Of a stretch of DNA of 64,000 nucleotides, positions 1 to 64,000 are shown one piece after another; position 1 is the first letter of the stretch, and the number at the start of each line of letters is the position of its first letter. Where the stretch lies: the NCBI GenBank assembly GCA_040255465.1, contig JBDZVA010000003.1, positions 621,174 through 685,173 on the forward strand, read 5' to 3'. The notes beneath the pieces were generated by a model that saw nothing but the letters and a program-made list of their open reading frames with translations, ran no database searches and was not told the origin of the DNA. The DNA comes from Planctomycetaceae bacterium (GTDB taxonomy: Bacteria > Planctomycetota > Phycisphaerae > Phycisphaerales > UBA5793). The translations under genes and the position numbers were made by a program.

Positions 1-441
1 TTGGACGCTCTTGATCTCCTGCAGACCGGAGTCGAGGACGGGGCCGACGGCTTCAAACTCGTTGAGGCCGTGCCGCGTGGCCAGCGTCGGGCCGGCATCC
101 ATCGCCAACGGCGGCGGCCAGGGCTTGGGATTGCCCTTCGCATCGGCCCACGCGCTTTGCGGGCTGACCCAGGAGAACATGCCGCCGTAGTAGGTGTATT
201 CATCGCTCGGGGCGGCGGGCTCATCGAGATCCTTCACCCACAGCAGGTTGTACCTGCCGCGCGGCCCGAACCGGATGAGTCGATCGTGCGTGGTGTCATA
301 CTCCGCGACGAGTCCAGAACCGATGATCCGCTGGTGCAACCGCGGCTTGTAGGGGCCATAGCACCCTGCCACACAAAGAGCCAGCAGACCCGCCACGGCG
401 AGTCTCGATAGGTCGCGCCACGAACTTGAAGACCGGTTCAC
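1..441 (-). CDS. Putative lipoprotein (C-terminus lies beyond window start)
   Basis: Minus-strand frame is open from the window edge up to GTG at 441-439, with GGGAGGAG 5 nt upstream. N-terminus VNRSSSSWRDLSRLAVAGLLALCVAGC has a signal peptide plus lipobox. Missing from the ORF track because it runs off the window. The overlapping + ORF 1..411 is an Arg/Gly-rich shadow. Confidence 0.5.
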   Translation of the reverse strand, partial: MNRSSSSWRDLSRLAVAGLLALCVAGCYGPYKPRLHQRIIGSGLVAEYDTTHDRLIRFGPRGRYNLLWVKDLDEPAAPSDEYTYYGGMFSWVSPQSAWADAKGNPKPWPPPLAMDAGPTLATRHGLNEFEAVGPVLDSGLQEIKSVQ

Positions 442-545
442 GCTGACTCCTCCCGATGGTCGCCCGGGTTCCGGCGCAGCGGCCCGTCGGCCGGGGCTGC
501 ACCTGCGGGTCAGTTTAGCGCGGCGAGACGGCGATCGAAACCGGG

Positions 546-905
546 TCATTCGGCATCACCTGCCGGAGCCTTGGCTTCTTCGGGATCCAGCGAAGGGGCG
601 CGACCCTCGTCCACGTCGGCGTCGGGAGAATCAGCGGCCCGACCCGAGATCGCGTCGATCCGTTCGCGGAGATCGCCCACGTAGGAGATGCGGATGCCGA
701 AGTTCTCGGTGATCTTGACCGCCGAGCCGACGCCGATGGCAACGTTGTTGACCAGCAGCTCGAGTTCCTCATCCGCGTTCTTGGCCATCTCGATGATCAT
801 GCCGGGCACCCACTGGACGACCTCATCCACGTGCATGGCCCGCTCGGCGATGCGAACGATCAGCGGGACCTCGAGTTTGAGTATGGACCTGATATCGGAC
901 TTCAT
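546..905 (-). CDS. fliN: Flagellar motor switch protein FliN (SpoA domain)
   Basis: 119 aa. FliN/SpoA-type sequence LKLEVPLIVRIAERAMHVDEVVQWVPGMIIEM...LELLVNNVAIGVGSAVKITENFGIRI. GAGGAAAG lies upstream of the ATG at 905. Confidence 0.85.
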   Translation of the reverse strand: MKSDIRSILKLEVPLIVRIAERAMHVDEVVQWVPGMIIEMAKNADEELELLVNNVAIGVGSAVKITENFGIRISYVGDLRERIDAISGRAADSPDADVDEGRAPSLDPEEAKAPAGDAE

Positions 906-953
906 CGTCTTTCCTCTATCGGATAAGTCGGGGCGGGAGTCGAAGAAAAGGTG

Positions 954-1030
954 GGGGCAGTTGGGGCAGGTGAGGGGGTGTCGGGGTGAAGGGGTGAAGG
1001 GGTGATGGGGTGAAGGGGTGATGGGGTGAT
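954..1030 (+). repeat. G-tract array: 7 tandem octamers GGGGTGAW (975-1030) preceded by three more G4-5 runs
   Basis: Direct reading gives ggggtgtc ggggtgaa ggggtgaa ggggtgat ggggtgaa ggggtgat ggggtgat. It fits the G4-N4-G4-N4 quadruplex pattern and sits 70 nt upstream of the fliN start, on the opposite strand. Confidence 0.9.
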
Positions 1031-1600
1031 GTCCTTCGGCGGGGACTCAGGATCTGCGAGGGTGATTGGGGGTACCAGACTGACGCGCGAGCGAAGAGTT
1101 TGAGTTCGGAGAGGCGTTCGTCCTCGCTGGCGCTTCGGTCTGGTTGAGTCGTCCATGACGATGCGGGTTGTCGGCGATTGAAAAGCATGTCTACCTATGG
1201 GGATTCGCGTGCGCGGGCGTGCGCGGCGGGGCTGGATGGCGCTGCAGGAGACGGGGTGGCGAGGATCGAGTCGCGCGAGGTCGAGCGACTTTTTTCGCGG
1301 GCGGCGCAGCGCCAGGCGCGATTGCGAAAAATGTGCAACGCAAAATGCGTGCCAACACGGAGATGCACCATGTCGGGAACTTTTCATGCGCGCCGGAGCG
1401 CTCCTGTGCGCGATTTTTGAGCGCGGGCGCGCGCTGCGGCGCGCGTTTGTGTAAATGAGCGCCTCTGTGCGGGCCGAATCAGGAATTTTCGCCGATTTTC
1501 ATTTTTCTGAGGGGGGTGATTTCGAGTTTTGCTCAACTTTTTTGCGTTTTCGAGAAAGCCGCGCACGGGATGCGATTGAGGTGGTGCGCTTGCGCGTGAG

Positions 1601-1632
1601 GGGGTGAATGGGTGACGAGGTGAAGGGGAGTG
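1601..1632 (+). repeat. Degenerate second copy of the GGGGTGAW octamer array
   Basis: ggggtgaa tgggtgac gaggtgaa ggggagtg, in the same orientation as the 975-1030 array. The two arrays bracket ~570 bp with no convincing ORF. Confidence 0.7.
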
Positions 1633-1649
1633 GTGTCGCGCGGGCCGCG

Positions 1650-2435
1650 TCAGGGTGTCACGCGTGGCAAGATCGCCGCGCCGCATTCGGGGCAGGTGCC
1701 GGTGGTGCTGGCTCGGAGATCGTAGTTGCAGTTGGGGCAGTGGCCGGCGCGGCGGCGGAGGTGGCGGCGCGTTGCTCGGAGCAACCGGAAGCACACCACC
1801 AGCATCGACAGCGCTGCCGCATAGAGCAGCGTGTTGCTGATGGCGCCGTGCCAGTGGATCCTGAGCGGGATGACGCGTGGCGTGATCCATGGGCCAGGTT
1901 GGGTATTGGCGAGCACGGCGCCATCATGCACGTCAAACCCGCCGGAGACGTTGCGCCACCGGGCGACGTAGGAGGCGCTGGTCATCGGCCAGCCACAGCC
2001 CACCTCGACAAACCAATCCCAGAGATAGATGGTCGGGTAGCAGTTCGGATCTCGATTCGCCGCGAGGCGCGTGAAGCGCGACCATGCGGGCGGCTCGCCT
2101 GCGCCGTCGACGAGTTCAAACTCATCCTCCCAGACGACCGTGTTCCAGTCGATCGGCGGCGGCGCCGCCAGGGTTCGAGGGCCGACCGGCGCGGCTGAAT
2201 ACGCGCCGAAGAGGACCTCGCGGCCGGGGGACGGGTACCTGGCCAATTGGAGACGGGCGGACCACCGGCCTTGAGATCCCTGGAGGTTCCAGCCGGTGCC
2301 ATTGCTGTAGGGGTACGTCCCCACCAGGCCGAATCCCGCGGCCACGACGTACTGAGCGAAGGCGCCGAGCAGGAGGCAGCCGATGAGTTGTTTGACGAGT
2401 CGGCCGAGCGCGGAGGATGGGCGGGTGCGCGGCAT
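1650..2435 (-). CDS. Membrane protein with C-terminal double-CxxC zinc ribbon (TM / Arg-rich / ZnR family)
   Basis: 261 aa. N-terminal TM (LIGCLLLGAFAQYVVAAGFGLV), central non-hydrophobic domain, second TM (LLYAAALSMLVVCF), then RLLRATRRHLRRRAGHCPNCNYDLRASTTGTCPECG. Confidence 0.6.
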   Translation of the reverse strand: MPRTRPSSALGRLVKQLIGCLLLGAFAQYVVAAGFGLVGTYPYSNGTGWNLQGSQGRWSARLQLARYPSPGREVLFGAYSAAPVGPRTLAAPPPIDWNTVVWEDEFELVDGAGEPPAWSRFTRLAANRDPNCYPTIYLWDWFVEVGCGWPMTSASYVARWRNVSGGFDVHDGAVLANTQPGPWITPRVIPLRIHWHGAISNTLLYAAALSMLVVCFRLLRATRRHLRRRAGHCPNCNYDLRASTTGTCPECGAAILPRVTP

Positions 2436-2444
2436 CGGGGGATG

Positions 2445-2531
2445 TTACGTCGTTGTGTTTGGACTGATCGCCGCGCCGCATTCGGGGCAGGTGCCGGTGG
2501 CTCGGGGGTCGTGGTTGATGCGTTTCTCGCG
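2445..2531 (-). pseudogene. Remnant of a zinc-ribbon family gene (distal half of the ribbon only)
   Basis: Frame ends ...INHDPRATGTCPECGAAISPNTTT*. Positions 2466-2500 (35 nt) are identical to 1671-1705 in the intact neighbour. No TM or N-terminal part is present; the upstream frame is low-complexity. Confidence 0.4.
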
Positions 2532-2611
2532 GGCCTGGATCACAGCCTGTCTCGGCGTGCACGCTACTTGCTCACTTGCACTCATAACGCAATGCGTAGG
2601 ATTGAAGTGGA

Positions 2612-3607
2612 ATGAATGGTGCCCAGGCGATTCTGCTTTTCGCGATTCTGGCTTGGTGCATCTACTTTGGTATTCTCGGCTATGCGATTTGTGCCTTGTG
2701 GAGGCGCAGATGCCGATTGCGCCAACGTCAGTGCATAGGTTGCGCCTATGACCTAGAGGCTCAAATCGATTCCCCTGTCTTACGATGCCCTGAGTGTGGA
2801 GCCGTACAGCCGGGACGGATGGAATGCGTGCTGCTGCAAAGGCGGATGAGGATTCTGGCCGTGTTGACCGCAGCGTCAACGATCGTCGCGATAGCCTTGG
2901 TCGCGCGAGACTGGGCGTATTCGGGCGGCCCGAGCCTCGCGGACTTGCATTCTCGGTCGGCGACAGGGTCCGGCCGGCGGGCAGCCGCAATGCCGCGGGG
3001 AGCTTCGCTCGCGATCGATCAGATTGACACATTGTGGCTGAGTCGCTGGGAGTGGATCCACTTCGACTCACAACGTCGGTATCCCTCTGACGTGGCGCCA
3101 ACGGGGCAGGGAAACTTCGACTGGGACTCTATTCGCACGGATATCATGGCAGAGGAGCAAGATGTGCGCGTTCGGTTCCAGAGCGACCGAACTTACGCCA
3201 TGGAGTTTCTTCGGGAATACCTGTTGCCGTGCATTCAAGTTGGCGAGGCGCTCCGACTGAAAGACGGGGGCATCGCGATCAACCTGTTCATAATCCCGCC
3301 GGCCACCATAAATGCCGGGTTTGAAGTCCATCTGGTCAAGGTGTCTCATCTCGCGCATACGGTTTTTGTGTCTGATGACTCAACGCCCACGTGCGCGGTC
3401 ACAGGGGTAGCGGACGCCGAACGCACCACCACTGGGGCATACGTTGATCGTCCTGCGGAACTGACAGTTGTTCTTGATTCGCTGTCGTGGGGATCCGACT
3501 CCCAGTACGAGGTGAAGTGCGAGTGGGAGGCCTGGATCGTGCTCGAAGGAGCGCGCCTGGGTCCTTTGCACTGTGAGACTTTGCGTGTCATAAGTCTCAG
3601 CAAGTAG
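2612..3607 (+). CDS. Membrane protein of the TM / Arg-rich / zinc-ribbon family (ZnR near N-terminus)
   Basis: 331 aa. TM (AILLFAILAWCIYFGILGYAICAL), then WRRRCRLRQRQCIGCAYDLEAQIDSPVLRCPECG, a second TM (ILAVLTAASTIVAIALV), then a ~230-aa domain. GC is visibly lower than the surroundings (30/60 and 36/60 in two lines I counted), with rare codons such as tta and ata. Confidence 0.55.
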   Translation: MNGAQAILLFAILAWCIYFGILGYAICALWRRRCRLRQRQCIGCAYDLEAQIDSPVLRCPECGAVQPGRMECVLLQRRMRILAVLTAASTIVAIALVARDWAYSGGPSLADLHSRSATGSGRRAAAMPRGASLAIDQIDTLWLSRWEWIHFDSQRRYPSDVAPTGQGNFDWDSIRTDIMAEEQDVRVRFQSDRTYAMEFLREYLLPCIQVGEALRLKDGGIAINLFIIPPATINAGFEVHLVKVSHLAHTVFVSDDSTPTCAVTGVADAERTTTGAYVDRPAELTVVLDSLSWGSDSQYEVKCEWEAWIVLEGARLGPLHCETLRVISLSK

Positions 3608-3608
3608 C

Positions 3609-3746
3609 CGGGTGCCGTGGTCTAGAGGGCCGGCGTGCGACCGGAAGGCCACGCGGGCGCGCGGCGGGTGGGCTGTTCACTTTGAGAGTCAATCGCGCGA
3701 ACGCGTGGCCTTCTCTCTCCGAGCTTCGGTCAGACCACGGCACCCG
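3609..3746. other. Nested inverted-repeat element (15-bp outer stem, 12-bp inner stem)
   Basis: Outer stem cgggtgccgtggtct (3609-3623) pairs with agaccacggcacccg (3732-3746). Inner stem gaaggccacgcg (3644-3655) pairs with cgcgtggccttc (3702-3713). Small CCGG...CCGG and CCGA...TCGG hairpins lie between them. It starts 2 nt after the stop of the 2612..3607 gene. Confidence 0.6.
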
Positions 3747-3816
3747 AACCCACTTCCGCGCCGCAATCGGGGCAGGCGCCGGTGGTGGTGGCACGGAGGT
3801 CGTAGTCGCGCGGACT
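3730..3816 (-). pseudogene. Second remnant of a zinc-ribbon family gene
   Basis: Frame ends ...SPRDYDLRATTTGACPDCGAEVGSGAVV*. Positions 3756-3810 resemble 1674-1730 with a few mismatches. It abuts the REP-like repeats and has no upstream coding partner. Confidence 0.4.
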
Positions 3817-3876
3817 CTGCGACGCGTGCGTCGCCGCTAGTCTGTTGAGATTCTGCGACGCATGCGTCGCCGCTAA
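3817..3876 (+). repeat. Composite REP-like element: two palindromic units separated by 12 nt
   Basis: ctgcgacgcgtgcgtcgccgctag (3817-3840), spacer tctgttgagatt, then ctgcgacgcatgcgtcgccgctaa (3853-3876). The core GCGACGCATGCGTCGC is a perfect 16-nt palindrome. Confidence 0.85.
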
Positions 3877-3910
3877 AATTTGGTGGGTTGTTGCTGCTTT
3901 GGAGGCGACT

Positions 3911-5071
3911 GTGAATCGACACTTCGATGTCATTGTCATCGGCGTGGGCAGTATGGGGGCGGCGGCGTGTTGGGAACTGCTGCGGCGCGAGCCTTCGCTG
4001 CGCGTGCTTGGGGTGGAGCAGTTTGACATTCCCAATGCGATGGGGAGTCATCACGGGCATTGCCGGGCGTTTCGCACTGCTTACTTCGAGCATCCTGACT
4101 ATGTCGCGCTGCTGCAGCGTTCGCTGGATCTGTGGCGCGAGATCGAAGCGGAGAGCGGCACGGCGCTGCTGCACCTGACCGGTGGGTTGTACCTGGGGCG
4201 GCCGGACTCGGCGCTGGTGCGCGATTCGATCGGCGCGGCGGAGTTGCACGGGCTGGGGCATGCGATCGTGCAGCGCGATGAACTGGCAGCGCGGTATCCG
4301 CAGTTTCGCGTCGGCGCCGATTGGATCGGATTCTTCGAGGAGCAGGCGGGGTATGTGCTGGCCGAGCAGACCGTGGCGGCGTATGCGCAGGCGGCGCGGA
4401 AGCGCGGGGCCGAACTGCACGAGCGCGAGGCGGTGCGGTCGTGGCGGGCGGGGCCCTCGAGCGTGACGGTAACGACGGATCGGGCGACGTATGAGGCGGA
4501 TCAACTCATCATCGCGGCCGGGGCGTGGGCGGGGCGCGCGATCGCGGATCTGGGCGTGGAGTTGAGCGTGACGCGGCAGGTGGTCGGGTGGTTTGAGCCG
4601 GGCGCGGCGGAGCTGTTCGGCGCGGATCGGTTTCCGATGTGGGGGATCGAGTCGGCGGCGGACGGGCCGGGGATCTGGTACGGCTTTCCGTTGATGGCGG
4701 AGAGCCCGGGTTTGAAGATCGGGCACCACTGGCCGGGCGAGGCGTGCGATGTGGAGTCGGTTGATCGCGAGGTGCGGCGTGAAGATGAGGATGTGCTGCG
4801 CAGCGCGATGCGGCGGTTTGTGCCGAATGGGGCCGGCGCGATGGTGGCGGCGCAGACGTGTTTGTACGCGAACAGTCCGGACGGGCATTTCATCGTGGAT
4901 CGGCATCCAAATCCGGCGCGGCATGATCGCGTGACGATTGCATGCGGCTTCAGTGGGCACGGGTTCAAGTTTGTGCCGGTGATCGGAAGGGCGCTGGCGG
5001 AGCTGGCGATTGATGGGGTGTCGAGCGAGGCGATCGGGTTTCTGGGGCTGGGGCGGTTGGGGTTGAAGTAA
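3911..5071 (+). CDS. FAD-dependent amine oxidase, monomeric sarcosine / N-methyltryptophan oxidase-like
   Basis: Dinucleotide-binding motif FDVIVIGVGSMGAAACWELL at the N-terminus and ACGFSGHGFKFVPVIG near the C-terminus, typical of the MSOX/SolA family. Start set at GTG 3911, 5 nt after GGAGG, in frame with ORF 3845..5071. Confidence 0.8.
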   Translation: MNRHFDVIVIGVGSMGAAACWELLRREPSLRVLGVEQFDIPNAMGSHHGHCRAFRTAYFEHPDYVALLQRSLDLWREIEAESGTALLHLTGGLYLGRPDSALVRDSIGAAELHGLGHAIVQRDELAARYPQFRVGADWIGFFEEQAGYVLAEQTVAAYAQAARKRGAELHEREAVRSWRAGPSSVTVTTDRATYEADQLIIAAGAWAGRAIADLGVELSVTRQVVGWFEPGAAELFGADRFPMWGIESAADGPGIWYGFPLMAESPGLKIGHHWPGEACDVESVDREVRREDEDVLRSAMRRFVPNGAGAMVAAQTCLYANSPDGHFIVDRHPNPARHDRVTIACGFSGHGFKFVPVIGRALAELAIDGVSSEAIGFLGLGRLGLK

Positions 5072-5189
5072 GAGGTGCGCTGCGCGGGCTGAGCGGAACT
5101 GGATTCCGGCCTTCGCCGGAATGACGGAGGACGGGGAGTGCGGCGTGTGGTGTTGAGTTGCGAGGCATGCGTTGCTGCTGAACGCATGT

Positions 5190-5270
5190 GGCGACGCATG
5201 TGTCGCCGCTAAGCTCGTGAGACTCTGCGACGCATGTGTCGCCGCTAAACGTGTTTGGCGTCGCCGCTAA
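5190..5270 (+). repeat. Composite REP-like element (two full units plus one half unit)
   Basis: ggcgacgcatgtgtcgccgctaa (5190-5212), spacer gctcgtgagact, ctgcgacgcatgtgtcgccgctaa (5225-5248), and half unit ggcgtcgccgctaa (5257-5270). Orientation and 12-nt spacing match 3817-3876. A separate 8-bp hairpin attccggc/gccggaat lies at 5103-5122. Confidence 0.85.
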
Positions 5271-5298
5271 TCGTCCGGTGCGTTGATACACTCTGCCG

Positions 5299-7317
5299 GT
5301 GTCGCTGCTTAATCCATTCAGTGCGTTGATCCTGGCGGGCGTGGTCGTTCCGGCCCTGCTGCTGCTGTATTTTCTGAAACTGCGGCGCAAGGAGGTGTGG
5401 ATCGGTTCGACGATGCTGTGGAGCAAGGTCGTCGAGGACCTGCAGGCGAACACGCCGTTCCAGCGGTTGCGGGCGTCGTGGCTGCTGTTTCTGCAGTTGT
5501 TTCTGCTGCTCGCCCTGCTGCTGGCGCTGGCGCGGCCGATCTTCGGGCTCAAGCAGGGTGAGGGCGGGCAGCGACTCATCCTGCTCGTTGATGTGAGCGC
5601 TTCGATGGGAGCGGAAGAAGCGAAGACGGATGGAGAAGATCCGAAGACGCAAGCGGTGACGCGGCTGGCGCGTGCGAAGGCAGCGGCGGACGAGATGCTC
5701 GATCGCCTTCGACGCGGCGGCGATGAGGTGCAGGTGATGGTGGTCGCGTTCGCCACGCGGGCGCGGATTGCGCAGACGTTCACTTCCGACCTGCGGTTTG
5801 CCAGGGCGGCGATTGATTCGCTCGACGTGCTCGAAGAGCCCGGGTTGCTGGGGCCGGCGCTGCGGCTGGCGGAGACGTACGCCGGGCCCGAGCAATCGGG
5901 CAACGGGGAAGCGCCAGTGCGGACGGTGCTGCTGAGCGACGGACGGTTTGGTGATGATCAGACGCCGAGTTATGCGGGGGGTGAAGTTGAGTTTGTGTCG
6001 GTGAGTCAGCGAAGCGATGGCGCCGACGGGGGCGCGGCTGATGTCGACAATGTGGGCATTACGTTCCTGGCAGCACGGCGGGACATTGTCGATGTGTCGC
6101 AGGTTGATGTGCTCTGCGGGCTGGCGAGCACGGCGGCGGATCTGAAGACGGTGCGCGTCGAGTTTGCGATTGACGGAAACGTGCTCGAATCGCAGGCGGT
6201 GTCATTGGAGGCGCGCGAGGCGGGACAGCCGAGTGAAGGACTGGCGCGATTGCGGTTTGTGAACCTGGCTGGCGGCGTGCTGCGGGTGACGATCGCACGG
6301 GGTGATGCGCTGGCGACGGACAACACGGTGGGACTGTTGCTCTCGCCGCCGCGCAAGGCGACGCTGCTGGTGGTGTATCCGAGCGGCGAGAGTGCTGCGG
6401 ACGAGTACCTGATGAGCGTGGTGAATGAGTTGCCGCTGTATGAGGTGGAGACGTGGCCGGCGGACCGGTTCGAGACGCTGCTCAAGAGTGGTGAGGCGCT
6501 GCAGTCGAGCGATGGGCAGGCGTTCAGTGCTATCATCTTTGATCGAGTGTCGCCGAGCGCGGTGCCTGATGCGCCGACGCTGTCATTTGGCGCGCGGCCA
6601 CCGGTGCCGGGCCTGAGTCTGACGCCATCGGATGTTCCAAATCCGAGCCGGCGGATCCTGAGCTGGAGTCGGCAGAATCCGATCATGGCGAGCGTGGGTC
6701 TGGACACGATTGCGGTCGCTGACGAGCGGCGGCTGTCGCTGCCGGATAATGACAGCGAGGCGCTGGCGATCGCCGAGGGCGGGCCGATCATCGGCGTGGT
6801 CGAGCCGCGCCGGGGGCGGCGGCACATCTTGGTGAGCTTTGATCTGCGACAGAGCAACTGGCCGCTGCACGTGAGCTTTGCCATCTTCATGCAGAACGCG
6901 GTGGACTATCTCACGCAGCGCGGCAGCGCGGATGCCGGGCAGATGATCCAGACCGGCCAGACGATGACGCTGCGCGCATCGCCGGGCGCGACGAGTGTGA
7001 CACTGACGGGGCCGGATGAGCGGACGATGCCGGTGCGGGAAGATGGGTCGGTGACCATCGGGCCGCTGGATCGCGTGGGGGTGTATGACGCAGAGGGGCT
7101 GCCGGCGGAGAACGTGCCGATCATTGCGAACCTGCTCAGCGAGGTGGAGTCGAATCTGCTGCCGGTTGAATCGGTGCGGATCGGGCACGAAGCGGCGGCG
7201 GCGCAGACGGTGGATCGATCGACGCCGCGCGAATTGTGGCCGTGGCTGGTGGCGCTGGCGCTGGGCGTGCTTGGCGTGGAGTGGGTGGTTTTTCTTTTGC
7301 GGGCGCGGTGGCGGTGA
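5299..7317 (+). CDS. BatA-like membrane protein with von Willebrand factor A domain
   Basis: 672 aa. N-terminal double-TM segment LILAGVVVPALLLLYFLKLRRKEV...LFLQLFLLLALLLALARP resembles the aerotolerance BatA N-terminal domain. MIDAS-like LILLVDVSASMG. C-terminal TM WPWLVALALGVLGVEWVVFLL. Confidence 0.7.
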   Translation: MSLLNPFSALILAGVVVPALLLLYFLKLRRKEVWIGSTMLWSKVVEDLQANTPFQRLRASWLLFLQLFLLLALLLALARPIFGLKQGEGGQRLILLVDVSASMGAEEAKTDGEDPKTQAVTRLARAKAAADEMLDRLRRGGDEVQVMVVAFATRARIAQTFTSDLRFARAAIDSLDVLEEPGLLGPALRLAETYAGPEQSGNGEAPVRTVLLSDGRFGDDQTPSYAGGEVEFVSVSQRSDGADGGAADVDNVGITFLAARRDIVDVSQVDVLCGLASTAADLKTVRVEFAIDGNVLESQAVSLEAREAGQPSEGLARLRFVNLAGGVLRVTIARGDALATDNTVGLLLSPPRKATLLVVYPSGESAADEYLMSVVNELPLYEVETWPADRFETLLKSGEALQSSDGQAFSAIIFDRVSPSAVPDAPTLSFGARPPVPGLSLTPSDVPNPSRRILSWSRQNPIMASVGLDTIAVADERRLSLPDNDSEALAIAEGGPIIGVVEPRRGRRHILVSFDLRQSNWPLHVSFAIFMQNAVDYLTQRGSADAGQMIQTGQTMTLRASPGATSVTLTGPDERTMPVREDGSVTIGPLDRVGVYDAEGLPAENVPIIANLLSEVESNLLPVESVRIGHEAAAAQTVDRSTPRELWPWLVALALGVLGVEWVVFLLRARWR

Positions 7318-7350
7318 TTCGCGACGCTTCGCAGAGCCTGCGCATCGCGG

Positions 7351-8160
7351 CTAAACACGCCCCAGGCGCTGCTGCCACTCGCGGAGGCGCGCGTGGTCGG
7401 TGAGATCGAAGTGAAGCGGGGTGATGGTGATGTTGCCGGCGAGCATGGCTTGCACGTCGCTGCCGGTGGTGGTGTGCTGGAAGGCCATGCCGTCGCCGAC
7501 GCACCAGTAGTAGATCTGACCATTGGGACTGACGCGGCGTTCGTAGCGGTCGGTCATGCCGGCGAGGTTCATCGGGACGATCTTGATCGGCGGCAACTGG
7601 CCATCGCTGGTGGTCGAGGGGATGTTGATGTTGAGCACTGAACCGGGCTGGAGCGGGCCGTGCTCGAGGCAGCGCTGTATTGCCTCGCGCGCGTGGCGGG
7701 CGGCGACATCCCAGCGGACCTTTTCAAACGCGCGGCGGTTGAGTTCGCTCTCGACATAGAGGCTCACGGCGATTGAGGGCAGGCCGAGGAATGCGGCTTC
7801 GATCGCGGCCCCCACTGTTCCCGAGTAGATCACGTGGATGCCGACGTTGCAGCCCATGTTCATGCCCGAGACGACGAGGTCGGGGCGCGGATGCTCCGGA
7901 TGATGTTCGGGCCAGACGTTTTCGATGGCGAGTTTGACGCAGTCGGCGGGCCGGCCGTCGATGGCGAAGCCGGTCATGCGTTCGTTGATGCGCATCTGGC
8001 GGGCCATGAGCGGGACGTTAAAGGTCACGCTGTGGCTGGTGGCGGACTGCACTTCGAGCGGGGCGACGGTGAAGACTTCGCCGAGGTTGAGCAGTTCGCT
8101 GTGGAGGGCTTCGATACCCGGGGCGCGAAGGCCGTCGTCGTTGGTGAGGAGAATGCGCAT
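7351..8160 (-). CDS. surE: 5'/3'-nucleotidase SurE
   Basis: 269 aa. N-terminus MRILLTNDDGLRAPGIEAL and the later GTVGAAIEAAFLGLPSIAVS are characteristic of SurE. Confidence 0.9.
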   Translation of the reverse strand: MRILLTNDDGLRAPGIEALHSELLNLGEVFTVAPLEVQSATSHSVTFNVPLMARQMRINERMTGFAIDGRPADCVKLAIENVWPEHHPEHPRPDLVVSGMNMGCNVGIHVIYSGTVGAAIEAAFLGLPSIAVSLYVESELNRRAFEKVRWDVAARHAREAIQRCLEHGPLQPGSVLNINIPSTTSDGQLPPIKIVPMNLAGMTDRYERRVSPNGQIYYWCVGDGMAFQHTTTGSDVQAMLAGNITITPLHFDLTDHARLREWQQRLGRV

Positions 8161-8285
8161 GAGCAGTGATTCTAGCGCGATGCGAACTTGGCCCTGTTTG
8201 ATTCCGATGTGGCGGCAGCGCGGCTTGGCGCGCTATCGTGTCGCGCGACTTGACACCCACTTTCGGCCCTGCAATGGAGGACCGC

Positions 8286-8750
8286 ATGTCTGTCTACAAA
8301 CGTCTGGCTGAACTCGGCCTTGAACTGCCGCCGGCGCCCAAGCCCGTGGCGGCGTACATCCCGTGGGTTCGCACGGGGAATCTGGTGTACACCAGCGGGC
8401 AGGTGCCCCTCGTGAACGGCAAGGCGCTGTGCGTGGGTGTCGTGCCAACCGAGGTGCCGCCGGACAAGGCGCAGGCGGCGGCGAGGCTGTGTGCGCTGAA
8501 CATGCTGGCGGTGCTGCACGCGGCGACGGATGAGGATCTGGACCGGGTGACCCGGGTTGTTCGGCTGGGGGTCTTTGTCGCGTCGAGCCCGGAGTTTGGC
8601 GGGCAGCCCCAGGTGGCCAACGGGGCGAGCGAGCTGATGGTGGCGGTGTTCGGCGAGGCAATCGGGCGGCATGCCCGGTCGGCGGTGGGGTGCAGCAGTC
8701 TGCCGCTGAATGTGCCCGTGGAACTGGAAGGCGTTTTTGAGATTCGGTGA
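8286..8750 (+). CDS. RidA/YjgF-family protein
   Basis: MSVYKRLAELGLELPPAPKPVAAYIPWVRTGNLVYTSGQVP... and C-terminal SAVGCSSLPLNVPVELEGVFEI fit the YjgF/RidA fold family. Start at ATG 8286 sits after GGAGGA. Confidence 0.75.
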   Translation: MSVYKRLAELGLELPPAPKPVAAYIPWVRTGNLVYTSGQVPLVNGKALCVGVVPTEVPPDKAQAAARLCALNMLAVLHAATDEDLDRVTRVVRLGVFVASSPEFGGQPQVANGASELMVAVFGEAIGRHARSAVGCSSLPLNVPVELEGVFEIR

Positions 8751-8898
8751 GGCCGCCAAGGGGCTTTGCTGAATTGCCCGAATCGACGTTGCCAGCGCCG
8801 CACAGGCGTTTACAATGGCGCGACCCTGAACGAACCGGCCGCGGCTCAGTCTGTCCGAGGCCACTCCCAGAGCCCATGAACCGCGGAGAGAGCATCCC

Positions 8899-9234
8899 AT
8901 GACTCATATCGTCGCCGAGCCCTGCATCAAGTGCAAGTACACCGACTGCGTCGACGTCTGCCCCGTTGACTGCTTCCACGAAGGGGCGAACTTCCTCGTG
9001 ATCGATCCGGATGTGTGCATCGACTGCGGCCTGTGCGTGCCTGAGTGTCCGACGCAGGCGATCTTCCCGGAAGAAGACCTGCCCGAGAAGTGGGCGGAGT
9101 ACGTGGAGATCAACGCGCGGCTGACGCCGGACTGGCCGGAGATCACCGCCAAGAAGGATCCGCTGCCCGAGGCGGAAGAGTACAAGAACGTCGAGAGCAA
9201 GCGCAGCATGCTCGATGAGAGCGCCGGCGGCTGA
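8899..9234 (+). CDS. fdxA: 7Fe ferredoxin (Azotobacter FdxA type)
   Basis: [17 protein letters not shown]... and [12 protein letters not shown] cluster motifs; 111 aa. Confidence 0.9.
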
Positions 9235-9266
9235 GTCGGGCGAGATTGATTGAGGCATATCAAGCA

Positions 9267-9306
9267 CGAAGCCCATGTTCAATGAACATGGGCTTCGGAC
9301 GTTTTC
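9267..9306. terminator. Bidirectional hairpin terminator between convergent fdxA and gap
   Basis: Perfect 14-bp stem cgaagcccatgttc / gaacatgggcttcg with a 3-nt loop (9267-9297), followed by gacgttttcg. Confidence 0.65.
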
Positions 9307-9336
9307 GCTGTCGTGTCAATCGAAGACCATCGGCGC

Positions 9337-10566
<1,230 letters not shown>

Positions 10567-10573
10567 TCAGGCC

Positions 10574-11794
10574 ATGCAACTTTCCGCGCGAGTCAACCGG
10601 CTCAAGCCCTCGAGCACCCTGGCCGTCAGCGCCCTGGCCAAGGAGATGACCCAGCGCGGCATCGACGTGATCGGCTTCGGGGCCGGCGAGCCGGATTTCA
10701 CCACCCCTGCTCACATCCGCGACACAGCCAAACACGCTCTGGACCAGGGTTTGACGCACTATTCGCCCGTGCCCGGCGAGCCGGCGGCCCGAGCGGCGGT
10801 GGCGCGCAAACTCATCCGCGACAACCACCTCGGGCATATGACGGCTGAGAACGTCATTATCTCGGCGGGGGGAAAGCACTCGTTTTACCTGCTTACCCAT
10901 GCGCTCTTTGACCCCGCGTGCGGTCTGGAGATGATCCTGCCCACGCCCGCCTGGGTCAGTTACCGGCCGATTGCTGAGATGGCCGGAGCGACGGTGGTCG
11001 AAGTTCGCACGGGCGTCGAGGACGACTTCAAGATGACGCCGGCCCAGCTCAAGGCCGCGCTCACGCCGCGCACGCGTCTGCTGCTCATCAACTCGCCGAG
11101 CAATCCGTGCGGCACGATGTACTCGCCTGAGGAACTCAAGGCGCTGGCGGCGGTGATTACCGAGCACAACGCGGCGGGCGGACAGGTCGTCGTCGCCGGG
11201 GACGACATCTACGAGAAGATCGTCTACGCCGAGCCGGCCTTCGCCACGATCGGGCAGTTTCTCGATCCGAAGTGGTCCGTGACGCTCAACGGGTTGAGCA
11301 AGGCGTACGCCATGACGGGGTGGCGCATCGGCTACGCGGCGGGCCCGGTCGACCTGGTGAAGGCGATGACCAAACTGCAGGGACAGATGATCACGTGCAT
11401 CGCCGCGTTCTGCTTTCCGGCGATCGTCGAAGCGCTGGAAAACGGGGAGACGGATGTCGCCGAGATGAAAGAGCATTACCGGCGACGGGCGGCGCTCATG
11501 CATCAGCACGTGAGCAGCTGGCCCGGCGTGCGCTGCCCGAAGCCGACGGGCGCGTTCTACCTCTTCCCGGATATTTCAGCGTGGTTCGGCCGGACAACGA
11601 CTGCGGGAACGACACTGCGGACGAGCCTCGACGTCGCGACGGCATTGATCAACGAAGCCCATGTTGCGGTCGTGCCCGGCGACGAGTTCGGCGGCTGCGG
11701 GCCGAATCACATCCGGCTGAGTTTCGCGTGCTCGACGCAGCAGATCGAAGAAGGCATGAAGCGGATGGGCGCGTTCGTCGGCGCGTTGAGTTGA
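10574..11794 (+). CDS. Class I/II pyridoxal-phosphate aminotransferase (aspartate aminotransferase-like)
   Basis: MQLSARVNRLKPSSTLAVSALAKEM...GEPDFTTP...NSPSNPCG...LNGLSKAYAMTGWRIGY, with the PLP lysine in the SKAY motif. Confidence 0.85.
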   Translation: MQLSARVNRLKPSSTLAVSALAKEMTQRGIDVIGFGAGEPDFTTPAHIRDTAKHALDQGLTHYSPVPGEPAARAAVARKLIRDNHLGHMTAENVIISAGGKHSFYLLTHALFDPACGLEMILPTPAWVSYRPIAEMAGATVVEVRTGVEDDFKMTPAQLKAALTPRTRLLLINSPSNPCGTMYSPEELKALAAVITEHNAAGGQVVVAGDDIYEKIVYAEPAFATIGQFLDPKWSVTLNGLSKAYAMTGWRIGYAAGPVDLVKAMTKLQGQMITCIAAFCFPAIVEALENGETDVAEMKEHYRRRAALMHQHVSSWPGVRCPKPTGAFYLFPDISAWFGRTTTAGTTLRTSLDVATALINEAHVAVVPGDEFGGCGPNHIRLSFACSTQQIEEGMKRMGAFVGALS

Positions 11795-11929
11795 GAACCG
11801 CACGACCTGCCGGCCATTTGTTGCGCCCCTCGACGCCATGCCTGCGTCCTGTCTTGTAGACTGTGCTCGTTGGACCTCGCTCCTGCCGGGGCCGACCTGT
11901 TGCGTCTGGTTGGCGGAAAGGAGGAATCC

Positions 11930-12520
11930 GTGAAGAAGTGGCTGCTGCTCAGTGTCGGCATCGTGATTCTGATGGCGATCGCGGTGGTGCTGGTCGTGCG
12001 GGCGTTCATCCCCACACCGATTCCCGAAGTCCCCACCATCGCCGACTGCCCGCTGGCGATCCACATCAACGAAATCGACCTGTCGACATCGGGGCTGATT
12101 CTGGTGAGCCTCGACAACCTGACGCGCGAGGACATCTCGATTGATGTCTCAGCGTTCGGCGCCGCGGTTTCGAAGTCGCTGCGTTTGTTTGACCCGACGG
12201 GCAATGAATGGAAATGGGTCGACTCGAAAGGCCGCACCGGCGACCCGGTGAGCGCGGACAATGCGTGGCAATGGTCCGGCCGCTGGGGACAGGCTGGGCG
12301 GATCACCATCGAGGCAGGCCGCACGGAAAACTTCACCCTCATGGTCAACCCGGATTACGGCCTGACCGCAGTCGAATGGATGGCGCGGATGCGCGGCGCT
12401 CCGGACCGGCTGCTGTACGTGATCGACTGCCGCGTCTCGACCGGCGCCTCCTCTGCCGACTCGCCTGACGCGATCCGCGTCACCGCCAGCGGCGAGGCTG
12501 CGTACAAGCCGCGACCGTAG
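11930..12520 (+). CDS. Hypothetical single-pass membrane protein
   Basis: GTG at 11930 follows AAAGGAGGAATCC. N-terminal TM is KKWLLLSVGIVILMAIAVVLVV. I recognise no family. Confidence 0.5.
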   Translation: MKKWLLLSVGIVILMAIAVVLVVRAFIPTPIPEVPTIADCPLAIHINEIDLSTSGLILVSLDNLTREDISIDVSAFGAAVSKSLRLFDPTGNEWKWVDSKGRTGDPVSADNAWQWSGRWGQAGRITIEAGRTENFTLMVNPDYGLTAVEWMARMRGAPDRLLYVIDCRVSTGASSADSPDAIRVTASGEAAYKPRP

Positions 12521-12586
12521 GTCGGCGGGACTGGATTCTCCGATGCCGCGATCTCTGCCGTTGCCCGGCACCGCCTATGATGGGGC

Positions 12587-13694
12587 ATGCATTTTGACTC
12601 GCACCAATCCATCATCGACGACCTCGAGGCGCGGATTTTAACGATCCGCGACTCTCTTTGACGTCGACTCCAAACTCAAGCGCATCGGTGAACTCGAAGC
12701 CATCATGGGCGGCGGGGACTTCTGGTCCAGCCAGACGGCGGCGCAGAAAACCGTAGCCGAACTCAAGGTTCTCAAAGCCCAGATTGACCCGATGCTCCGG
12801 GTCCAGCACGACTTCGACGAAGCCCGTGTCACCTATGAGCTGGCCCGCGAAGCCGAGGACAAGGAACTGCTCGCGGAGGCGGACGAGTCGCTGTTCAGCC
12901 TCCAGCAGCGGATGGACAAGGTCGAGTTGCAGTCGCTCCTGTCGGGGCCGCACGACCACCGCAACTGCTTTTTCACGATCCACGCCGGCGACGGAGGCAC
13001 GGAGGCCAACGACTGGTCCGAAATGCTCATGCGTATGTACATCTACTACTTTGAGCAGATGGGCTGGAAGGTGGAAGAACTCGAGAAGAGCTACGGCACG
13101 GAAGTCGGCATTGACTCGGTCACGTTCCACGTCAAGGGCCCGTTCGCCTTCGGCTATCTCAAGTGCGAGCGGGGAGCCCACCGGCTGGCGCGGGTCTCGC
13201 CCTTCAACGCCCAGGGTAAGCGGCAGACGAGTTTCGCCACCGTGGATGTGACACCCGAGATCGAGGAAGTCGATCTGCACATCCCCGACAATGAACTGGA
13301 GATCACCACCTTTGCCCGGTCGAGCGGCCCGGGCGGGCAGAACGTCAACAAGGTGGCGTCAGCGGTGCGGATTGTCCATAAGCCGACCGGGATCATGGTC
13401 GTGGCGTCGTCGTACCGCGAGCAGCCGCAGAACCGGCGCCAGGCGATGGAGCAGCTCACGGCCAAGCTCCAGCAGATCGCCGACGAGAAGCGGGAGCAGG
13501 AACTGGCGGCCGCATCGGGCGGCAAGGTCGACCGCGGCTGGGGCACGCAGATCCGCTCGTACGTGATCTACGACAACCGGGTGAAGGACCATCGCACGGG
13601 CTACGAGGTGATGAACCCGCAGCGGGTGCTCGACGGCGACCTGCAGGGGTTCATTGACGCGGAACTCCAGCGGCGGCGTGCCGCGCAGAATTGA
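12587..13694 (+). CDS. prfB: Peptide chain release factor 2, with programmed +1 frameshift
   Basis: Frame 0 reads MHFDSHQSIIDDLEARILTIRDSL then TGA at 12659-12661. The slippery context is CTT TGA C. The +1 frame from 12660 continues DVDSKLKRIGELEAIMGGGDFW... into ORF 12705..13694, which carries the SPF and GGQ motifs (RVSPFNAQ, SGPGGQNVNK). Confidence 0.9.
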
Positions 13695-13867
13695 GCGGGA
13701 CGAGAGACGCGATCACGCGCTTTCTGACCCGCGCCCCGGGAGTCCGCAGGTCGGCTGAAACCCGAGCGGACCACTCGCACAGAGCGCCTCGACCGACGTT
13801 TTGTGACCACGATCCGGAATCATTTCAACAGAAATTCCAGAAAACCGGAAATAAAGCCAAAAACAAC

Positions 13868-13895
13868 TTGCAAGTTACGCTGCATCCAGTAATAT
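13868..13895 (+). promoter_or_regulatory. Sigma70-like promoter TTGCAA-N16-TAATAT with A-rich upstream tract
   Basis: ttgcaa (13868-13873), 16-nt spacer, taatat (13890-13895). It is preceded by aaataaagccaaaaacaac and lies ~290 nt upstream of the 14183 start, so a long leader is implied. Confidence 0.4.
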
Positions 13896-14182
13896 AAGGC
13901 GCATGGACGTAGCGAACTCACGCTCGCTGCGCCGCCATCGAAGGGGGTCTTTGCTGGTCTTCTGAGCCACGATTTTCTGCGTCGCATTCTGATTCAGAAT
14001 CGATGAACCGCGGAGGCTTTGCTTCGCGCCTGGTGTGGTTTCGGTTTAGACATCCCCCTGTCGTTCTCTTGGCGCCTTCGTCGAAAGACCAAGGTCTGCC
14101 GTTGCCTCGATCCGGATCAATCCTCAGTCACGGTGTTCGTGCCTGATCCGGCAAGTCGCCTGGCAGAAAAAGGAGAATGACG

Positions 14183-15184
14183 ATGAAGAAGCAGAGACTG
14201 ATCGGAGCCGCACTCGTGCTGGCCGCGGCCCCCGCGTTTGGACAAACGTACGACAATGGAGGCATGGGAGAGCTGCCCGGCGGGTGCGGCGGCGGAATGT
14301 ACAGCGCGATCGAAGCGCCGAGCTCGATCTACGGCAACAACACGATCGTGACCTCTTTCCACCAGGCCGACGACTTCAACGTTCCCAACGGCCAGGTGTG
14401 GACTCCCGTTGAACTGACCTGGTACCTCTACCAGACCAACGCGCCCACGAATGACCCGATCGTCAATGTCTACATCCAGATCTGGCGCGGTTCGCAGGCC
14501 GACATGATCGCCGGCACCGCCACGCTGCTCGGCGGCGACATGACGACCAATCGTCTCACGTCATCCACGTTCTCCAACATCTACCGGACCACCGCAGCCG
14601 ACATCACGAACTGCGCCCGGGCGGTCAAGGAAAACAAGATCGACATGAGCTGGGTCGGCGCACTTCCCACCGGTCAGTACTGGATCGAAGTCGGCAGCAC
14701 CGGCAACCCGGGCTTCAGCGGCCCCTGGGCCAACCACAAGGTGCCTCGTGACGGCACCGAGAACTCCATCTTCTTCACCGTTGGTGGCGCGTGGGCTGAA
14801 AACGTCAACACCGATCTCGTGACGAAGTGGGACTATCCCTTCAAGCTTCGTTACACCTCCGGTGGCGGCGGCTACACGCTCAACATCACCGGCACCTGCC
14901 CCGGCCAGATCCGTCTGACCTGGAGCGGCGCTCAGCCCAACAAGCAGCAGGCGGTCGTCTTCGCCCGCAACACCGGTTCCTTCGTGATCCCGGGCGGCCC
15001 GTGCGCGGGTACTCAGCTCGGCCTCGGAACGAACCAACTCCAGCTGTACACGACCATCGGCACCGGCAGCGGTTCCGGCGGCGTGAACGCGACGGTCAAC
15101 AGCGGCGCCTGCCGCGGTTACGTCCAGCTCGTGACGGTCGCTGGCTCTCCCTGCGCGACGAGCAACGTCAAGCAGGTTCCGTAA
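14183..15184 (+). CDS. Secreted protein with conserved Cys-containing C-terminal domain
   Basis: Signal peptide MKKQRLIGAALVLAAAPAFGQ. The C-terminal ~105 aa are homologous to the next gene (TGTCPGQIRLTWSGAQPNKQQAVVFA...GPCAGTQLGLG...GACRGYVQLVT...CATSNVKQVP). ATG 14183 is preferred over 14177 because of AGGAG spacing. Confidence 0.7.
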   Translation: MKKQRLIGAALVLAAAPAFGQTYDNGGMGELPGGCGGGMYSAIEAPSSIYGNNTIVTSFHQADDFNVPNGQVWTPVELTWYLYQTNAPTNDPIVNVYIQIWRGSQADMIAGTATLLGGDMTTNRLTSSTFSNIYRTTAADITNCARAVKENKIDMSWVGALPTGQYWIEVGSTGNPGFSGPWANHKVPRDGTENSIFFTVGGAWAENVNTDLVTKWDYPFKLRYTSGGGGYTLNITGTCPGQIRLTWSGAQPNKQQAVVFARNTGSFVIPGGPCAGTQLGLGTNQLQLYTTIGTGSGSGGVNATVNSGACRGYVQLVTVAGSPCATSNVKQVP

Positions 15185-15226
15185 TCGGATCTGTCTCGAT
15201 CTGATCGATCTCAACTGAGATCCTGG

Positions 15227-15257
15227 CCTCGCCCCCGAATGGGGGCGAGGTTTTTTT
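15227..15257 (+). terminator. Rho-independent terminator
   Basis: cctcgccccc gaat gggggcgagg followed by ttttttt. Confidence 0.85.
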
Positions 15258-15355
15258 CTCTCGGGAGAAAGAACAATCCAACAGCACGCGGGAAAAGATG
15301 CCTCAAACAAGCGCCCCCCGCGAAAAGAAACCTGTCGATTCCTCGGGGTTTTCCG

Positions 15356-15383
15356 TTGCGAGTGCCGTGAGTTCCGGTATATT
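15356..15383 (+). promoter_or_regulatory. Sigma70-like promoter TTGCGA-N16-TATATT
   Basis: ttgcga (15356-15361), 16-nt spacer, tatatt (15378-15383), ~150 nt upstream of the 15533 start. Confidence 0.4.
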
Positions 15384-15532
15384 GAGAACGTGGTCTGAAG
15401 GCGGGTGGGCGGTGGTGACCCCAGGTGTGCAAGCGGTCTCAGCGCGGATCGCCTTCAGAGCGTGTGGCGGAACTCCGGAAGCGTTCCGGACCGTCGTGGG
15501 CTTCGAAAAACGCAAGGAAAGGAAGAAACGTG

Positions 15533-16414
15533 ATGAGAAAGACACTTGGACTGGCTGCGGCACTGGGATTGTGCGTGGCGGCGACCGGCGCCTCAGGCGA
15601 TGTCCTGGACGCCAACCCCACCGCCAACAACGGCGGATCGTCGGGATGGGGGCTCTACTTTGACCTCACTTCCAACGGGCCGGGGCTGGCTGTCACCCAC
15701 ATGACCACGGCGAACAACGGCACCGCCTTCTCCTCATTCTCCGTCGAGATCTTCGTCCGATCCGGCAGTGGGCTGGGCAACCCGGGACCCGGCCAGTCGA
15801 TGGACGGGTGGACGTCGCTGGGTACGGCGCCGGCCACGCAGGGCCCGGAGAACAGCGGCATCTCGGACCTGATCGACATTCCTGACATCGCCGTCGGCCC
15901 GGGCGAAACCGTTGGCGTTGCCGTGCTCTTCTCCACCAATGGTCCGCGCTATTTCGGCACGGGTTCACCGCCGCTGCAGGTGTTCGAGGATGCCAACCTG
16001 AAGTTGACCACCGGGGATTCGCGCTCGGCTCCGTTCACGAGCGGCGGCAGTTTCTTCTCGTCGCGCGGCCTGGTGGGATCACTCACCTACGAAGCCGGCG
16101 GGTATCGCTGCTCGGTCACCGGCGAGTGCCCGGGTACCCTGAACGTCGCATGGGCCGGCGCGCAGCCCAACCGGCAGCAGGCGATCGTCTTCGCCGCCAG
16201 CCGGGGCAGCCTGATCGTTCCCAGCGGCCCGTGCCAGGGAACGCAACTGGGTCTGAGTGCCCAGGGCATTCGCATCGTCAGCACCATCGGAACCGGCGGC
16301 AACGGCACGGGCAATGTCAACGGCAGAGCCGGCACCGGCGCCTGCGGAGGATTCATCCAGCTCGTCACGATCAGCAACCCGTGCGAAGCCAGCAACGTGG
16401 GTCAAATCCCGTAA
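15533..16414 (+). CDS. Secreted protein, paralogous C-terminal domain to 14183..15184
   Basis: Signal peptide MRKTLGLAAALGLCVAATGASG after AAGGAAAGGAAG. C-terminus TGECPGTLNVAWAGAQPNRQQAIVFA...GPCQGTQLGLS...GACGGFIQLVT...CEASNVGQIP. The N-terminal domain is unrelated to the neighbour. Confidence 0.7.
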   Translation: MRKTLGLAAALGLCVAATGASGDVLDANPTANNGGSSGWGLYFDLTSNGPGLAVTHMTTANNGTAFSSFSVEIFVRSGSGLGNPGPGQSMDGWTSLGTAPATQGPENSGISDLIDIPDIAVGPGETVGVAVLFSTNGPRYFGTGSPPLQVFEDANLKLTTGDSRSAPFTSGGSFFSSRGLVGSLTYEAGGYRCSVTGECPGTLNVAWAGAQPNRQQAIVFAASRGSLIVPSGPCQGTQLGLSAQGIRIVSTIGTGGNGTGNVNGRAGTGACGGFIQLVTISNPCEASNVGQIP

Positions 16415-16460
16415 CGCGGCTCTGCAAGTTCGATTGATCGATCTCCAGTGAGATCAAGCG

Positions 16461-16490
16461 CCTCGCCCTCGAATGGGGGCGAGGTTTTTT
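16461..16490 (+). terminator. Rho-independent terminator (near-identical copy of 15227-15257)
   Basis: cctcgccctc gaat gggggcgagg followed by tttttt. The preceding gatcgatctccagtgagatc mirrors gatcgatctcaactgagatc at 15203-15222. Confidence 0.85.
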
Positions 16491-16688
16491 CATGCGTGAG
16501 CGGCGGGGCGCGGGTCCGCAGGTTTTGCGCTGCAAGAACCCGAACAAAATCGGGGTCAAAGACGCGAATTCACTTGGCGTGGGCCCGTTCGTCGGTATGC
16601 TTTGGCAAAGGTGCGATGGGCTTGCGGGCTGGTGGGAACATGCTCGCGGGCCACGTCAACGGTGCAAAGGGGCAGGAGGTCCCGAACT

Positions 16689-16910
16689 ATGCTGGTCATC
16701 ACTCGACGCGAGGGCGAAGAGGTCGTCATTGGCGATCCTCGTAATCCGCAGGGAATTGTGCGAATTGCCGGCATCAAGGGCGACCGCGTGCGGATCGCTT
16801 TTGAGTTTCCGCGCGAGGTGCAGGTGCACCGCCGCGAGGTCGCCGACCAGATCAAGGCCGAGGACGATCCGGCCGTGGTGGGCAAGATCGGCCGCGCCGC
16901 CGGCTCCTGA
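16689..16910 (+). CDS. csrA: Carbon storage regulator CsrA
   Basis: MLVITRREGEEVVIGDPRNPQGIVRIAGIKGDRVRIAFEFPREVQVHRREV matches the CsrA fold pattern. AGGAGG lies 8 nt upstream of ATG 16689. Confidence 0.85.
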   Translation: MLVITRREGEEVVIGDPRNPQGIVRIAGIKGDRVRIAFEFPREVQVHRREVADQIKAEDDPAVVGKIGRAAGS

Positions 16911-17124
16911 TCGAGCCGTATCGCCACCCACTTATCCACATTTCCACCGGCCATCCCCTGATTGCAACGGGGAAGGCACTCCGTTTTTTTGCGGTCTGCG
17001 GTGATTTTGGGCCGGACCGACAATTTACCAAACAAAATTCAGAAATCCGCTGGACGCATGCCGAAAATCGGTCATGATTAGATACCGAACAGACACCAAC
17101 TACTGTTCGGCAGGAGTGTCCAGC

Positions 17125-17676
17125 ATGATTACCCTCTCTCGAATCGAACGCACCGCACTGGCCCAAGGCTGGCATCGGCTGCTCGATGATGTGCTCAGCA
17201 ATGGTCGGCCCGTCGATCTGCCCATCCGGCTGCGACTGACGAACGCGGACACGCTGCACGTCGTCTCGGCGGGCTTCGCGTTGCAGCGCGTGTGCGAGTT
17301 GTCGTATGCCGTGTGCCCGCTGGCGCAGGCGCTGTGTGATGATCTCCTGCACGCCCAGTGTGACGATGGATCGTTCGGCTCGGTCGCCGCCACGGCGGTC
17401 GTCACGCGAGCCCTGCTCGACCTGCGGCACATGCCCGGCAGCGAATCGATGGCTCAACGACTCGACTTTGCGATCGACCATGCACTGCATGCGCTGGCGA
17501 TGAGCCAGGATGATGACGGCCTGCTGGGAGGCTGCGAGATCGACTCGGCGATTGCGCTGTGGCAACTGGCCGGCCGCGCGGAGTTTGATGCGGCTTTGCG
17601 CGTTGAAGAACTGGAGGACGTGTTGAACGTGTCGCGCTGGCAGTGCCTCGCGGCGCGGGCGGCTGTGGCGGCGTGA
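17125..17676 (+). CDS. Hypothetical protein
   Basis: ATG 17125 follows AGGAG. 183 aa with DGSFG / DDGLLGG motifs loosely reminiscent of alpha-alpha toroid (prenyltransferase-like) repeats. No confident family call. Confidence 0.45.
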   Translation: MITLSRIERTALAQGWHRLLDDVLSNGRPVDLPIRLRLTNADTLHVVSAGFALQRVCELSYAVCPLAQALCDDLLHAQCDDGSFGSVAATAVVTRALLDLRHMPGSESMAQRLDFAIDHALHALAMSQDDDGLLGGCEIDSAIALWQLAGRAEFDAALRVEELEDVLNVSRWQCLAARAAVAA

Positions 17677-18248
17677 AGGAAGACTTGAACTCGCGGCGCG
17701 AGTCCCCCACCACCGATAACTCACCATCCACGGAAGGACGGACAGAAATGCGACGGATCGAACCACAACGACCGATGACGGGTTGGCGACGAATGGACGG
17801 CCGGACCTGGAGAGGCACAAGGCGCGCGGAGGGATCGATGAGCAGGGATGAGAGAGCCGGAGAAGATCGACGACCATTCGCGCGTCACGAGACGGCCGGA
17901 CCCGGCGGAGCAACCGGCCGCGACCAGCGCGACGACCAGCCGCAGCGCAAGCACGCCCAGATGGTGTTCATCACGCCCATGGGCATCCCGATCGGCCCGT
18001 CGATCCAGGAAGAACTGAACGTCCCCGACGATCTCGACGACACACTGCCGCCGGGCGATTTTCCGGGGCAGTTGCTGCTGGATCTGGGGTTGAGGTGAGG
18101 CGAAGCGGCTCGCGCTGCAGGCAGCGGCGCATCGGGTGATTTGGGTCTGATCAGTTCGCCCGGTGCACCGATTCTTCGCAACCAGCTAATCAAACGGCAC
18201 GAATACGCCTGCGGGTGGCGATAGGGTTCCTCGTGTTGGAGGATCGCG

Positions 18249-19835
18249 ATGCCGCAGGTTCGAGGGATTGTGTGGTTGGTCGTTGTGATGCTGGTTGCCT
18301 GCACAACCACGGCGCGCGGCGATGGCATGTATTTCCCCTCCAAACTCGCCGCTCGTGATCCGTCGATCCCCCATCAAACGGCGCTCATCTCCTATCGCAA
18401 TGGCGTGGAGACGATGGTTGTGCAGTCGACGGTGAACGCCGACGGCGATGAAGTCGGCTGGGTGTTGCCGCTTCCTGCGCCGCCTACGTCGATCGAGACT
18501 GCGACGCCGGGAACACTGGTGACGCTCGAGCAACTGGTGCAGCCGCGAGTGATCGAGGCGAGAGAGTTGACCGACTCGCTGGCGTTTGCGATCTTCACGC
18601 TGTTGGCGCTCGCATTCATGTTCGCCGTCAGTTGCGTGTTGCACGGCCGGCGTTCTGCCACAGTGAAGGTGGCTGGATACGTTGCAGCGCTTCCGGTGAT
18701 GCTCGTGCTGGCAGCAGCGGTACTCCTTCCCAGCCTCGGTCGGGCGCGGCAACAAGCGGCCGCGGAAGGTTCGACCCTTGAACACGGCGTGACGATGCTC
18801 ATGCGGGCAGACGTCGGCTCATACGACGTGACGGTGATCGCCGCTGAATCCGGCGAAGACGTGCGTATCTGGCTGGATGCAAACAATTTCACGTGCAGCG
18901 CCAAGGCGGGAAGCGCGATCGATGCCTACGTCGCAGAGGGCTGGTGTTTTGCCGCCGCGAGGATTCGCTGGTCAGCCGACGGCGAGCTGTCGCCGCATCC
19001 GTTGAAGGTCACTTTCCCGGCAGATGAGGTGGTGTATCCAATGAGGCTCACCGGCGCGAGCGCGACCGAGCCCCTGGCGCTCGATCTATTCGTGGTGGGA
19101 GATCTGATGGCGGACTCGCGCGATCTCGATCTGTGGCGATGCGAGGCACTCCAACTCGATCCCAAGGATCCGCATACACCTGCGGACGAACCGCCCATCT
19201 TCAGCGGCGGATCATCGCGTCTTCAAATTGGTCACCCGGGAATCACTTCGCTGATGTGGGACGGCGCGACGCTGACCCATCTACGCGGCTCACTCACTCC
19301 CGCACAAATGACGAGTGATGACGTGCACTTCATATGGGGCACGCCACAGCCCTATCGGCGAACCGTCTACTCGGAGTCTGCAGCGACGAAACACGGTGCG
19401 ATGGTTTCCATGTACCTGGCGGCGCTGACGCTTTTCATCGCGTCGCTGGCGGCGCTGCCATCGCGCTGGCCACTGAGGCAAACGCGCAAGAGAGTGCTGT
19501 GGCCGGGACTGGCAATCGCCATCCTCGCCACGCCCGGGTTCGTTGCCTTTGCTCCGTCGGCCAGAACAGTCGTCGATGAGCATTTGTTCGATCGTCGCGA
19601 CGCACTAACGCGGATGCAATTGAAGCTGTGGGACATGCAATTCGATGCATCGTCGGCCTCCGCTTCCGAGAAATTCATCACCGATCTGCGCGCCGGTTTG
19701 CCCGACCATCTCGTCTGGGGCGATGTGCCCTGCGGCGTGGTCATCGACGAGACCGAGACCGGCTGGGACGTTTCCGTCTATGACACCAATGCCCTGCCGA
19801 TGAGGGTGCATCTGGAGCGCCTTAAGGACAAATAG
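18249..19835 (+). CDS. Hypothetical exported/membrane protein, DUF2330-like (tentative)
   Basis: 528 aa. Signal peptide IVWLVVVMLVACTTTARG, then GMYFP...IPHQTALISYRNGVETMVVQSTVNADGDEVGWVLPLPAPP, which resembles the DUF2330 N-terminal pattern. Internal TM helices are present. Confidence 0.55.
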   Translation: MPQVRGIVWLVVVMLVACTTTARGDGMYFPSKLAARDPSIPHQTALISYRNGVETMVVQSTVNADGDEVGWVLPLPAPPTSIETATPGTLVTLEQLVQPRVIEARELTDSLAFAIFTLLALAFMFAVSCVLHGRRSATVKVAGYVAALPVMLVLAAAVLLPSLGRARQQAAAEGSTLEHGVTMLMRADVGSYDVTVIAAESGEDVRIWLDANNFTCSAKAGSAIDAYVAEGWCFAAARIRWSADGELSPHPLKVTFPADEVVYPMRLTGASATEPLALDLFVVGDLMADSRDLDLWRCEALQLDPKDPHTPADEPPIFSGGSSRLQIGHPGITSLMWDGATLTHLRGSLTPAQMTSDDVHFIWGTPQPYRRTVYSESAATKHGAMVSMYLAALTLFIASLAALPSRWPLRQTRKRVLWPGLAIAILATPGFVAFAPSARTVVDEHLFDRRDALTRMQLKLWDMQFDASSASASEKFITDLRAGLPDHLVWGDVPCGVVIDETETGWDVSVYDTNALPMRVHLERLKDK

Positions 19836-19933
19836 CTGGGAAGACCAGCTGAATCTGAAACAGTCGACCCCCCCGCCCGTCATAGGTACGTAGAGCGAAT
19901 CGCGCTGCGGCGCTCGGTGATAAGGGGTTTCAC

Positions 19934-21607
19934 ATGGGGCGATCATTCAGGTGCGTGCCGGCTGTGTTGGTGGTCGTTGCGATGATGGCGTCCGACCCGG
20001 CTGCGGCTCAGTACCGCAGCAATCCCGTCGCCGTCCCGGTCGACGCGCAGCCGGCGACGCTGGTGCAGTCGGCCATCGTGCGGCACGACGAAGTTGAGTC
20101 GGCGGAGATTCGGGAAGTCGTGTCTGTTTCGCCCGACGGTCATCGCGCCCTGCTCATTGCCGGCGACGAAGGCCTGGATGTCTGGGCGGCGGCGTTTTCG
20201 TTCTGGCCCGAAGCGGCGGTGCTCATACTGATCATCATCGGCGCCTTGCTCGTGCGGCGGACGAGCCGGCTGCGGCGACTGCCGCGAGGCGTTCCCTGCT
20301 GCGCGGTTTGCGGCTACCTCATTCACGACATGACGCCGCGCTGTCCGGAATGCGGCATCGCGCTCACGGCGCGAGCGCTGCGCTACGGCGGCCCGGCGCG
20401 TGTGCATGTGGCGCTGACGGTTCTCATCTTCGTGCTCGTGGTCGGGGCTTACCCTCTCTTTCAGCGCGCCCTGCCGCGCGAATCCGAATGGGTCGCCGAA
20501 CACGCGCGATGGTATTCGCCGGCGCTGGCTGAGAAGTTGCGCGACCATTTTCCGGAGTGGAGCGGGAACTACATCCGCTGGCCCGAATCCATTGTCGAGT
20601 TCGACGTGGAAACGGGCAAGGTGTCGCGAACGCTGCACACCGCGCAGTGGGATCTGAGCGGCGCCATGGCGGCGCCGGGCAGGGGCGGACGACTGGCGAT
20701 GGTTTCGGATGGCGAGCGGGTCATCGTGCTGGACACCGAGAGTCAGCCTTGGCCGAAGGTTGTCTACCGTGCGGCAGAGTCGACGCGACCTGAACTGATC
20801 GGATTCTCGGCTGACGCCCGACGGCTGTACTACTACGAGCTGGAGTCCGGCATTCAAAGTGTGTGCTCGCTCGATCTGGCGACGTCGAAGGTCACTCGGC
20901 TGAAAGCCATACCCGCCAGCGGCGGCGGGTGCTTTGGTCCGTCGGGGCCCTATGTGAAGGTCGACCCGAGGCTCGATCTGGCGATCGTCCAGGACTACGG
21001 CGCCATGAGTCGCGGTGAAGCGCCACTGCGTCTGCTCGATCTGAAGAGCGGGCAATGGGCAGAGGCGCTGGATCGCACGGGTGATTGCTGGCGAGCGCGG
21101 TTCACATCTGACGGTTCGGCGGCGATCGCGATCGACTGGCAGGCGGAACTTCCCGTCCCCACTGCTCCGGGCGCGCGCAACCTGCTCGTCTACTGGCCGC
21201 TGGATGATCCGCAGTCTCCGGTGCATGTGATCGTGCCGTTCGACGGCCTCGACGAACTGGTGGCTATCGATGCCGCCGGGCCGCGCGCGTGGCGGCTTGT
21301 CGCCAGCCACACGCTGGAGAGCGGCGAGTGCCTGCTGCTGGCGCGGTACGTTGAAGTTGGTGAAGACGGTTCGCTGGAGGTCGCGGATCATCATCGGCTG
21401 GTTTCGTGGCCGGCCGAGTGCAGCGCGAGTTCGTGGTCGGATGCTGAATTGGAGTTGCGCGGCGCGGTGCTGGAGTGCCGCAGGACCGATCGAGATGGTG
21501 TTGCGGCGGCGCTGCTCGTGTATGACCTCGACCTGCCGCCGCTTGATGCGGGGCGGCGCGCGCGACAATCGCCGGACGCACCCGCCACGGCGATTGCCTC
21601 AAACTGA
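19934..21607 (+). CDS. Membrane protein: TM / Arg-rich / zinc ribbon / TM / large C-terminal (beta-propeller-like) domain
   Basis: 557 aa. AAVLILIIIGALLVRRTSRLRRLPRGVPCCAVCGYLIHDMTPRCPECG, then TM VHVALTVLIFVLVVGAYPLF, then ~370 aa of strand-rich sequence. Confidence 0.6.
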   Translation: MGRSFRCVPAVLVVVAMMASDPAAAQYRSNPVAVPVDAQPATLVQSAIVRHDEVESAEIREVVSVSPDGHRALLIAGDEGLDVWAAAFSFWPEAAVLILIIIGALLVRRTSRLRRLPRGVPCCAVCGYLIHDMTPRCPECGIALTARALRYGGPARVHVALTVLIFVLVVGAYPLFQRALPRESEWVAEHARWYSPALAEKLRDHFPEWSGNYIRWPESIVEFDVETGKVSRTLHTAQWDLSGAMAAPGRGGRLAMVSDGERVIVLDTESQPWPKVVYRAAESTRPELIGFSADARRLYYYELESGIQSVCSLDLATSKVTRLKAIPASGGGCFGPSGPYVKVDPRLDLAIVQDYGAMSRGEAPLRLLDLKSGQWAEALDRTGDCWRARFTSDGSAAIAIDWQAELPVPTAPGARNLLVYWPLDDPQSPVHVIVPFDGLDELVAIDAAGPRAWRLVASHTLESGECLLLARYVEVGEDGSLEVADHHRLVSWPAECSASSWSDAELELRGAVLECRRTDRDGVAAALLVYDLDLPPLDAGRRARQSPDAPATAIASN

Positions 21608-21614
21608 CGCCCCA

Positions 21615-21641
21615 CCTCATGCACCCCTTGGTTTTTGGCCG
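21615..21641 (+). repeat. 27-bp direct repeat, left copy
   Basis: cctcatgcaccccttggtttttggccg, identical to 22394-22420. It starts 8 nt after the stop of the 19934..21607 gene. Confidence 0.95.
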
Positions 21642-21710
21642 GTTGCCGGAATGCCTACGCGGGGGACAGCCGATATCCTTTCGGAGAGGCTGTGGCGATC
21701 GGAGCAGGCA

Positions 21711-21950
21711 ATGAACTGGCGCGACCATATCGATCGAAATCCTGATGTGCTGGGTGGCAAACCCAAGATCCGGGGGACGCGCATCAGCGTCGAGTTGATC
21801 GTGGGCCGACTCGGAGAAGGTTGGACCGTCGAACAATTACTCGAGGCCTATCCGCATATCAACGAGACGCAGATTCGAGCCTGCCTGGCCTGCGCGGCCG
21901 CAGCGCTCGCGACGGATGACGTGCTCGACATCCCGCTTTCCGCGGCTTGA
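21711..21950 (+). CDS. DUF433-family antitoxin-like protein
   Basis: MNWRDHIDRNPDVLGGKPKIRGTRISVELIVGRLGEGWTVEQLLEAYPHI... is the typical DUF433 pattern. GGAGCAGG lies upstream. The stop overlaps the next start (ATGA). Confidence 0.75.
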   Translation: MNWRDHIDRNPDVLGGKPKIRGTRISVELIVGRLGEGWTVEQLLEAYPHINETQIRACLACAAAALATDDVLDIPLSAA

Positions 21951-22318
21951 GCATGCGAATTCTCGCTGACGAAAACGTTGATCGGCCGATCGTGGCGTGG
22001 CTTCGATCACAGGGGCACGACGTGATCGAAACAGCGACGACGACCCCCGGCGATGCTGACGAAGCGATCATTGCCCGAAGTCGCGAAGAAGGTCGAATCC
22101 TGCTGACATTCGATCGTGACATCGGCCGCATTCTCCAATCAGATCGTCGACCGCATCCTGGCGTGGTGTTTCTGCGACTCGGTGGAACCGGCGAGGAACT
22201 CTGGGATACGTTCAAGCGTGTCTGGCCACGCGTCGAACCAATCGCCACCAACCACTTTGTCACTGTTCGCAATCGGCAGGTCCGAAGCCGTCCCCTCCCG
22301 ATGCAATTGGAAACGTGA
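21947..22318 (+). CDS. DUF5615 / Mut7-C PIN-like toxin-like protein
   Basis: MRILADENVDRPIVAWLRSQGHDV...DEAIIARSREEGRILLTFDRD is typical of the DUF5615 partner of DUF433. It has a 4-nt overlap with the upstream gene. Confidence 0.75.
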   Translation: MSMRILADENVDRPIVAWLRSQGHDVIETATTTPGDADEAIIARSREEGRILLTFDRDIGRILQSDRRPHPGVVFLRLGGTGEELWDTFKRVWPRVEPIATNHFVTVRNRQVRSRPLPMQLET

Positions 22319-22393
22319 GAGGCATCCGCAAACGAAGCGGTCGAATCGGGCTGACTCAATAACCAGGTCCTGACCGCGTTCTGCGGTGTCGTC

Positions 22394-22420
22394 CCTCATG
22401 CACCCCTTGGTTTTTGGCCG
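22394..22420 (+). repeat. 27-bp direct repeat, right copy
   Basis: Identical to 21615-21641. It lies ~95 nt upstream of the clpP1 start. Confidence 0.95.
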
Positions 22421-22514
22421 ACAATCCACGGGCGCCGTATCATCTGTTCCTGCGTCCGATACCTTTGTCGGCGCAGCGAGACTGACACACCCACCTCGGG
22501 GAGGATGGCCTGAG

Positions 22515-23219
22515 ATGACGTTCAATCCGTTTTCTGGTTCTTTTGATCCCGCACACCCGGCTTCGAGCGACCCGCAGGTCGCCGCGGCGGCGATGCAGGC
22601 GTTGCCTCATCTGACCAATTCGGTCAACTACCAGCGCACGCGCGAGATGACGATCGACGAACTGCTGCTCGAGAACCGCGTCGTGTTTCTCATCGGCGAG
22701 ATCAACTACGGCAGCGCGGCGCGGGTGATGATGCAGATGCTCTACCTGGATAACCAGAAAAAGGGCCAGGACATCAACCTCTACGTCAACAGCCACGGCG
22801 GCACCGTGGACGACACGCTGGCGATTTACGACACCATGCAGTTCCTCTCGGCCGACGTGGCGACGTACTGCATCGGCCGGGCGTATTCGGGCGGATCGCT
22901 GATTCTCACGGCGGGGACGAAGGGCAAGCGGTTCATGCTGCCGCACGCCAAGGTGATGATCCACCAGCCGCTGGGCGGCGTGGGAGGCCAGGCCGAGGAC
23001 ATCAAGATCCAGGCCGAGCAGATCATCAAGAGCAAGCGAGCGCTGGCGGAGATCCTCGCCAAGCACACGGGCCAGACGGTCGAGACGGTGCTGGCCGACT
23101 CGGAGCGGGACAAGTACTTCACCGCCGACGAAGCGAAGAGCTACGGGCTGGTCGATGAGGTGCTTGCCGTCGATCCGGCCGCCAAAGAGAAGATCAAGAA
23201 GGCCGCGTCGAATTCGTAG
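22515..23219 (+). CDS. clpP: ATP-dependent Clp protease proteolytic subunit (ClpP paralog 1, N-terminally extended)
   Basis: ENRVVFLIGEINYGSAARVMMQMLYLDNQ...YVNSHGG...CIGRAYSGGSLIL...MIHQPLGG...SERDKYFTADEAKSYGLVDEVL, with Ser/His/Asp positions present. ATG 22515 is in frame with ORF 22386. Confidence 0.85.
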   Translation: MTFNPFSGSFDPAHPASSDPQVAAAAMQALPHLTNSVNYQRTREMTIDELLLENRVVFLIGEINYGSAARVMMQMLYLDNQKKGQDINLYVNSHGGTVDDTLAIYDTMQFLSADVATYCIGRAYSGGSLILTAGTKGKRFMLPHAKVMIHQPLGGVGGQAEDIKIQAEQIIKSKRALAEILAKHTGQTVETVLADSERDKYFTADEAKSYGLVDEVLAVDPAAKEKIKKAASNS

Positions 23220-23316
23220 GGTTTGATCGATCGACACCGGTCCTTCGCGGACAATTACAGCATCATCTGCGCGGCCCAAGCCTGATCGTGCGTCGCGCTC
23301 AATCAAGGATTTCATC

Positions 23317-23940
23317 ATGCCGAATCTCATTCCGATCGTCGTCGAACAATCCGGCCGCGGCGAGCGCGCTTACGACATCTATTCGCGTCTGCTCAAGGAT
23401 CGCATCATCTTCCTCGGCGGAGGCGTCGATGACGACGAGGCGAACCTCATCGTCGCGCAGTTGCTCTTCCTGGCCAATGACGACCCCAAGTCGGACATCC
23501 AGTTCTACATCAACTCGCCGGGCGGCAGCGTCACGGCGGGTCTGGGCATTCTCGACACGATGAACTACATCCCCTGCGACGTGGCGACCTACTGCGTCGG
23601 GCAGGCGGCATCGATGGGCGCGGTCTTGCTGGCCGGCGGCGAGCCGGGCAAGCGCTACTGCCTGCCGTCGAGTCGCATCCTGCTCCATCAGCCGCTCATC
23701 GGCGGCGTGATGGAAGGACAGGCGACGGACCTCGAGATCGAGGCGCGCGAGATGCTGCGTCTGCGGGAGATGCTCTACAAGGGCCTGGCCAAGGCGACGG
23801 GCAAGAGTTTCGAGCAGATCGAAGCGGACTGCGATCGCAACAAGTGGCTCAGCGCTGAAGAAGGCAAGCAGTACGGCCTGATCGACGCGGTGCTGAGTCG
23901 CGCGGAGATGATCGGAGCGGGGAAGAAGAAGGAAGACTGA
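23317..23940 (+). CDS. clpP: ATP-dependent Clp protease proteolytic subunit (ClpP paralog 2)
   Basis: [20 protein letters not shown]...[19 protein letters not shown]...[16 protein letters not shown]...LLHQPL; canonical ClpP. Confidence 0.92.
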
Positions 23941-23979
23941 GCGACTCCACGTCTCATCCCATATAAGGCTGAATCCACG

Positions 23980-24014
23980 GCCCCACGTCAGATGGCGTGG
24001 GGCTGTTGCTTTTG
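23980..24014 (+). terminator. Hairpin terminator after clpP2
   Basis: gccccacg (23980-23987), 8-nt loop, cgtggggc (23996-24003), then tgttgctttt. Confidence 0.5.
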
Positions 24015-24068
24015 GACACGCAAGACACGGGCTCAGACACGTAGAATGCGCCGGGGCAACTGAAGGGA

Positions 24069-24605
24069 GTGGAGCGCATGCGGCCCGGCCGGCTGGCATT
24101 GATCTACCGATCAGGTGCACTGTCACTCATGGCGGGCATCGTGTTCGGCTACTTGACGTTCTTCGTATCGCTCTTCGGCACATCCGTGCTGTGGTTTCTG
24201 TACGGTCCATCGAAACCCCCGGCGGCTGCATCAACACCAACACTGGCACTGACTTCGCTCCTCCTCGGTTTTGGCGTGTTCGGCGTGTTCCTGTGGCGGT
24301 GCCGCCGCCAGCGGCAGTTGCTTTTCCGCGAACTCTGGCCGCATCGGCTGGCAGTCTGTCCGACCTGTATCTATCCCCTCATGCGCCACAGGGAGCGCTG
24401 CAGCGAGTGCGGCCGGGAGATCAAGTGCTGCGAAGCGCAACAGTTCTGGGTTGGCGTGTTTTGGATGCCGATCGACGTCATGTGGCCGGAAGGGTGGGTC
24501 ATTCGAAGGGCAGCACAGCGCCGGCGCAATCGCGGCTGGTCGAGACGACACTTCGGCCGTTGGTTCAAGTGGTATCGCCCGCGATCCCTGCTGCCGCTGC
24601 GCTGA
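24069..24605 (+). CDS. Membrane protein of the TM / Arg-rich / zinc-ribbon family
   Basis: 178 aa. Two TM helices, then WRCRRQRQLLFRELWPHRLAVCPTCIYPLMRHRERCSECG, followed by an Arg/Trp-rich tail. Confidence 0.55.
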   Translation: MERMRPGRLALIYRSGALSLMAGIVFGYLTFFVSLFGTSVLWFLYGPSKPPAAASTPTLALTSLLLGFGVFGVFLWRCRRQRQLLFRELWPHRLAVCPTCIYPLMRHRERCSECGREIKCCEAQQFWVGVFWMPIDVMWPEGWVIRRAAQRRRNRGWSRRHFGRWFKWYRPRSLLPLR

Positions 24606-24656
24606 GCCCCGCGAGCCGGCTCGACCGACTCGCCCCATCCACGATATACTCTTCAC

Positions 24657-24911
24657 ATGGGACGGATGGCTCACGGCACTCAGACGGAGCGGAGCGGGCA
24701 GCGCAAGGCTGCGGCGATCTGTTCGGTCGTTGTGTGTGTCGCGATAACTTCGGCGCTGGGCGGCTGCACGAAACCCCTGTTTCCCGATAACACATACAGG
24801 ACGCAATACGACCAGTACGACCGGCTGCGCGGGTCGTTTGTCGAGCCGCATCAGACGGACCTGTACGGCAAGCCGGTCCCCGCGCTGCGCCAGCGCCTGC
24901 GTCAGAACTGA
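24657..24911 (+). CDS. Small putative lipoprotein
   Basis: AAAICSVVVCVAITSALGGCTKP is a signal peptide plus lipobox. 84 aa. The start is uncertain. Confidence 0.45.
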   Translation: MGRMAHGTQTERSGQRKAAAICSVVVCVAITSALGGCTKPLFPDNTYRTQYDQYDRLRGSFVEPHQTDLYGKPVPALRQRLRQN

Positions 24912-25066
24912 TGCCTGACTGGTGAGCCGCGGTCCGCAACGCTGCGAACTCTTGCCCAGCCACCTAAAGCGGCATGACCTTGGGAGTTTTTCGGAAATTC
25001 ACAAAGATTTTTCGTCAACGTCGACGATAGTTCATTGGCAGACCGGAATGGTGGGGTACACTGATT

Positions 25067-25735
25067 GTGACCATGATCCCAACGACTCGTTTCGACTTCG
25101 CTTCCCAGCCGCACCGCCGCGCGGTGACGGTGTGGGGTGCGTTTGTAGCGACGATGACGGTTGTCGGGGGTCTGCTGCTGATCAGTGACCCGGCACCGGC
25201 GCCGCGGCTGAGTTCGAGCCGCCCCGCGCTGAGCGCCAATCTGGGTGTTCGGACGATCGGCACCGTGTTTGACACGGCGGTACCCGTCAAGAAAGAGCAG
25301 TGGCTTGAGATCATCATCCACGACTCGGGCAGCCAGCACGGCTCGGTGGAGAGCCTGGCCCGCGAGGCGCAGTCCGGCGGGCTCAAGGGGCTCGGTTACC
25401 ACTTTGTGATCGGCAACGGCAACGGGATGGGTGATGGCGAGTTGCACGTGGGCTATCGGTGGAACGAGCAGCTCGCGGGAGCACACATTGCCGGACCCAA
25501 CGCCGCGTGGCACAACGTGCACAGCGTGTCGATCTGCCTGGTGGGCAACGGTCAGGCGGCCGAGTTCACCCCGCGGCAGATCCAGCGCCTTGTGGATCTC
25601 GTCCGAGGTCTGCAGGAAGAGCTCGACATCGATATCGAACACGTCCTGCTCAACTCTGCCCTGACCGGGCGACCCAGCCCGGGACGAAACTTCCCCGAAC
25701 AGCGATTTCGGGACCAACTTCGTCTGAACGGCTGA
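25067..25735 (+). CDS. N-acetylmuramoyl-L-alanine amidase (Amidase_2 / PGRP-like) with N-terminal TM anchor
   Basis: TM VWGAFVATMTVVGGLLLI, then IIIHDSGS...GYHFVIGNGNGMGDGELHVGYRWNEQLAGAH...SICLVGNG...FTPRQIQRLVDLV. Confidence 0.8.
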   Translation: MTMIPTTRFDFASQPHRRAVTVWGAFVATMTVVGGLLLISDPAPAPRLSSSRPALSANLGVRTIGTVFDTAVPVKKEQWLEIIIHDSGSQHGSVESLAREAQSGGLKGLGYHFVIGNGNGMGDGELHVGYRWNEQLAGAHIAGPNAAWHNVHSVSICLVGNGQAAEFTPRQIQRLVDLVRGLQEELDIDIEHVLLNSALTGRPSPGRNFPEQRFRDQLRLNG

Positions 25736-25936
25736 GATTCGGGCCGCGCATCCCCGTATAATCGATTTCCTGGTGAGAAAGGCGGTCGCCCCGGCACAGG
25801 GTTCACGCCTCCGACATGTTTGTATCAAGTTGTGCCCAGATGGGGCCGATCCCAAGGGATAGGCGTCGAAGTGACAGTGCCGGTATGCTTGACCGGGAAA
25901 GCAGAACGGCGTTAATGCCCCCAGCAGGGTTGAGAC

Positions 25937-26839
25937 GTGAACCAATCAGCGGTACAGCGAGAGTACACTGTGGCGCCCGGTACAGAGATAGCAGGTTTTC
26001 GCGTCCTCAAGGAACTTGGCACCGGTGCCGCGTCCTTCCTCTACCTCGTGCAGGACCCGCGCTCGAAGCAGATCTGGGCCCTCAAGCACGTCCGCAAAGA
26101 GACTGAAAAAGACCAGCGCTTCCTCGATCAGACCGAGATCGAGTACTCTGTCGGCACGCAACTGAACCACCCGCACATCCGCCATGTCGAGCGACTCATC
26201 AAGAACCGCCGCGTCCTTCGCGTGACGGAGATGTTCCTGCTGCTCGAACTGGTCGACGGCATTCCGCTGGACAAGCAGCCCCCCACCACGTTCCTCGAAG
26301 CCGCCGATGTCTTCACTCAGGTCGCCGACGGCCTGCTGTACATGCACGGCCGCGGCTTTGTCCATGCGGACATGAAGCCCAACAACGTGATCGTGACCGA
26401 AGCGGGCAAGGCCAAGGTAATCGACCTCGGCCAGTCGTGCGCGGTGGGCACGATCAAAGAGCGCATCCAGGGCACGATGGACTACATCGCGCCCGAGCAG
26501 GTGCATCGCCGGGCTATCACGCCGTCGACGGACGTCTATAACCTCGGCGCCACGATGTACTGGTGCGTGACGGGCCAGCACATCCCCACCGCGATGACCG
26601 ACCGCACGGGCTTTGGCGTGGCCAAGGATGACCACCAGATCGACCGGCCGATTCCGCCCATCGAGATCAAGCCGAACATCACTCAGGAGTTCAGCGATCT
26701 CATTCTCGAATGCGTCGATCCTGATCCGGAGCGCCGGCCGAGCATGGAGACAGTCCGGAATCGACTTCAGGTGATTCACCTGCGACTCGAGAGCGCCGAG
26801 CGCCGGGCCAACGGACTGCCTCCCGAGACTGCGAGCTGA
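25937..26839 (+). CDS. Ser/Thr protein kinase
   Basis: GTGAAS glycine loop, WALKHV lysine, catalytic loop HADMKPNNVIV, DLGQS, and the activation segment ending APEQ. GTG start. Confidence 0.85.
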   Translation: MNQSAVQREYTVAPGTEIAGFRVLKELGTGAASFLYLVQDPRSKQIWALKHVRKETEKDQRFLDQTEIEYSVGTQLNHPHIRHVERLIKNRRVLRVTEMFLLLELVDGIPLDKQPPTTFLEAADVFTQVADGLLYMHGRGFVHADMKPNNVIVTEAGKAKVIDLGQSCAVGTIKERIQGTMDYIAPEQVHRRAITPSTDVYNLGATMYWCVTGQHIPTAMTDRTGFGVAKDDHQIDRPIPPIEIKPNITQEFSDLILECVDPDPERRPSMETVRNRLQVIHLRLESAERRANGLPPETAS

Positions 26840-26871
26840 GTCGGTTCCTCGCGGTTGGACACCGAATCATA

Positions 26872-26916
26872 CAAAAAAGAGAGCGACGCCTCTTCGGGCG
26901 CCGCTCGATGGGTTTT
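26872..26916 (-). terminator. Hairpin terminator for the PEP-CTERM gene (weakly bidirectional)
   Basis: gagcgacgcc / ggcgccgctc stem with one mismatch (26881-26906). On the minus strand it is followed by ctcttttttgt; on the plus strand by gatgggtttt. Confidence 0.55.
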
Positions 26917-26932
26917 CTGAACTGTTGGTCGC

Positions 26933-27679
26933 TCAACTCTGGCGACGACGGCGGCGCATCGCCAGTCCGCCGAGGCCGAGCAGGACCATCGATCCCGGCG
27001 CGGGGATAAGATCGCCCTTGAAGCGAATGCGGTCGATGTAGAGCGCTTCGGAACTGGAGTTGCTCTCGAGTTCGAAGTGGAGTTGAGCGGTGCTGTAGCC
27101 ATCGAGGCTGATCTGGCTGGTGATCCACGCGCCCTCGATGCCGAGGTCGTCGATATCCGAACCGGTCGTGTTGATGAGATCGAGTTCGGTGCTGCCGTCG
27201 ACGGTGACCCAGATGCGGAAGTAGTCGTCCTGCTCCCAGCCGGTTTCCTGGGCGAAGAAGTCGATGCAGACGGAGAGGTTCATGTAGCCGGCGAGGCTGA
27301 CGGTGTCGAAGGTGGTCGTCATCAGGCCGTCGGAGTCGGAGATCTGAAAGCCCTGCAGGCCGTCGGTGTAGGCGCCGACGACGCCGACAAAGTCGGTGGT
27401 GCCGACGAAGTCGCCATCGGTGAGGCCGACGTCGTTGCGTGTGTTCCTGTAGTAGGAGGTGAAGCCGAGTTCGCCGCCGCTGGAGGTCCAGTTGACGTAC
27501 GGCTCGCCGGGGTTGTCGAGCAGCGCGTGGTCAATGCCGGCGTCCAGCGTGTCGACGTATTGTACAGTGAAGACCGGCGGCTCTTCAAAACTGGTGTAGG
27601 CGATGACGTCGGCGGATGCGGCGGCAGCCACGACGCCGAGCCCGAGCAGAACGAGTGAAATGTTGATGGCGCGATTCAT
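26933..27679 (-). CDS. PEP-CTERM-anchored secreted protein
   Basis: Signal peptide MNRAINISLVLLGLGVVAAAASA after GGGAGGAAAGAG. C-terminus IPAPGSMVLLGLGGLAMRRRRRQS is a PEP-CTERM-type motif (PAP variant, TM, Arg cluster). Confidence 0.75.
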   Translation of the reverse strand: MNRAINISLVLLGLGVVAAAASADVIAYTSFEEPPVFTVQYVDTLDAGIDHALLDNPGEPYVNWTSSGGELGFTSYYRNTRNDVGLTDGDFVGTTDFVGVVGAYTDGLQGFQISDSDGLMTTTFDTVSLAGYMNLSVCIDFFAQETGWEQDDYFRIWVTVDGSTELDLINTTGSDIDDLGIEGAWITSQISLDGYSTAQLHFELESNSSSEALYIDRIRFKGDLIPAPGSMVLLGLGGLAMRRRRRQS

Positions 27680-27866
27680 GATCTTTCTCTTTCCTCCCTT
27701 TGGTTGAATGCGGAACGAAGCAGGGCCAGCCTTCCGGCCACGTCGGAAGCCGACTCTGACACTCTTGGCGCGCCGAGCGACGCTCGCCATTCAATCGTGC
27801 GTTTTTTGCGCGAATTGAGAACTTGCCCTGTTTCACAGGCGGGTGTGGAGATCGAGACGATCTCGA

Positions 27867-27890
27867 CGCGACGCATGCGTCGCCGCTCAA
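27867..27890 (+). repeat. Single REP-like palindromic unit
   Basis: cgcgacgcatgcgtcgccgctcaa has the same core as the 3817-3876 and 5190-5270 elements. A separate 7-bp inverted repeat gagatcg aga cgatctc lies at 27848-27864. Confidence 0.8.
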
Positions 27891-27915
27891 CGTTAGTTGT
27901 CGGCGCTGACGGTCA

Positions 27916-29286
27916 TCAATCGAATCGATGGACGACGAGTTGGCTGATGGCGCATTCGTTCTGCACCACGGCCTGGAAGAGGATGGTCTGGCCGCGTGCG
28001 ATGAGGGGGACGGGTCGGGTGATGGTCGCGACGCCTTGCTGGTTGGCGACCGCCGTGCCGATGATGGTGGGGTTATCGAGTTGCAGCGCGTTCTGCTGGA
28101 GGTCGCAGCCGGGGATGCGCGTCCCGCCGCCGTGGCGGGAGTAAAGGAAGGTGACGCGAGCGCCGGGGGTGACGCCGGTGACGCGCAGGCCGTTTGTGGT
28201 TCCAGCGCGGCCCGGTTGCGGACCCTGCAAGGTCATCGTGGGAAGTACGGGTGTGAGCAGAAGAGCCCAGTGGTCGTCGTTGTAGCTCGCCGTGACCGGG
28301 ATCTGGCCCGCGTCGTTGATACTCGTTGTTCGTTCCATGATCCAGTCGCGGAGCAGAAAGGGCGGCACGAGATCGTCGAGCAGGATCATCGGCTCGCCGG
28401 GATTGAGCACGAATGCATGCGAATCGAGAACGTTGCCGTTGTCGCCCACGATCTGGCCGACTTCGTTGATGGCGCGCGCGACGCTTCTGGGGCCGATCGT
28501 GAGAGTGTGGATGTCCTCGAGCTCCTCATTCACCCACCTTGTCGCGTGGAACTCGCCGCTGGATACTCTGGAGTACCCAACGATGACGCCTGAGTCGTTT
28601 ATGGCGTAGGCAGCGCTGTCCAAGTTGCTCAGCGCCCCCAGTTCGGTCACTTGGCCGCTCTGCCAGAGCAGCGCCTTCAGCACACCATCAACTCCGTATC
28701 CGTTTCCGACAATGTCCCCGACGTTGTTGATGCCGAACGCCGCGCGTCCATCCCAATCCGGATGAGGCGCCGGCAGCACCCGCATCTGACCGTTTTCCCA
28801 CAGGTACGCCTTCGGTCGACTGCTCTGCATCTCATACTCGGATTCGCCAACGACCTGTCCGGCGTCGTTCATCTCATATGCCACACTCGTCTCGCCGCCG
28901 AGGGTGCCAAGGTCGATGATCTGTCCACGGCGCCAGACGACAGCGCGTCGGTCAAGGATGCTTCCGTTCGGATCGAACCCGGCCCAGCCTGCGATATCGC
29001 CCACTTCATTGATGCACGCGGCGCCAGCGTAGTTTCCTCCGAGCGTGCCAAGATCGACGATTCCGCCGCTATGAGGCCAGAACGAGGCATGGAAGTACCG
29101 CGGGTCAAACCCGGCGCCGCCCACTACGTTACCTGCCGCGTCGATTCCACCCGGTGCGTCGAACTGGTAGGCGCCCCCGAAGTCCGGGAGTTCGAAGACC
29201 GCGTAGCGATACTCCTGTGCCCGCGACTCGTACCCGAGTAATGCGGCCGCCGCAATCACGATCAGGCTCAGGCTTCGACGCATCAT
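27916..29286 (-). CDS. Secreted HAF-repeat protein
   Basis: Signal peptide MMRRSLSLIVIAAAALLGYESRA after GAAGGAG. Repeats of the type LGTLGG..S.AY.(I/M)N..GQ(I/V)VG...HAF... (for example AYEMNDAGQVVG, AFGINNVGDIVG, AYAINDSGVIVG, ARAINEVGQIVG, SHAFVL). Confidence 0.75.
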   Translation of the reverse strand: MMRRSLSLIVIAAAALLGYESRAQEYRYAVFELPDFGGAYQFDAPGGIDAAGNVVGGAGFDPRYFHASFWPHSGGIVDLGTLGGNYAGAACINEVGDIAGWAGFDPNGSILDRRAVVWRRGQIIDLGTLGGETSVAYEMNDAGQVVGESEYEMQSSRPKAYLWENGQMRVLPAPHPDWDGRAAFGINNVGDIVGNGYGVDGVLKALLWQSGQVTELGALSNLDSAAYAINDSGVIVGYSRVSSGEFHATRWVNEELEDIHTLTIGPRSVARAINEVGQIVGDNGNVLDSHAFVLNPGEPMILLDDLVPPFLLRDWIMERTTSINDAGQIPVTASYNDDHWALLLTPVLPTMTLQGPQPGRAGTTNGLRVTGVTPGARVTFLYSRHGGGTRIPGCDLQQNALQLDNPTIIGTAVANQQGVATITRPVPLIARGQTILFQAVVQNECAISQLVVHRFD

Positions 29287-29309
29287 CACTCCTTCTTCCC
29301 CACCCCACC

Positions 29310-29338
29310 AACATACCAGACAACCCGCCGAAGTGCAA
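29310..29338 (-). promoter_or_regulatory. Sigma70-like promoter TTGCAC-N17-TATGTT for the HAF-repeat gene
   Basis: Minus strand reads ttgcac (29338-29333), 17-nt spacer, tatgtt (29315-29310). It lies ~24 nt upstream of ATG 29286, with GAAGGAG between. Confidence 0.4.
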
Positions 29339-29417
29339 GCGAATCTCGGGGAAACTTGCGGAATCCGCCGCGGGCTGAAGGCCATCGTCGCAATTGGCGA
29401 AACACCGGATACGACCA

Positions 29418-29439
29418 CCGCCGGCACTGAGGCCGGCGG
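29418..29439 (-). terminator. Hairpin after the last gene of the cytochrome operon
   Basis: ccgccggc / gccggcgg 8-bp stem with a 6-nt loop, 70 nt past the stop at 29509. The downstream U-tract is weak (gtgttt). Confidence 0.4.
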
Positions 29440-29508
29440 TTGCGGGAGGAAAGATGAACTGGTGCGACCCGACCCGACCGTCAGCGCGGCGGGCCCGTCG
29501 GTGCGGCG

Positions 29509-30510
29509 CTACGGGCGCTCGTCGAGGAGGCGCTGGAGCGCCTGGCGGTAGTGCTCCATGGCTTTGTCGGCCTGGCCCTTCTTCTCATACACGAGGCCAA
29601 GGTAATAGTGCGTGCGGGCGGGGTCGGTGTTGAGCACGAGCGATTCGCTCAGGGTTTTTTCGGCGTCGTCGAGTTTACCGTCGTGATAGAGCAGGATGCC
29701 GCGCTGCAACTTGGCGCGGCGGCTGGCGGGTTCGGCCTTTTGCACTTCTTCGACAAGTGCCTTCGCCTCGTCGAAGCGTTCCGCTGCAATGCACAGCGAG
29801 GCCAGATCGAGGCGCGCTTCCACGTCCGTCGGATCGACTTCCAGCGCCGAGCGCAGTTCGCGCTCGGCTTGCTCGCGCAGTCCCTTTTCGCGAAGCAGGC
29901 CGGCGGCGGCGCGGTGGCGCGCTGCGCGATCGGAGGGAGTGTCGTGGTGGAAGCCCCTGGCGGTGAGATGCTCTTCCAGTTGTTTGTCATCGAGCATGCC
30001 CAGCGCGTGGCGGGCGTAGGCGTCGAGCATGTGGACGTAGTCGGGCTTGTAGCCGGCAATGACATGAGCGAGGCGCCCCTTGGCGTCAACGACGATGGTG
30101 GTGGGCAGAACGATGATGCCGAGCTTGCCGTAGAGCACGCGCTCGAAGTCGAGCCCCATCGGGCCGTGAATGCCGGCGCCGTCGCGGAAGTCGCGGAACC
30201 AGCTCGTCTGCACGACGTCGGCGGTAACGTACTGCACTTCGAGATCATCGCGCTTGAGGTCGGCAAACATCTGCTGCGACTCGACCATGACCTTGGTCGA
30301 ACTGACCTGCTGGGCGGCGACGTAGACGAGCACGAGGGCGCGCTGGCGCGTCGACGGGTTGTCGACGGGCGTGTCGCCGATCGACTTGAGCGAGTAGGTG
30401 GGGATCGGCTGGCCGATTTTGACGACGCGAAGTTCATCACCCAGCGCCGCCGCCGTGAGCCCGAGCGCGAGCGTCGGAATCAGCAGAGTGGTCCAGCGTG
30501 TGGTTCTCAT
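29509..30510 (-). CDS. Periplasmic thioredoxin-fold (no CxxC) + TPR protein
   Basis: 333 aa from ATG 30510 (signal peptide MRTTRWTTLLIPTLALGLTAAALG). The redoxin-like N-terminal half has no cysteine where the CxxC would sit (ALVLVYVAAQQVSS). The C-terminal half has TPR repeats (THYYLGLVYEKKGQADKAMEHYRQAL). The 70 aa added by the longer ORF-track start 30717 are Arg/Ser-rich. Confidence 0.7.
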   Translation of the reverse strand: MRTTRWTTLLIPTLALGLTAAALGDELRVVKIGQPIPTYSLKSIGDTPVDNPSTRQRALVLVYVAAQQVSSTKVMVESQQMFADLKRDDLEVQYVTADVVQTSWFRDFRDGAGIHGPMGLDFERVLYGKLGIIVLPTTIVVDAKGRLAHVIAGYKPDYVHMLDAYARHALGMLDDKQLEEHLTARGFHHDTPSDRAARHRAAAGLLREKGLREQAERELRSALEVDPTDVEARLDLASLCIAAERFDEAKALVEEVQKAEPASRRAKLQRGILLYHDGKLDDAEKTLSESLVLNTDPARTHYYLGLVYEKKGQADKAMEHYRQALQRLLDERP

Positions 30511-30553
30511 GGCATGCCCCTTGTCCGCGGCGAGTGGTGCCGGCGCCGCGCTG

Positions 30554-31999
30554 CTATTTCTTCTTCTCTTCGACCGGCTTGGCTGCGCCCGTCTTGCCTT
30601 CGCCCGGCCAGATCGCCGGCTTGTCGGGCGGCGGATACACGACGGGCTTGTCGCGGTTGTATTCGTACGGCACGTGGCATCCGGGCGCACACTTGCCGCC
30701 GTCGTTGAGTTTTTCAAAGTTGATCGGCAGCATCCAGCCGCCCGTGCCGAATGGCACCGAGTCGCGGATGTGGTTTTCCTTGTTGCTCGCGTGCGTTTCG
30801 TGGCAGGCGCGGCAGGTGCGGCCCTTGGTCTCTTTGTTCACGTGCAGGTAGTGCAGGTTGAGATCGCCGTTGCGGAAGTTGGTCAGCGCGGTGGTCCGCT
30901 CGTCGTGCACGACGTCTTTGTCGTGGCAGGAGAAGCACAGGGCGTAGCTCTCTTCGCGGAACGGAGCGTAGAACTGCGGCGGATACTCCTTGATGAGCAG
31001 GCGGAAGTTGCCCCCGCCGTGGATCTCGTGGCACGCGGCGCAGTTGCCCTGCGCGACGGGACCGTGCAGGCTCTTACCCGTGGCGAAGACGGCTTTCATG
31101 TTCGAGAGGTCGCGGCCGTCGGGCATCTTGATCTTGCGGTCGTGGCACTTGAGGCACAGATCCACCATGTCGGTCTTGAGGATCGACGCGAAATCAGACG
31201 CGTGCGGCTCGTGGCAGTTGAGGCATTCCTGATCGGTCGTGACCGCGGCGTGCTGCGTGGTGGCCGTGTCGACGATGTGCTTGATCGACTCGTGGCACGA
31301 GAGGCACAGCGCCTTCTTCTCTTCGTGCAGCATCATCGGATGGTCGGAGGCGTGCGGATCGTGGCAGGCCGTGCAGTCGGTGTTGACCGGGCCGTGCACG
31401 TAGCGCATCGTGTCGAGCTGTTCCTTGGTGGAGGTGTGGCACTGGATACAGAGTTCGCGTCCCTCGGTCAGCAGCAGGTGCTGATTCTTCGAACTGTGCG
31501 GCGAGTGGCAAGCCGCGCAAGCCCCGGCGGCCACCGGACCGTGGACCGATGACTTGCCGGCAAAGACGTTTTCGTGGCACTGCGAACACAGCGCCGATGG
31601 GCTCTCGGCCTTGAGCAGCAGGCGACTGGTTCCGCCGTGCGGATTGTGGCACGAGAGGCAATCGCCGGTCTTGAGCGGCTCGTGGACCGTCGTCGCGTCC
31701 TTCATATCCATTTCGTGGCAGAAGAGGCACAGATCCTTGGCCTCGCGCACGAGCGCGAAGGTGTGGTCCTTGGCGCTGACGGTGCTGTGGCAGGCATCGC
31801 ACGCGCCGACGGCGACGGGGCCGTGCGTGACGGCGTGGTCCTTGACGGCGGCGTGACAGCCGGACGTCATGCAGGACCCGGGGGCGATCTCGATGGTCGG
31901 CCTGACGTCGGGCGGCTGAATCTGAAAACCCATTCCCAGGAGCGCCACTCCCACCGTCAACATCCCCGTTCCGGCAAGCAGTCTTCGACTGAGTCTCAT
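30554..31999 (-). CDS. Multihaem c-type cytochrome, 15 haem motifs (paralog C)
   Basis: 481 aa with a signal/TM N-terminus. 13 CxxCH, plus N-terminal CMTSGCH (Cx4CH) and C-terminal CAPGCH (Cx3CH). Recurrent HGPV..G.C..CH spacing (paired-CXXCH style). The start overlaps the upstream stop by 4 nt. Confidence 0.9.
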   Translation of the reverse strand: MRLSRRLLAGTGMLTVGVALLGMGFQIQPPDVRPTIEIAPGSCMTSGCHAAVKDHAVTHGPVAVGACDACHSTVSAKDHTFALVREAKDLCLFCHEMDMKDATTVHEPLKTGDCLSCHNPHGGTSRLLLKAESPSALCSQCHENVFAGKSSVHGPVAAGACAACHSPHSSKNQHLLLTEGRELCIQCHTSTKEQLDTMRYVHGPVNTDCTACHDPHASDHPMMLHEEKKALCLSCHESIKHIVDTATTQHAAVTTDQECLNCHEPHASDFASILKTDMVDLCLKCHDRKIKMPDGRDLSNMKAVFATGKSLHGPVAQGNCAACHEIHGGGNFRLLIKEYPPQFYAPFREESYALCFSCHDKDVVHDERTTALTNFRNGDLNLHYLHVNKETKGRTCRACHETHASNKENHIRDSVPFGTGGWMLPINFEKLNDGGKCAPGCHVPYEYNRDKPVVYPPPDKPAIWPGEGKTGAAKPVEEKKK

Positions 32000-33588
32000 G
32001 GCTGACCTCCCGATTCTTTTCCATCATCGCCCGTCGTCGGTTGTTCACCTAGCGCTGGGGTTGGCTCCGGACCATCGCCCGGCTTGCGGTGATACGTCAT
32101 CGCGACGTGGCAGCCCGGCGTGCACTTGCCGCCGTCTTCCATGCGTTCAAATCCGATGGGCATCAACCACTTCGAGTTTTCAAACGGCACCTGCGAAGCG
32201 AGATGTCGCTCCTGATCGGAGCCGTGAATGGCATGGCAGGTCTTGCAGGATCGTCCCTTTTCGTCGCGGTTCACGTGGAGGTAGTGGAGGTTGCGATCCC
32301 CATCGCGGAAGTCGGTCAGTGACGTCGTCTTTTCTGAGGTGACGAGATCCTTGGGATGGCAACTGAAGCACAGCGCGTAGTCCGCGAGATCGAACTTGGC
32401 GTAGAACCCGCTGGGGAACTCCTGCTTGAGCAGTCGATTATGCGTTGAGCCGTGCACGTTGTGGCAGGCGGAGCAATCGCCGGTCTCCACGGGGCCGTGC
32501 AGGAAGCGCTTGCCGCTCACGCTCGAGGTCATGTCGGGAATGGTGCGGCCGTCCGCCGCCTTGACCGGCTGGCTGTGGCATGAGAGGCACAGCGTCGTCT
32601 GGCGATCGCGAAGCAGCTTGGGGCGGCCCGCCGCGTGCGGATCGTGGCAGTTGGCGCAGGACTCGCCGGTGAAGACCGCAGCGTGCGGCGTGGTGGCGCC
32701 GTTGATTGCTTCGCCGAGTCCGGTGTGGCAGTCGAGGCAGAGTTGTTCGATCGGCTTCTTGAGGTGAAACTCGACATCGGACGTATGCGCGCTATGGCAG
32801 GTCGTGCAATCCTGCTTGGCGGGATCATGCACGAAGGGTGCGTTGGCGATGACGTACTTGGTGTCGGTGTGACAGGTGAAGCAGTGTTCGGCGGCGTCGC
32901 CGCCCCGCAGCAGGTGGGCGTTGTTCGATTCGTGGGGCTGGTGGCACGCGGAACACTCGCCGGCGGCGTATGGACCGTGCGGGTGTTTGCCTTGATCGAG
33001 CACGTGGCACTCGACACAGGTCTCCTGTACGGTGCTCTTCACGAGCAGGAACTTGCGGCCGGCGTGCGGATCATGGCAGCCGATGCAGCCGGGCTCCTCG
33101 AGGGCGGCGTGCTTGTGCAGTTGCGTGTTGCCGGTCTGGTGGCAGAAGGAGCACGTGCTGTTTCCCTCGCGGAGAAGCGGATAGACATGTCCACCCGTGT
33201 CGGCGGCGTGACATGAGAAGCAGTCGCCAGCCGCGAGCGGGCCGTGGAGCCGGTCCGCGAGGCCGAAGTTGGCGTGGCACTCGGGAGTGATGCAGGTGGT
33301 CCCCTCAGGAAGCGCCCCAGTGGGGCGCGAGGCGGGATGGTCGGCCGCGATGAACCGGGGCGTAGCGGGTTTGACCGACGAACTCGAAGGTGAGTCCATG
33401 TACCGCATGGCGGTGTCGGCGGATCGCGAGATCGTCGCCTCTTTGGGCGGCTGGGATTTCTTGTCTTTGCATCCGCCGAGGAGGAGCAATGAGATCAGCA
33501 GCGCACTGCCGACTTCCCACGCAGCCGCCCGCCCGCGGCGCACCGGCCGCAGGTCGAGTCGCTGGACGGTGGTCGGGCGCGGGTTCAT
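31996..33588 (-). CDS. Multihaem c-type cytochrome, 15 haem motifs (paralog B)
   Basis: 530 aa. TM SALLISLLLLGG, lipobox-like GGC. 13 CxxCH plus CITPECH and CTPGCH. The C-terminal block FRDGDRNLHYLHVNRDEKGRSCKTCH...GGKCTPGCH is shared with paralogs A and C. Confidence 0.9.
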   Translation of the reverse strand: MNPRPTTVQRLDLRPVRRGRAAAWEVGSALLISLLLLGGCKDKKSQPPKEATISRSADTAMRYMDSPSSSSVKPATPRFIAADHPASRPTGALPEGTTCITPECHANFGLADRLHGPLAAGDCFSCHAADTGGHVYPLLREGNSTCSFCHQTGNTQLHKHAALEEPGCIGCHDPHAGRKFLLVKSTVQETCVECHVLDQGKHPHGPYAAGECSACHQPHESNNAHLLRGGDAAEHCFTCHTDTKYVIANAPFVHDPAKQDCTTCHSAHTSDVEFHLKKPIEQLCLDCHTGLGEAINGATTPHAAVFTGESCANCHDPHAAGRPKLLRDRQTTLCLSCHSQPVKAADGRTIPDMTSSVSGKRFLHGPVETGDCSACHNVHGSTHNRLLKQEFPSGFYAKFDLADYALCFSCHPKDLVTSEKTTSLTDFRDGDRNLHYLHVNRDEKGRSCKTCHAIHGSDQERHLASQVPFENSKWLMPIGFERMEDGGKCTPGCHVAMTYHRKPGDGPEPTPALGEQPTTGDDGKESGGQP

Positions 33589-35111
33589 TACGGCTCTTTC
33601 TCCGGTTGCTGGGGCGCGAGGCGCTTGACGATCTCCTTGCTGTTGTCGATAGAGAGACTCAGCAGCGCCGTGGCGTAGGTGACGTTGTGTACGCCGTGCG
33701 AGGTCTTGACGAACTGAACGTTCTCGGCGGCATCGTTGAAGAGCCGCTGCAGTTCCAATCGCTCAGCATCGCTGGTGATGGATGCACTCGCCATCGCGAC
33801 TCGCGCGCCTTCGACAGCCACTTCCGCCTGGGTCAGCAGTTCGCTCACCGAGTTTTTCCAGATGTCGAGCACGCCGATGTAGCGGTTGCCGTGACAGGAG
33901 TCGCAGGCTTTCTGTGCGGCGAGGTAGGTGTATCCCGATACGCCGTGCGAGGCGCCGCTGGTTTCTTCGAGGTGGCAAGCGATGCAGTCGACCTGTGCGG
34001 TGAACATTGGGCTGGGCATGCTGGGCACGCCCTGGCCGCCCGTGCCGCTGTACATCTTGGCGGGGCCCGAGTGGGTCGACTCGTGGCACTGATTGCAGCC
34101 TTCGGCATCCTCGCCGGTCTGGTGGATCGTGCCTGCGAGGGTGAGAGCCCGATTGGTATTGGCGTTGAGGTGATGCTCAATCTGCACGTGGCAGTTGGAG
34201 CACTCGATCTTGTTGTCGGTGACGTGGGCGCGGTGCATGAGTTGCGTTTCGCCGTACTTGGCGAGTTGTTGCGGCTGGTTGTGACAGGTCCAGCAGAGTT
34301 GGCGAGGCACTTCGCCGTCGCCCTTGATTGCTTCCGAGTGGCAGTTTTCGCAGGCGACCTTGCGGTCGAGGTATTCCTGGTGGTTGAAGATGCCGGTGGC
34401 CAGTCGGATGTCGCCCTTGGGGGCGCCGTGGCATGATCCGCAGCCGCCTAGAACTTCCTCATCGCGTCCGTGCTTGACGCCTTTGAAGTGGCAGGTGAAG
34501 CAGGTATCGAGCGTGACGACGAGGTGCTGACCCTGGACGATTTGCGAGTGACAGGAGACGCAACGGAGTTGCTTGCCGCGGCGCAGTTCGCCCAGATGCG
34601 GGGTGTGGTTGAAGTGGATCTTGATCGTGTCGCCGCGCTGTGTCGGCACTTCCCATTCGACGAGGCCGTCGAGCAGGCGGTGCTCATGGCATCCATCGCG
34701 CAGACAGGAGTCGTCGCGGATTTCAGCGTGCGGCTTGGAGCCGTAGGTCCGAGTGAGGTACTTGGCGACCTGGCTGCTGGCCTGCCACTTTCCCTTGAGC
34801 GTGTTCTCGAAGCCGGGTTCGAAGTGGCAGTCAACGCAGGGGACATCCTTGTGGGACGACTCGTGCCAGGCCTGGTAGTAGGGCTCCATGATGTGGCAGC
34901 CGCGGCAGAAATCCGGCTCCATCGAATACTCGGCGAAGGCCAGACTGCCGCCGACGATGATCACGACGCCGTACGCCATTTTGGCCCAGATCGTCAATCC
35001 GTACGGAAGCCAGCTCCGGTTGACGCGCTTGAGACCGAGAACTCTCCCCCATGTGGGAATCGGGGGCTTGGAATCGGGGGCCGTTTTCTCATTTTCGGCA
35101 GCAATAGTCAT
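33588..35111 (-). CDS. Membrane-anchored NapC/NirT-like multihaem cytochrome (12 haem motifs)
   Basis: N-terminal TM WAKMAYGVVIIVGGSLAFAEY followed directly by CRGCH...CVDCH as in NapC/NirT/CymA. 11 CxxCH plus CLRDGCH. ATG 35111 is preferred; ORF-track start 35180 would overlap the upstream gene by 20 nt. The stop overlaps the next start (TAATG). Confidence 0.85.
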   Translation of the reverse strand: MTIAAENEKTAPDSKPPIPTWGRVLGLKRVNRSWLPYGLTIWAKMAYGVVIIVGGSLAFAEYSMEPDFCRGCHIMEPYYQAWHESSHKDVPCVDCHFEPGFENTLKGKWQASSQVAKYLTRTYGSKPHAEIRDDSCLRDGCHEHRLLDGLVEWEVPTQRGDTIKIHFNHTPHLGELRRGKQLRCVSCHSQIVQGQHLVVTLDTCFTCHFKGVKHGRDEEVLGGCGSCHGAPKGDIRLATGIFNHQEYLDRKVACENCHSEAIKGDGEVPRQLCWTCHNQPQQLAKYGETQLMHRAHVTDNKIECSNCHVQIEHHLNANTNRALTLAGTIHQTGEDAEGCNQCHESTHSGPAKMYSGTGGQGVPSMPSPMFTAQVDCIACHLEETSGASHGVSGYTYLAAQKACDSCHGNRYIGVLDIWKNSVSELLTQAEVAVEGARVAMASASITSDAERLELQRLFNDAAENVQFVKTSHGVHNVTYATALLSLSIDNSKEIVKRLAPQQPEKEP

Positions 35112-35160
35112 GTCAGGCTCCATTCCGGACATCAGGGTGCAATTCCCGTGCCGACTGAGG

Positions 35161-37413
35161 CTAAAGAGCGCGAAGTCCACCCAGAATAATGAGTACCACC
35201 ATGCCCGTACCGACGAGCATTGCCAGCACCCCGACCACGATCGCCGCGAGCCGCTGCCAGCGCGGCGCCGGAGTTGTGCGGAACTTGTCCAGCCGGTTGC
35301 GCTCGACGAGGTGGGCGTACTCGGCAGCCCGCTCGTGCTTCATTTCCTCCTCGGGCACCCGCCCGGTGAAGATGACGTCGTCGACGGGGAATTTCTCCAG
35401 CCGCAGGTGGGCGTTGAAGAAGTGGATGGTGAAGATGAAGCCGACCGCGAGCAGCGCTTCGTAGCCGTGGACGACCATGGCGATGTTGAAGACCCAGCCC
35501 GGCAGCCAGTTGGCGACGAGTTCGGGGAACCAGAGCAACAGGCCTGAGCCACCGATGATGAACGTGCCGATGATCTCGGCCCAGTAGTCAAATTTCTCCC
35601 AGTAGGTCCAGCGACCGAAGGACGGCTTGCCGCGGCCGGTGAAGAACCAGCGCCACATGCCAAAGCAGTCTTTGACGTCCTTCCAGCGCGGGAAGAGCGA
35701 GTGCGGGCCGAAGAGCCAGCCGAGCACCGTCCTGGTCGGCCCCAGCGGGGTCGAGCGGGCCTGCTCGGCAACTTCCCGCCCGGCGCGAATCGTTCCGATG
35801 ACGTGGAGGACGAAGTTGAACATCAACATGATGGCGAAGAACCGGTGCCAGTTGCCGGCGGCATCCACGCCGCCAAAGACATCCGCAATCGTGAGCGCCC
35901 AGGGGCGATCGGAGAAGAACAGCGGAATACCGGTGAAGGTCAGGCCAAAGAAGCTGATGATGACCAGGATGTGATTGACGCGGTTGATGCGCGTGAAGCG
36001 GCGAATCGCCACCCCACCGCGATGGTCCGGTCGCGGGCCGTTGCGCTTGCGCTCGATGGACATCCGGATAAACCACATGATCGAGTGGAGACCGAAGAAC
36101 CCGAACGCGGCGGAAATGACGATGAGGAAGTAGAGCCAGACGCCGTGCAGCAGCGGATAGCGGGCGCCGTCTCGATAGTCCGCGTGCGGATCGAAGAGAG
36201 CGAAACTGGGCGTCGCATTCTCGTGGCACTTGGCGCAGACCTGGACGCGATGTTCGCCGTGCAGGGTCGAGTCCGGATCGCTGATGGGCCGGATGTCGTG
36301 TGCCCCGTGGCAGTCGCTGCAGCGTGCGGCTCGCATGGAGCCCAGCCTGGTCACCTGGCCGTGGTAGCTGGCGCGATAGGTTTCGTAGAACGTGGCTCGC
36401 CGGGTGCCCGACATCGCCGGATCGTCGTGGCACTCGCCGCACTCATTGACGATGTCGAGCATGAACGACGGTACATTGGTGCGCGTAATGCCGTGCGCGG
36501 TGTGGCAGTCGGTGCAGACCGGCGCCTTGTGCGTTTTCTGATCGCCATTGGCGAGCACTTGCGCATGCACGCTTTTGGCGTACGTTTCGTTGATCCCGAC
36601 ATGGCAGCGGCCACATGTCGTCGGCACATTGACGCGATTGACCAGCGCGCGTTCGTCGGCGGCGGGATGAATCTCGTGCGCGCCGTGGCAATCGGCACAT
36701 GTGGCGGCGACAACCAGGCCGCCTCGTGTGACCAGTTGTCCGTGAACGCTGTCAAGATAGGCCCCGACCAGCGCTTCGCCGCCCCCCTCGACCGAGGGGT
36801 TTGTGGCATGCTGCTTGTGGCAGCCGGCGCAGGTCGCGACGATGTTGATCGGATAGGTCTTTGAATTGCGATCGCGTGGTGGGAGGATGTCGTGTCCGCC
36901 GTGACAGGTGGCGCACCGTGGCGCCGGCCCGTTTCCGACGCCGGGTTTTTCGGCGTGCACGCCCCGCACGAACGCCGCGCCCTCCGAAGTGTGACACCCA
37001 GAGGTCGTACAGGAAGCGGGCTGAAGCGTCTGGCCATGGGGTAACGCGGCAGCATCCACATGGCACTGCACGCACGAAAGAGTTGAGTGTTCGGGGAAAG
37101 GCATCTGTTCGGCTGAAAGGAAGAGCCCCGGCCGGGTCGGAGGCTCGTCCGGTCCCGGCAGGTTTTCGCGATCGGCCTGTCCGATCATCGACCGTCGCTC
37201 GAACGGATCGAGTGTGGCGATGTGGGCCTGCCCGTGGCAGTTCAGGCAGCGGCGGTTGTCGGCCGGCGTCGGGGCCGGTTGCGCACCAACGGATCCAACG
37301 GCCCACATCCAGGCGCTCAACCCAACCAGAAACACAATGGCGCGGGAAACCACACGAGACTTCGACCGCTCAGCGCGGCAGCGCTTTTCGATCTTGTTTC
37401 TCAACACCTTCAC
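35161..37413 (-). CDS. Fusion: periplasmic 11-haem c-type cytochrome + multi-TM b-type cytochrome domain (CbcL-like architecture)
   Basis: 750 aa with a GTG start and signal peptide. 10 CxxCH plus CTTSGCH in the first ~400 aa. Then come 5-6 hydrophobic helices with conserved His (LHSIMWFI, VNHILVIISFFG, NWHRFFAIMLMFNFVLHVIG, MVVHGYEALL, IHFFNAHL), resembling FdnI/HydC-type cytochrome b. Confidence 0.8.
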   Translation of the reverse strand: MKVLRNKIEKRCRAERSKSRVVSRAIVFLVGLSAWMWAVGSVGAQPAPTPADNRRCLNCHGQAHIATLDPFERRSMIGQADRENLPGPDEPPTRPGLFLSAEQMPFPEHSTLSCVQCHVDAAALPHGQTLQPASCTTSGCHTSEGAAFVRGVHAEKPGVGNGPAPRCATCHGGHDILPPRDRNSKTYPINIVATCAGCHKQHATNPSVEGGGEALVGAYLDSVHGQLVTRGGLVVAATCADCHGAHEIHPAADERALVNRVNVPTTCGRCHVGINETYAKSVHAQVLANGDQKTHKAPVCTDCHTAHGITRTNVPSFMLDIVNECGECHDDPAMSGTRRATFYETYRASYHGQVTRLGSMRAARCSDCHGAHDIRPISDPDSTLHGEHRVQVCAKCHENATPSFALFDPHADYRDGARYPLLHGVWLYFLIVISAAFGFFGLHSIMWFIRMSIERKRNGPRPDHRGGVAIRRFTRINRVNHILVIISFFGLTFTGIPLFFSDRPWALTIADVFGGVDAAGNWHRFFAIMLMFNFVLHVIGTIRAGREVAEQARSTPLGPTRTVLGWLFGPHSLFPRWKDVKDCFGMWRWFFTGRGKPSFGRWTYWEKFDYWAEIIGTFIIGGSGLLLWFPELVANWLPGWVFNIAMVVHGYEALLAVGFIFTIHFFNAHLRLEKFPVDDVIFTGRVPEEEMKHERAAEYAHLVERNRLDKFRTTPAPRWQRLAAIVVGVLAMLVGTGMVVLIILGGLRAL

Positions 37414-37425
37414 AATGCACCCGCC

Positions 37426-39084
37426 TCACGACCCGTGCTCCCGGTCGAGGAAAGAAGACTTGTAGTACACGAGTAACCCCGAGAAGATCAGCAGCAACGC
37501 GACCGCAGCCAAACCGACAACGGTCTGCTCGCGCTGCTGTCGCCGCAACCGCTCAATCAGTTCGTGCGTGGCCTGAATCCGATCCACGCCATCACGAATC
37601 TCGGTTGCAAAGTTATTGATCTCCCGCATATTGAAGCTGTGAAAGACCTGCCGCAGGCGTGAATTGACTTCCGCCGCGTTGTGCTGCGCCTGCTCGAGGG
37701 AGAGATTGCGATACCCCCACTCAGAGAGGTCGGTGCTCAGCTCGGTGGAGAGGTCGACCTGCTCTTCCGTCTTGATGAGGATGTCCTTGATCCGCTTGAC
37801 AGACTCCATGGTCGCGGCCCGGTGGCAGGGCGAGCAGCGACCGCCCTCCGATCGCGATCGGGTGTCGATAATGTCCGGCGAAGGTTGGGTGATCTTGTGA
37901 CTGCCCTGGCCGTGGCAATAAAGACAGGTCGGGTCGCCGAAGTCACCGTGCGGGCTGCCCAGGTGCTTTTCCTTGATGTCGGCGTGGCACTTGCCGCAGA
38001 AGTAAGATACGGCTCGACCTCGCGTCTCGCTCACAAACTCGCGATCGTTGAGGTAAGTCACCAGGAAGTCGGTTTGGCGCTCGAGATGCGCCGCTCGCTT
38101 GAATGCGTCGTCCGATTCGAACTGGTCGCGCCGCAGCATCGCGTTGCCGCCGTGGCAACCGTCACAGCCGACGTTGGCGGCGAAGTGCACGCTGTGCTTC
38201 CACTCGAGTTCGACGATCTCACTTGAACGCCCGGAGAGATTCATGTGGCACTGGACGCAGTTGTTCCTGGCGTATGGATCCTCGCCATAGCCTTCAGCCT
38301 GCTCGGGCGTCGCACCCGGTTCAGCCGGCGGACTGGCGTTTGCTCTCGTTGTCTGCACGACGATGGCGGTCAACCCCACCAGCAGCCACAGGCCGTGGTG
38401 TTTCATAGCGCCGCTCAGTGGTTTGGGAGCGGTCCCGGATGGATCCTGGGAGGGCGTCGGTGCGCCGCCGTTCTCGCGATAGAGAACCTTGCGGATCGCG
38501 CGCCGCTCGTGCGCCACGAGTACGTAGAAGACCAGAATCGCGATCCCCGTGAAGATGAAGAACATCGGATGATGCGCGAAGTATTCGCTGATCGGCGCGA
38601 GACGCTCGCCCTCGGCGGTCATCGTCTCGGGCCAGCCGCCCCAGAAGGTAAAGACGATCGCCAACGCGGCGACCAGTGTGACCGCGATGCGGTAGAACCA
38701 CGTCGGCCTGGTGCGGGCCCGCAGCCCTCGATACCAGAATGGAAGCAGCACGATCACGATGATCACGGGCCCCTGGCTCAACACGCCCCATGTCTTGCCG
38801 CTCAGGCCCAGCAGCGTGGTGGGCCACACACGCAAGTACTGGTATACCGCCAGGAAGTACCATTCAGGCTTGATCCCGACTGGCGTTGAGCCGTGCGGGT
38901 TGGCCGGCTGCTCCTCATGCGCCAGGCCGTGCAGCCCGAGCATGTCCAGCAGAACCGGCAGCGTGACCAGGAACATGATGATCGCCAGGCAGATGAGCAC
39001 TGACACGGTCATCTTGATGATCTCATTGGGCCAGAACGGCTCCAACTGATCCGGCTCGTATTGCTCGCGGTAGTCGACGCCCAT
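37426..39084 (-). CDS. Fusion: cytochrome b C-terminal / subunit IV-like domain + pentahaem c-type cytochrome
   Basis: Starts MGVDYREQYEPDQLEPFWPNEI...KPEWYFLAVYQYLR (PEWY quinol-site motif), with 3-4 TM helices. Then CVQCH, CDGCH, CGKCH, CLYCH, CSPCH and a C-terminal TM. The upstream 253 codons of track ORF 37426..39843 overlap cytochrome b out of frame and are rejected. Confidence 0.8.
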   Translation of the reverse strand: MGVDYREQYEPDQLEPFWPNEIIKMTVSVLICLAIIMFLVTLPVLLDMLGLHGLAHEEQPANPHGSTPVGIKPEWYFLAVYQYLRVWPTTLLGLSGKTWGVLSQGPVIIVIVLLPFWYRGLRARTRPTWFYRIAVTLVAALAIVFTFWGGWPETMTAEGERLAPISEYFAHHPMFFIFTGIAILVFYVLVAHERRAIRKVLYRENGGAPTPSQDPSGTAPKPLSGAMKHHGLWLLVGLTAIVVQTTRANASPPAEPGATPEQAEGYGEDPYARNNCVQCHMNLSGRSSEIVELEWKHSVHFAANVGCDGCHGGNAMLRRDQFESDDAFKRAAHLERQTDFLVTYLNDREFVSETRGRAVSYFCGKCHADIKEKHLGSPHGDFGDPTCLYCHGQGSHKITQPSPDIIDTRSRSEGGRCSPCHRAATMESVKRIKDILIKTEEQVDLSTELSTDLSEWGYRNLSLEQAQHNAAEVNSRLRQVFHSFNMREINNFATEIRDGVDRIQATHELIERLRRQQREQTVVGLAAVALLLIFSGLLVYYKSSFLDREHGS

Positions 39085-39128
39085 CGGCGTGTCCTTCCCT
39101 TGGCCGCCGAGTGTTCGGCGGTGGCCTC

Positions 39129-39800
39129 TTACAGAGGCTTTGAAATACCCGTCCGGCGGATCATGACAAAGTGCAGTCCCATGAACGAACTCATGATCGC
39201 CGGCAGAATCCAGATGTGCAACGAGAAGAAGAACCCCAACGTCTCGCCGCTGATTGCTTTGCCCCGCCGCACCCACTCCACGATGTCCTGGCCGAAGTAT
39301 GGAACCGCGCTGGGAATCTCCGTTCCGACTTTGGCGCCCCAGTAGCTCAGTTGGGTCCAGGGCAGGAGGTAGCCGGTGAAGGCCATCATCGTCGTGAGCA
39401 GGAGCAGAAACACGCCGCTGACCCAGTGCAGTTCGCGCGGCGTCCGGTAGATCTTGTAGTAGGCGATGCGGGCCATGTGCATGAGCACGAGGGTGATCAT
39501 CAGGTTCGCCGCGACGGCGTGGATGCGCTGCACGAGCCAGCCCATGGTCACGTTTGACTTGATAAACGTCACGCTGTCCCAGGCAGCGTCCGGGTGCGGC
39601 TTGTAGTACATGAGCAGCAGCATGCCGGTGAAGACCTGCACAAGGAAGGTAAAGAACGCCAGTCCGCCGAAGCAGCCCGCCCACGACAAGGTGCGCGGCA
39701 CCCACTTTTTGGTGACGTTCTTTTCCAACTCCGGCGTCACGTCGAAGCGTTCGTCGATCCAGCCGTAGATATAGCGAATCACCCGCATGTCCCGCCTCAC
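39129..39800 (-). CDS. Cytochrome b (b6-type, N-terminal four-helix domain)
   Basis: 223 aa. Haem ligand pairs RIHAVAANLMITLVLMH (H-x13-H) and LHIWILPAIMSSFMGLH (H-x14-H). ATGA overlap with the Rieske stop. Confidence 0.9.
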   Translation of the reverse strand: MRRDMRVIRYIYGWIDERFDVTPELEKNVTKKWVPRTLSWAGCFGGLAFFTFLVQVFTGMLLLMYYKPHPDAAWDSVTFIKSNVTMGWLVQRIHAVAANLMITLVLMHMARIAYYKIYRTPRELHWVSGVFLLLLTTMMAFTGYLLPWTQLSYWGAKVGTEIPSAVPYFGQDIVEWVRRGKAISGETLGFFFSLHIWILPAIMSSFMGLHFVMIRRTGISKPL

Positions 39801-40255
39801 GAAATGATGAGTATTCCGTCCTTGACTTCGAAGGGCACTTCACGCAGCGGCGCGCTCACCGGCCCACTCACGACCTTGCCTTCGCCGCTGAACACGGCTC
39901 CGTGGCAGGGGCAGTGGAAGTTGCCGTGGGCGATATCCCACACGACGTTGCAGCCCAAGTGCGTACAAGACGCGTCGAAGACGCGCGGGCCGTCCTCGGC
40001 CATGACCACGATGACCTGCTGCCCCTGGAAGTCGGCGTAGTACGCCTGGCCGACGGTCAGCCGCTCAAGTTCGAGCTCAACGGGTTTGGATTCTCCGACC
40101 CGCATCGGGAGCTTCAGGAACGCCACGATCGGATACACCACGGTTCCCACGGTAATGGCCGCAGCCGAGCCGATGCACACTTGGCAGAATCGACGCCGGC
40201 CGTTGCTGACCGGTTCGTGCGAATGATCATGTTCGTGTTCATGCGCCATCGTCAT
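39797..40255 (-). CDS. Rieske 2Fe-2S protein
   Basis: CTHLGCNVVW...HCPCHGAVF cluster-binding boxes. N-terminal RRRFCQVCIGSAAAI is Tat-like/TM. TAATG overlap with the upstream stop. Confidence 0.9.
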   Translation of the reverse strand: MTMAHEHEHDHSHEPVSNGRRRFCQVCIGSAAAITVGTVVYPIVAFLKLPMRVGESKPVELELERLTVGQAYYADFQGQQVIVVMAEDGPRVFDASCTHLGCNVVWDIAHGNFHCPCHGAVFSGEGKVVSGPVSAPLREVPFEVKDGILIIS

Positions 40256-41280
40256 TACTCCGCGCTCTGGCGTTCCAACAGCAATTCGGCCGCCCGTTTG
40301 AAACTCGCCGCCGCTTCGGGCATCTTCTCGCGCTGTTCGTAGATCAATCCGAGCAGGTAGTGCGCCCGGGGCTGAGATGGATCCCGATCGAGCACGTCAC
40401 GTACGAGCCGCTCGGCTTCCGTCAGTTCATCGCCGCCGCGCACGGCCTGCACGTAGGCGACGCCAAGTGTGGCTTCCACCATGTTGGGGTTGCTTGCCAG
40501 CACGGCACGGAACTGCTTTTCCGCGTCCGCGATGCGATGGCGTTTGAGATTGAGCCGGCCCAGACCGAGGCGAGCTTCAATGCTGTCTGGCCAGAGCGTC
40601 AGCGCCTCGTGGTACTTTTCATCGGCCATCTCGTCGAGGCCGCGTCGCCCCAGTTGGCGCGCCAGCTGGGTGATGCGATTGGCGCGAATCTGCTCTTCGG
40701 TCAACGAGCTCTCGTTGGACGGATGGAGCGATTCGTCAAATCGTTCCGGACTCAGCCGCCCGAGCCCGACGAGCAGCGCATCGGTGAGGACCTCGTCGAA
40801 GCGCGGCATCAGTCCCGCCATGCTGTAGATGATCTTGCCGTCCTTGCCCACGACCACGACCGTGGGCATGACGCTCACGCGGTACGCCTCGAACGCCTTG
40901 CGATCCGGGTCGTGCAGGATCAGTCCCGCGAGCCCCAGCGACTCAGCCTGTGTTTTCAGATCCAGTCGCGATGCATTCTGCGCGACGATGAGAATTGGCG
41001 TAATGGTGTCGCCCGCCAGCCGGGGGTCGTTGAGTACGCGATTGATTTCAGCGCAGCCCTGGCGCGTCGGCTGGTGGTAGAGTTCGCCGAAGATCAGCAC
41101 CGAGGGCCGATCCTTGACTCGAGCGGAATCAAAGGCGTTGCCATCCAGATCGGAGAGCGCCAGCACTGGCGCTTGTGAGCCGCGCGGCGGAATGGCGCCG
41201 AGCGAGTCCGACGCCACACCCATACTCGCCATCAGAACGGCACAGCCAACAACGCGTGACGCGGTCAGGCGGAGTCTCAT
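40255..41280 (-). CDS. Periplasmic thioredoxin-fold (degenerate active site) + TPR protein
   Basis: 341 aa from ATG 41280 (signal peptide MRLRLTASRVVGCAVLMASMGVASD). The TlpA/redoxin-like region has only a single Cys at the active-site position (LIFGELYHQPTRQGC). C-terminal TPRs (AHYLLGLIYEQREKMPEAAASFKRAAEL). ATGA overlap with the upstream cytochrome. Confidence 0.7.
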   Translation of the reverse strand: MRLRLTASRVVGCAVLMASMGVASDSLGAIPPRGSQAPVLALSDLDGNAFDSARVKDRPSVLIFGELYHQPTRQGCAEINRVLNDPRLAGDTITPILIVAQNASRLDLKTQAESLGLAGLILHDPDRKAFEAYRVSVMPTVVVVGKDGKIIYSMAGLMPRFDEVLTDALLVGLGRLSPERFDESLHPSNESSLTEEQIRANRITQLARQLGRRGLDEMADEKYHEALTLWPDSIEARLGLGRLNLKRHRIADAEKQFRAVLASNPNMVEATLGVAYVQAVRGGDELTEAERLVRDVLDRDPSQPRAHYLLGLIYEQREKMPEAAASFKRAAELLLERQSAE

Positions 41281-42695
41281 GGACCGCCTCCCTTCGACGG
41301 ATTCGCTTCCGATGGACTCTGCAATTCGCCGCGGGCGTAGGATCGCTCCACATGGCACCCCGGCGCGCAACGCCCGCCATCGGGCAGTGCTTCAAAGTTG
41401 ATCTCCAGCATCCATCCGCTCGATCCAAACGGCACGGCTTCGCGGATGTGGAACGGCCGCTTGGATGCATGCACTTCGTGGCAAGCCCGGCAGGTGCGCC
41501 CCTTTTCCTGATCCACGTGCAGGTTGTGGAGATTGGACCCGCCATCGCGGAATCGAGTGACGCCAACGCCCGACTTGCTCGTCACCATCTCGGGCAGATG
41601 GCAGGTGAAGCACAACGCGTAGCGATTGATCTCGAACGCAGCGTAGAACTCCGGTGGATACGGCTTCACAAGCAGATTTGCATTCGCACTCTCGTGCGGC
41701 TGATGGCAGGATGAACACGATCCCGCCCGGATCGGACCATGGTGGTCCGGCGAGTCGTGCAGCAGCAGCGCCATATTGGTCAGGGTCCGACCGCTGTCGG
41801 TCCTGATGGACTTGTCGTGGCACGACAGGCAGGTATCAGGCTCAGGCTTCTTCTGAAGATTCGGCAGCATCGAGGAGTGCGGCGAGTGGCATCCGGTGCA
41901 ACCGTTGGCCTGGTGAACGGCGCCGTGTACGACCGCCGCCGAACTGATAAGGTCCATCAGTTTTTCATGGCAGGTGGCGCAGAGTTCATCGGTCGGAGCG
42001 CGAAGCATGAACTGGTTCGGAGAAGCGTGCGGATTGTGACACGTCGTGCAACCCTGCTGCATCGCCTCGTGGACGTGCAGGCCCATGCCGCTTTGCTCGA
42101 CCTCCGCATGGCAGTCCGCACACAGTTCGTTCGTGTCCTTCACCAGCAGGTTCGGCTTCCACGACGAGTGCGGCTCATGACAGAGAATGCACGCTCCAGC
42201 GGCGACCGGGCCGTGCACGTGCTCGTCAGGTTTCTCTTCGTGCATATGGCAACTCAGACACAACCCCTTGGTGGGGTCGGCGACGAGCATCATGCGGTAC
42301 TCTGAGCCGTGCGGATCGTGACAACCCGTGCACTGGCCGTTGGCCACGGGTCCGTGCACAACGGTGCGGTGTTCCATCAGGTGGCAGGTGGAGCAAAGTT
42401 CGTCCTGCTTGATGGTCTTGAATCGATGGTCGCGTGGCTCTTCGTACTGGTGGCAGGCTTCGCACTTCTGCTGCGCCACCGGGCCGTGGACAAACTTGTG
42501 GTCGCGCTTAGCGGCGTGGCAGCCCTCGGCGGCACAGGTGTCCACCGCCGTGGTCGGCTTGGGCAGGGGCGGGACATCGCCGGCCAGACTTGTTCGAGTC
42601 ATGATCAGCCCGAAAAGTCCGATAGCCGCTGCCACTGATGACAAACGGCTCCATGAATACGGGTTTTCGCGGTGTCTCGACAATGCAGCCTCCAT
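41277..42695 (-). CDS. Multihaem c-type cytochrome, 15 haem motifs (paralog A; first gene of operon)
   Basis: 472 aa with signal/TM VAAAIGLFGLIM. 13 CxxCH plus CAAEGCH and CAPGCH. Same C-terminal block as paralogs B and C (FRDGGSNLHNLHVDQEKGRTCRACH...GGRCAPGCH). Confidence 0.9.
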   Translation of the reverse strand: MEAALSRHRENPYSWSRLSSVAAAIGLFGLIMTRTSLAGDVPPLPKPTTAVDTCAAEGCHAAKRDHKFVHGPVAQQKCEACHQYEEPRDHRFKTIKQDELCSTCHLMEHRTVVHGPVANGQCTGCHDPHGSEYRMMLVADPTKGLCLSCHMHEEKPDEHVHGPVAAGACILCHEPHSSWKPNLLVKDTNELCADCHAEVEQSGMGLHVHEAMQQGCTTCHNPHASPNQFMLRAPTDELCATCHEKLMDLISSAAVVHGAVHQANGCTGCHSPHSSMLPNLQKKPEPDTCLSCHDKSIRTDSGRTLTNMALLLHDSPDHHGPIRAGSCSSCHQPHESANANLLVKPYPPEFYAAFEINRYALCFTCHLPEMVTSKSGVGVTRFRDGGSNLHNLHVDQEKGRTCRACHEVHASKRPFHIREAVPFGSSGWMLEINFEALPDGGRCAPGCHVERSYARGELQSPSEANPSKGGGP

Positions 42696-42712
42696 GGCAC
42701 CCGTGCTCCTTC

Positions 42713-42729
42713 ATGCACGTTTCATGCCA
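42713..42729 (-). promoter_or_regulatory. Candidate sigma54 (-24/-12) promoter for the cytochrome operon
   Basis: Minus strand reads TGGCATGAAACGTGCAT against the consensus TGGCACG-N4-TTGCW, with 2 mismatches and correct GG-N10-GC spacing. Caveat: the predicted TSS (~42703) leaves only ~8 nt of leader and lies downstream of the GAAGGAG. Confidence 0.35.
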
Positions 42730-42825
42730 TGCAAACCAAGAAGACCACCCCGCTTTCCCGTCACGAAAACCCGCATTGCAACCCGCGAAAGCGCCACCGG
42801 GACTCGGGTGCAATGGTGCTTTCCT

Positions 42826-42838
42826 GTTTCTGAGAAAC
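42826..42838. promoter_or_regulatory. Palindrome GTTTCT-g-AGAAAC, candidate activator (UAS) site
   Basis: Perfect 6-bp arms, ~80-90 bp upstream of each of the two divergent sigma54-like promoters. Confidence 0.3.
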
Positions 42839-42917
42839 GTTCGCGGACGTGGTTCCCAATTACGGAATTCCAGAGCCTGAAATCTCGCCATGGTGAAGAC
42901 CACCTCTCAGTTCTTCG

Positions 42918-42933
42918 TGGTATGGAACTTGCA
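42918..42933 (+). promoter_or_regulatory. Candidate sigma54 (-24/-12) promoter
   Basis: TGGTATGGAACTTGCA against TGGCACG-N4-TTGCA, with 2 C-to-T mismatches and exact spacing. The predicted TSS is ~42944, giving a 21-nt leader with GGAGA before ATG 42965. Confidence 0.55.
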
Positions 42934-42964
42934 CTGGCTAACACAACCAAGAACGGAGACATAC

Positions 42965-43612
42965 ATGAAACAGCCTTTGCTTGTCCTGATGTTCGCGCTT
43001 CTCATCGCCGTTCCGAATCTCGGATCGGCTGTTCCACAAGTACCGGCAGGCCACCCCGGCACCACGAACACGCCACCTGGCCATCCCAACATACCGAGCA
43101 CACCTCCGGGCCATCCCGAGACGAATCCGATGGGCCCAGAGCTGGCGCCGGCCGGCGACCCAGCCGACTACCCCGAGTACGTCAAATCGATCGAGTCCAT
43201 CGTCAACGCAGCATTCGAGGCGATCTCCGGCCCGAGGGGTCAAGAACGAGACTGGGAAAAGTACCGCCAGCTTTTCTTCAAAGATGCACGCCTGTACAGC
43301 GTTCGGGTCGTGCACACAACTTCGATCGTCGGCGGCCTGACCGTCGAGGAGTTCATCAAAGCCGAGAGCAACTACCTCAAGGGCTCTGGGTACTTCGAAA
43401 AACCGCTCAACATGAAGATCGAACAGTTCAGCAACATCGCCAGCGTGCGGAGCGTGTACGAGGTGCGGCATCGCGCTGAAGAAGAAATGCCATACCTCCG
43501 GGGAATTTACAACATCCAACTGGTCAACGCCGGTGGGCGCTGGTGGATCCTCAACATGCTCTGGCAGACTGAAGATCCCAGAAACCCCATTCCGGAAGAA
43601 TACCTGAAGTAG
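42965..43612 (+). CDS. Exported NTF2/SnoaL-like protein with N-terminal P-x-G-H-P repeats
   Basis: Signal peptide MKQPLLVLMFALLIAVPNLGSA, then AGHPGTTNTPPGHPNIPSTPPGHPETNP. The C-terminus ...RGIYNIQLVNAGGRWWILNMLWQTE is typical of NTF2-like/DUF4440-type folds. Confidence 0.55.
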   Translation: MKQPLLVLMFALLIAVPNLGSAVPQVPAGHPGTTNTPPGHPNIPSTPPGHPETNPMGPELAPAGDPADYPEYVKSIESIVNAAFEAISGPRGQERDWEKYRQLFFKDARLYSVRVVHTTSIVGGLTVEEFIKAESNYLKGSGYFEKPLNMKIEQFSNIASVRSVYEVRHRAEEEMPYLRGIYNIQLVNAGGRWWILNMLWQTEDPRNPIPEEYLK

Positions 43613-43755
43613 CGACCACGCAACAGCTTGCCCAATCCATCTCCGCCTCGCACCTCGCACCGGCCCTCCCGACTTTTGGGTGGGCTGGTCGAGTACAATT
43701 CGCCGTCCCGTCCCGCCCGGATGCTGACCGGGCCTGGTTCAACGTGCGAGATTCG

Positions 43756-45126
43756 ATGCCCAAGTCCATACTTATTGCCGAAGACGAACAGGTGCTGCGC
43801 GAGTCGCTGGCCGAACTGTTGACCCAGGAGGGCTACGAAGTCGTCGCGACCGGCGATGGCAAAGAGGCTCAGGCCATGGCTCTCGAGCGGTCCTTTGACC
43901 TTGTCATTTCGGACATTCGCATGCCCGAGATGGACGGCATCACGCTGCTGCATCACCTCGCGCGACTGGCGCCACAAACCCCCGTGATCATGCTCACGGC
44001 CTTCGGCACTGTCGACAGCGCCGTCAAGGCCATGCAGACCGGGGCGGTCGACTACCTGCTCAAGCCCGTTCAATTCGACGATCTTCTTCTTCGCATCAAC
44101 CGGGCCATCGAGCACGGCGAGATGGTCCGCAGCCATCGGCGCATGACCGACCAACTTGCCGCCGAAGGCTCGTTTCACAATCTCGTGGGCGAATCACCCG
44201 GCATGAAGCGACTTTTTGGCCTGGTTCACAAACTTGCCACGGTCAAGAGCAGCGTGCTGCTGCTGGGCGAATCAGGTACGGGCAAAGAACTCTTCGCCCG
44301 CGCCATTCATTACAACGGCATCACGCGCGACAAGCCCTTCGTCGCCGTCAACTGCGGCGCCATTCCCGAGAGCCTGATTGCGTCAGAACTCTTTGGCCAC
44401 CGCAAGGGTTCATTCACGGGCGCGACGGCGGACCGGGCCGGCTACTTCGAGGCGGCCAACGGAGGCACGCTGTTTCTGGATGAAATCTCCACCCTGCCGC
44501 TCGCCACGCAAAGCATGCTGCTGCGGGTGCTCGAAGAGCGCGTCGTGGTTCCCGTCGGAGACACGAAGCCCCGGGCCGTTGATGTTCGCATCATCGCCGC
44601 GACCAATCGCGATCTGCGCACCATGGTCGCCGCGGGCGAGTTTCGGGAAGACGTGATGTATCGCCTCGACGTGGTGAAACTGGAACTCCCGCCGCTGCGC
44701 CATCGGCGCGAAGACATCCCGCTGCTCGTACACCATTTTCTGCAGAAGTACGCCACGCAGATGAGCAAGCGCGTGCCAGGCGTCACCAACGGCGCGATGC
44801 GGGCCCTGCTCAACCATGACTGGCCGGGCAACATCCGCGAACTCGAAAACGTGATTGAACGCGCCGTCATCTTCACCGATGGCGATGAACTCGGCGTGGA
44901 CGATCTCCCGTTCCAGAGTGTGGAAGATGACGAACCGGGCGAAGAGCTGCGCGAGGCGCTCCGTCAGTTCGAACGCCAGCACATTCTCTACTGCCTTCGG
45001 CGGCACGACTTCGACAAGAACAAGACGGCCGAGCAACTCGGCATCGGCCTGTCGAGCCTCTATCGAAAGATGGATGAACTCGGCATCGCCAAGCAGCCCG
45101 ACGAGTCGCCGGACAAAGCGACCTAA
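43756..45126 (+). CDS. Sigma54-dependent two-component response regulator (NtrC family)
   Basis: REC domain (ILIAEDE...[14 protein letters not shown]...LKP). AAA+ domain with Walker A GESGTGKE and the sigma54-contact motif GSFTGA (GAFTGA variant). C-terminal HTH ([21 protein letters not shown]). Confidence 0.9.
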
Positions 45127-45530
45127 AACAGCAACTTGAACAGGTAATCCAGCCGGCCGCGCAGCACAATGCGTTTGCCCGACTCGCGCATGACCTTGCG
45201 AATCTGCGCGCGGTAGGTTGGGTGATAGCAGTGGGTCGGGCAGTGCTTGCACGCGGGCTTTGGATTGAAGGGGCAGGTGGTCCGCTTGACCCACGCGTGG
45301 GCGAGCAGTTTTGAGCATTCGGGACAGAGGATCAGCGGCCGGCGCGTCACTCCGGCAAGCCCCTCCGCCACGAACTCGGACTTGTCGCTTTCTCGATTTT
45401 GGTGATTTGCCTTGCAGTACATCTCAATAAAGAGACCCAGCATGCGCAGGTCTTTGCGGAGTTTCCGGTCCTTCAGAACCTCTGACGCCAGTACGGGCAG
45501 CCGAAATGAGCGATTTGCCGTCGAGATCAT
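45123..45530 (-). CDS. YgbA_NO family protein (nitrous oxide-stimulated promoter family)
   Basis: LILCPECSKLLAHAWVKRTTCPFNPKPACKHCPTHCYHPTYRAQIRKVMRESGKRIV closely parallels the E. coli YgbA motif KPACKQCPVHCYQP. Convergent with the response regulator, overlapping it by 4 nt. The start (45530 or the downstream ATG encoding MLGLFIEMYC) is uncertain. Confidence 0.7.
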   Translation of the reverse strand: MISTANRSFRLPVLASEVLKDRKLRKDLRMLGLFIEMYCKANHQNRESDKSEFVAEGLAGVTRRPLILCPECSKLLAHAWVKRTTCPFNPKPACKHCPTHCYHPTYRAQIRKVMRESGKRIVLRGRLDYLFKLLF

Positions 45531-45604
45531 GCCGTTCCTCGGAAATCGCGTTTGCAAATCCCGTGCCGCCCTCCTCTGGCGCGCCGTTTGTAGGGCATTA
45601 CCCG

Positions 45605-46720
45605 ATGCTCCGCAAGCGACTCCTTCTTGGACTTGGCTCGATGATCGTCCTGTTCGCCGTTCTGGCAATCGGGGCGGTCCTGCTGCTCGACCGCATCGTC
45701 GGCGAAATCGACGAGATCAAGGCCACGAGCACTACCTATATCGCGCACCTGCATGATCTGGGCGGTCGCATCAGCGCGGTCGAGAGCGCCCTCTATGCGT
45801 CCGACTCCGACTCCCCGAGCCAGGAGGAACTCAAGCGGCTGGCGGGCGACCTGCGCTCATCTCTCGATCCGCTTCAAGCCGACGCACTGAACTGGCCTGA
45901 AGGATCCGAGGCTCCGGCGATCCTCACCCGTATTCTTGCCTCGCTGCCCGGCTTTGCCGATCGGATTGATGCGCTGGCGCTCACCAACCTGCCCGGCACG
46001 TACTACACCGCGCGGGATGAAGTGCTCCGCAGCCACATCGCCCTGCAGACGGACGTACTCGATCTCACCCGGCTCGCCCGCGCCTTCGCCTCCGACAGCC
46101 AGACCGCAATGACCAATCGCTTCCGCTGGGTCGTCCTCGGGGTGGCGATCGCCTCGATCCTCGTGGTCAACATCTCGATCCTCGTGGTGCTGCGCACGGT
46201 CGGCCTCGTGCTGCGTCCGATGGAGGAGATCGTGGACGCCACCACGGTGTGGAGCGGTGAGCGGTTCGATCATCGCATTGCCCTCGATCAGCCTGACGAG
46301 TTCGGGCAATTGGCCCGGGCACTCAACCAGATGGCCGACCGACTGGAAGTGAACGAAACGCGAAAGATCGAGACGCTCCAGCAGACGGCGAGGATGCTCA
46401 ATCATGAACTCAACAACGCCCTGGCGATTATCAGCCTGCAGGTGCAACTGCTCGATCGGTCCAGGAACGCCTCGCCGGAACTCAAAGATCGACTCGATCG
46501 CATCCGCGCGTGCCTGGCCCGCATGACCAACACGGTCGATTCGCTCAAGCAGGTTCGGCGCATTGTGCTGACGGATTACGTGCCGGGTGAGAAGATGCTC
46601 GATCTGCCGCGCTCAATCAGCGAAGCAGCGGACAGCGACGAGGGCCCGCGCGAGGCGGAGATTGCCGTAGTCTCCACACTCAGTTCCACCCCAACTCGAC
46701 AGGGCTCCGAGCACTCGTGA
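45605..46720 (+). CDS. Membrane sensor with HAMP and DHp (HisKA-like) domains but no ATPase domain
   Basis: TM MLRKRLLLGLGSMIVLFAVLAIGAVLLL, a periplasmic ~170-aa region, a second TM, HAMP (LRPMEEIVDATTVWSGERFDHRIALDQPDEFGQLARALNQMADRL), then LNHELNNALAIISLQVQLL. It ends without N/G1/G2 boxes. GTGA overlap with the next gene. Confidence 0.7.
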   Translation: MLRKRLLLGLGSMIVLFAVLAIGAVLLLDRIVGEIDEIKATSTTYIAHLHDLGGRISAVESALYASDSDSPSQEELKRLAGDLRSSLDPLQADALNWPEGSEAPAILTRILASLPGFADRIDALALTNLPGTYYTARDEVLRSHIALQTDVLDLTRLARAFASDSQTAMTNRFRWVVLGVAIASILVVNISILVVLRTVGLVLRPMEEIVDATTVWSGERFDHRIALDQPDEFGQLARALNQMADRLEVNETRKIETLQQTARMLNHELNNALAIISLQVQLLDRSRNASPELKDRLDRIRACLARMTNTVDSLKQVRRIVLTDYVPGEKMLDLPRSISEAADSDEGPREAEIAVVSTLSSTPTRQGSEHS

Positions 46721-48078
46721 ACAGCACGCCTTCGACTGCCAACCACCGTCTCCTGCTCAGCCAGATTCGCTGGCTGGTGGCGCTGCGCTGGGGCGCTGGA
46801 TTCGCCGTCGCGCTGGCGGCGCTTATCGACTGGCTCTGGCTTGAGTGGTTCCCCAACGCCACGGCGGCGCTAATGCTGGGCGTCACGATTCTGGGGTTCA
46901 ATGCCATGGTCGCCGCGTGGACCCGGCGCAGCATTCCGCTCATGCGGCATCCGCGCCGGCTGCTGCTGGCGGTGTGGATCCAGATCGGCGTCGATCTCAC
47001 GCTGTTGGCCATCCTCACCGTCTGGACCGGCGGGCTCACAAGCATCATCAGCGGCTTTTTTGTGTTTCACATGGTCTTTGCGAGTCTGCTGCTCGGCCAG
47101 ACGATGGCCTACCTCGCCGCCACCTACGCCGTGTGCGTCTTCTTCACTCTGCTGTGCAGCCTCGGCGATTCGCCGACGACGCGGGCCGACACGCTCGCCG
47201 CGACGGGTTTTATCCTCACACTCTACATCACGGTGTTTATCGCCAACCACCTCACCACGCGCCTGCGCCGCAATGAACAACGCCTCTACGAGCACTCGCG
47301 GCGGATACTGGACATGTCGCACCGCCTGCGCGATCAGCAGCAGGCGATGGTGCAGCATGAAAAGATGATCGGCCTGGGTCAGCTCGCTGCCGGGCTCGCG
47401 CACGAAATCGCCAATCCGCTCGCCTCCATGGACAGCGTTCTCCAACTCATGATGCGCCGACCCGATCGGCCAGCAGGCAACGCACTGCGGACGCTGCGGG
47501 AACAGATTGAGCGCATCAGCAACATCATCCGCCAGATGACTGCATTTGCGCGTCCTGACGATCCGACCGGACCGCCGGTTCCCATCGGCCAGCTCATCGA
47601 GCGCGTGACAAGAATCGTCCAGCTCGACACTCGAGCCAAGCGCCTGCAACTGGTTGAGGATCTTGATCCTCACCTGGTCAACGATTGGGCGGTGCCTTCG
47701 GCCACTCAGCAGGTGCTGGTCAATCTCGCGATCAATGCGCTCGACGCCATGGCGGACGCAGCCGCCCCGTGCCTGACGATCCGACTGATCCAGCGTCATG
47801 ACAAGAACGTGATTGAGGTTCAGGACAACGGAACGGGCATACCGCCGCAGAACCTCAATCGCATCTTCGAGCCCTTCTTCACCACCAAGCCTGTTGGCAA
47901 GGGAACCGGCCTGGGACTGTCGATCTCCTACCGCCTCGTCGAAAAGCACGGCGGCACGATGCGCGTGCAGAGCACGCCGGGTCAGGGGACGACCTTCACC
48001 ATGTCCTTCCCCTCGGCGCCCGAGGCTAAGCGGCCCTCGACCCCGTCAACTTCTTCGGCCGAGGTCATTCGCGTTTGA
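46717..48078 (+). CDS. Polytopic membrane histidine kinase
   Basis: ~6 TM helices, H-box [17 protein letters not shown]-box [13 protein letters not shown]-boxes QDNGTGIP and [11 protein letters not shown]. Confidence 0.85.
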
Positions 48079-48141
48079 CTGCCTGCCACTTCACGCGTAC
48101 CAATCGGCGATGAATGACACAGGAATTCAACTCCGGCTCTC

Positions 48142-48645
48142 ATGATGCGCACCCTACTGCTCCTTCGACACGCCAAGTCGGGTCATGCCGATGACTCGAT
48201 ACCGGATCACGACCGCCCGCTGAGTGAGCGGGGCCGCCGCGCGGCGCCGCGCATGGGCCAACTGCTCATCGACGCCGACCTCGTCCCCGACACCATCATC
48301 AGTTCGTCATCGCAGCGCACGCAGGAGACGGCCGAACTCGTTGCCGAGGCGGGCGATGTTCTCCAGGCGGTCGAGTACGACGAACGACTCTACCTGGCGT
48401 CCGCGAGAACGATTCTCCGCGTGCTGGCCCGCCTGCCATCGCGTGCTCAGCGCGTCATGGTTGTCGGTCACAATCCGGGCCTCGAAGATGCAGTCCGCAC
48501 CTTGACGGGCCGCAGCGAAGACCTGCCCACCGCCGCCCTGGCGCACATCGAGTTGCCCATCGAATCGTGGAACGAACTTGAGGGCAAAGTGAGAGGCACG
48601 CTGCAGAAGGTCTGGCGACCCCGCGATCTCGACTCGGACGACTAG
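48142..48645 (+). CDS. sixA: SixA-like phosphohistidine phosphatase
   Basis: LLLLRHAKSGH...RPLSERG...VVGHNPG, histidine-phosphatase branch 1; 167 aa. Confidence 0.75.
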   Translation: MMRTLLLLRHAKSGHADDSIPDHDRPLSERGRRAAPRMGQLLIDADLVPDTIISSSSQRTQETAELVAEAGDVLQAVEYDERLYLASARTILRVLARLPSRAQRVMVVGHNPGLEDAVRTLTGRSEDLPTAALAHIELPIESWNELEGKVRGTLQKVWRPRDLDSDD

Positions 48646-48738
48646 GTCGGTGGCGCGAAAGCGATCGCGGCAGAACATTGAGCGTGGCGAGGCGTCCTCT
48701 TGGCCCCGACGGGCGCGCCGATCCACGCATCGTTCAGG

Positions 48739-49836
48739 TCAAGGCGTCGACGGCCTGGCGCCGGCAAGACGCTGACCGAGTGCGGTGAGGGACGTGAACT
48801 CCCCTTCCACAAGAAGTTCATCACCATCTTCCAGCACCGTCTCAGGCCCCGGAAAGAGACGGCTGCCTTCCGCTGACTTGCGTCGCACCACACCGATGCC
48901 GAATTCCGTCATCACCTCTCCGACCTTGCGTCCGCACATTGGTCCCCCGTTGCACACGCGCCACCGCTGCATGACCACGAGCTGGTCGTCAATGGCAAAG
49001 CTGTACTCGATGGAACGATCGACCGCAGCCATCGTAAACGATGGCGCGGAGATGGCTGACTGTGACATCGCCAGGTGAATGTTGAATGCGTCGCCGATCT
49101 TGTCCGCCATGCGCTGGTCGAACATGCGCAGGATGACGGGCAGTTCGGGCACGATGTGGCGCGCATCAAGCGCGATCTCGAGGTTGGCGAGGTCATCGTC
49201 CGTCGCGAGGATGATGCTTTTGGCTTTCTGGATGTTGGCCTCTTCGAGGAGCGCCTCGCGCCGCGCATCGCCGATGAAGAGCGGCGAGCCGTCGCGACGC
49301 ACATCATCGAGGAACTGGTTGTTCGGGTCGCGCTCGAAGACGACGACGGCTTCCCCGAGCTTGCGCAGCAGTTTGAAGACTCGAAAGCCCAATCGGCCGA
49401 GCCCGACGAGCACCACGTGATCGGTCATTGACGTCGCCATCGTTTTGCACCAACTTCGTTCATAGCGCCGGCGGTCGCGCAGCATCAGCGAGAAATCCAC
49501 GATTCCTTCGATGATGATCGTCAGCCCGAACACCGGCATGAGAAAGAACAGGGGGCGGATCGCCCAGGACTCCGGGAACCGCTCGGGGGGCTCGCCGAAC
49601 ACCAGGCTCCACGAGTAGTACACCGACTGCCAGATCGACAGCGGTTCGGGATCGTTGAAGAACCGGAACACCAGGGCGCCGCTCGCCACGATCAGCACCA
49701 TGAGCAGCAGCCGCGTTCGGAAGTGGATCATCGCCGTCCGCGCAAAGCACCACTCCCGCCACCAGCGCGATCCGACGAATCGACCTCGCTGGTCCGCTCG
49801 ATTGATCTTGAGGTGGTCCAGTCGTCGCCCGGGCAT
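48739..49836 (-). CDS. Ion-channel protein with RCK (TrkA-N/TrkA-C) domains
   Basis: Two TM helices flank a pore-like loop (YYSWSLVFGEPP; no canonical TVGYG). Then HVVLVGLGRLGFRVFKLL Rossmann and a TrkA-C-like C-terminus. The start could be 49731 (MIHFRT...). Confidence 0.7.
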   Translation of the reverse strand: MPGRRLDHLKINRADQRGRFVGSRWWREWCFARTAMIHFRTRLLLMVLIVASGALVFRFFNDPEPLSIWQSVYYSWSLVFGEPPERFPESWAIRPLFFLMPVFGLTIIIEGIVDFSLMLRDRRRYERSWCKTMATSMTDHVVLVGLGRLGFRVFKLLRKLGEAVVVFERDPNNQFLDDVRRDGSPLFIGDARREALLEEANIQKAKSIILATDDDLANLEIALDARHIVPELPVILRMFDQRMADKIGDAFNIHLAMSQSAISAPSFTMAAVDRSIEYSFAIDDQLVVMQRWRVCNGGPMCGRKVGEVMTEFGIGVVRRKSAEGSRLFPGPETVLEDGDELLVEGEFTSLTALGQRLAGARPSTP

Positions 49837-49957
49837 GCAGTGAACTCCGTCTGAGCGGGGTATTCAATACCGCCGCAGAGCCCGGGTCACCCGGCGCCTG
49901 CCGGGCTATGGTCAGCTCCGGCGGCGCTGAGTTTGGCCATTGAATGCGGCTTTCTCA

Positions 49958-50017
49958 TTGCAGTCGGCGCTCAAATCCGTTAGAATGAAGGCCGCGGAGG
50001 CGTCGGCACGCCTCCGC
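49958..50017 (+). promoter_or_regulatory. Sigma70-like promoter TTGCAG-N17-TAGAAT plus 5'-terminal stem-loop
   Basis: ttgcag (49958-49963), 17-nt spacer, tagaat (49981-49986). A perfect 10-bp hairpin gcggaggcgt cggc acgcctccgc (49994-50017) begins at about the predicted TSS. Confidence 0.5.
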
Positions 50018-50053
50018 CGATCTTCAGTTCCAGGGAGAGAGAGGAAACCACAC

Positions 50054-51688
50054 ATGTTCGCGTCATATTCTGCTCGTCGGCTTGTTCTGACCCTGTGTGT
50101 TGCCGCGTGCAGCACTCCGGCCTTTGCTCAGGCCAACCGCATCGTCAGCGTCAATTCCGACGGCAATCCGGCCAATAACAACAGTTACTACTCCGCAATC
50201 TCCGCCGACGGCCGATTTGTCGCCTTCCAGAGCGAAGCGAGTAATCTCGTCAGCAACGACTTCAACGGGCAGTACGACATCTTTGTCCGTGATATCCGCA
50301 CGGGCCAGACCACGCTCGTCAGCGTGTCGACCTCAGGCTCTTCAGCCAACAGCCTGAGCCTTCAGCCCTCAATTTCGGGCAACGGCCGCTATGTGCTGTT
50401 CGAGAGCAACGCGAGCAACCTCGTCAGCGGCGACACGAATGGCACGTGGGATCTGTTCATGCGCGACCTGCAGACGCAGACCACCATTCGGTTCAGTCTC
50501 GATTCCAATGGCAATCAGGTCTTTAGCCGCAGCGATTCGCCGAACTTCGCCGCCGACAATCGCTACATCATCTTCCACAGCGACGCCGCACTGGTGCCCG
50601 AAGACACCAACGGGTTCACCGACATTTACCGCTACGACGTGCAGTCCCGCGCCGTCATCCGTGTCAGCACGACTTCAAGCGGTGCGCAGGCCAACGGCAC
50701 AAGCTACCATCCGTGGATCTCCGCGGACGGCAACATGGTCGCATTCATGAGCAGCGCCACCAACCTCGTCGCCAACGACACCAACAATCAGGCGGACGTC
50801 TTTACCAAGAACATCGGCACCGGCGAGGTCCGGCGCGTCAATGTCTCAACGCAGGGCACCCAGTGCAATGACGAGACCGTCTGGCCGAGCATCTCGGGCA
50901 ATGGACGGATCGTGTCGTTCTGCAGTCGCGGCAGCACGCTCGTCACCGGCGACACGAACAACAACTGGGATGCGTTCGTTCACGACCTTCAGACGTCGAC
51001 GACCACGCGCATCAACGTTCGACCCGATGGCTCACAGGCCGACAGTTACACCCGCTCGCCGACGACCATGACGCGCGACGGCCGCTACGTCACGTTCGCC
51101 AGCCTCTCAACCAACCTCGTTCCCAACGACACCAACGGGTTCCAGGACATCTTCGTGCGCGACCTGCAGACGAATACGACCATTCGCACCAGCTTTGCGT
51201 ACAACGGCGGGCAGTGCGGCGACGACTGTTTTGTACCCTTCATCGCTGCCGACGGTCGCTATATTACTTTTACCAGCGAGGCCAACGACCACACGCCCGG
51301 CAACAACTATGCCGGCCGCGACATCTTCTGGCAGGATCTCGACGCGGCGATTCTGCTCGATCAGCAACCGCTCCGCCGCGGCGAACGTACAGAGTTCCAT
51401 GCCTATGCCGCCAATCCCGGTGAAACCGTCTACTTCCTCTACGGCACGAGCGGTGTGGGTGGCGGCCCCTGCCCGCCCCAACTCGGAGGTCTGTGTCTCG
51501 ATATTCGCAACGCCGTGCAGATCCTCGGCTCCGCTCGGGCGGACAACTCCGGCCACGCCATGATCAACCCGCGCCTCCCGGCCAATGCGCCGCTGATCGA
51601 GGTTCACACGCAGGCGGCCGTTCGGCGCGGCAACAATGGAGTCGACTCCGTGAAGTCCAACACGCTTTCTGATACGATTAGGCCATAG
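50054..51688 (+). CDS. Secreted seven-bladed PD40/TolB-like beta-propeller protein
   Basis: Signal peptide MFASYSARRLVLTLCVAACSTPAFA. Seven repeats of the type PSIS(A/G)(D/N)GR(Y/F)V.F.S.ASNLV..DTNG..D(I/V)F(V/M)RD(L/I). A distinct ~110-aa C-terminal domain. Confidence 0.75.
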   Translation: MFASYSARRLVLTLCVAACSTPAFAQANRIVSVNSDGNPANNNSYYSAISADGRFVAFQSEASNLVSNDFNGQYDIFVRDIRTGQTTLVSVSTSGSSANSLSLQPSISGNGRYVLFESNASNLVSGDTNGTWDLFMRDLQTQTTIRFSLDSNGNQVFSRSDSPNFAADNRYIIFHSDAALVPEDTNGFTDIYRYDVQSRAVIRVSTTSSGAQANGTSYHPWISADGNMVAFMSSATNLVANDTNNQADVFTKNIGTGEVRRVNVSTQGTQCNDETVWPSISGNGRIVSFCSRGSTLVTGDTNNNWDAFVHDLQTSTTTRINVRPDGSQADSYTRSPTTMTRDGRYVTFASLSTNLVPNDTNGFQDIFVRDLQTNTTIRTSFAYNGGQCGDDCFVPFIAADGRYITFTSEANDHTPGNNYAGRDIFWQDLDAAILLDQQPLRRGERTEFHAYAANPGETVYFLYGTSGVGGGPCPPQLGGLCLDIRNAVQILGSARADNSGHAMINPRLPANAPLIEVHTQAAVRRGNNGVDSVKSNTLSDTIRP

Positions 51689-51718
51689 TCCGATCGACCA
51701 CATGACAGGAGAGCCACG

Positions 51719-53101
51719 ATGACCATCCAACTCGCACGCGGATCGGCCGCGCTGACGCTGCGCACCCGGTTCCTGCTGACGGTCACGGCCGTCGCCGCGC
51801 TGGCGTGCTCTCGCCTGGCCACACTCGCCCTGCCCCCGCTGCCTGACGATTTCATCAACGATGATGCCATCATGTTCGCCGTCTTTGATCTTGCGCAGGC
51901 CACTCCCTCGGCGATCGACGCAACGGGGCGCGGGGTCATCGAGTTCATTCCAGAGTTTGGCGAGCAGATCGCGACAATTCGCCGCGATCACGAGGCCTTT
52001 CTGAACGCGGGCGGTCGCTACATCGTCATCGCCGCAGCGGACACCCAGTCGAACGATCTCTATGCGTTCATGCCGGTCGCGGGCGTCTATGTTGACGCCG
52101 AGCATTGCGATGAAACGGCGCTGACTGAACTCATCAGGAAGCACTCGGCGGAGGTCGTCAGCGATCCCGTCATCGAGCGTCACGGCGACTGGGTCATGCT
52201 GTGGAAAGCCGATCGCATGCGCCTGATCAACCGCAAGGAGGATGGGCCACTGCTCGAGATCCCCAACTTTGATCCAGTTCGCGCCGATCGACTTCGCGCC
52301 GCCTTCGCCGCGCTCAACGGACGTTCGGTGGGCTTGATGATGGTCCCCACGGACGAGATGCACGAAGAGGCCCAGCGCGAGTTTGGCCAGCTCGATCCCG
52401 ACAACGATGAGTATCCGGCCGCGATCCCCATGCTGCTCGCCTCCGCAGTGCAGATCCACGGCTGGATCGACCTGGGGCACAACCCATCCGTAACCAGCGT
52501 CATTGAACTGCCCGAAGCGACCATGGCCACGCAACTCACCCGGCTCATCCAGGGGTTGCCCAAGGCCTTTAACGCCGAAATGGACGGACTCGACGAAATG
52601 CTGGACGAGGCCGAGATGCAGTTGCCACCCGAAGTGAAGCTGATGTACAAGGTGCTCCATTCCTACACCTGTATGCAACAGGGCAGCACGGTGACCGTCT
52701 CCATCGGTCAGGCCAAGTTGCGCCCGATCCTCGATCTCGCCGGGCCGATCCTCGAGAAGCAGCGCGAGCAGGCGAAGAAGTACCAGGCCATGAACCAGCA
52801 GCGGCAGATCGGGATGTCGCTCATCATGTACGCCACCGACCACGACAACCAGTGGCCCGCTTCCCTCGATGATCTTGTTGCGGGAGGACAGGTCACGCGT
52901 CAGCAACTCGACGAACTGCTCACGCATCCGATCACCGGCGAGAAGATCGCGTTCAAATACGTTAAGCCGGATCGACGCTTCGATGAACTCGAAGACCCTG
53001 GCTCGGTTGTCGTCCTTTATGAACTCAAGAACGGCCAGATCAACCGGGAAGGCTGCATCTGCTACGCCGACGGCCACGTTGAAATGGGGGAACGCCAGTA
53101 A
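51719..53101 (+). CDS. Exported protein with DUF1559/H-X9-DG-like C-terminus, no prepilin leader (paralog 1)
   Basis: 460 aa. Hydrophobic N-terminus LLTVTAVAALACSRLATLA. C-terminal module QAMNQQRQIGMSLIMYATDHDNQWPASLDDL...CYADGHVEM resembles the post-helix part of planctomycete pseudopilin-like DUF1559 proteins. Confidence 0.7.
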   Translation: MTIQLARGSAALTLRTRFLLTVTAVAALACSRLATLALPPLPDDFINDDAIMFAVFDLAQATPSAIDATGRGVIEFIPEFGEQIATIRRDHEAFLNAGGRYIVIAAADTQSNDLYAFMPVAGVYVDAEHCDETALTELIRKHSAEVVSDPVIERHGDWVMLWKADRMRLINRKEDGPLLEIPNFDPVRADRLRAAFAALNGRSVGLMMVPTDEMHEEAQREFGQLDPDNDEYPAAIPMLLASAVQIHGWIDLGHNPSVTSVIELPEATMATQLTRLIQGLPKAFNAEMDGLDEMLDEAEMQLPPEVKLMYKVLHSYTCMQQGSTVTVSIGQAKLRPILDLAGPILEKQREQAKKYQAMNQQRQIGMSLIMYATDHDNQWPASLDDLVAGGQVTRQQLDELLTHPITGEKIAFKYVKPDRRFDELEDPGSVVVLYELKNGQINREGCICYADGHVEMGERQ

Positions 53102-54483
53102 TGAATTCGGCTCTGAGGTGCTCAACCGGACATGCCGCACGCCGAACTCGCACGCGCCGGTGCTCGGCTCTGACATCAATCGCGTGCCTGCTGGGCTCCG
53201 GTCTGATGGCGCGCGCCTTGCCGCCGCTGCCCGATGACTTCATCAACGACGAGACGCGCATTCTCGTCTGCGTCGACCTCGCGCAGGCCACGCCTTCCAC
53301 CATCGACGCCACGGGTCGGGGCATCCTGGAGAACCTTCCGGAATTTGGAGAGATCTACGAGGAGCTCCGCACCGACTTCGATGCATGCACCAACGCAGGC
53401 GCTCGCTTCATGGTTCTCGCCGCCGCCGATACCCGATCGCAAGACGTCTACGCCTTCATGCCCGTGGTCGGTCTCTTTGTCGATGCGGAACAGTGCGACG
53501 AGGCAACGCTGACGGAGCTACTCAGGAAACACACCCGGCCGATTACCGACCATCCCGTGATCGAGCGACACGGCGACTGGCTGCTGCTGTGGGAATCGCA
53601 ACGCCTGATCCTCACCCATCCGCTCGAGGATGGGCCCGATCTTAACATCCCCGGCTTCGATCCTGAGCGCTGCAAGCGCGTCCGCGCCGCCTATCAGGCT
53701 CTCGACGGGCGCGCCATCGGCCTGGCGTGGATTCCAACCGATCACATGCATGAGCAGGCCCTTGAAGAGTGGAACGCGCTGCCAGATCAGATTCACCAGT
53801 CGCCGGTCGGCATCCGCCTGATCGCCCAGCTGGCGCAGGAGATCCACGGCTGGATCGATCTCGGCCACAACCCTTCTATCACCGCCGTCGCCGAATTGGC
53901 TGAGGTCGCGCAGGCAACGCAACTTTCCGAGCTCATCAGGTCGATGTCTGACCGCTTCAAGGCCGAAGTGGAGCGCCTGCAGGAGGAACCCGAAGCGGCC
54001 CGCGAGGAAATGGCGTCAGAGATGGCGCTGGCCGGTCGCATCATCGGGGCCATCAACTGCGTCCAGCAGGGCAGCACCGTCACGGTCTCCATCGGCCAGG
54101 CTGACCTGCGGCCGATCCTCGATATGGCCGGGCCGATGCTCGTGCAGCAGCGCAGGCAGGCGCAGGAGATGGTCCTCATGTCCAACGCGCGGCAGATCAG
54201 CATCAGTCTGATCATGTACGCCAACGATCACGACAACCAGTGGCCCGATTCGCTTGATGTGCTCGCGGAAACAAGGCTTATGACCCGCCAGCAACTCGAC
54301 GAACTGCTGACGCACCCGGTCACGGGGGCGAAGCTCGCCTTCGAGTACGTCAAGCCTGACAAGCCGATCGACAAACTTGAGCACGCCGAAGACGTCGTAG
54401 TCCTTCGCGAACTCGAAAACGGCGCCGTCAAGAAGGGCGGCATCACGTGCTATGCCGATGGCCATGTCGAAAGTGGTTCGTAG
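53101..54483 (+). CDS. Exported protein with DUF1559/H-X9-DG-like C-terminus (paralog 2)
   Basis: Also 460 aa, collinear with paralog 1 (ALPPLPDDFINDE..., HGWIDLGHNPS, QQGSTVTVSIGQA.LRPILD, SLIMYANDHDNQWPDSLD, CYADGHVES). TAATG overlap with paralog 1. Confidence 0.7.
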   Translation: MNSALRCSTGHAARRTRTRRCSALTSIACLLGSGLMARALPPLPDDFINDETRILVCVDLAQATPSTIDATGRGILENLPEFGEIYEELRTDFDACTNAGARFMVLAAADTRSQDVYAFMPVVGLFVDAEQCDEATLTELLRKHTRPITDHPVIERHGDWLLLWESQRLILTHPLEDGPDLNIPGFDPERCKRVRAAYQALDGRAIGLAWIPTDHMHEQALEEWNALPDQIHQSPVGIRLIAQLAQEIHGWIDLGHNPSITAVAELAEVAQATQLSELIRSMSDRFKAEVERLQEEPEAAREEMASEMALAGRIIGAINCVQQGSTVTVSIGQADLRPILDMAGPMLVQQRRQAQEMVLMSNARQISISLIMYANDHDNQWPDSLDVLAETRLMTRQQLDELLTHPVTGAKLAFEYVKPDKPIDKLEHAEDVVVLRELENGAVKKGGITCYADGHVESGS

Positions 54484-54652
54484 CCCTTCCCCGCTGCATT
54501 CGACTTCGCACTCTGTCGCACCGCCCTAGCATCCAGCCGTGCCATCCCGACCCGATCGCAGACCGTCGCATCCATCATCGAAACGTCGCCCACCCGGGCA
54601 GCGCCAGGCGCCACCGCGCCGCAGCCCAGCAGGCAAACCACCGCTGCGCCTG

Positions 54653-55366
54653 ATGACGACGACGCTCTGGGAGTACCCCAGCCAGCACTACGACTCACCC
54701 AACGTCGGCTCGATGCAGGGTGACAAGAACTACACCGGCGCCACCCCCTCGTGGGTCATCTGGCAACTGCTCCAGCGCTACACCCGCGACACCGACACCA
54801 TTCTCGATCCGATGTGCGGCAGCGGCACGACACTTGATGTTGCCCGCGATCTCGGCCGCGCGGCCGTCGGTTTCGACCTCGCCCCGACCCGTGCCGATAT
54901 CAGCAAGGCCGACGCGCGCAAGTTGCCGCTTGCGGCGCACAGCGTCGATTTTGTCTTCATTGACCCGCCCTACTCGACGCACATCGACTACTCGAATGAT
55001 CTCAACTGCATCGGCCGCCTCGACGCGGGCAGCGATGATGGCGGCAAGGCCTACTACGAGGCCATGCGCAACGTGATCGACGAGTCGGTGCGCGTGCTGC
55101 GCAATCGCCGGTACTTCGCGCTGTATGTGAGCGATTCATGGCGCAAGAAGAAGGGCCCAAGAGGCAGCGGCGCTGGCGTGTTCATGCCCATCGGCTTTGA
55201 ACTCTTCAACATCATGCGCCGCCGGCTGCAACCTGTTGACATCATCACGGTGGTGCGCCACAACCAGAAGCTCAAACGCGGCAACTGGCATAAGACCGCC
55301 GAAGAAGAGAACTTCTTCCTCCGCGGCTTCAACTATCTTTTCATCATGAAAAAGATGGGCGACTGA
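54653..55366 (+). CDS. SAM-dependent N4/N6-type methyltransferase (solitary)
   Basis: Motif I ILDPMCGSGTTLDVARDLGR is followed ~55 aa later by motif IV FIDPPY. ATG 54653 is in frame with ORF 54539. No adjacent restriction or specificity gene is recognised. Confidence 0.75.
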   Translation: MTTTLWEYPSQHYDSPNVGSMQGDKNYTGATPSWVIWQLLQRYTRDTDTILDPMCGSGTTLDVARDLGRAAVGFDLAPTRADISKADARKLPLAAHSVDFVFIDPPYSTHIDYSNDLNCIGRLDAGSDDGGKAYYEAMRNVIDESVRVLRNRRYFALYVSDSWRKKKGPRGSGAGVFMPIGFELFNIMRRRLQPVDIITVVRHNQKLKRGNWHKTAEEENFFLRGFNYLFIMKKMGD

Positions 55367-55374
55367 TCGTCGTA

Positions 55375-55680
55375 TCAGCCTGACCGGATATACACCGTGC
55401 GTTGCGAGCGGACTTTGCTTCCCCCGCCGCCGATAATGCCCAGGTCGATGAGCACGGCAATCACAATCACCGCCAGCCAGCCGCCGCTGATCGAGTGGTT
55501 GCTGGCATGCCACGCCCAGGCGTAGGCCAGCGTCGTGAAGGGCATGAAGAAGAAGCCGAGGAACGGCCAGAGATTGTTCTTACATGCTTCGCCGATGTAG
55601 TCGGAGAAGATGACCAGGAGCACGATGGCCACGCGCGGGGCAAAGATGGCGATGAGTCCAACGAGACAGGGCATGCACAA
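55375..55680 (-). CDS. Small hypothetical membrane protein (3 TM)
   Basis: 101 aa, three hydrophobic helices (LVGLIAIFAPRVAIVLLVIF, WPFLGFFFMPFTTLAYAWAW, WLAVIVIAVLIDLGIIGG). No family recognised. Confidence 0.5.
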   Translation of the reverse strand: MCMPCLVGLIAIFAPRVAIVLLVIFSDYIGEACKNNLWPFLGFFFMPFTTLAYAWAWHASNHSISGGWLAVIVIAVLIDLGIIGGGGSKVRSQRTVYIRSG

Positions 55681-55688
55681 CCCTACGG

Positions 55689-57080
55689 GTGATTCCCGAG
55701 CGCGGCAAGGGCTCTGCCGCGCCTACTGTGGGCGACGTGTTGCGCTCGTTCTGGCCATCCTCGATCCACCCCCTGGCGCGGCGGAACTACCGCCACGAGT
55801 TGTCCGCGGTTGCCACTTGGCCGATCGCCGTGGCGATGATCGAAGGCACGGTCACAGGCATTCTCGCCAAGAAGGCTTTCGCTGACACGCCGGACTGGAT
55901 CATCGCCACCCTCGCCGCCGCCCCGGCCTTCAGCAACATGTCCAGCCTGATCTGGGCACGGCTGGCCAACGGCAGTCGCACGCTGCGCCACCTGCTCATG
56001 CTGCAACTGGGTATCGTGGTGCTGGTGGGGTGCATCGCCCTGCTGCCGCGATCCACCACCGGTTTGTATCTCTTCACGTTGTGCGCCGTGCTGGCGCGTC
56101 TGCTCATGACCGGCGTCATCACGCTGCGCGCGGTGCTGTGGCGCGCCAACTACCGCCGGCATGAGCGTGGCACGATCACCGGCCGGCTCATCATTGTCCA
56201 GACGATTCTCGTGTCGTCTTCCACGCTGCTGCTTGGCGAATTGATGGACCGGGACCGCGACAGTTTTCACTACGTGTATGGCGCGGCGGTGCTCTTCGGT
56301 CTGGCCGGCGTGTGGTTCTTCTCGCGCCTGCGCCTGCGTCACCCGTTTCTCATTCGCCCGGGCATCGCGCCGCGACAGCAGCCCCAGGGCTGGTCGATAG
56401 GCGGCCTGCTTGCCGAGTGGGCCAGCACGCTGAGTGAGATGATCACGATCATGCGCGATGACGTCGCGTATCGCGGCTTCATGGTCTGCATGTTCATCCT
56501 CGGCATCTCGAATCTTGCCATGGACGGCCCGCTCATCAAGGTCGCCGACGAACAGTTCCACCTCAGCTACATGCACTCGATCCTGCTGCTCAACTCCCTG
56601 CCGCTGGCACTCATGCCCGTGTCGATTCCGTTCTGGTCGCGCCTCATGCGCAACAGCCACATCATTCGGTACCGCTCGATTCACTCGTGGACTTTTGTCA
56701 TCGCCCAGTTCTGTGTCTTCGCAGCGGTCGTCAACGGTTCGCTCGTTCTGCTCACCCTCGGCCTGGCGGTGCGCGGCATGGGGTTCGGCGGCGGTGAACT
56801 CGCGTGGAACCTTGGCCACAATGACTTTGCCACCAGCGACCGCGCCAGCACCTACATGACCATCCACGTGACCTTGACGGGCATTCGCGGCCTCATCGGC
56901 GGGTACATTGGCATGTGGCTCTACGCTGGTTTCCCGACGAGTCGCGGAGTCGTCCCGCTGCTGGGCGAATACTGTTTCTTGTTCTGGGCCATCATCTGCA
57001 CGTGCGGGGCGCTGGGCTTTGTCTACCTCAACTTCCGCCTGGCGCACCTGACGCGCAACGGCCCGGAGGAGCAGCGGTGA
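55689..57080 (+). CDS. Polytopic membrane transporter (MFS-like)
   Basis: 463 aa with ~12 hydrophobic segments and Arg-rich loops. The start is uncertain because it lies only 8 nt from the divergent 55680 start. Confidence 0.6.
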   Translation: MIPERGKGSAAPTVGDVLRSFWPSSIHPLARRNYRHELSAVATWPIAVAMIEGTVTGILAKKAFADTPDWIIATLAAAPAFSNMSSLIWARLANGSRTLRHLLMLQLGIVVLVGCIALLPRSTTGLYLFTLCAVLARLLMTGVITLRAVLWRANYRRHERGTITGRLIIVQTILVSSSTLLLGELMDRDRDSFHYVYGAAVLFGLAGVWFFSRLRLRHPFLIRPGIAPRQQPQGWSIGGLLAEWASTLSEMITIMRDDVAYRGFMVCMFILGISNLAMDGPLIKVADEQFHLSYMHSILLLNSLPLALMPVSIPFWSRLMRNSHIIRYRSIHSWTFVIAQFCVFAAVVNGSLVLLTLGLAVRGMGFGGGELAWNLGHNDFATSDRASTYMTIHVTLTGIRGLIGGYIGMWLYAGFPTSRGVVPLLGEYCFLFWAIICTCGALGFVYLNFRLAHLTRNGPEEQR

Positions 57081-58144
57081 TGCAACACATTCTCGGCCAC
57101 GATCGCGCCATTGATGTCCTGCAGAGCGCCCTGCAGGCAGGGCGTTTGCATCACGCGTGGATCTTCCACGGCCCGGCCGGCGTCGGCAAGCGCACCACGG
57201 CCGAGGCACTGGCGGCGATCCTGCTCGATCCGAATGCGGCGCCCAACCTTTCCGGCCTCATCGAAGCCGACCCCGAGGGCAAAACCGCCCGCCTCATCGC
57301 CGCAGGCACGCACCCGGACCTGCACTTCATCACCCGCAGCCTGGCGTCCTATGTGACAGACGCTCGAACGCGTCGCGGCAAGCAGACGAACATTCCCGCC
57401 GAGGTCGTGCGCGAGTTCATCGTCGAACCCGCCACGCGTTCCGGGCACAACGGCGCGTCACGCGCTTCCAAAGTGTTCATCATCGACGAGGCCGAACTGC
57501 TCGATGACAAGGGGCAGAACATCCTGCTCAAGACGCTCGAGGAGCCGCCGCCCGGCACGGTGCTGATCCTGATTACGGGCAACGAAGATGAACTCATCCC
57601 CACCGTGCGCAGTCGCTGCCAGCGCGTGGCGTTCGGGCCGCTGGATGATGAGGCGATGTCCCGGTGGATCAAGTCCGCGGGATTCGACATCAACGCCGCG
57701 CACAAGCGCTGGCTGGTGCAGTTCGCCCAGGGCTCGCCGGGACTGGCCACCCAGGCGATCGAACACGGCCTGTTCGACTGGTACCTCGCGCTGGAGCCGA
57801 TGATCCGCACGATCGAGTCCGGCGCGTACCCGGCTGAGATGGGGACGACCATGGCCAAGCTGATCGACGCCCACGCCGTCGCCCGCCAGAAGGCCAACCC
57901 CAACGCCAGCAAGGAATCGGGGAATCGCGAGGCGGCGGACTTCGTTTTTGTTCTGCTCTCCCGCGAGATACACGCTGCGATGACGCGCACCATCGCAGCC
58001 GGCGACGACGTTGAGCCGCACTTGGCGGCGTTCGATCTCATTCATGACGCCGAGCGGCAGCTCGACTCGCACCTGAACCTGTCGCAGGTGCTCGAAAACC
58101 TGGTCATCCAGTGGTCGAATCTCTTCGACACTGCTGCGGCGTGA
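57080..58144 (+). CDS. holB: DNA polymerase III delta-prime subunit
   Basis: MQHILGHDRAIDVLQSALQAGRLHHAWIFHGPAGVGKRTTAEALA...FIIDEAELL...TVRSRCQRV (SRC motif). ATG 57080 overlaps the upstream stop (TGATG). Confidence 0.85.
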   Translation: MQHILGHDRAIDVLQSALQAGRLHHAWIFHGPAGVGKRTTAEALAAILLDPNAAPNLSGLIEADPEGKTARLIAAGTHPDLHFITRSLASYVTDARTRRGKQTNIPAEVVREFIVEPATRSGHNGASRASKVFIIDEAELLDDKGQNILLKTLEEPPPGTVLILITGNEDELIPTVRSRCQRVAFGPLDDEAMSRWIKSAGFDINAAHKRWLVQFAQGSPGLATQAIEHGLFDWYLALEPMIRTIESGAYPAEMGTTMAKLIDAHAVARQKANPNASKESGNREAADFVFVLLSREIHAAMTRTIAAGDDVEPHLAAFDLIHDAERQLDSHLNLSQVLENLVIQWSNLFDTAAA

Positions 58145-58167
58145 ACTCGATTGGAGCGAAGGGAACG

Positions 58168-58668
58168 CTACCCCTGCACGCTGATCGAGAGCCCGGCGAT
58201 GCGATCCTCAGCGGATCCGGCCCGGCCGTTGGGCGGAGGCGGGCTGCCTGAGGGCTTGGACCCGTTGTGGCTCGCTCCGGCTCGCTCTTCGCGGAGTTTC
58301 TCCATCGCCATGAGCCATGTCTCGCGCTCGTATTCGAGCAGACTGATGACCTCATCGACGATGTCGGCGTCGCGTTGCGAGCTGGCTTCCATGAGCCGGC
58401 GATACATGTAGGTGTAGAGAGCCGCGAGGCGCTTGCAAAGATCCGGGGCAATCTCCGGTCGCAGGGCGCTGATCAGTTCCATCAAGATGTCCTGGCACTG
58501 ATGAATGCCCTGATAACTCTTCTCGAAATTGCGCTCGCGGAGCCCCTGCGCTCCCTGGCGGGCAAAGCCCAACGCTCCCTCAAGGAGCATGAGCCGCAAT
58601 TCCTCAGGTGATGCGGAAAAGACGCGCTGGCGGAGATAGGCGTTGGCCTGTTCGTTCATAGATCCCAT
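58168..58668 (-). CDS. fliS: Flagellar export chaperone FliS
   Basis: NAYLRQRVFSASPEELRLMLLEGALGFARQ...FEKSYQGIHQCQDILMELISAL...LAALYTYMYRRLMEA is the FliS four-helix pattern, with a Pro/Gly-rich C-terminal tail. Confidence 0.85.
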   Translation of the reverse strand: MGSMNEQANAYLRQRVFSASPEELRLMLLEGALGFARQGAQGLRERNFEKSYQGIHQCQDILMELISALRPEIAPDLCKRLAALYTYMYRRLMEASSQRDADIVDEVISLLEYERETWLMAMEKLREERAGASHNGSKPSGSPPPPNGRAGSAEDRIAGLSISVQG

Positions 58669-58736
58669 CTGATCGGTCGTTCAGGCAAAAGACATTCACG
58701 TTCGATCGAAGGTCCGCATACGGCGTCCGCCCGGGG

Positions 58737-61559
58737 TTATCCGAACCCTCGAATCGACCCAAGTGCGGTCTGCTGCTGCTGGAGCGAGGCGAGCGCGGTC
58801 TCCATTGCCGAGAACTGCCGCTGGAGAATCCCACGCCGCGACTCAAGCCGGACGTCAAACGCCGCGATGCGCTTCTTCTGGATCTCGATCAGCGTGTCGT
58901 AGTTCTTGTTGACGACCGACATCGAGCCGTCAATCGTGTCCGTCATGCTCTTGAGCACTTCATTGAGCCGCTCAACGACGCCCAGCGATTTGTAGATCGG
59001 TTCATTCGACTTGTAGGTCACCCCACCGCCGAGGTCGATGTTCTGGTCGTCGGCGAGCTTGCGTGCGGCAAAGACATTGGAGACGGCATCGGGATCGGCG
59101 ATCAGCGCCTGGCGCAACCGGTCCTCGTTGAGGACGAGTTTCCCGCCGGTCCCGACGGTGATTCCAACCTGGGCGAGATTCTGGTATTGCGTCTCGACAC
59201 CCAGCGCCGAACTCTGCACGGTGCGGTACAACTGAGATTCGATACTGGCAATTGTGGAATTGCCCAGCAGTATGCCCTTCTCTTCCGTATCGGCATTGTA
59301 CTTGCCGAGATCGTTGATGCGGCCGATGACCGCGTTGAACGCCGTGATCCACGACTTGACGCTTTCGATCTGCTTGCCGGTGTTCTCAGTCACCGTGAGC
59401 GTCACGGGGGATTCGCTGGCCGACTTGAGATCGATCTTCACGCCCGTGACCACGTTATCGAGCGTGTTCTTCCTGCTGGTGATGAGAATCGCCTTTGCGG
59501 GGTCGCTCGAGCCGAAAAAGACCACCGCATCCTGCGCTTTGCTCAACGTGCTCAGGCCCAGATCGACGTCGCCCGAATCGACGATCAGATCGCCCGCCAG
59601 ACCGGAAATCTTGCTCGTGAGCGACAGGAAGTAGGGCTTCTCGCCGGTGCCGTTGTTAATCAGTGACGCCGAGACGTTGAATCCCGCATTGTTGATCTTG
59701 CTGATCAGATCATCGAGCGTGTCGGTCGGATCGAGCGCGACAGTCTGCTCGTAGGAGCCATCGATGAAGTTGTTGTCCGTCGCATCCGCGGCGGTTCCGA
59801 TGATGTTGAGATCTTTGGCGGTGCTGCCGGTGAGGCTTTCGATCTTGATCGCGGCCACCGGATCCGTGGCGGTGCTCTCGATGAGCAGGCCGTCGCCGGT
59901 GTCATTGATGCGGGCGTTGACCTCCAGTGGCTTGGAGTTGATCTCGGCAATGATGTCCTGAAGCGTCTTGGCGTCGGAGCCAATGTCGATGGTTGCGTTG
60001 TTGCCCAGGCCATCGGTGATCTTGAACGTGCCTTTGCCAATTCCCCGGCCGTAGTTCATCTCGGTGAGCAGTTTGGCGCCCGAGACGTACTGCAACTGGA
60101 GGTTGGTGCCGCGCACCGAATCGGCCGCCACGCCGCCCGGGTCGGTCTCGATGCCGAGTACGGGAGCGGCATCGCCGCCGATGATGAGATTCCCGCCCCC
60201 ACCCACGGTGTCGGTGATGAGCAGGCCGTTTCCGGCTGAGTTGAGCGAAGCCGTCACGTTGAGCGTCGCCGAGGCGTTGATCGCCGCAATGATGTCGCTC
60301 ATCGACGAGTTCGAATCGAGGGTGATGCTGTCGGAGTTGCCGGCGCGGTCGGTGATGTCGAGGGTCGTGGCGCCGCCCAGGCCACTGCCGCCATTGAGAC
60401 TCTTCGTGAGCACCGAATTCAGCCCGGCTCGGATGCGATCGCCGCCGATCTTGGTTGGCGTGCCGGGGTCGGCCGCCTTGAAGATGCCCAGGTCGATGGC
60501 GCCTTGCGTGGCGCCCGCCGTTCCGGCCAGCACCTGGAACGTCGAGCCACCGGCCGTGTTGTCCGTGAGCTCGATGCTGACCCCGTCGGCGCTGATGGCC
60601 ATGGTCACCGAGCCGCCGGTCTGCGATTCGATACGGTCCTTGACGCCCTGGAGCGTCGTGACCGCTTCCAGCGTGTCGGAACCCGAGGTGATCTTGCCGA
60701 GTTTGATGTCGTGGACAGTTCCATCGGCGGTGCGGACCTGGAAGTCCGTGAGATCGAGACCAGCGTTGATCTGCACTCCATTGCCGCCGTTGAGGGCGGC
60801 CAGTCTGCTGTTGAGGCCAATGCTGTTGAGTTGGGTGCCGACGATTTCGCCCGACCCCGTTCCGGCGATACCCAGCGAGGTGGCCGTGGTGTAACCGGTG
60901 GCGTTGGCGATGGTCAGCGACCCGCCGCCCCCGGCCGTGTCTGTCACCGTCAGTCCGGTGCCGTTGTCGCTGACTCTGGCAGTCACGTTGACGGTCGTGT
61001 CAGAGTTGATCGCGTCCAGCACGTCGTTGATCGTGACGGCGCGGGAGAGGTCGATTGTGGAGATCGCGCCCGAAGAGTCCGTAATCTTGATCTTGCCGCG
61101 GACGACGCCGCTGCCGTTGTTCAATTGGGTCAGGGCGGTGTCTGTCTCGAGGCGACCCTTGCCGAATTCAAATGAGATGTTCGACAAACCCAGCGCGGTC
61201 GCATCCCGATCCGTAAACCCGTTGGAGAGATACTGACTCGTCGAGACGAGTCGATCGACCAGGAACGTGTACGCCCCCTGTTGAGCCGAGGGAGTGGCCG
61301 TGCCGCTGAGCACTGCTTCATTGCTGCTGGTGACGGTCTTGGACTGAAAGGTCTTGTCCGTGCCGAACTTGGCGGATGCCGACTTGAGCGCGAGCAGCAG
61401 GCTGTTGAGTCCGAGAAACGCGGACTGCTCCGATTGCAACTGGGCCTGTCGATTGAGCGCGAGCACCTTGGGGCGCGACTCGACCGCGAGCAACTGCTGG
61501 ATCAAGGCACCTGTGTCGATGCCGCTGATCAATCCGACGCTGGTGGAAATACCGGTCAT
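58737..61559 (-). CDS. fliD: Flagellar filament cap protein FliD (unusually long, internally repetitive)
   Basis: N-terminus MTGISTSVGLISGIDTGALIQQLLAVESRPK and C-terminus ...RLESRRGILQRQFSAMETALASLQQQQTAL are FliD hallmarks. 940 aa from ATG 61559 (GGGAGAG upstream). The central part holds at least 4 repeats of ~55 aa (I.ITD..G....IDL......L.D.I..IN......V.A.(L/I/V)(N/S)..G.GL.(I/V).(D/S)T..GG). Confidence 0.85.
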   Translation of the reverse strand: MTGISTSVGLISGIDTGALIQQLLAVESRPKVLALNRQAQLQSEQSAFLGLNSLLLALKSASAKFGTDKTFQSKTVTSSNEAVLSGTATPSAQQGAYTFLVDRLVSTSQYLSNGFTDRDATALGLSNISFEFGKGRLETDTALTQLNNGSGVVRGKIKITDSSGAISTIDLSRAVTINDVLDAINSDTTVNVTARVSDNGTGLTVTDTAGGGGSLTIANATGYTTATSLGIAGTGSGEIVGTQLNSIGLNSRLAALNGGNGVQINAGLDLTDFQVRTADGTVHDIKLGKITSGSDTLEAVTTLQGVKDRIESQTGGSVTMAISADGVSIELTDNTAGGSTFQVLAGTAGATQGAIDLGIFKAADPGTPTKIGGDRIRAGLNSVLTKSLNGGSGLGGATTLDITDRAGNSDSITLDSNSSMSDIIAAINASATLNVTASLNSAGNGLLITDTVGGGGNLIIGGDAAPVLGIETDPGGVAADSVRGTNLQLQYVSGAKLLTEMNYGRGIGKGTFKITDGLGNNATIDIGSDAKTLQDIIAEINSKPLEVNARINDTGDGLLIESTATDPVAAIKIESLTGSTAKDLNIIGTAADATDNNFIDGSYEQTVALDPTDTLDDLISKINNAGFNVSASLINNGTGEKPYFLSLTSKISGLAGDLIVDSGDVDLGLSTLSKAQDAVVFFGSSDPAKAILITSRKNTLDNVVTGVKIDLKSASESPVTLTVTENTGKQIESVKSWITAFNAVIGRINDLGKYNADTEEKGILLGNSTIASIESQLYRTVQSSALGVETQYQNLAQVGITVGTGGKLVLNEDRLRQALIADPDAVSNVFAARKLADDQNIDLGGGVTYKSNEPIYKSLGVVERLNEVLKSMTDTIDGSMSVVNKNYDTLIEIQKKRIAAFDVRLESRRGILQRQFSAMETALASLQQQQTALGSIRGFG

Positions 61560-61649
61560 GAAAACTCTCCCGAGAATCGCGTCCCCGCCACTGACCCGAT
61601 GATCCCGTCCCCGAGGCGCGCAGTGTGAGCGGGGTGGCCAACGCTCTTG

Positions 61650-61665
61650 AGCAAGGCGGATGCCT
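61650..61665 (-). promoter_or_regulatory. Candidate sigma54 promoter upstream of fliD
   Basis: Minus strand reads AGGCATCCGCCTTGCT, with GG-N10-GC spacing and a TTGCT -12 box, ~90 nt upstream of the fliD ATG. Confidence 0.4.
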
Positions 61666-61951
61666 GACTCCATGCCGAGCCGGGACATCCGGCACGCATC
61701 CCTGCCGCCGACCGATCCCCGGTTTCAGCTCCGTGGCGCCGGCTGCGGAGTCCCAAAGGGATTATCGACCGCGCCCGGGGCCATCCTTCAGCGGACCCGG
61801 GCCGCGCAGGGCTTGCGCCTTTCGGCAAGATCGACTCTCCGGCCGCCTACCTTGAAGGGCACGCTGCAATCCGCGACATAATCAGACCCGTTTGGCCGCT
61901 CCGCCCCTGATGCGACTTACCTGAGCCCGGCTGCGGGCCGATCTTCCACCT

Positions 61952-64000
61952 ATGAGTCTGGCTCAGCAGAGCACGCGATCCGACCGCGTTGAGGTGATCC
62001 TGCAGCAGTTGCACACGCTGCCAACCCTCTCCGCCATCGCCATGCGCCTGCTCTCCCTCACCTCCGACGATGAGAGTGAGATCACTGAGATCGTCAAGAT
62101 CATCGAGTCGGACCCGTCCATCACGGCCAAGGTGCTCAGCCTTTGCCGCCGCTCGGAAACTGGCCTTGGGACCAAGATCACCACCGTCGATCGGGCGGTG
62201 GTCATGCTCGGTTTTGAGGCCATCCGCAACGCCGTTCTTTCGATCGAGATCTACAACCTCTTCGAGAGCACCCGGCCCGGCCAGCAGCGCGGGTTGGACA
62301 TCGACGAGTCGTCGACGGGCAAGCCCTTTGACAGCGCGGGATTCTGGATGCACAGCGTCGCAGTCGCAGTCGCCGCCGAACTGCTTGCCAAGCGCCGCAC
62401 CCATGACCCGCGCATCGCGCCCGATGAGGCGTTTGTCTGCGGCCTGCTGCATGACCTGGGCAAACTCGCGCTCGAACGACTCCTGCCGCGCGGCTACGAG
62501 CGCGTCATCGAACTCGCCGAGCAGCGCCAGGGCAACATTGCCGAGATGGAGCGCCGCGTCATCGGCCTGGATCACCACACCACCGGCAAACGCCTGGCGG
62601 AACAGTGGAATCTGCCGCACATCATTCAGGACGTCCTGTGGCTGCACGGCCAGCCTGTTGAGTCGCTTCCCGTACTGCCTCACGAGGGCATGATCGCGCT
62701 GGTCACTCTGGCCGACCATCTCGTTCGCAAACAGCATCTCGGGTTCTCGGGCAATCACGTCTTTCCAGACGATCAGGCCACGCTGTGCAAGCACGTCGGC
62801 GTCACCGCCCAGGATGTCAGCGAAGTCGCCAGCCTCGTTCACGTCGAAACCGCGGCCCGATGCGAGATTCTCGGCCTCTCCGAGACGCCGCCGGAGGGCC
62901 TGTTCCTCGCTTCGATCGCCCGCGCCAACCACGCGCTGGGTCGCATCAACGAGACACTTGAACAACGCTCGCAATCGGCACATCGCAGCGATCAGGTCAT
63001 GCGCGGCATCATCGACTTCCACCAGCAGGCGACACCGGGACTTTCCATCGTCGCAGTGTGCGGCAACGTCGTCGCCTCAGCCGCAAAGGAATTCGGTCGC
63101 GGCTTCTACGCCATGCTGTACTCTTCCGCGCGCTCCGACGCCTGGCAGATCGGACAGTTCTCCTGCGACGGTCGCCTGCTCCGGGCCCAGACCGTCGAGG
63201 TTCCCGCGGCGGGGCTCGACGTCGATTCGCTCGCCGACGAACTCCAGGTTTCCGTCGGGATGATGGCGTTGCTCCCCGCGCTGACCGAGTCGATCGGCGA
63301 CGCTTCCGACATTCGCAACGTCCGCCTCCTGCCGCTGCGCACGGGCTGGGGGCTCTCGGCCGTGCTGCTGCACGATCGCCCGGTGCGCGAGATGGGCTTG
63401 TCGCGCACGCAGATGCTGGCGCTGTGCGAGACGTGGGCCACCGCCATCGCCGCCGCCCGTCAGCATGAAGGCGCGCGACAACTGGGTGAGCAACTCGCGG
63501 AATCGAACCGCATTCTCACCGAGACCCAGGCCAAGCTCGCCCGTTCCCAGGCGCTGGCCAGCCTCGGCGAAATGGCGGCCGGCGCCGCGCATGAGATGAA
63601 CAACCCCTTGTGCGTGATCTCGGGCCGCTCGCAGGTGCTCGCCAGCCAGCTGGCCAACCCGCGCGACCGGCGCATGGCCGAACAGATCGCCGAGCAGGCT
63701 CAGCGCCTCAGCGATCTGATCACCAGCCTGCACCTGTTCACCGAACCGCCGCGCCCCGAGGCCGGCCGGGTCGGACTGGGCGAACTCGTCAGCCGGGCCG
63801 TCAAGATGGCCAGCGAGCGGGTCGGCAAGAACGCGCCGATCTCCGTGCGCCTGTCAGCCGACCTCCCCGACGCCTGGCTCGACGCCGATCAGGTCAGCAG
63901 CGCGCTGGTCGAGTTAATCGTCAATGCAGCCGAGGCGCGTCCCAAGCACTTTGTCGATGTGCAGATTCAGGTTGACCCGCGCGAGAATCATCTGCTCATC
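61952..64000 (+). CDS. HDOD-domain sensor histidine kinase (C-terminus beyond window end)
   Basis: Open frame from ATG 61952 to the window edge; not in the ORF track because there is no stop. HDOD signature LPTLSAIAMRLLSLTSDDESEITEIVKIIESDPSITAKVLSLC...GLLHDLGKL. Later a coiled coil and H-box LGEMAAGAAHEMNNPL, with the N-box region starting LVELIVNAAEA. Confidence 0.8.
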   Translation, partial: MSLAQQSTRSDRVEVILQQLHTLPTLSAIAMRLLSLTSDDESEITEIVKIIESDPSITAKVLSLCRRSETGLGTKITTVDRAVVMLGFEAIRNAVLSIEIYNLFESTRPGQQRGLDIDESSTGKPFDSAGFWMHSVAVAVAAELLAKRRTHDPRIAPDEAFVCGLLHDLGKLALERLLPRGYERVIELAEQRQGNIAEMERRVIGLDHHTTGKRLAEQWNLPHIIQDVLWLHGQPVESLPVLPHEGMIALVTLADHLVRKQHLGFSGNHVFPDDQATLCKHVGVTAQDVSEVASLVHVETAARCEILGLSETPPEGLFLASIARANHALGRINETLEQRSQSAHRSDQVMRGIIDFHQQATPGLSIVAVCGNVVASAAKEFGRGFYAMLYSSARSDAWQIGQFSCDGRLLRAQTVEVPAAGLDVDSLADELQVSVGMMALLPALTESIGDASDIRNVRLLPLRTGWGLSAVLLHDRPVREMGLSRTQMLALCETWATAIAAARQHEGARQLGEQLAESNRILTETQAKLARSQALASLGEMAAGAAHEMNNPLCVISGRSQVLASQLANPRDRRMAEQIAEQAQRLSDLITSLHLFTEPPRPEAGRVGLGELVSRAVKMASERVGKNAPISVRLSADLPDAWLDADQVSSALVELIVNAAEARPKHFVDVQIQVDPRENHLLI

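Follow-up and report, generated by a model that had tools for sequence, protein, structure and literature searches.

One intact family-A gene, two gene remnants and a zinc-ribbon tail shared with unrelated membrane proteins in a Planctomycetaceae genome

The window analyzed here, a stretch of 64,000 nucleotides from a Planctomycetaceae bacterium (assembly GCA_040255465.1, contig JBDZVA010000003.1), contains one intact gene of a membrane-protein family that we call family A, two 3' leftovers, and unrelated membrane proteins that carry the same small tail. The features described in an earlier note on this DNA (ORFs, remnants, further motifs, a 35-nt identity and a gene of low GC) are all present where they had been placed. 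The major features are:

1650..2435, minus strand: gene A, 261 aa, ending in RRHLRRRAGHCPNCNYDLRASTTGTCPECGAAILPRVTP before the stop; the sole full-length family-A member in the window
1680..1739, minus strand: zinc ribbon of gene A, CPNCNYDLRASTTGTCPECG
1740-1781, minus strand: linker of gene A, LRATRRHLRRRAGH, preceding the ribbon
1788-1844, minus strand: second transmembrane helix (TM2) of gene A, preceding the linker
2445..2531, minus strand: remnant 1, the 3' end (last ~24 codons and stop) of an upstream array member that was lost, HDPRATGTCPECGAAISPNTTT and stop, INHDPRATGTCPECGAAISPNTTT and stop
2612..3607, plus strand: gene B, a 331-aa orphan membrane protein, starting TM-RRRCRLRQRQ-CIGCAYDLEAQIDSPVLRCPECG
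3609..3747, no strand: long hairpin element of ~140 nt, between the convergent gene B and remnant 2
3730..3816, minus strand: remnant 2, the last 28 codons and stop of a family-A gene, SPRDYDLRATTTGACPDCGAEVGSGAVV and stop
3819..3877, no strand: pair of 16-nt REP-like palindromes, GCGACGCRTGYGTCGC, adjoining the deletion edge of remnant 2
5191-5249, no strand: second REP-like pair
19934..21607, plus strand: gene C, 557 aa, having only the tail module in common with A
24069..24605, plus strand: gene D, a 178-aa small membrane protein, 3' of two clpP genes

The full motif C..C.[YF].L…C[PS]ECG occurs four times in the window, where 300 first-order Markov simulations gave a mean of 0.000 and a maximum of 0, and there are six half motifs (C[PSA][EDNQ]CG) where 0.5 are expected. 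Beyond 1650-3816, full motifs lie at 20300-20356 (ORF 19934..21607) and 24357-24413 (ORF 24069..24605). These counts confirm that the motif is real and recurring, and it is placed, as had been claimed, behind a membrane helix and a cluster of Arg. Positions 1-8000 gave no match to Rfam and no tRNA.

Gene A is predicted to consist of a first membrane helix (TM1, residues ~9-38), a periplasmic beta domain (47-190), TM2 with an Arg linker helix (195-230) and the ribbon (233-252). The AlphaFold check suggested earlier, run as AF2 on the whole protein, gave a model with a pLDDT of 86 and a pTM of 0.79 in which TM1 and the beta domain are followed by TM2 and linker as one continuous helix, with the ribbon placed after it. 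Gene A has 31 homologues, none of which has a name. In alignment A1, the four cysteines of the ribbon and its Y, L, P, E and G are invariant. Family A is defined here by this alignment and a representative search, and is uncurated. It is very large: the A1 profile matches 53,340 clusters (50% identity) at E<=1e-3 and 11,661 at E<=1e-10. The family plan is a periplasmic beta domain between two membrane helices, with a C-terminal tail of the form RRxΦRRRRG-CxxCGYDLRG-x5-CPECG. The N-terminal helix is conserved (LLLGAxxNxxVAW); the beta domain evolves quickly and contains a GWP motif; a conserved PLRPIWPGFxxNTxFYA (test form PLRxxWPGxxxNTxxYA) runs into the second helix; and the tail carries a 20-residue four-cysteine ribbon predicted to be zinc-binding and cytoplasmic. 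Gene A matches the family profile over its full length (positions 1-264, E 2e-93) and has all the family motifs. Among the 150 best family-A representatives, 42 are fusions of two or three units in one polypeptide, some units being without a ribbon; an AF2 model of a natural two-unit fusion, made with unit-unit packing in view, had a pLDDT of 68 and a pTM of 0.57. Two paralogues, P0009 and P0027, are found on the window's own 877-kb contig, and a homologue, P0006, on another contig.

The motif-bearing genes had been read as one paralogue family within 2.2 kb. This does not hold: A and B have only ~21-41 residues in common, and outside a module of ~35-55 residues proteins A, B, C and D are unrelated. 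For genes B, C and D and the two remnants, the match to the family-A profile is confined to its C-terminal 17-56 positions, and they therefore do not qualify as family-A members. By hhalign, B aligns with A1 through the module only (41 columns, E 6e-8), C over 56 columns (E 7e-8) and D over 34 columns (E 4e-5). Gene B is predicted to have TM1 at 2621-2677, the RRRCRLRQRQ linker, the ribbon at 2732-2800, TM2 at 2846-2902 and then ~230 aa of extracytoplasmic domain. It is an orphan: a search of 5.8 billion proteins returned gene B itself as the sole match, it has no counterpart in the close relative UBA5793, and it is unchanged in two Logan assemblies. Its GC content is indeed low, as noted before (0.55-0.58 against 0.65-0.68 in the flanks), and its GC3 is 0.66 against 0.72-0.86 in native genes. 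Gene C is predicted to begin with a signal or TM segment and ~80 aa, followed by a TM at 20198-20254, the linker RRTSRLRRLPRG, the ribbon at 20300-20356, a TM at 20402-20458 and an ectodomain of ~380 aa; its one homologue is the syntenic P0169 (57% identity). Gene D, with a syntenic orthologue of 76% identity at locus L058, has a degenerate ribbon, CPTCIYPLMRHRERCSECG at 24357-24413, in which CSECG replaces CPECG; of the 14 residues ahead of it, only 2 are basic. The two had been listed as further members at 19934 and 24069; both do carry the motif, but they are separate, lineage-restricted genes with only the module in common.

Both remnants are true truncations, not real genes disguised by frameshifts. 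In any reading frame, remnant 1 matches the family profile at positions 248-264 only, and remnant 2 at positions 241-260 only. At each of the two sites, an intact gene is present in the sister genome UBA5793. From 2471 onward the window is matched exactly by two independent assemblies, which reproduce the 2471-2531 part of remnant 1 and the whole of remnant 2. The stop of remnant 1 lies 9 nt ahead of the gene A ATG, which is the usual array junction, and positions 2322-2517 are 79% identical to the P0022/P0004 junction of UBA5793 (L001, 4520-4319); a 3-nt deletion and substitutions fall in its YDL strand. The array member to which remnant 1 belonged was lost by replacement, gene B now being in that place. 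A 218-aa minus-strand ORF antisense to B (2445..3101) was considered as a decayed family-A body and rejected: the last 24 residues account for its BLASTP match to P0027 (27% over 197 columns), it is without the GWP and helix motifs, and hhalign aligns 24 columns only.

Remnant 2 has its counterpart in an intact 233-aa gene of UBA5793 at the syntenic site beside a DAO gene (L008). In the alignment of the two loci, the window has a gap of ~700 bp that runs from REP-like repeats to the TAC of YDL, and the rest of the gene was lost through a deletion of this length beside those repeats. The REP-like palindromes occur at five sites against 0.18 expected, and L008 has three of them upstream of its intact gene. 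The neighboring hairpin (-91.6 kcal/mol, z -5.65) is present once in the window, with copies 86-90% identical at L002, L006 and L008 of UBA5793; in relatives it lies directly 3' of family-A genes of 'type 2', whose last codons (..VGSGAVV and stop) are encoded by one of its arms. The earlier note had called the family locally expanding. The opposite is the case: the UBA5793 counterpart locus has three intact family-A genes and a remnant, against one intact gene in the window with the ~700-bp deletion at remnant 2. The locus is shrinking, not growing. The region 1650-3816 is the worn end of a tandem array of family A. Our explanation as a whole, together with the docking mechanism proposed below for the tail, we rate as probable.

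Tandem arrays of family-A genes are found in Phycisphaerae, and arrays with recurrent 3' remnants were found at 49 loci, almost all from Planctomycetota, in a scan that used a tail-only alignment, narrow patterns and species representatives, the source genome not being among these. The array junctions are conserved in sequence, with stop-to-ATG gaps of 9-10 nt. At identical residues, the fraction of same codons is 0.82 in the tail against 0.40 in the gene body; the tail value is higher within arrays than between distant genomes, and reaches 0.94 between gene A and P0004. Among otherwise saturated family-A paralogues, tail and stop-to-ATG junction are near-identical in their DNA, which is concerted evolution or gene conversion, the latter in line with the earlier suggestion. 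Homogenized tail DNA accounts for the 35-nt stretch that, read directly, is the same at 1671-1705 and 2466-2500. The identity is exact, as reported, but it is no proof of a recent local duplication, because the same 35-mer is also found exactly in UBA5793 (L001, 5155-5189) and, with <=2 mismatches, at 12 sites in two other genomes. Nor does the synonymous conservation of the tail across genomes prove selection on the DNA or RNA, an idea that was rejected since UBA5793 is a close relative (neighbors of 83-99% protein identity, dS 0.2-0.6 for those measured) and the codon identity of the tail is much lower in distant genomes (0.38-0.64).

Gene ends that are near-identical around highly divergent bodies, together with many remnants that begin near the same point (the YDL strand, where nucleotide conservation rises), could also mean that a system of programmed variation uses the conserved 5' junction and 3' cassette as recombination handles. 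Ectodomain bodies would then be exchanged between copies that are expressed and copies that are silent, with the remnants as by-products or donors. We regard this as exceedingly unlikely. The remnants have no ectodomain information to donate, other remnants break elsewhere (e.g., in the linker in L034 and L021), and no recombinase is linked to the arrays. A paralogous body might have been swapped in for the ectodomain of gene A itself: compared with the positional counterpart, its NG86 dS of 1.5 looked supportive, but the same-codon measure, which is more robust, gives an intermediate 0.60 (n=48) that also fits plain fast divergence, the paralogue baseline being 0.40, the orthologue controls 0.70-0.86 and the syntenic orthologue of C 0.55.

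As the earlier note had supposed, family A has no assigned function or curated domain. Proteins A-D and the family gave nothing above cut-off in Pfam, NCBIfam, PADLOC (E<=0.1) or PHROGs (E<=0.01), sequence searches of the PDB and Foldseek against the PDB gave no relative above threshold, and a literature search on the tail signature and planctomycete zinc ribbons found nothing relevant. The best, though weak, database matches (E 0.001-0.02) are to DZR (PF12773), DZR_2 (PF18912) and Zn_Ribbon_1 (PF13240), which like the tail are short CxxC...CxxC ribbons beside membrane helices with no defined function, but whose models are without the Arg linker and the GYDLRG/CPECG signature. Scores against these models are 13-19 bits where the gathering cut-offs are 25-27.3 (gene A has 17.0 bits for DZR and 15.9 for Zn_Ribbon_1; six other members have <=19.3). 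The proteins do not resemble zinc-binding anti-sigma factors (ZAS), which have an N-terminal HxxxCxxC domain and a gene adjoining that of an ECF sigma factor: there is no Pfam or NCBIfam match to anti-sigma factors and no recurring neighbor of any kind. C-terminal sorting signals (PEP-CTERM, GlyGly-CTERM, LPXTG) resemble the tail in having a conserved motif, a membrane helix and an Arg-rich cluster near the C-terminus, and resemble family A in forming large paralogous sets. They end at the basic cluster, however, and go with a cleaved signal peptide and a dedicated sortase, whereas in family A a predicted folded ribbon follows the Arg cluster (29-39 residues of ribbon and tail lie beyond it) and the N-terminal helix is conserved and retained; the module is moreover internal in B and C, and can be N-terminal or in loops (B, C, CstA, Yip1).

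Family A also recalls concerted multigene families such as bacterial surface-protein repertoires and Rhs/CDI systems with orphan fragments, in which one gene end is homogeneous and the rest divergent, genes are in tandem and truncated leftovers pile up. In family A, though, the constant part is a predicted cytoplasmic tail instead of a secretion or delivery domain, the leftovers hold only this constant part, and there are no linked toxin/immunity pairs or recombinases. Fast turnover, claimed earlier, is borne out by the substitution rates: genes C and D have a dN of 0.15-0.34 where their neighbors have 0.008-0.032, ribbon genes having 5-40 times the dN of their neighbors, and dN/dS is 0.52 for gene D and, for gene C, 0.37 against 0.02-0.09 in neighbors. 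The earlier reading of a variable surface or sensor family is plausible. Another reading would have family A and the other ribbon proteins as a conflict or recognition repertoire (immunity proteins, receptor decoys, self/non-self receptors), in which an arms race would be behind the arrays, the rapid divergence of ectodomains and the loss of genes. It agrees with the divergent tandem paralogues and recurrent remnants, with these rates, with an orphan gene B of atypical GC, and with a gene content that varies between genomes whose neighboring proteins are 83-99% identical. Against it are dN/dS values below 1 over whole genes, the empty PADLOC and PHROGs searches, which assign the proteins to no known anti-phage defence or phage family, the lack of toxin, nuclease or secretion genes recurring beside the arrays at the 49 loci, and a mere 5 weak loci among 2.9 million viral contigs. 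We consider such a repertoire quite unlikely, but it could coexist with the docking tag proposed below.

By sequence comparison, the tail is an independent, promiscuous module found on unrelated membrane proteins. In B, C and D it lies in predicted cytoplasmic segments of three unrelated scaffolds, and in other Planctomycetota the ribbon is also found on a loop of the CstA transporter (Pfam E 1e-123) and N-terminally on Yip1-domain proteins. In A, B and C all elements of the module are present, namely the CxxC...CxxCG spacing, Y and L after the first knuckle, and ahead of the ribbon a membrane helix with 5-6 Arg/Lys in the preceding 14 residues; D has the ribbon and a poor basic linker. A logo of 263 units shows R-10 in 77%, R-9 in 72%, R-6 in 84% and G-2 in 79% of the linkers, and Y in 96%, L in 90%, P in 93% and E in 99% of the ribbons; the search pattern allowed seven residues at the Glu of CPECG.

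We tentatively propose, at somewhat less than even confidence, that the tail is a membrane-proximal cytoplasmic docking tag. The Arg-striped helix and zinc ribbon would form a constant tag at the inner face of the membrane that binds a shared cytoplasmic partner or an anionic surface, and the periplasmic domains would be the variable part. Array neighbors may be co-expressed and probably assemble as hetero-oligomers, as suggested by the fusions of two or three units, the units without a ribbon and the 9-10 nt stop-to-ATG gaps. There is precedent for membrane-anchored cytoplasmic zinc ribbons that dock partners: the ribbon (ZnR) of ZitP in Caulobacter binds PopZ (PMC5182065), and that of GltJ in Myxococcus binds its own linker and MglB (PMC11135422). 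Like the tail proteins, ZitP and GltJ/AgmX are bitopic, with a small four-cysteine cytoplasmic ribbon and a periplasmic domain opposite. Their ribbons are N-terminal, of ~40 residues and of the MJ0042/Zn_ribbon_4-5 type, with a linker and then a single membrane helix behind them, whereas the ribbon of the tail is 20 residues long, comes after a membrane helix and the fixed linker RRxΦRRRRG, and is usually C-terminal; and each is a single-copy gene, while the tail occurs in tens of thousands of paralogous clusters. In agreement, A-D have no match to Zn_ribbon_4/5 and carry the ribbon at the C-terminus or in a loop; the sole such match, a Yip1 protein of L022, is below threshold (17.4 bits against a cut-off of 30.3).

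It is unlikely that the tail is only structural or topogenic, an Arg stop-transfer signal and a fast-folding zinc knot that fixes the cytoplasmic side and stabilizes small membrane proteins with no dedicated partner, though several observations agree with this. The invariant residues of the ribbon (four Cys, Y, L, P and G) are the minimal needs of folding, so that conservation alone demands no binding partner; the Arg cluster agrees with the positive-inside rule; the module sits on many unrelated scaffolds and in loops; no conserved neighbor gene that could be a partner was found across the 49 loci; and some fused units dispense with the ribbon. However, the fixed pattern and spacing of the linker, with its Gly at -2, and the near-constant Glu of CPECG go beyond what topology needs, most bacterial membrane proteins cope without such a knot, and an apparent confinement to a single phylum, the Planctomycetota, in narrow-pattern sampling points to a function specific to that lineage. 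A clade-specific loop, ATTTG, is present in family-A copies and absent from B, C and D of the same genome, which favors gene conversion over co-evolution with one common partner.

Arg-rich segments beside zinc knuckles are classic nucleic-acid binders. The tail, with its 5-6 Arg in the 14 residues ahead of the ribbon, follows that pattern, and its weak best PDB matches are ribbons of nucleic-acid enzymes (e.g., PolD DP2, E 0.01). It might accordingly be a membrane tether for DNA or RNA, or a ToxR/CadC-like regulator. We judge this very unlikely, because the ribbon has only 20 residues, no family of DNA- or RNA-binding proteins is significantly similar, and sequence-specific regulation is hard to reconcile with a module present in tens to hundreds of copies on unrelated transporters and scaffolds.

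The docking-tag reading can be carried further, although in this form it is doubtful: the tail may be a Planctomycetota-specific cytoplasmic address tag that plugs family-A receptors, CstA and Yip1-like proteins into one intracellular structure or regulator, the family-A arrays being hetero-oligomeric, quickly diversifying periplasmic receptors with a tail kept uniform by gene conversion. The envelopes of Planctomycetota are unusual, and the phylum has many giant families of paralogues without a known role. With more than 50,000 clusters (50% identity) matching its profile, over 11,000 of them strongly, family A has a sharp signature, yet neither Pfam nor NCBIfam includes it, and thousands of 'hypothetical proteins' would receive a name from a curated model. 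Between two close genomes, the locus cleanly illustrates concerted evolution confined to one segment, together with rapid turnover and repeat-associated loss of genes. The constant ribbon tail offers a simple experimental handle by which a cytoplasmic partner common to many envelope proteins might be revealed; if it is indeed an address tag, it would represent a previously unrecognized phylum-wide system for organizing or controlling the cell envelope.

The zinc-ribbon feature in the window is real and was rightly spotted by the earlier note: the motif ORFs and the two fragments that it described are all present. Four ORFs (genes A to D) carry the full motif and two remnants its 3' end only.

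Motif-bearing genes and fragments in the window
1650..2435, minus strand: gene A, 261 aa, C-terminal end TM-LRATRRHLRRRAGH-CPNCNYDLRASTTGTCPECG-AAILPRVTP-stop
2445-2531, minus strand: remnant 1, second zinc knuckle and tail only, ..HDPRATGTCPECGAAISPNTTT-stop
2612..3607, plus strand: gene B, 331 aa, N-terminal TM-RRRCRLRQRQ-CIGCAYDLEAQIDSPVLRCPECG, then a second helix
3730-3816, minus strand: remnant 2, second zinc knuckle and tail only, SPRDYDLRATTTGACPDCGAEVGSGAVV-stop
19934..21607: gene C, ORF with the full motif
24069..24605: gene D, ORF with the full motif

The full pattern did not occur in any of 300 simulated sequences, and the five-residue second knuckle was found 6 times in the window against a mean of 0.5 in the 300 simulated sequences. 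The G+C content of the 64-kb window is 63%. Gene B has the lower GC ascribed to it: its GC3 is 0.66, and that of native genes 0.72-0.86.

The four genes had been taken for one family of paralogues, a view that the alignments contradict. A and B align over 21 residues by BLASTP, profile comparison with family A (the family of gene A) covers only 41 columns of B, 56 of C and 34 of D, and when all six frames of the entire window were searched with the family profile, gene A alone matched at full length. Judged by sequence, B, C and D fall outside family A. No homologue of gene B was found among 5.8 billion proteins, and the single homologue of gene C is its syntenic counterpart in a sister genome. 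The same ribbon is attached to further scaffolds at related loci: it lies in a CstA transporter loop (Pfam E 1e-123), is N-terminal on Yip1-domain proteins, and is carried by several additional multi-helix proteins. In the CstA carbon-starvation transporter (L024 3411-5621) it is inserted in a cytoplasmic loop. The Yip1-domain membrane proteins are two adjacent ones (L022 3421-4962 and 5034-6533), with a second CxxC...CxxC pair right behind the N-terminal ribbon.

A logo built from 263 distinct units shows the module to be a well-defined domain, not a loose "Arg-rich" stretch. Its linker has R at -10 (77%), R at -9 (72%), L or I at -7, R at -6 (84%), R or K from -5 to -3 and G at -2 (79%). The ribbon reads C-x-x-C-G-Y(96%)-D(78%)-L(90%)-R-G, five variable residues and C-P(93%)-E(99%)-C-G, and is exactly 20 residues long in 75% of units. 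That the invariant residues are those required for folding speaks for a tail that is purely a structural or topogenic knot, an explanation we nevertheless consider unlikely.

By word index gene A has 31 homologues, all unnamed, in Phycisphaerales genomes. When 1.84 billion representatives were searched with a profile of the gene A alignment, the matches formed 53,340 clusters (50% identity) at E<=1e-3, 11,661 at E<=1e-10 and 416 at E<=1e-30. The usual member of family A has 195-270 aa. It opens with the helix LLLGAxVNVAVAWGCA, continues through a variable region that bears the motif (D/E)xxGWP, enters its second helix by way of LPLRPIWPGFxxNTxFYA and ends in the tail. A confident AlphaFold model of gene A (pLDDT 86, pTM 0.79) predicts a helix at 9-36, a beta domain at 47-190, a single long helix at 195-230 and the ribbon last; the long helix would be the second membrane helix running on through the Arg linker. 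Of the 150 best representatives, 42 combine two or three units in one natural polypeptide, some units lacking the ribbon; one two-unit protein was modeled with a pTM of 0.57. Examples are P0040 (702 aa), P0033 (521 aa, L003 4407-5972) and about 40 further representatives, and in several fusions the ribbon has been lost from one unit.

Nothing above any cut-off was found for A-D in Pfam, NCBIfam, PADLOC and PHROGs, nor for six typical family-A members in Pfam and NCBIfam (two of the six also in PADLOC). The sole matches were generic zinc ribbons, which scored 13-19 bits where the cut-offs are 25-30. The best PDB hit by sequence was a PolD zinc ribbon (E 0.01) and the best by Foldseek had an E of 0.19. 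That the tail binds nucleic acid is, in our judgment, very unlikely. No source held a name for any family-A member, and a text search found no published paper on the motif. With no domain match above cut-off and no named member, the claim that these proteins have no assigned function holds. The feature is an uncurated form of a known theme, zinc ribbons on membrane proteins.

When the tail alignment was run against one genome per species, 49 loci were obtained, nearly all in Phycisphaerae, Tepidisphaerales and other Planctomycetota, a range that is a lower bound because the search patterns were narrow. Family-A genes at related loci form same-strand tandem arrays of 3-7 genes, and 3'-only remnants resembling those of the window occur at at least 7 other loci. 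Type 1 gene ends (...CPECGAAITPRATT-TAG-GATCAnCTG-ATG) leave 9-10 nt before the following start codon, and type 2 ends (...CPECGAQVGSGAVV-TGA) continue into a conserved ~140-nt hairpin. Of the two remnants, the first is a type 1 junction ahead of gene A and the second a type 2 end joined to the hairpin at 3609-3747.

Repeats and hairpin around the ribbon genes
962-1042 and 1596-1636: G-rich octamer tandem repeats (GTGAAGGG)n, bracketing the 590-nt block 1012-1605
3609-3747: hairpin element of ~140 nt where gene B and remnant 2 converge, -91.6 kcal/mol, z -5.65
3819-3877, 5191-5249 and 27868-27883: REP-like 16-nt palindrome GCGACGCRTGYGTCGC, 5 sites against 0.18 expected

Hairpin copies 86-90% identical lie behind type 2 family-A genes at three loci of the sister genome UBA5793, and one hairpin arm encodes the last codons of type 2 genes. 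Candidate identities for the element are a bidirectional terminator and a small mobile repeat.

Where 21 paralogues from three genomes share an amino acid, the codon is also shared at a fraction of 0.40-0.41 of positions in the bodies, about saturation, versus 0.81-0.82 in the tail. Within arrays of more distant genomes this fraction is 0.44-0.82 in the tail and 0.28-0.47 in the body, and between distant genomes the tail value falls to 0.38-0.64. Concerted evolution or gene conversion has therefore homogenized the tail within lineages, and the codon statistics thus uphold the conversion reading of the earlier note. The 35-nt identity between 1671-1705 and 2466-2500 is exact, as reported, but does not prove a recent local duplication, since the 35-mer is also exact in UBA5793 (L001 5155-5189); two other genomes contain 12 sites that match it with up to 2 mismatches. 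It reflects family-wide uniformity, not necessarily recent local duplication. A programmed cassette-swap system seems to us most improbable.

The claim of rapid turnover is supported by dN and dN/dS, both far higher in C and D than in the ClpP, amidase and kinase genes.

Divergence between the window and the UBA5793-type locus L058
Both ClpP genes, amidase, kinase: 95-99% amino-acid identity, dN 0.008-0.032, dN/dS 0.02-0.09
Gene C: 57% amino-acid identity, dN 0.34, dN/dS 0.37
Gene D: 76% amino-acid identity, dN 0.15, dN/dS 0.52

Gene A and its positional counterpart P0004 are 38% identical in the ectodomain and 81% in linker plus ribbon. Their same-codon fractions (N-terminus 0.75, ectodomain 0.60, tail 0.94; 0.70-0.86 for orthologue controls) fit either very fast orthologous divergence or a paralogue replacing the body.

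A close relative is Phycisphaerales bacterium UBA5793, whose locus L008 shares 87-90% nucleotide identity with window 3815-5065 and 5227-7877; window 1012-1605 shares 85.5% with L001 5752-6343, and neighboring proteins are 83-99% identical. Where the window has remnant 2, L008 carries an intact family-A gene of 233 aa, flanked by REP-like repeats and the hairpin; aligned to it, the window shows a gap of ~700 bp that runs from the repeats up to the TAC codon of YDL. The counterpart of the A locus in L001 holds a remnant and three intact genes (P0025, P0022, P0004), and beyond them the homologue of window block 1605-1012. The P0022/P0004 junction is 79% identical to window 2322-2517 (start of A, junction, remnant 1); the upstream gene body is missing in the window, and lower-GC gene B lies in that place in opposite orientation. 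No family-A body similarity is left beside the remnants in any frame. From 2471 onward the window is reproduced with 0 and 2 mismatches by L050 and L051, independent Logan metagenome assemblies of the same organism that were built from other sequencing runs. With an intact gene in L008, no body similarity and agreeing assemblies, the remnants are genuine truncations, and the proposal that they might be parts of real genes fails. The locus had been called expanding; given the gap at remnant 2 and the body lost at remnant 1, it has contracted, not expanded. Both assemblies break at 2471, within the 35-nt repeat, as expected for a break at repeated DNA. Tail cassettes thus fragment short-read assemblies, and family copies may be under-counted in MAGs.

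Other features lie near the ribbon genes. REP-like pairs, 36 nt apart, lie on both sides of a DAO-type oxidase gene (3845-5071); one is the edge of the deletion behind remnant 2, where UBA5793 has three copies. The UBA5793 contig carrying L008 stops ~220 nt past the hairpin copy. Block 1012-1605, which lies between gene A and a minus-strand FliN-like gene (546-905), shows neither a conserved ORF nor an Rfam match nor clear codon periodicity in its mismatches (39/29/21), and may be an ncRNA or regulatory region. Synteny of L001 with the window ends at ~1012. A 31-nt piece (1117-1147) matches two sites beside array genes in KLAP200 (L003) at 100%. The C-clpP interval, ~780 bp with extra ORFs (21947-22318, 21270-21950) versus 128 bp in L058, is a further insertion/deletion difference. 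Directly upstream of gene C is a 528-aa predicted membrane/periplasmic protein (18249-19835); the matching stretch of L058 holds other small genes (HNH, HTH).

The ribbon is always predicted on the cytoplasmic side, membrane-adjacent, behind a patterned Arg helix. It sits on unrelated scaffolds, including a transporter loop, and therefore behaves like an add-on tag. Membrane proteins with a small cytoplasmic zinc ribbon, as in the window, include ZitP, whose ribbon docks PopZ (PMC5182065), and GltJ, whose ribbon docks the GltJ linker and MglB (PMC11135422); the window-type ribbon, however, is outside their family. Our best reading, held tentatively, is that the tail would be a docking tag: constant, close to the membrane and attached to periplasmic proteins that vary. 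No gene recurs beside the arrays among related loci, so any partner would be encoded elsewhere. The fused units and the 9-10 nt gaps between array genes suggest that neighbors are co-expressed and assembled. A conflict or recognition repertoire would be compatible with a docking tag, but comes without any defense or phage signal and is decidedly unlikely. What stands out about the feature is its size, its sharp signature and its segment-restricted concerted evolution.

Follow-up and report, generated by a model that had tools for sequence, protein, structure and literature searches.

A planctomycete gene cluster places three types of quinone-interacting modules beside multihaem cytochromes in two joined cassettes

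Quinol oxidases specific to the potential of the acceptor are documented in Geobacter. CbcL of Geobacter sulfurreducens combines a periplasmic multihaem domain with nine c-type haems and a six-helix dihaem cytochrome b, ImcH carries a NapC/NirT-like region with three transmembrane (TM) helices and seven haems, and cbcBA is sigma-54-dependent with its own RpoN-dependent response regulator. These genes lie at separate loci (imcH GSU3259, cbcL GSU0274, cbcBA GSU0593-4) with no adjacent Rieske/b complex. A preliminary description of the locus studied here took such separation to hold for characterised organisms, which is true of Geobacter but not of Rhodoferax ferrireducens: there mtrABC is clustered with two cymA genes and with mtrH, a homologue of CbcL. 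That cluster thus unites NapC/NirT-type and CbcL-type quinol modules with multihaem cytochromes, as here, but has MtrABC porin-cytochrome genes and a tetrahaem CymA and lacks both a Rieske/b complex and a 12-haem fusion. The Geobacter Cbc6/ExtMNOPQS cluster (GSU2930-2935) is conserved and associated with an extracytoplasmic reductase system. It resembles the present locus in that a Rieske protein and a b6-like cytochrome b are encoded together with several multihaem cytochromes (of 12, 10 and 2-4 haems) and a small membrane subunit. It differs in having a rhodanese, a porin and the ExtKL/MccSep selenoprotein and in lacking a CbcL-like or NrfH-type gene.

The window analysed here is a stretch of 64,000 nucleotides from an uncultured Phycisphaerales planctomycete. 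Five proteins are encoded on the minus strand at 33588-40255, and the domain call of each passes its profile test. The three types of quinone-interacting modules reported there, their domain architectures and haem counts, the PEWY motif, the C-terminal TM segment and the comparison with CbcL were all confirmed. The wider unit outreaches that span, being a cluster of ten genes on the minus strand (29509-42695):

41277..42695, minus strand: MHC472, 15-haem-motif cytochrome of 472 aa, first gene of cassette A (motif count; Pfam Paired_CXXCH_1, 220.7 bits)
40255..41280, minus strand: redoxin-fold and TPR protein of cassette A (Pfam AhpC-TSA/Redoxin and TPR)
39797..40255, minus strand: Rieske 2Fe-2S protein, 152 aa (Pfam Rieske, 44.4 bits; CTHLGC and CPCH boxes)
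39129..39800, minus strand: cytochrome b6, the N-terminal half of a split cytochrome b, 223 aa (Pfam Cytochrome_B, 185 bits)
37426..39084, minus strand: subunit IV (PEWY)-pentahaem c fusion (c5) with C-terminal TM, 552 aa (Pfam Cytochrom_B_C, 44.4 bits)
35161..37413, minus strand: CbcL-like protein with signal peptide, 11-haem-motif periplasmic domain and FdnI-fold cytochrome b (Pfam Ni_hydr_CYTB)
33588..35132, minus strand: NapC12, 12-haem-motif NapC/NirT/NrfH-type protein (Pfam Cytochrom_NNT, 39.7 bits; cutoff 24.1)
31996..33588, minus strand: 15-haem-motif cytochrome, 530 aa, with lipoprotein-type signal LLLGGC (Pfam Paired_CXXCH_1, 189.5 bits)
30554..31999, minus strand: MHC481, 15-haem-motif cytochrome of 481 aa (Pfam Paired_CXXCH_1, 233.8 bits)
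29509..30510, minus strand: redoxin-fold and TPR protein of cassette B (Pfam AhpC-TSA and TPR)

The genes are tightly spaced: neighbours overlap by 1-4 nt or are separated by 12-44 nt. Synteny was surveyed at 80 NapC12-anchored loci from species-representative genomes, all of them MAGs. The identical ten-gene order was found in independent assemblies (loci L003, L004, L009, L010 and L012) and the combination of modules is repeated across phyla, thus an assembly artefact or chance arrangement can be dismissed.

The Rieske protein has both cluster-binding boxes (C97-T-H-L-G-C102 and C115-P-C-H118; 97-100% conserved in 29 homologues) and a twin-arginine-like RRRF motif at its N-terminus. Cytochrome b6 can be aligned over its full length with the Chlamydomonas protein (1q90_B, E=1e-51), and its Cys43 lies opposite Cys35, which we take to be the haem-ci attachment site of the algal protein. 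The haem-ligand pairs His94/His108 and His195/His210 were found, and all four histidines are conserved across phyla. Against the ExtP model the b6 protein scores 218.6 bits, which is below the 290-bit cutoff and equals a generic b6 score. Phycisphaerales are reported to possess alternative complex III and to lack bc1; the Rieske/b complex of the cluster is therefore not their housekeeping complex III. Rieske/b complexes of anammox planctomycetes are likewise tied to multihaem or HAO-like proteins, whereas the present cluster is without HAO-like or NAD(P)-linked subunits.

In the PDB the subunit IV part of the fusion matches b6f subunit IV and the C-terminal halves of cytochromes b, and its P73-E-W-Y motif is conserved across phyla; five CXXCH motifs and a TM segment at 521-539 follow. 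The two parts are joined by a signal-peptide-like segment (aa 227-250), and residues 232-551 align to a standalone 318-aa cytochrome (P0159) beginning at its residue 4. Most relatives encode subunit IV and the pentahaem cytochrome as two genes with a 4-nt overlap, and about a dozen clusters of full-length fused homologues (P0121-P0132) were found. The fusion noted in the preliminary description is thus real, with the qualification that it is recent and clade-restricted. Since the former signal peptide of the cytochrome is retained, the product may still be cut into two proteins. In Bacillus QcrC, subunit IV is also joined to a c-type cytochrome next to a split cytochrome b, but with one haem instead of five, and without the C-terminal anchor and the internal signal peptide. 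An 805-aa open reading frame at 37426-39843 was rejected as the coding sequence, its N-terminal part being spurious and overlapping b6 in another frame; the true start is at 39084.

The CbcL-like protein contains ten CXXCH motifs and one invariant CX4CH motif (C135-TTSG-C140-H141), i.e., 11 haem motifs against the nine haems of Geobacter CbcL, to which it is likened by architecture. Its membrane domain matches b-type cytochrome families (Ni_hydr_CYTB, 31.3 bits against a cutoff of 30.1; TIGR01583, E=5e-11), and the sole strong PDB match of its AlphaFold model is FdnI (1kqf_C; Foldseek probability 1.00, TM-score 0.78, rmsd 3.7 Å). The domain is thus predicted to be a dihaem cytochrome b with six helices and the FdnI fold. 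His481, 523, 537, 649 and 664 are conserved in 61 homologues, and His481/523/649/664 form an FdnI-like pattern.

The 12 motifs of NapC12 (11 CXXCH and one CX4CH) are about 96-100% conserved in 81 homologues, as are M98, K131, ten histidines and M392 (at least 96%), and its called start agrees with that of homologue P0241. The N-terminal TM segment and first two haems, including CXXCHXM, align with NrfH of Desulfovibrio vulgaris (2j7a_C, E=7e-11). The last five haems and the helix bundle align with the NrfA-like module (haems 5-9) of Thermincola potens OcwA (6i5b, E=7e-17), and in fold comparisons this half matches NrfA, octahaem nitrite reductases and MccA best. The order is therefore one TM segment and an NrfH-like quinol-dehydrogenase module, which three linker haems connect to an NrfA/OcwA-like pentahaem module, with a three-helix bundle last. 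What had been described as a NapC/NirT-like anchor expanded to 12 haems has the profile homology and the motif number, but by sequence comparison and modelling NapC12 is more than an expanded anchor. NrfHA consists of two proteins, whereas NapC12 is one polypeptide with three extra haems between the corresponding parts; OcwA is a Gram-positive cell-surface protein lacking a membrane anchor, and ImcH shares neither the single TM segment nor the NrfA/OcwA-like module. The NCBIfam ExtM model matched none of the NapC12-family proteins.

OcwA, which reduces nitrite and hydroxylamine, has a pentacoordinate haem 5. NapC12 could accordingly be read as a fused NrfH-NrfA-type enzyme whose eighth haem acts on nitrite, NO, hydroxylamine or another small molecule, the other modules serving as alternative quinol dehydrogenases that feed it. 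The invariant His370 of NapC12 lies opposite the distal HH motif of OcwA, a NrfCD-type module flanks NapC12 in 16 of the 80 loci, and a conserved YgbA_NO-family neighbour has a sigma-54-type element nearly identical to one in the cluster (see below). However, NapC12 contains no CXXCK motif, and its candidate distal ligands (ten His and Met392) just suffice to make haems 2-12 six-coordinate, with none to spare. The haem core of the AF2 model (pLDDT 62) is too poor to judge an active-site pocket, and a soluble substrate would hardly call for the 30-45 additional haems of the dedicated 15-haem cytochromes. We consider this reading improbable, although the NrfA/OcwA-like module might be catalytic instead of a relay.

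Two cassettes of separate ancestry, joined in tandem, make up the cluster, and each brings its own 15-haem cytochrome and redoxin-TPR protein. Cassette A has the order MHC, TPR, Rieske, b6, subunit IV, c5, and cassette B the order CbcL-like, NapC12, MHC, MHC, TPR. MHC472 and MHC481 share 44% identity and the MHC pair of the two cassettes is paralogous, as are the two TPR proteins; in relatives, cassette B likewise ends with its redoxin-TPR gene. The likely starts of the redoxin-TPR proteins are MRLRLTAS in cassette A and MRTTRWTT in cassette B. A scan of each sequence found no CXXC motif, and they are probably non-catalytic, with a scaffold or assembly role. The two cassettes are divergently transcribed in L033 and L034.

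Promoter-like elements and regulatory genes were located in and beside the cluster:

42714..42729, minus strand: sigma-54-type -24/-12 element TGGCATGAAACGTGCA, 19 nt upstream of the MHC472 start
35138..35153, minus strand: sigma-54-type element CGGCACGGGAATTGCA, within the 3' end of the CbcL-like gene, just upstream of NapC12
45553..45568, minus strand: sigma-54-type element CGGCACGGGATTTGCA, upstream of the YgbA_NO-family gene
45123..45530, minus strand: YgbA_NO-family small Cys-rich protein (Pfam YgbA_NO, 64.7 bits)
43744..45126, plus strand: NtrC-type sigma-54-dependent response regulator, divergent from the cluster (translation with receiver, AAA+ with GESGTGKE, and HTH)
45506-46720, plus strand: sensor kinase, HAMP-HisKA (Pfam)
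46717-48078, plus strand: sensor kinase, PilS-like with six TM, HisKA-HATPase (Pfam)

The second and third elements are identical at 15 of 16 positions. Counterparts of the first precede the first cytochrome gene in L009 and L011, an element at the CbcL-like/NapC12 junction recurs in L009, L010 and L012, and L019 has a separate element for each cassette. Among relatives, the regulator homologue in L001 and L003 carries Response_reg, Sigma54_activat and HTH_8 (Pfam), the YgbA_NO family adjoins the regulators in L001, L002, L005 and L008, and the sensor-kinase pair also precedes the cluster. Because sigma-54-type elements are accompanied by an adjacent NtrC-type regulator, it is plausible that the whole cluster forms one regulon under these predicted promoters. 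The co-transcription of a single operon suggested earlier is thus retained at the level of the regulon, but not where tandem cassettes, their divergence in relatives and the element before NapC12 are concerned.

The CbcL-like gene occurs in 61 of the 80 NapC12 loci, in 44 of them immediately upstream of NapC12 on the same strand, and Rieske/b occurs in 23; both are found together in 18. Rieske/b is missing in L001, L002 and L005, and the CbcL-like gene in L008. Such independent gain and loss speaks against an obligate mega-complex and favours parallel branches that couple to quinone and feed shared cytochromes. We therefore favour, at a probability of roughly 0.45, three parallel and separable modules of entry from the quinone pool into periplasmic multihaem cytochromes, acting as alternative gears. 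The region would be the core of a sigma-54-controlled respiratory cluster linked to a pool that is presumably menaquinone. The Rieske/b6/subunit-IV complex, with the membrane-anchored pentahaem as its c-type subunit, would be expected to run a Q-cycle. The CbcL-like cytochrome b would conduct electrons through the membrane, with a quinone site close to the cytoplasmic face as their source or destination, and NapC12 would oxidise quinol at the periplasmic face, with the paralogous 15-haem cytochromes receiving electrons from all three. Since the predicted proton or charge yield per electron differs among the modules, they are most likely alternative gears for quinol oxidation, which by analogy with ImcH, CbcL and CbcBA could serve extracytoplasmic acceptors of different potential; potential-dependent routing is, we infer, the most attractive reading. 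The absence of an outer-membrane conduit from the window counts against the parallel-module reading; a five-haem cytochrome, an NHL propeller and a putative barrel that stand beside the cluster in 12-15 relatives are absent throughout the 64 kb.

A single mega-complex, proposed earlier, would hold Rieske/b6/IV-c5, the CbcL-like protein, NapC12 and the 15-haem cytochromes together through the TPR proteins. The tight packing and translational coupling of the ten genes, the two scaffold-type TPR proteins and the co-occurrence of the three modules in 18 loci from several phyla are consistent with it, and Desulfovibrio Hmc-type complexes do combine two kinds of membrane subunit. Yet many relatives lack one b-type module while keeping the remainder, and each b-type module is found without the other. 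The divergent cassettes of L033/L034, the separate elements of L019 and the internal promoter-like element before NapC12 point the same way, and an obligate complex seems quite unlikely.

The adjacency of the CbcL-like gene and NapC12 in 44 loci could equally reflect work in series or a complex of this pair alone. In the former case the CbcL-like protein, operating in the FdnI direction, would pass electrons from periplasmic cytochromes to quinone at the cytoplasmic face, an electrogenic step, and NapC12 would re-oxidise the quinol on the periplasmic side toward an acceptor, so that the pair would be a self-contained energy-conserving loop from a periplasmic or extracellular donor to that acceptor. 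The FdnI fold with its conserved histidines, the retained CXXCHXM Met of NrfH in NapC12, and the proposal that CbcL/MtoC/MtrH homologues reduce quinone in Fe(II) oxidisers speak for such a loop; the direction of electron flow is not readable from sequence. Against it, the large multihaem domains of both proteins face one periplasm, where donor and acceptor chains would be prone to short-circuit, a single quinone pool demands a large potential gap between donor and acceptor, and genes for a donor enzyme (hydrogenase, formate dehydrogenase) were not found nearby. We regard the loop as unlikely.

Homologues of CbcL/MtoC in Fe(II) oxidisers also raise the possibility of electron uptake from Fe(II), reduced humics or a partner cell, with the Rieske/b complex running backwards and reducing quinone, as happens in acidophilic iron oxidisers in their uphill branch. 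Iron-rich groundwater, Lac Pavin and deep mines are among the source environments named in record titles. On the other side, only 3 of 139 Phycisphaerae OTUs in a survey of boreal lakes had putative oxidative-EET proteins, the literature describes Phycisphaerae as heterotrophic degraders of complex carbon, and a Cyc2/MtoA-type oxidase and carbon-fixation genes were not found in the window; uptake is thus very unlikely.

The 18 loci with both b-type modules belong to Planctomycetota, Omnitrophota, Elusimicrobia, Deltaproteobacteria, Blastocatellia and one "Clostridia" MAG. More broadly, the mix-and-match module set was found in uncultured bacteria of about ten phylum-level lineages, a distribution that suggests an undescribed, flexible respiratory toolkit.

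Ten close-packed genes on the minus strand span 29509-42695 of the window (G+C ~63%), and their junctions are either overlaps of 1-4 nt or gaps of just 12-44 nt. The preliminary description covered the middle five of these genes (33588-40255) and reported three types of quinone-interacting module side by side. This observation is real and non-random, and it is broader than was first seen. From upstream to downstream, the genes are:

41277-42695, minus: cytochrome with 15 haem motifs, upstream of the Rieske gene (Pfam and motif count)
40255-41280, minus: redoxin-fold/TPR protein, upstream of the Rieske gene (Pfam)
39797-40255, minus: Rieske protein (Pfam Rieske, 44.4 bits; both cluster boxes)
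39129-39800, minus: cytochrome b6 (Pfam Cytochrome_B, 185 bits)
37426-39084, minus: fusion of subunit IV and pentahaem cytochrome c (PEWY, five CXXCH, C-terminal TM; Pfam and subunit IV matches)
35161-37413, minus: CbcL-like protein, a multihaem c fused to an FdnI-fold cytochrome b (10 CXXCH and one invariant CX4CH motif)
33588-35132, minus: NapC12, a NapC/NirT/NrfH-type protein (12 haem motifs; Pfam Cytochrom_NNT, 39.7 against a cutoff of 24.1)
31996-33588, minus: cytochrome with 15 haem motifs and a lipoprotein-type signal, downstream of NapC12
30554-31999, minus: cytochrome with 15 haem motifs, downstream of NapC12
29509-30510, minus: second redoxin-TPR protein, downstream of NapC12

The three 15-haem proteins are paralogues with 38-44% mutual identity, and the two TPR proteins are paralogues of each other. 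The latter match by fold alone (Pfam AhpC-TSA, 28-29 bits), and a sequence check found the CXXC motif of a ResA/CcmG-like active site in neither. A role as scaffolds or in assembly is probable for both, rather than thiol oxidoreduction. Genes divergent from the cluster encode an NtrC-type sigma-54 activator, a pair of sensor kinases and a YgbA_NO-family protein. In Pfam searches of 20 flanking ORFs of the window, neither porins nor cytochrome-maturation genes turned up. The two genes that directly follow the cluster downstream (26933-29427, minus) encode a secreted protein of 503 aa with repeats and a weak match to DUF3466, and a 285-aa protein with a C-terminal PEP-CTERM-like sorting signal (PAPGSMVLLGLGGLAMRRRRR). 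In relatives, neither of them is a conserved neighbour of the cluster.

The N-terminal part of NapC12 resembles NrfH. It has one N-terminal TM helix, then a first haem with CXXCHXM and a second haem close by, and it aligns to NrfH (E=7e-11) over a region that takes in the CHIM residues. The match of the family profile to NrfH likewise spans the TM helix and the first haems. NapC12 falls outside the tetrahaem/pentahaem size class, with twelve conserved motifs in ~510 aa, and scores below the cutoffs of TIGR03153 (48 vs 134.2) and TIGR02161. Over residues 252-502, the family profile matches Thermincola OcwA (6i5b, E=7e-17), in a region described as an NrfA-like module with haems 5-9 and a helix bundle, in which haem 5 is pentacoordinate. 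The C-terminal module of NapC12 has the corresponding layout of NrfA, OcwA and MccA, an NrfA-type pentahaem core followed by a three-helix bundle. Judged by these profile matches, NapC12 is more than an anchor: its NrfH-type part is fused to an NrfA/OcwA-like module. Foldseek matches of the AlphaFold model (at the top MccA, NrfA, NrfH and octahaem nitrite reductases, including TvNiR) corroborate the profile result. The model itself is of low confidence (pLDDT 62, poor in the haem core, and above 90 in the C-terminal helix bundle 421-505), and haem-pocket geometry is not readable from it.

Conservation within the family bears on the function of this fusion. All 12 motifs show a conservation of at least 96% among 81 members of many phyla, as do Lys131, ten further His, Met392 and Met98 of CXXCHXM, the last at 100%. 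The number of conserved ligands would allow six-coordination of all haems 2-12. His370 aligns with the HH motif of OcwA, in the haem core where the model is of low confidence; these observations allow a catalytic haem without pointing to one. That NapC12 acts as an Nrf-like nitrogen-oxide reductase is unlikely in our view. Annotation pipelines call it just “NapC/NirT family cytochrome c” or “tetrahaem subunit,” generic labels that conceal a 12-haem fusion which may itself be a terminal reductase. Two known proteins were considered and rejected as its identity. The 12-haem ExtM of the Geobacter ext/Cbc6 system is excluded by the lack of a match to the NCBIfam ExtM model (NF040943) in the window protein and five homologues from other phyla. 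ImcH, with three TM helices and some seven CXXCH motifs, does not fit the one TM helix and 12 motifs present here. Larger forms occur elsewhere: NapC12 proteins of Syntrophaceae, Smithella and Thermodesulfobacteriota (loci L041, L046, L060 and L062 in relatives' genomes; e.g., L046:1854-4052) carry a C-terminal extension and 18 haem motifs, and that of Omnitrophica (L054) has 15.

The membrane domain of the CbcL-like protein matches b-type cytochrome families, as the preliminary description had proposed: Pfam Ni_hydr_CYTB (31.3 against a threshold of 30.1) and formate dehydrogenase gamma models (TIGR01583). Its AlphaFold (AF2) model (pLDDT 76) contains six TM helices, and FdnI (1kqf_C) is the sole strong PDB fold match (probability 1.00, TM 0.78, rmsd 3.7 Å). 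The two assignments on which the preliminary description hung, this one and NapC/NirT homology of NapC12, therefore both hold. A periplasmic multihaem c joined to a six-helix dihaem b of HydC/FdnI type is the architecture of CbcL, MtoC and MtrH, although nine CXXCH motifs are expected from CbcL (GSU0274), whereas 10 CXXCH and one CX4CH are present here. At least 2,899 homologues were found at E<=1e-5, and those with a named source among the best 120 are proteins of Planctomycetota/Phycisphaerae MAGs; surveys have noted CbcL homologues in Planctomycetes and Phycisphaerae. Besides the four FdnI-type haem ligands, two more TM His are conserved, His537 (95% across phyla) and His443 in an extra first helix (invariant in 41 Phycisphaerae sequences), which may point to a quinone site or a further cofactor.

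The third module has the features of a b6-type Rieske/cytochrome b complex. The Rieske boxes C97THLGC102 and C115PCH118 are 97-100% conserved in 29 homologues, cytochrome b is split into b6 and subunit IV, and all four bis-His ligands of b6 (His94/108 and His195/210) are in place. The b6 protein aligns over its full length to Chlamydomonas b6 (1q90_B, E=1e-51). In this alignment its Cys43 falls on Cys35, which we take to be the residue of covalent haem-ci attachment, and Cys43 is thus a candidate haem-ci cysteine. P73EWY is present in subunit IV, and PEWY is 88-96% conserved in homologues. An 805-aa ORF (37426-39843, minus), which reads across b6 out of frame, was rejected as the gene for the fusion. 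The N-terminal 253 codons of this ORF are an artefact of high G+C, and the true ATG is at 39084. Most relatives encode subunit IV (~217 aa) and the pentahaem cytochrome (~318 aa) in separate genes with a 4-nt overlap, and the fusion was seen in just about a dozen protein clusters. The fused protein retains the former signal peptide of the cytochrome (aa 227-250, ending ANA), which may be an extra TM helix or may still be cleaved. Among known systems, Geobacter Cbc6/ExtMNOPQS comes closest in having a Rieske/b complex set among multihaem cytochromes; the window b6 scores 218.6 bits against the ExtP model (NF040969), under its 290-bit cutoff. A genomic survey and review reports that Phycisphaerales are without bc1 (Rieske/cytochrome bc) and have alternative complex III instead. 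The Rieske/b complex of the window is therefore a dedicated addition, and the survey's statement needs correcting, as some Phycisphaerales encode such a dedicated complex.

The distribution of NapC12 was surveyed with one genome per species. Among the 367 relatives found, the best 80 loci were analysed, 35 from Planctomycetota and 45 from other lineages (Elusimicrobia, Omnitrophota, Acidobacteriota, Desulfobacterota-type, Riflebacteria, Eisenbacteria, Tectomicrobia, Gemmatimonadales and others). Source habitats of these lineages are groundwater, sediments and anammox reactors. The following were found within 10 kb of NapC12 in the best 80 loci:

CbcL-like b-domain gene: 61/80 (44 directly upstream on the same strand)
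Rieske and cytochrome b: 23/80
CbcL-like gene and Rieske/cytochrome b: 18/80
Tetrahaem c, NrfC-like and NrfD: 16/80
CbcL-like gene, Rieske/b and NrfCD together: 4/80

When only loci with full flanks are counted, the CbcL-like gene is present in 31 of 34 and all three module types of the window in 10 of 34. Chance adjacency or an assembly chimera is rejected, since the arrangement recurs in independent assemblies and across phyla. The frequent position of the CbcL-like gene directly next to NapC12 would favor a redox loop between the two proteins, an explanation to which we give little weight.

The modules travel in two gene blocks. Cassette B (CbcL-like gene, NapC12, two 15-haem cytochromes, TPR) stands alone in many Phycisphaerae (L001, L002, L005), and in others (L003, L007) cassette A (15-haem cytochrome, TPR, Rieske, b6, subunit IV, pentahaem cytochrome) is added upstream. 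Cassette A is divergent from cassette B at L033/L034 and directly precedes NapC12, with no CbcL-like gene, at L008. The closest genome match for NapC12 (88%) is in Phycisphaerales bacterium UBA5793, which has the identical ten-gene order. The same order of this Phycisphaerales clade is found at L010 (WYBR01000109.1), titled “Vicinamibacteraceae bacterium PLA1” (Acidobacteriota), with a NapC12 72% identical to that of the window; the label is likely a taxonomic mislabel or binning error. On the 2.27-Mb Phycisphaerae contig of L002 (12123-13641), the NapC12 gene is apparently split or frameshifted into two ORFs and two 15-haem genes are merged as one 912-aa gene, which suggests that the cassette is decaying or remodelled in that lineage.

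A fourth type of quinone-interacting module is the NrfCD set, in which a tetrahaem cytochrome, a Fer4_11 protein (NrfC/PsrB-like, with a TAT signal) and an NrfD-family membrane protein flank NapC12. It occurs at L041, L043, L047-L049, L055, L060, L062, L069, L071, L073, L077, L079 and L081-L083 (e.g., L048:11809-14874), and 14 of these 16 loci lie outside Planctomycetota. At 12-15 Planctomycetota loci (L010, L015, L016, L018-L020, L022, L025, L030, L032, L038 and L039; e.g., L018:17266-20363), three further genes accompany the cluster. They encode a cytochrome with 5 haems, an NHL propeller and a protein of 668 aa that ends in RRTF, a candidate outer-membrane barrel with no Pfam match. Homologues of these three, sought as a possible outer-membrane conduit, were found nowhere in the 64-kb window.

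A strict sigma-54 -24/-12 pattern, for which ~0.2 matches are expected per 21-kb locus (our estimate from base composition), was found at three places in the window:

near 42714: sigma-54-type element, 19 nt upstream of the first cytochrome gene
near 35138: sigma-54-type element, inside the end of the CbcL-like gene and just upstream of NapC12
near 45553: sigma-54-type element, upstream of the YgbA_NO-family gene

The elements before NapC12 and before the YgbA_NO-family gene are identical at 15 of 16 positions. Elements occur at matching junctions in L009-L012, and eight relatives (seven with cassette B alone, and L019, with cassettes A and B in tandem) have one just upstream of the CbcL-like gene. 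A loose pattern (2 mismatches) is not enriched window-wide (34 found vs 31 expected), so that only the stricter pattern and its positional conservation in relatives are informative. A sigma-70 scan within the cluster was uninformative (1 promoter-like site vs 2.3 expected), and a scan for intrinsic terminators found none convincing at gene ends within the cluster. With sigma-54-type elements at several junctions, the cluster is best regarded as a single sigma-54 regulon that has multiple start points, rather than as an established single transcript. The YgbA_NO-family gene (45123-45568, minus; Pfam 64.7 bits), located between the sigma-54 activator and sensor kinases, belongs to a family that is a conserved cluster neighbour in distant relatives, a possible link to nitrogen-oxide sensing.

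The preliminary description offered either a single mega-complex or potential-dependent routing inside one regulon, and was partly right. Independent gain and loss of modules, divergent cassettes and separate promoter-like elements argue against the mega-complex as an obligate unit. The conservation of residues at quinone sites and of haem ligands speaks for a functional role of every module. From what is known of bc complexes, of FdnI and of NrfH, energy conservation should differ among the three modules of the window. Rieske/b complexes operate a Q-cycle, an NrfH-type module oxidises quinol at the periplasmic face, and an FdnI-type module transfers electrons across the membrane to or from a quinone site on the cytoplasmic side. 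By analogy with ImcH, CbcL and CbcBA of Geobacter, the best reading is that of parallel quinol-oxidising branches, which would feed common 15-haem cytochromes and among which the choice would follow acceptor potential; such a gearbox function is plausible. Inward electron flow through the cluster is considered very improbable.

More broadly, we tentatively propose, at a probability of roughly 0.3, that NapC12 is the hub of a hitherto unrecognised respiratory system. Its range is some ten lineages of phylum level, among them Planctomycetota, Elusimicrobia, Omnitrophota, Acidobacteriota and Desulfobacterota, along with further uncultured ones. NapC12 would be freely combined with up to three other module kinds (CbcL-like, Rieske/b and NrfCD) within one regulon, so that cells could adjust the energy yield per electron to acceptor potential or run a quinone redox loop. 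The Phycisphaerales version with the subunit IV-pentahaem fusion would then be one derived form. Literature searches found no earlier account of the cluster, of the NapC12 fusion or of the modules that partner it, and what is new here is a variant set of known kinds of quinol:cytochrome module. For Geobacter, the preliminary statement that such modules lie at separate loci in characterised organisms is correct. It fails for Rhodoferax ferrireducens, in which one cluster contains two cymA genes together with mtrH, a CbcL homologue. How the quinone pool is linked to multihaem cytochromes outside Geobacter and Shewanella, and how energy is conserved as acceptor potential drops, are poorly understood, and the cluster offers testable candidates in the hub NapC12 and its interchangeable partners.

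Two other features of the window were observed away from the cluster. Two adjacent 460-aa ORFs without a Pfam match (51719-54483, plus) are followed by a DNA methylase (N6_N4_Mtase; 54539-55366, plus), and the stretch 51719-55366 may be a restriction-modification or defence-related island. The flagellar cap protein FliD (58737-61688, minus) is unusually long (983 aa) and has an internal Flagellin_IN motif.

Follow-up and report, generated by a model that had tools for sequence, protein, structure and literature searches.

The 269-bp spacer between a respiratory cytochrome operon and the gene of a small secreted protein in a Phycisphaerales (Planctomycetota) genome very probably serves bidirectional control, with two divergent sigma-54 promoters sharing a two-site enhancer. 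The cytochrome operon and the small secreted protein are most likely the targets that are turned on from it. The spacer is part of the window, the whole stretch of 64,000 nucleotides that was analysed. A sequence-only reading of this DNA had proposed the core of the arrangement, namely divergent sigma-54 promoters, an activator region between them and a cognate regulator nearby, and phylogenetic footprinting supports it. The motif coordinates given for the spacer in that reading are all found in the sequence, and the flanking genes are as it described them, with a minus-strand 472-aa multihaem cytochrome ending at 42695 and a plus-strand gene running from ATG 42965. The features of the locus are compiled in Table 1.

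Table 1. Features of the spacer and its surroundings, numbered from the first nucleotide of the window.
Feature	Position	Strand	Basis or remark
Canonical sigma-54 site TGGCACGCATTTTGCG, upstream of the region encoding a FliN C-terminal domain protein	1339-1354	-	
Sigma-54-type site after the 750-aa cytochrome gene	35138-35153	-	
Predicted P(-) operon	35161-42683	-	Pfam/NCBIfam; same gene order in orthologous loci
Shine-Dalgarno GGAGG (42693-42689), 5-nt spacer, in-frame TTG (42683-42681)	42681-42693	-	Conserved across orthologues
P(-), putative sigma-54 -24/-12 promoter TGGCATGAAACGTGCA, facing the cytochrome operon	42714-42729	-	GGCAYG-N4-GTGC invariant in 11 orthologues
Block C1, CACCCCG	42746-42752		CCCCG invariant in 11 of 11 orthologues; 1.78 bits/column; about -45 to -50 from P(-)
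Candidate enhancer dyad B, TTCCTG-TTTC-TGAGAA	42821-42836		TGAGAA invariant; 1.66 bits/column
Candidate enhancer dyad A, TTCCCA-ATTA-CGGAAT	42853-42868		Start-to-start distance from dyad B exactly 32 bp
Block C4, AGCCTGAAATC (CCGGAAATC in most orthologues)	42874-42884		Conserved; about -60 to -70 from P(+)
P(+), putative sigma-54 -24/-12 promoter TGGTATGGAACTTGCA	42918-42933	+	GGTAYG-N4-TTGC invariant in 11 orthologues
Shine-Dalgarno GGAG (42955-42958) and gene of the 215-aa secreted NTF2-like protein, ATG 42965	42955-43612	+	GGAG and ATG invariant
Sigma-54 enhancer-binding response regulator (REC, AAA+ with GSFTGA, HTH_8)	43756-45126 (or from 43744)	+	Pfam
Third conserved sigma-54-type promoter CGGCACGGGATTTGCA	45553-45568	-	24 nt before the ygbA start codon
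PilS-like histidine kinase	46717-48078	+	Pfam

Two probable outward-facing promoters

By number alone, sigma-54-type sites are unremarkable in this DNA. The motif TGGCACG-N4-TTGCW with up to two mismatches has 14 matches in the window and 13.6 +/- 3.5 in shuffled sequences, and the central palindrome described below is also found at chance frequency; significance must therefore rest on placement and conservation. The probability of two outward-facing consensus matches within one 269-bp spacer is roughly 1e-3, as estimated from the match rate in the window. Both sites match 14 of the 16 positions of a TGGCACG-N4-TTGCW-like 16-mer with GG and GC intact and exactly 10 bp between them (42919-42920 and 42931-42932 at P(+), 42728-42727 and 42716-42715 at P(-)). 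P(+), which had been read as a site of exact spacing with two mismatches, departs from the consensus by a T in place of C after GG (GGTATG).

Conservation was assessed by aligning the spacers of 11 distinct orthologous loci. Apart from two near-identical pairs, their identity is 37-74%; L001 is a 96%-identical relative of the window. The GG-N10-GC arrangement is unchanged in both promoter 16-mers in all 11, and the promoter blocks reach about 1.6 bits per column, compared with 0.67 for the remaining spacer. The pattern GGYAYG-N4-KTGC, which was derived from the orthologues, has five matches in the window (1.87 expected). Across 18 orthologous loci, nearly all of its matches fall at the cytochrome, NTF2 and ygbA positions, with three extra ones (in L012, L013 and L017), and there are zero matches in 32 unrelated loci retrieved in the same scan. 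From these sequence features, we infer that the spacer promoters depend on sigma-54.

Chance matches in a GC-rich spacer that is free of sigma-54 control would agree with the shuffling result and with the search for sigma-54 itself, as neither an RpoN box nor an rpoN gene was found within the 64-kb window. Against chance stand the contrast in conservation between the blocks and the remaining spacer, the exact spacing and geometry kept in 11 orthologues, the empty control loci and the recurrence of the same module in distant loci, which together make this explanation extremely improbable. Within the phylum, R. baltica carries rpoN (PMC2754498), and a cross-phylum survey of sigma-54 regulons takes in Planctomycetota, Phycisphaerae included (PMC12316311).

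The two sides of the spacer mirror each other in geometry. From the C of the -12 element to GGAG there are 20-23 nt at P(-) and 22-24 nt at P(+) (28 in L017), and the GGAG-to-start-codon distance is 5-6 nt at either promoter, except for 8 nt at P(+) in L002. In the window, GGAG lies 22-23 nt past the -12 C on both sides, and the -12 C is 33 nt from ATG 42965 and 32 nt from TTG 42683. The predicted transcription starts are near 42944 for P(+), which corresponds to a leader of about 21 nt, and near 42703 for P(-), with a leader of about 20 nt if translation begins at this TTG.

The first cytochrome gene most likely does begin there, four codons past ATG 42695, as judged from the conserved GGAG with TTG or GTG and a geometry equal to that at P(+). 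Eight of the 11 orthologues share the segment ATGGAGGCTGC without a nucleotide change, codon third positions included. The remaining three carry GGGAG or GGAGG with GTG or TTG behind it and lack an overlapping ATG that would set the frame. In every one of the 11, GGAG lies 20-23 nt past the -12 C, with an in-frame TTG or GTG another 5-6 nt on. The sequence-only reading had considered P(-) the weaker call, owing to a leader of about 8 nt that lacked a GAAGGAG; a start at TTG 42683, preceded by the conserved GGAGG, removes this weakness, and it is the GGAG in the region 42689-42693 that is conserved in the orthologues and not GAAGGAG.

The P(-) element, TGGCATGAAACGTGCAT when written as the reverse complement of 42713-42729, has GTGC instead of TTGC and is nearly palindromic (GCAYG-N3-CGTGC), so it is also readable as an operator. 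In that case, P(+) alone would be a sigma-54 promoter, the minus-strand element (GCACG-N3-CGTGC) would bind a dimeric repressor or activator beside the start codon of the cytochrome gene, and the promoter of the operon would lie elsewhere. The palindrome of about 13 bp is perfect in four orthologues (L003, L015, L010 and L016), 10 of the 11 have C as the fourth spacer base, and a start codon at ATG 42695 would leave P(-) the short leader just mentioned. However, GG is invariant on one side of the element only, the mirror position after GTGC being A or T and never CC, and the distance from the element to the conserved GGAG equals that at P(+). In addition, at least nine distant loci have TGGCACG-N4-GTGC in the same orientation ahead of what are, by position, cytochrome genes, and in six its distance from the dyads is 96-98 bp. 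A sigma-70-like promoter that could replace P(-) was not found in the spacer, the scan of 42400-43900 for sigma-70 promoters giving no matches. An operator at this position is distinctly unlikely, and the element is better read as a second sigma-54 promoter.

Other uses of the spacer were considered. Two small reading frames within it (42711-42962 on the minus strand and 42638-42880 on the plus strand) were rejected because the lengths of the indels, 20-34 nt, are not divisible by three and the sequence between the blocks is poorly conserved. For the NTF2-like gene, a start at ATG 42890, corresponding to a 240-aa call, was discarded in favour of 42965 on homologue comparison and conservation. 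An Rfam search of 42400-46000 and 700-1800 gave nothing credible in the way of structured RNA.

A candidate enhancer with two dyads

Between the promoters lie two 16-bp dyads, A and B, of which the former is absent from the sequence-only reading. Dyad A is a degenerate copy of TTCCCG-N4-CGGGAA; in the orthologues, dyad B consists of the invariant core TGAGAA preceded by TTCYYG-N4. Their 32-bp spacing, about three helical turns, is fixed in all 11 orthologues. With the consensus TTCYCR-N4-YGRGAA, the pair at 42821 and 42853 scores 21 of 24 and is the only pair in the 64-kb window to reach 19, about 0.03 pairs of at least 20 being expected, statistics that are optimistic because the consensus was derived after viewing the sequences that it scored. 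The perfect palindromes of distant loci and the fixed 32-bp spacing are independent of this post hoc consensus.

Relative to P(+), the dyads are centred at about -83 and -115, and relative to P(-) at about -126 and -158; measured to the GG elements, 98 bp separate the start of dyad B from P(+), and 140 bp separate dyad A from P(-). The spacer dyads thus have the UAS layout of at least two helically phased dyads roughly 80-160 bp upstream. The distance from P(-) to P(+) is 203-206 bp in 8 of the 11 orthologues, 224 bp in two and 236 bp in one, and the extra 22 or 34 bp of the longer spacers are placed between dyad A and block C4.

The central palindrome GTTTCTGAGAAAC (42826-42838), which had been pointed out as the probable activator site, is present and falls mostly inside dyad B, but it is not a conserved unit. 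As such, GTTTCTgAGAAAC was rejected: it is perfect in the window and in L001 only, and only its right arm, TGAGAA, is invariant. Allowing up to two mismatches, the palindrome has one match in the window against 1.0 expected. The inverted CATTGCA...TGCAATG pair noticed earlier is likewise present (42774-42780 and 42809-42815), with 17-nt arms that are 76% complementary; it is intact only in the window and the 96%-identical L001 and is therefore probably incidental.

Two further conserved blocks, C1 and C4, occupy positions at which architectural proteins bind in proteobacterial sigma-54 promoters. Inspection of both by eye for the IHF consensus gave nothing convincing. Either block may be bound by an architectural protein; alternatively, C1 could belong to a degenerate third dyad, TTCCCG-TCA-CGAAAA (42755-42769), and C4 could be a half-site. 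Block C4 keeps its place with P(+) across the 22- or 34-bp insertions. In L010 and L016, its GGAA has become GGGG, and the right arm of dyad A has changed along with it, as a single lineage event.

The dyad pair is not restricted to close relatives. In metagenomic loci retrieved with a NapC-like cytochrome as the query, the same pair, 32 bp apart, occurs in at least nine distant cases. A perfect TTCCCG-N4-CGGGAA is found in L060, L069, L070 and L076, in each case with a second dyad, terminating in TGAGAA, 32 bp further on; the pair is also present in L062, L065, L073 and L058 and, in weaker form, in L055 and L093. A sigma-54-type site lies downstream of the pair in every one of these loci, although L058 and L076 have looser, sigma-54-like ones. 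From the first dyad to the GG of the TGGCACG-N4-GTGCA-type site there are 96-98 bp in six of the eight loci measured, and 113 and 146 bp in the two others. The next long reading frame encodes 711-752 aa in seven distant loci and matches by position the 750-aa cytochrome gene of the window. Just upstream of the dyads, at least five loci (L055, L060, L062, L065 and L069) encode the C-terminus of a kinase homologue with 42-64% identity to the PilS-like kinase of the window in tblastn.

Kinase, regulator, twin-dyad enhancer and sigma-54 promoter could conceivably form an old cassette that crosses phyla together with genes of a CbcAB-like bc-type quinol:cytochrome oxidoreductase, an idea that we put forward only tentatively. 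If it is true, the unit would be the Planctomycetota counterpart of the BccR redox-potential switch of Geobacter, and two TTCCCG-N4-CGGGAA sites at 32 bp would constitute a signature predicting low-potential respiratory modules in uncultured bacteria.

Flanking genes and the proposed circuit

Counted from the spacer, the operon facing P(-) encodes the 472-aa multihaem cytochrome, a TPR/thioredoxin-like protein, a Rieske protein and a cytochrome b6-like protein (39129-39800), and further on a subunit-IV-like protein fused to a multihaem c cytochrome (37426 to about 39084) and a 750-aa protein that combines multihaem c with a b561-type cytochrome. The latter has a marginal PF01292 match (31.3 bits, cut-off 30.1) in addition to its multihaem domains. 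Beyond it, the minus strand carries genes for a NapC/NirT-like cytochrome, two further paired-CXXCH cytochromes and a second TPR/AhpC protein.

On the other side of the spacer, the 215-aa NTF2-like protein carries PGHP repeats. Its homologues have 183-209 aa, and one of these bears the name nuclear transport factor 2 family protein in its source; a Pfam scan of the 215-aa protein gave no match. The 143-bp spacer between this gene and the regulator gene contains a conserved GC-rich hairpin, followed by a conserved, -10-like GTAsAAT. The hairpin was not accepted as a proven terminator, as it has neither a U-tract nor compensatory changes, and transcription of the regulator gene by read-through from P(+) or from an independent promoter is possible.

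The sigma-54-dependent response regulator that had been noticed near the spacer is borne out by its REC, sigma54-AAA+ and HTH_8 domains, and its sigma-54 contact loop GSFTGA is intact. Its scores lie below every NCBIfam equivalog cut-off (AtoC 450 bits, cut-off 714; NtrC 415, cut-off 558.6; ZraR 396, cut-off 760), so it is a generic NtrC-class response regulator. On sequence grounds, it is the presumed reader of the dyads, and the PilS-like kinase is its presumed sensor partner. Other neighbours are ygbA (YgbA_NO family) on the minus strand, a gene for a HAMP-HisKA protein and one for a histidine phosphatase. All orthologous loci retrieved share this gene order, and homologues are found in Phycisphaerales MAGs such as UBA5793.

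Additional sigma-54-type sites are present in the window before ygbA, after the 750-aa cytochrome gene and before the fliN region. Flagellar genes such as fliN are a classic class of sigma-54 targets. The site at 35139 was rejected as a conserved internal promoter since it is found in the closest homologue, L051, only, and the genes abut in more distant loci. When the surroundings of the ygbA, 35139 and 1340 sites were scanned for the same enhancer by PWM and dyad searches, only weak single matches were obtained, which do not exceed the background of 31 such dyads per window. As the ygbA and 35139 promoters come without a recognisable dyad pair, one regulator may not explain the whole locus.

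This observation leaves room for an arrangement in which both spacer promoters are real and the dyads are bound by another protein, be it a different enhancer-binding protein or a repressor, with the regulator at 43756-45126 having its targets elsewhere, such as the promoters of ygbA or the kinase gene. The locus may have more than one activator, and we know of no characterised enhancer-binding protein with a binding site resembling the dyad motif. Against this, all orthologues keep the regulator, kinase, dyads and promoters in synteny, and the homologous kinase gene of the distant loci extends directly up to the dyads. The recognition helix of the regulator HTH (ending in [D/E]ELGI) and the dyad cores are both invariant across orthologues, and the dyads lie at a typical enhancer distance from the predicted starts. 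Binding by another protein is unlikely, and the neighbouring regulator stays the preferred candidate.

With this regulator as the activator, control of the locus could proceed as follows. Sigma-54 RNA polymerase would wait in closed complexes at P(-) and P(+). The two-component system formed by the PilS-like kinase and the regulator would sense a signal, presumably respiratory or redox, after which the phosphorylated regulator would assemble on both dyads and open both promoters via DNA looping and ATP hydrolysis. P(-) would then drive expression of the Rieske/cytochrome b6-like complex with its multihaem cytochromes, and P(+) that of the secreted NTF2-like protein; transcription from P(+) might also continue into the regulator gene.

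Known systems of similar design

The type of mechanism is textbook, and the setting is a little-studied phylum. To our knowledge, detailed insight into the regulation of cytochromes for anaerobic or extracellular electron transfer is limited to a few Proteobacteria and Desulfuromonadota. The spacer offers a sequence-level regulatory model for a Rieske/cytochrome b-multihaem operon of uncultured Phycisphaerales. New here are a candidate DNA motif for an uncharacterised family of enhancer-binding proteins and the corrected start codon proposed for the first cytochrome gene. The data also hint that bc-type cytochromes may be widely under sigma-54 control, the way they are in Geobacter bccR-cbcBA.

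By function, bccR-cbcBA of Geobacter sulfurreducens (GSU0598 / GSU0597-0593) appears to be the closest analogue. Its bc-type cytochrome operon has a sigma-54-dependent promoter, and a divergently encoded regulator with REC, sigma-54-AAA+ and HTH domains is needed for induction (bioRxiv 10.1101/2021.04.15.440034). Compared by layout and published description, both systems place a REC-AAA+-HTH regulator beside a divergent bc-type cytochrome operon with a sigma-54 promoter, and the last gene of the window operon, with its multihaem c and PF01292-type b cytochrome parts, resembles a fusion of CbcA and CbcB. The host phylum differs, being Planctomycetota instead of Desulfuromonadota, and the window operon is built around a Rieske/b6-like complex. 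Moreover, the window regulator is not itself the divergent gene but stands second, behind the NTF2-like gene with its own sigma-54 promoter.

In architecture, the closest analogue seems to be the enterobacterial zraP-zraSR locus, where two divergent sigma-54 promoters are under the control of a single two-component enhancer-binding protein, ZraR (PMC4987338). Both loci have a small periplasmic protein on one side and a two-component system on the other side or in the neighbourhood. In NCBIfam, the window regulator has ZraR among its best matches, but at 396 bits against a cut-off of 760 it is not an equivalog. The cargo of the window is a respiratory operon and not an envelope-stress chaperone, and autoregulation of its regulator is no more than possible.

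The enhancer itself recalls that of E. coli glnAp2, which has NtrC sites at -140 and -108. In both cases, a -24/-12 promoter is preceded, at roughly 100-140 bp, by two dyads about three helical turns apart. The NtrC motif is TGCACC-N5-GGTGCA, whereas the motif of the window type is TTCCCG-N4-CGGGAA, and glnAp2 is unidirectional and responds to a nitrogen signal.

A divergent spacer with multiple enhancer sites is also known from the norR-norVW intergenic region, where NorR sites drive a sigma-54 promoter (PMC2831303). The likeness extends to the NO-associated family YgbA_NO, which is encoded near the window spacer. NorR differs in having a GAF sensor domain instead of a receiver and three GT-N7-AC sites, and only norVW is sigma-54 dependent in that system.

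A third sigma-54-type promoter and its divergent neighbour

Besides the divergent pair formed by P(+), the predicted promoter facing the gene for a secreted NTF2-like protein, and P(-), its partner facing the cytochrome operon, a third sigma-54-type promoter lies upstream of the YgbA_NO-family gene (see the table). This ygbA site is kept in most orthologous loci, and no dyad-pair enhancer, of the kind found between P(-) and P(+), is recognisable near it. Back-to-back with it stands a plus-strand element, which leaves only 14 nt before the ATG (45605) of the HAMP-HisKA gene and contains the palindrome GGCGCGCC. The pattern T-GGCGCGCCG-Y-TTG-Y-A is kept at this element in 10/10 orthologues, and in three orthologous loci (L010, L016 and L017) it carries TTGCA, that is, the full GG-N10-GC. 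The element is either a sigma-54 promoter, whose kinase mRNA would have almost no leader, or an operator.

The HAMP-HisKA gene and the complete PilS-like kinase gene that follows are arranged in tandem, the stop of the first overlapping the start of the second. All orthologues keep this layout, which is unusual: a split sensor or one with an accessory component.

Features of the window, with the basis of assignment or the setting of each
Feature	Position	Strand	Remarks
Sigma-54 site TGGCACGCATTTTGCG	1339-1354	-	AT-rich non-coding stretch
Sigma-54-type site CGGCACGGGAATTGCA	35138-35153	-	immediately 3' of the 750-aa cytochrome gene's stop codon
552-aa subunit-IV-like protein fused to multihaem c	37426 to start near ~39084	-	orthologues
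Cytochrome b6-like gene	39129-39800	-	frame separate from the 805-aa ORF; two-gene layout in orthologues
Secreted 215-aa NTF2-like protein gene	42965-43612	+	predicted P(+) target
GC-rich hairpin (GCCCTCCC...GGGTGGGC)	43669-43712	+	conserved; 3' of NTF2-like gene
YgbA_NO-family gene	45126-45530	-	family assignment
Sigma-54-type promoter CGGCACGGGATTTGCA	45553-45568	-	24 nt 5' of YgbA_NO-family start codon
Element TGGCGCGCCGTTTGTA	45577-45592	+	8-bp gap to ygbA promoter
Kinase-like gene, HAMP + HisKA, no ATPase domain	45605-46720	+	domains
Complete PilS-like kinase	46717-48078	+	domains

Sites in the cytochrome operon and the fliN region

The site at 35138, identical to the ygbA site at 15/16 positions, lies 28 nt 5' of a NapC/NirT-like multihaem gene. 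A similar site was found only in L051, the closest homologue (CGGCACACGTCTTGCT); the genes flanking this position abut in loci that are more distant. Within the cytochrome operon, the 805-aa ORF of the mechanical ORF list (37426-39843, minus strand) was rejected: it is an artefact that arises because the frame stays open upstream. Orthologues show two genes in its place.

The best sigma-54 consensus match in the window, probably a flagellar sigma-54 promoter, is the site at 1339, upstream of unannotated ORFs and a FliN C-terminal domain gene (549-905, minus strand).

The NTF2-like protein and the spacer to the regulator gene

The NTF2-like protein has no matches in Pfam or NCBIfam. Two or three PGHP/PPGHP repeats, kept in orthologues, stand at the N-terminus of its mature form; by analogy with ZraP, the protein may serve as a periplasmic accessory factor that binds metal or haem. 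The downstream hairpin has neither a U-tract nor compensatory changes. Beyond it stands GTACAAT or GTAGAAT, likewise conserved, which resembles a -10 hexamer of the response regulator gene.

Twin dyads in distant loci

Distant metagenomic loci (L055, L058, L060, L062, L065, L069, L070, L073, L076 and L093) also have, within the first 50-400 nt of each locus, two dyads at 32-bp spacing with a sigma-54-type site after them. In seven of these loci the long reading frame that comes next measures 711-752 aa, and in at least five the sequence directly 5' is homologous to the PilS-like kinase of the window.
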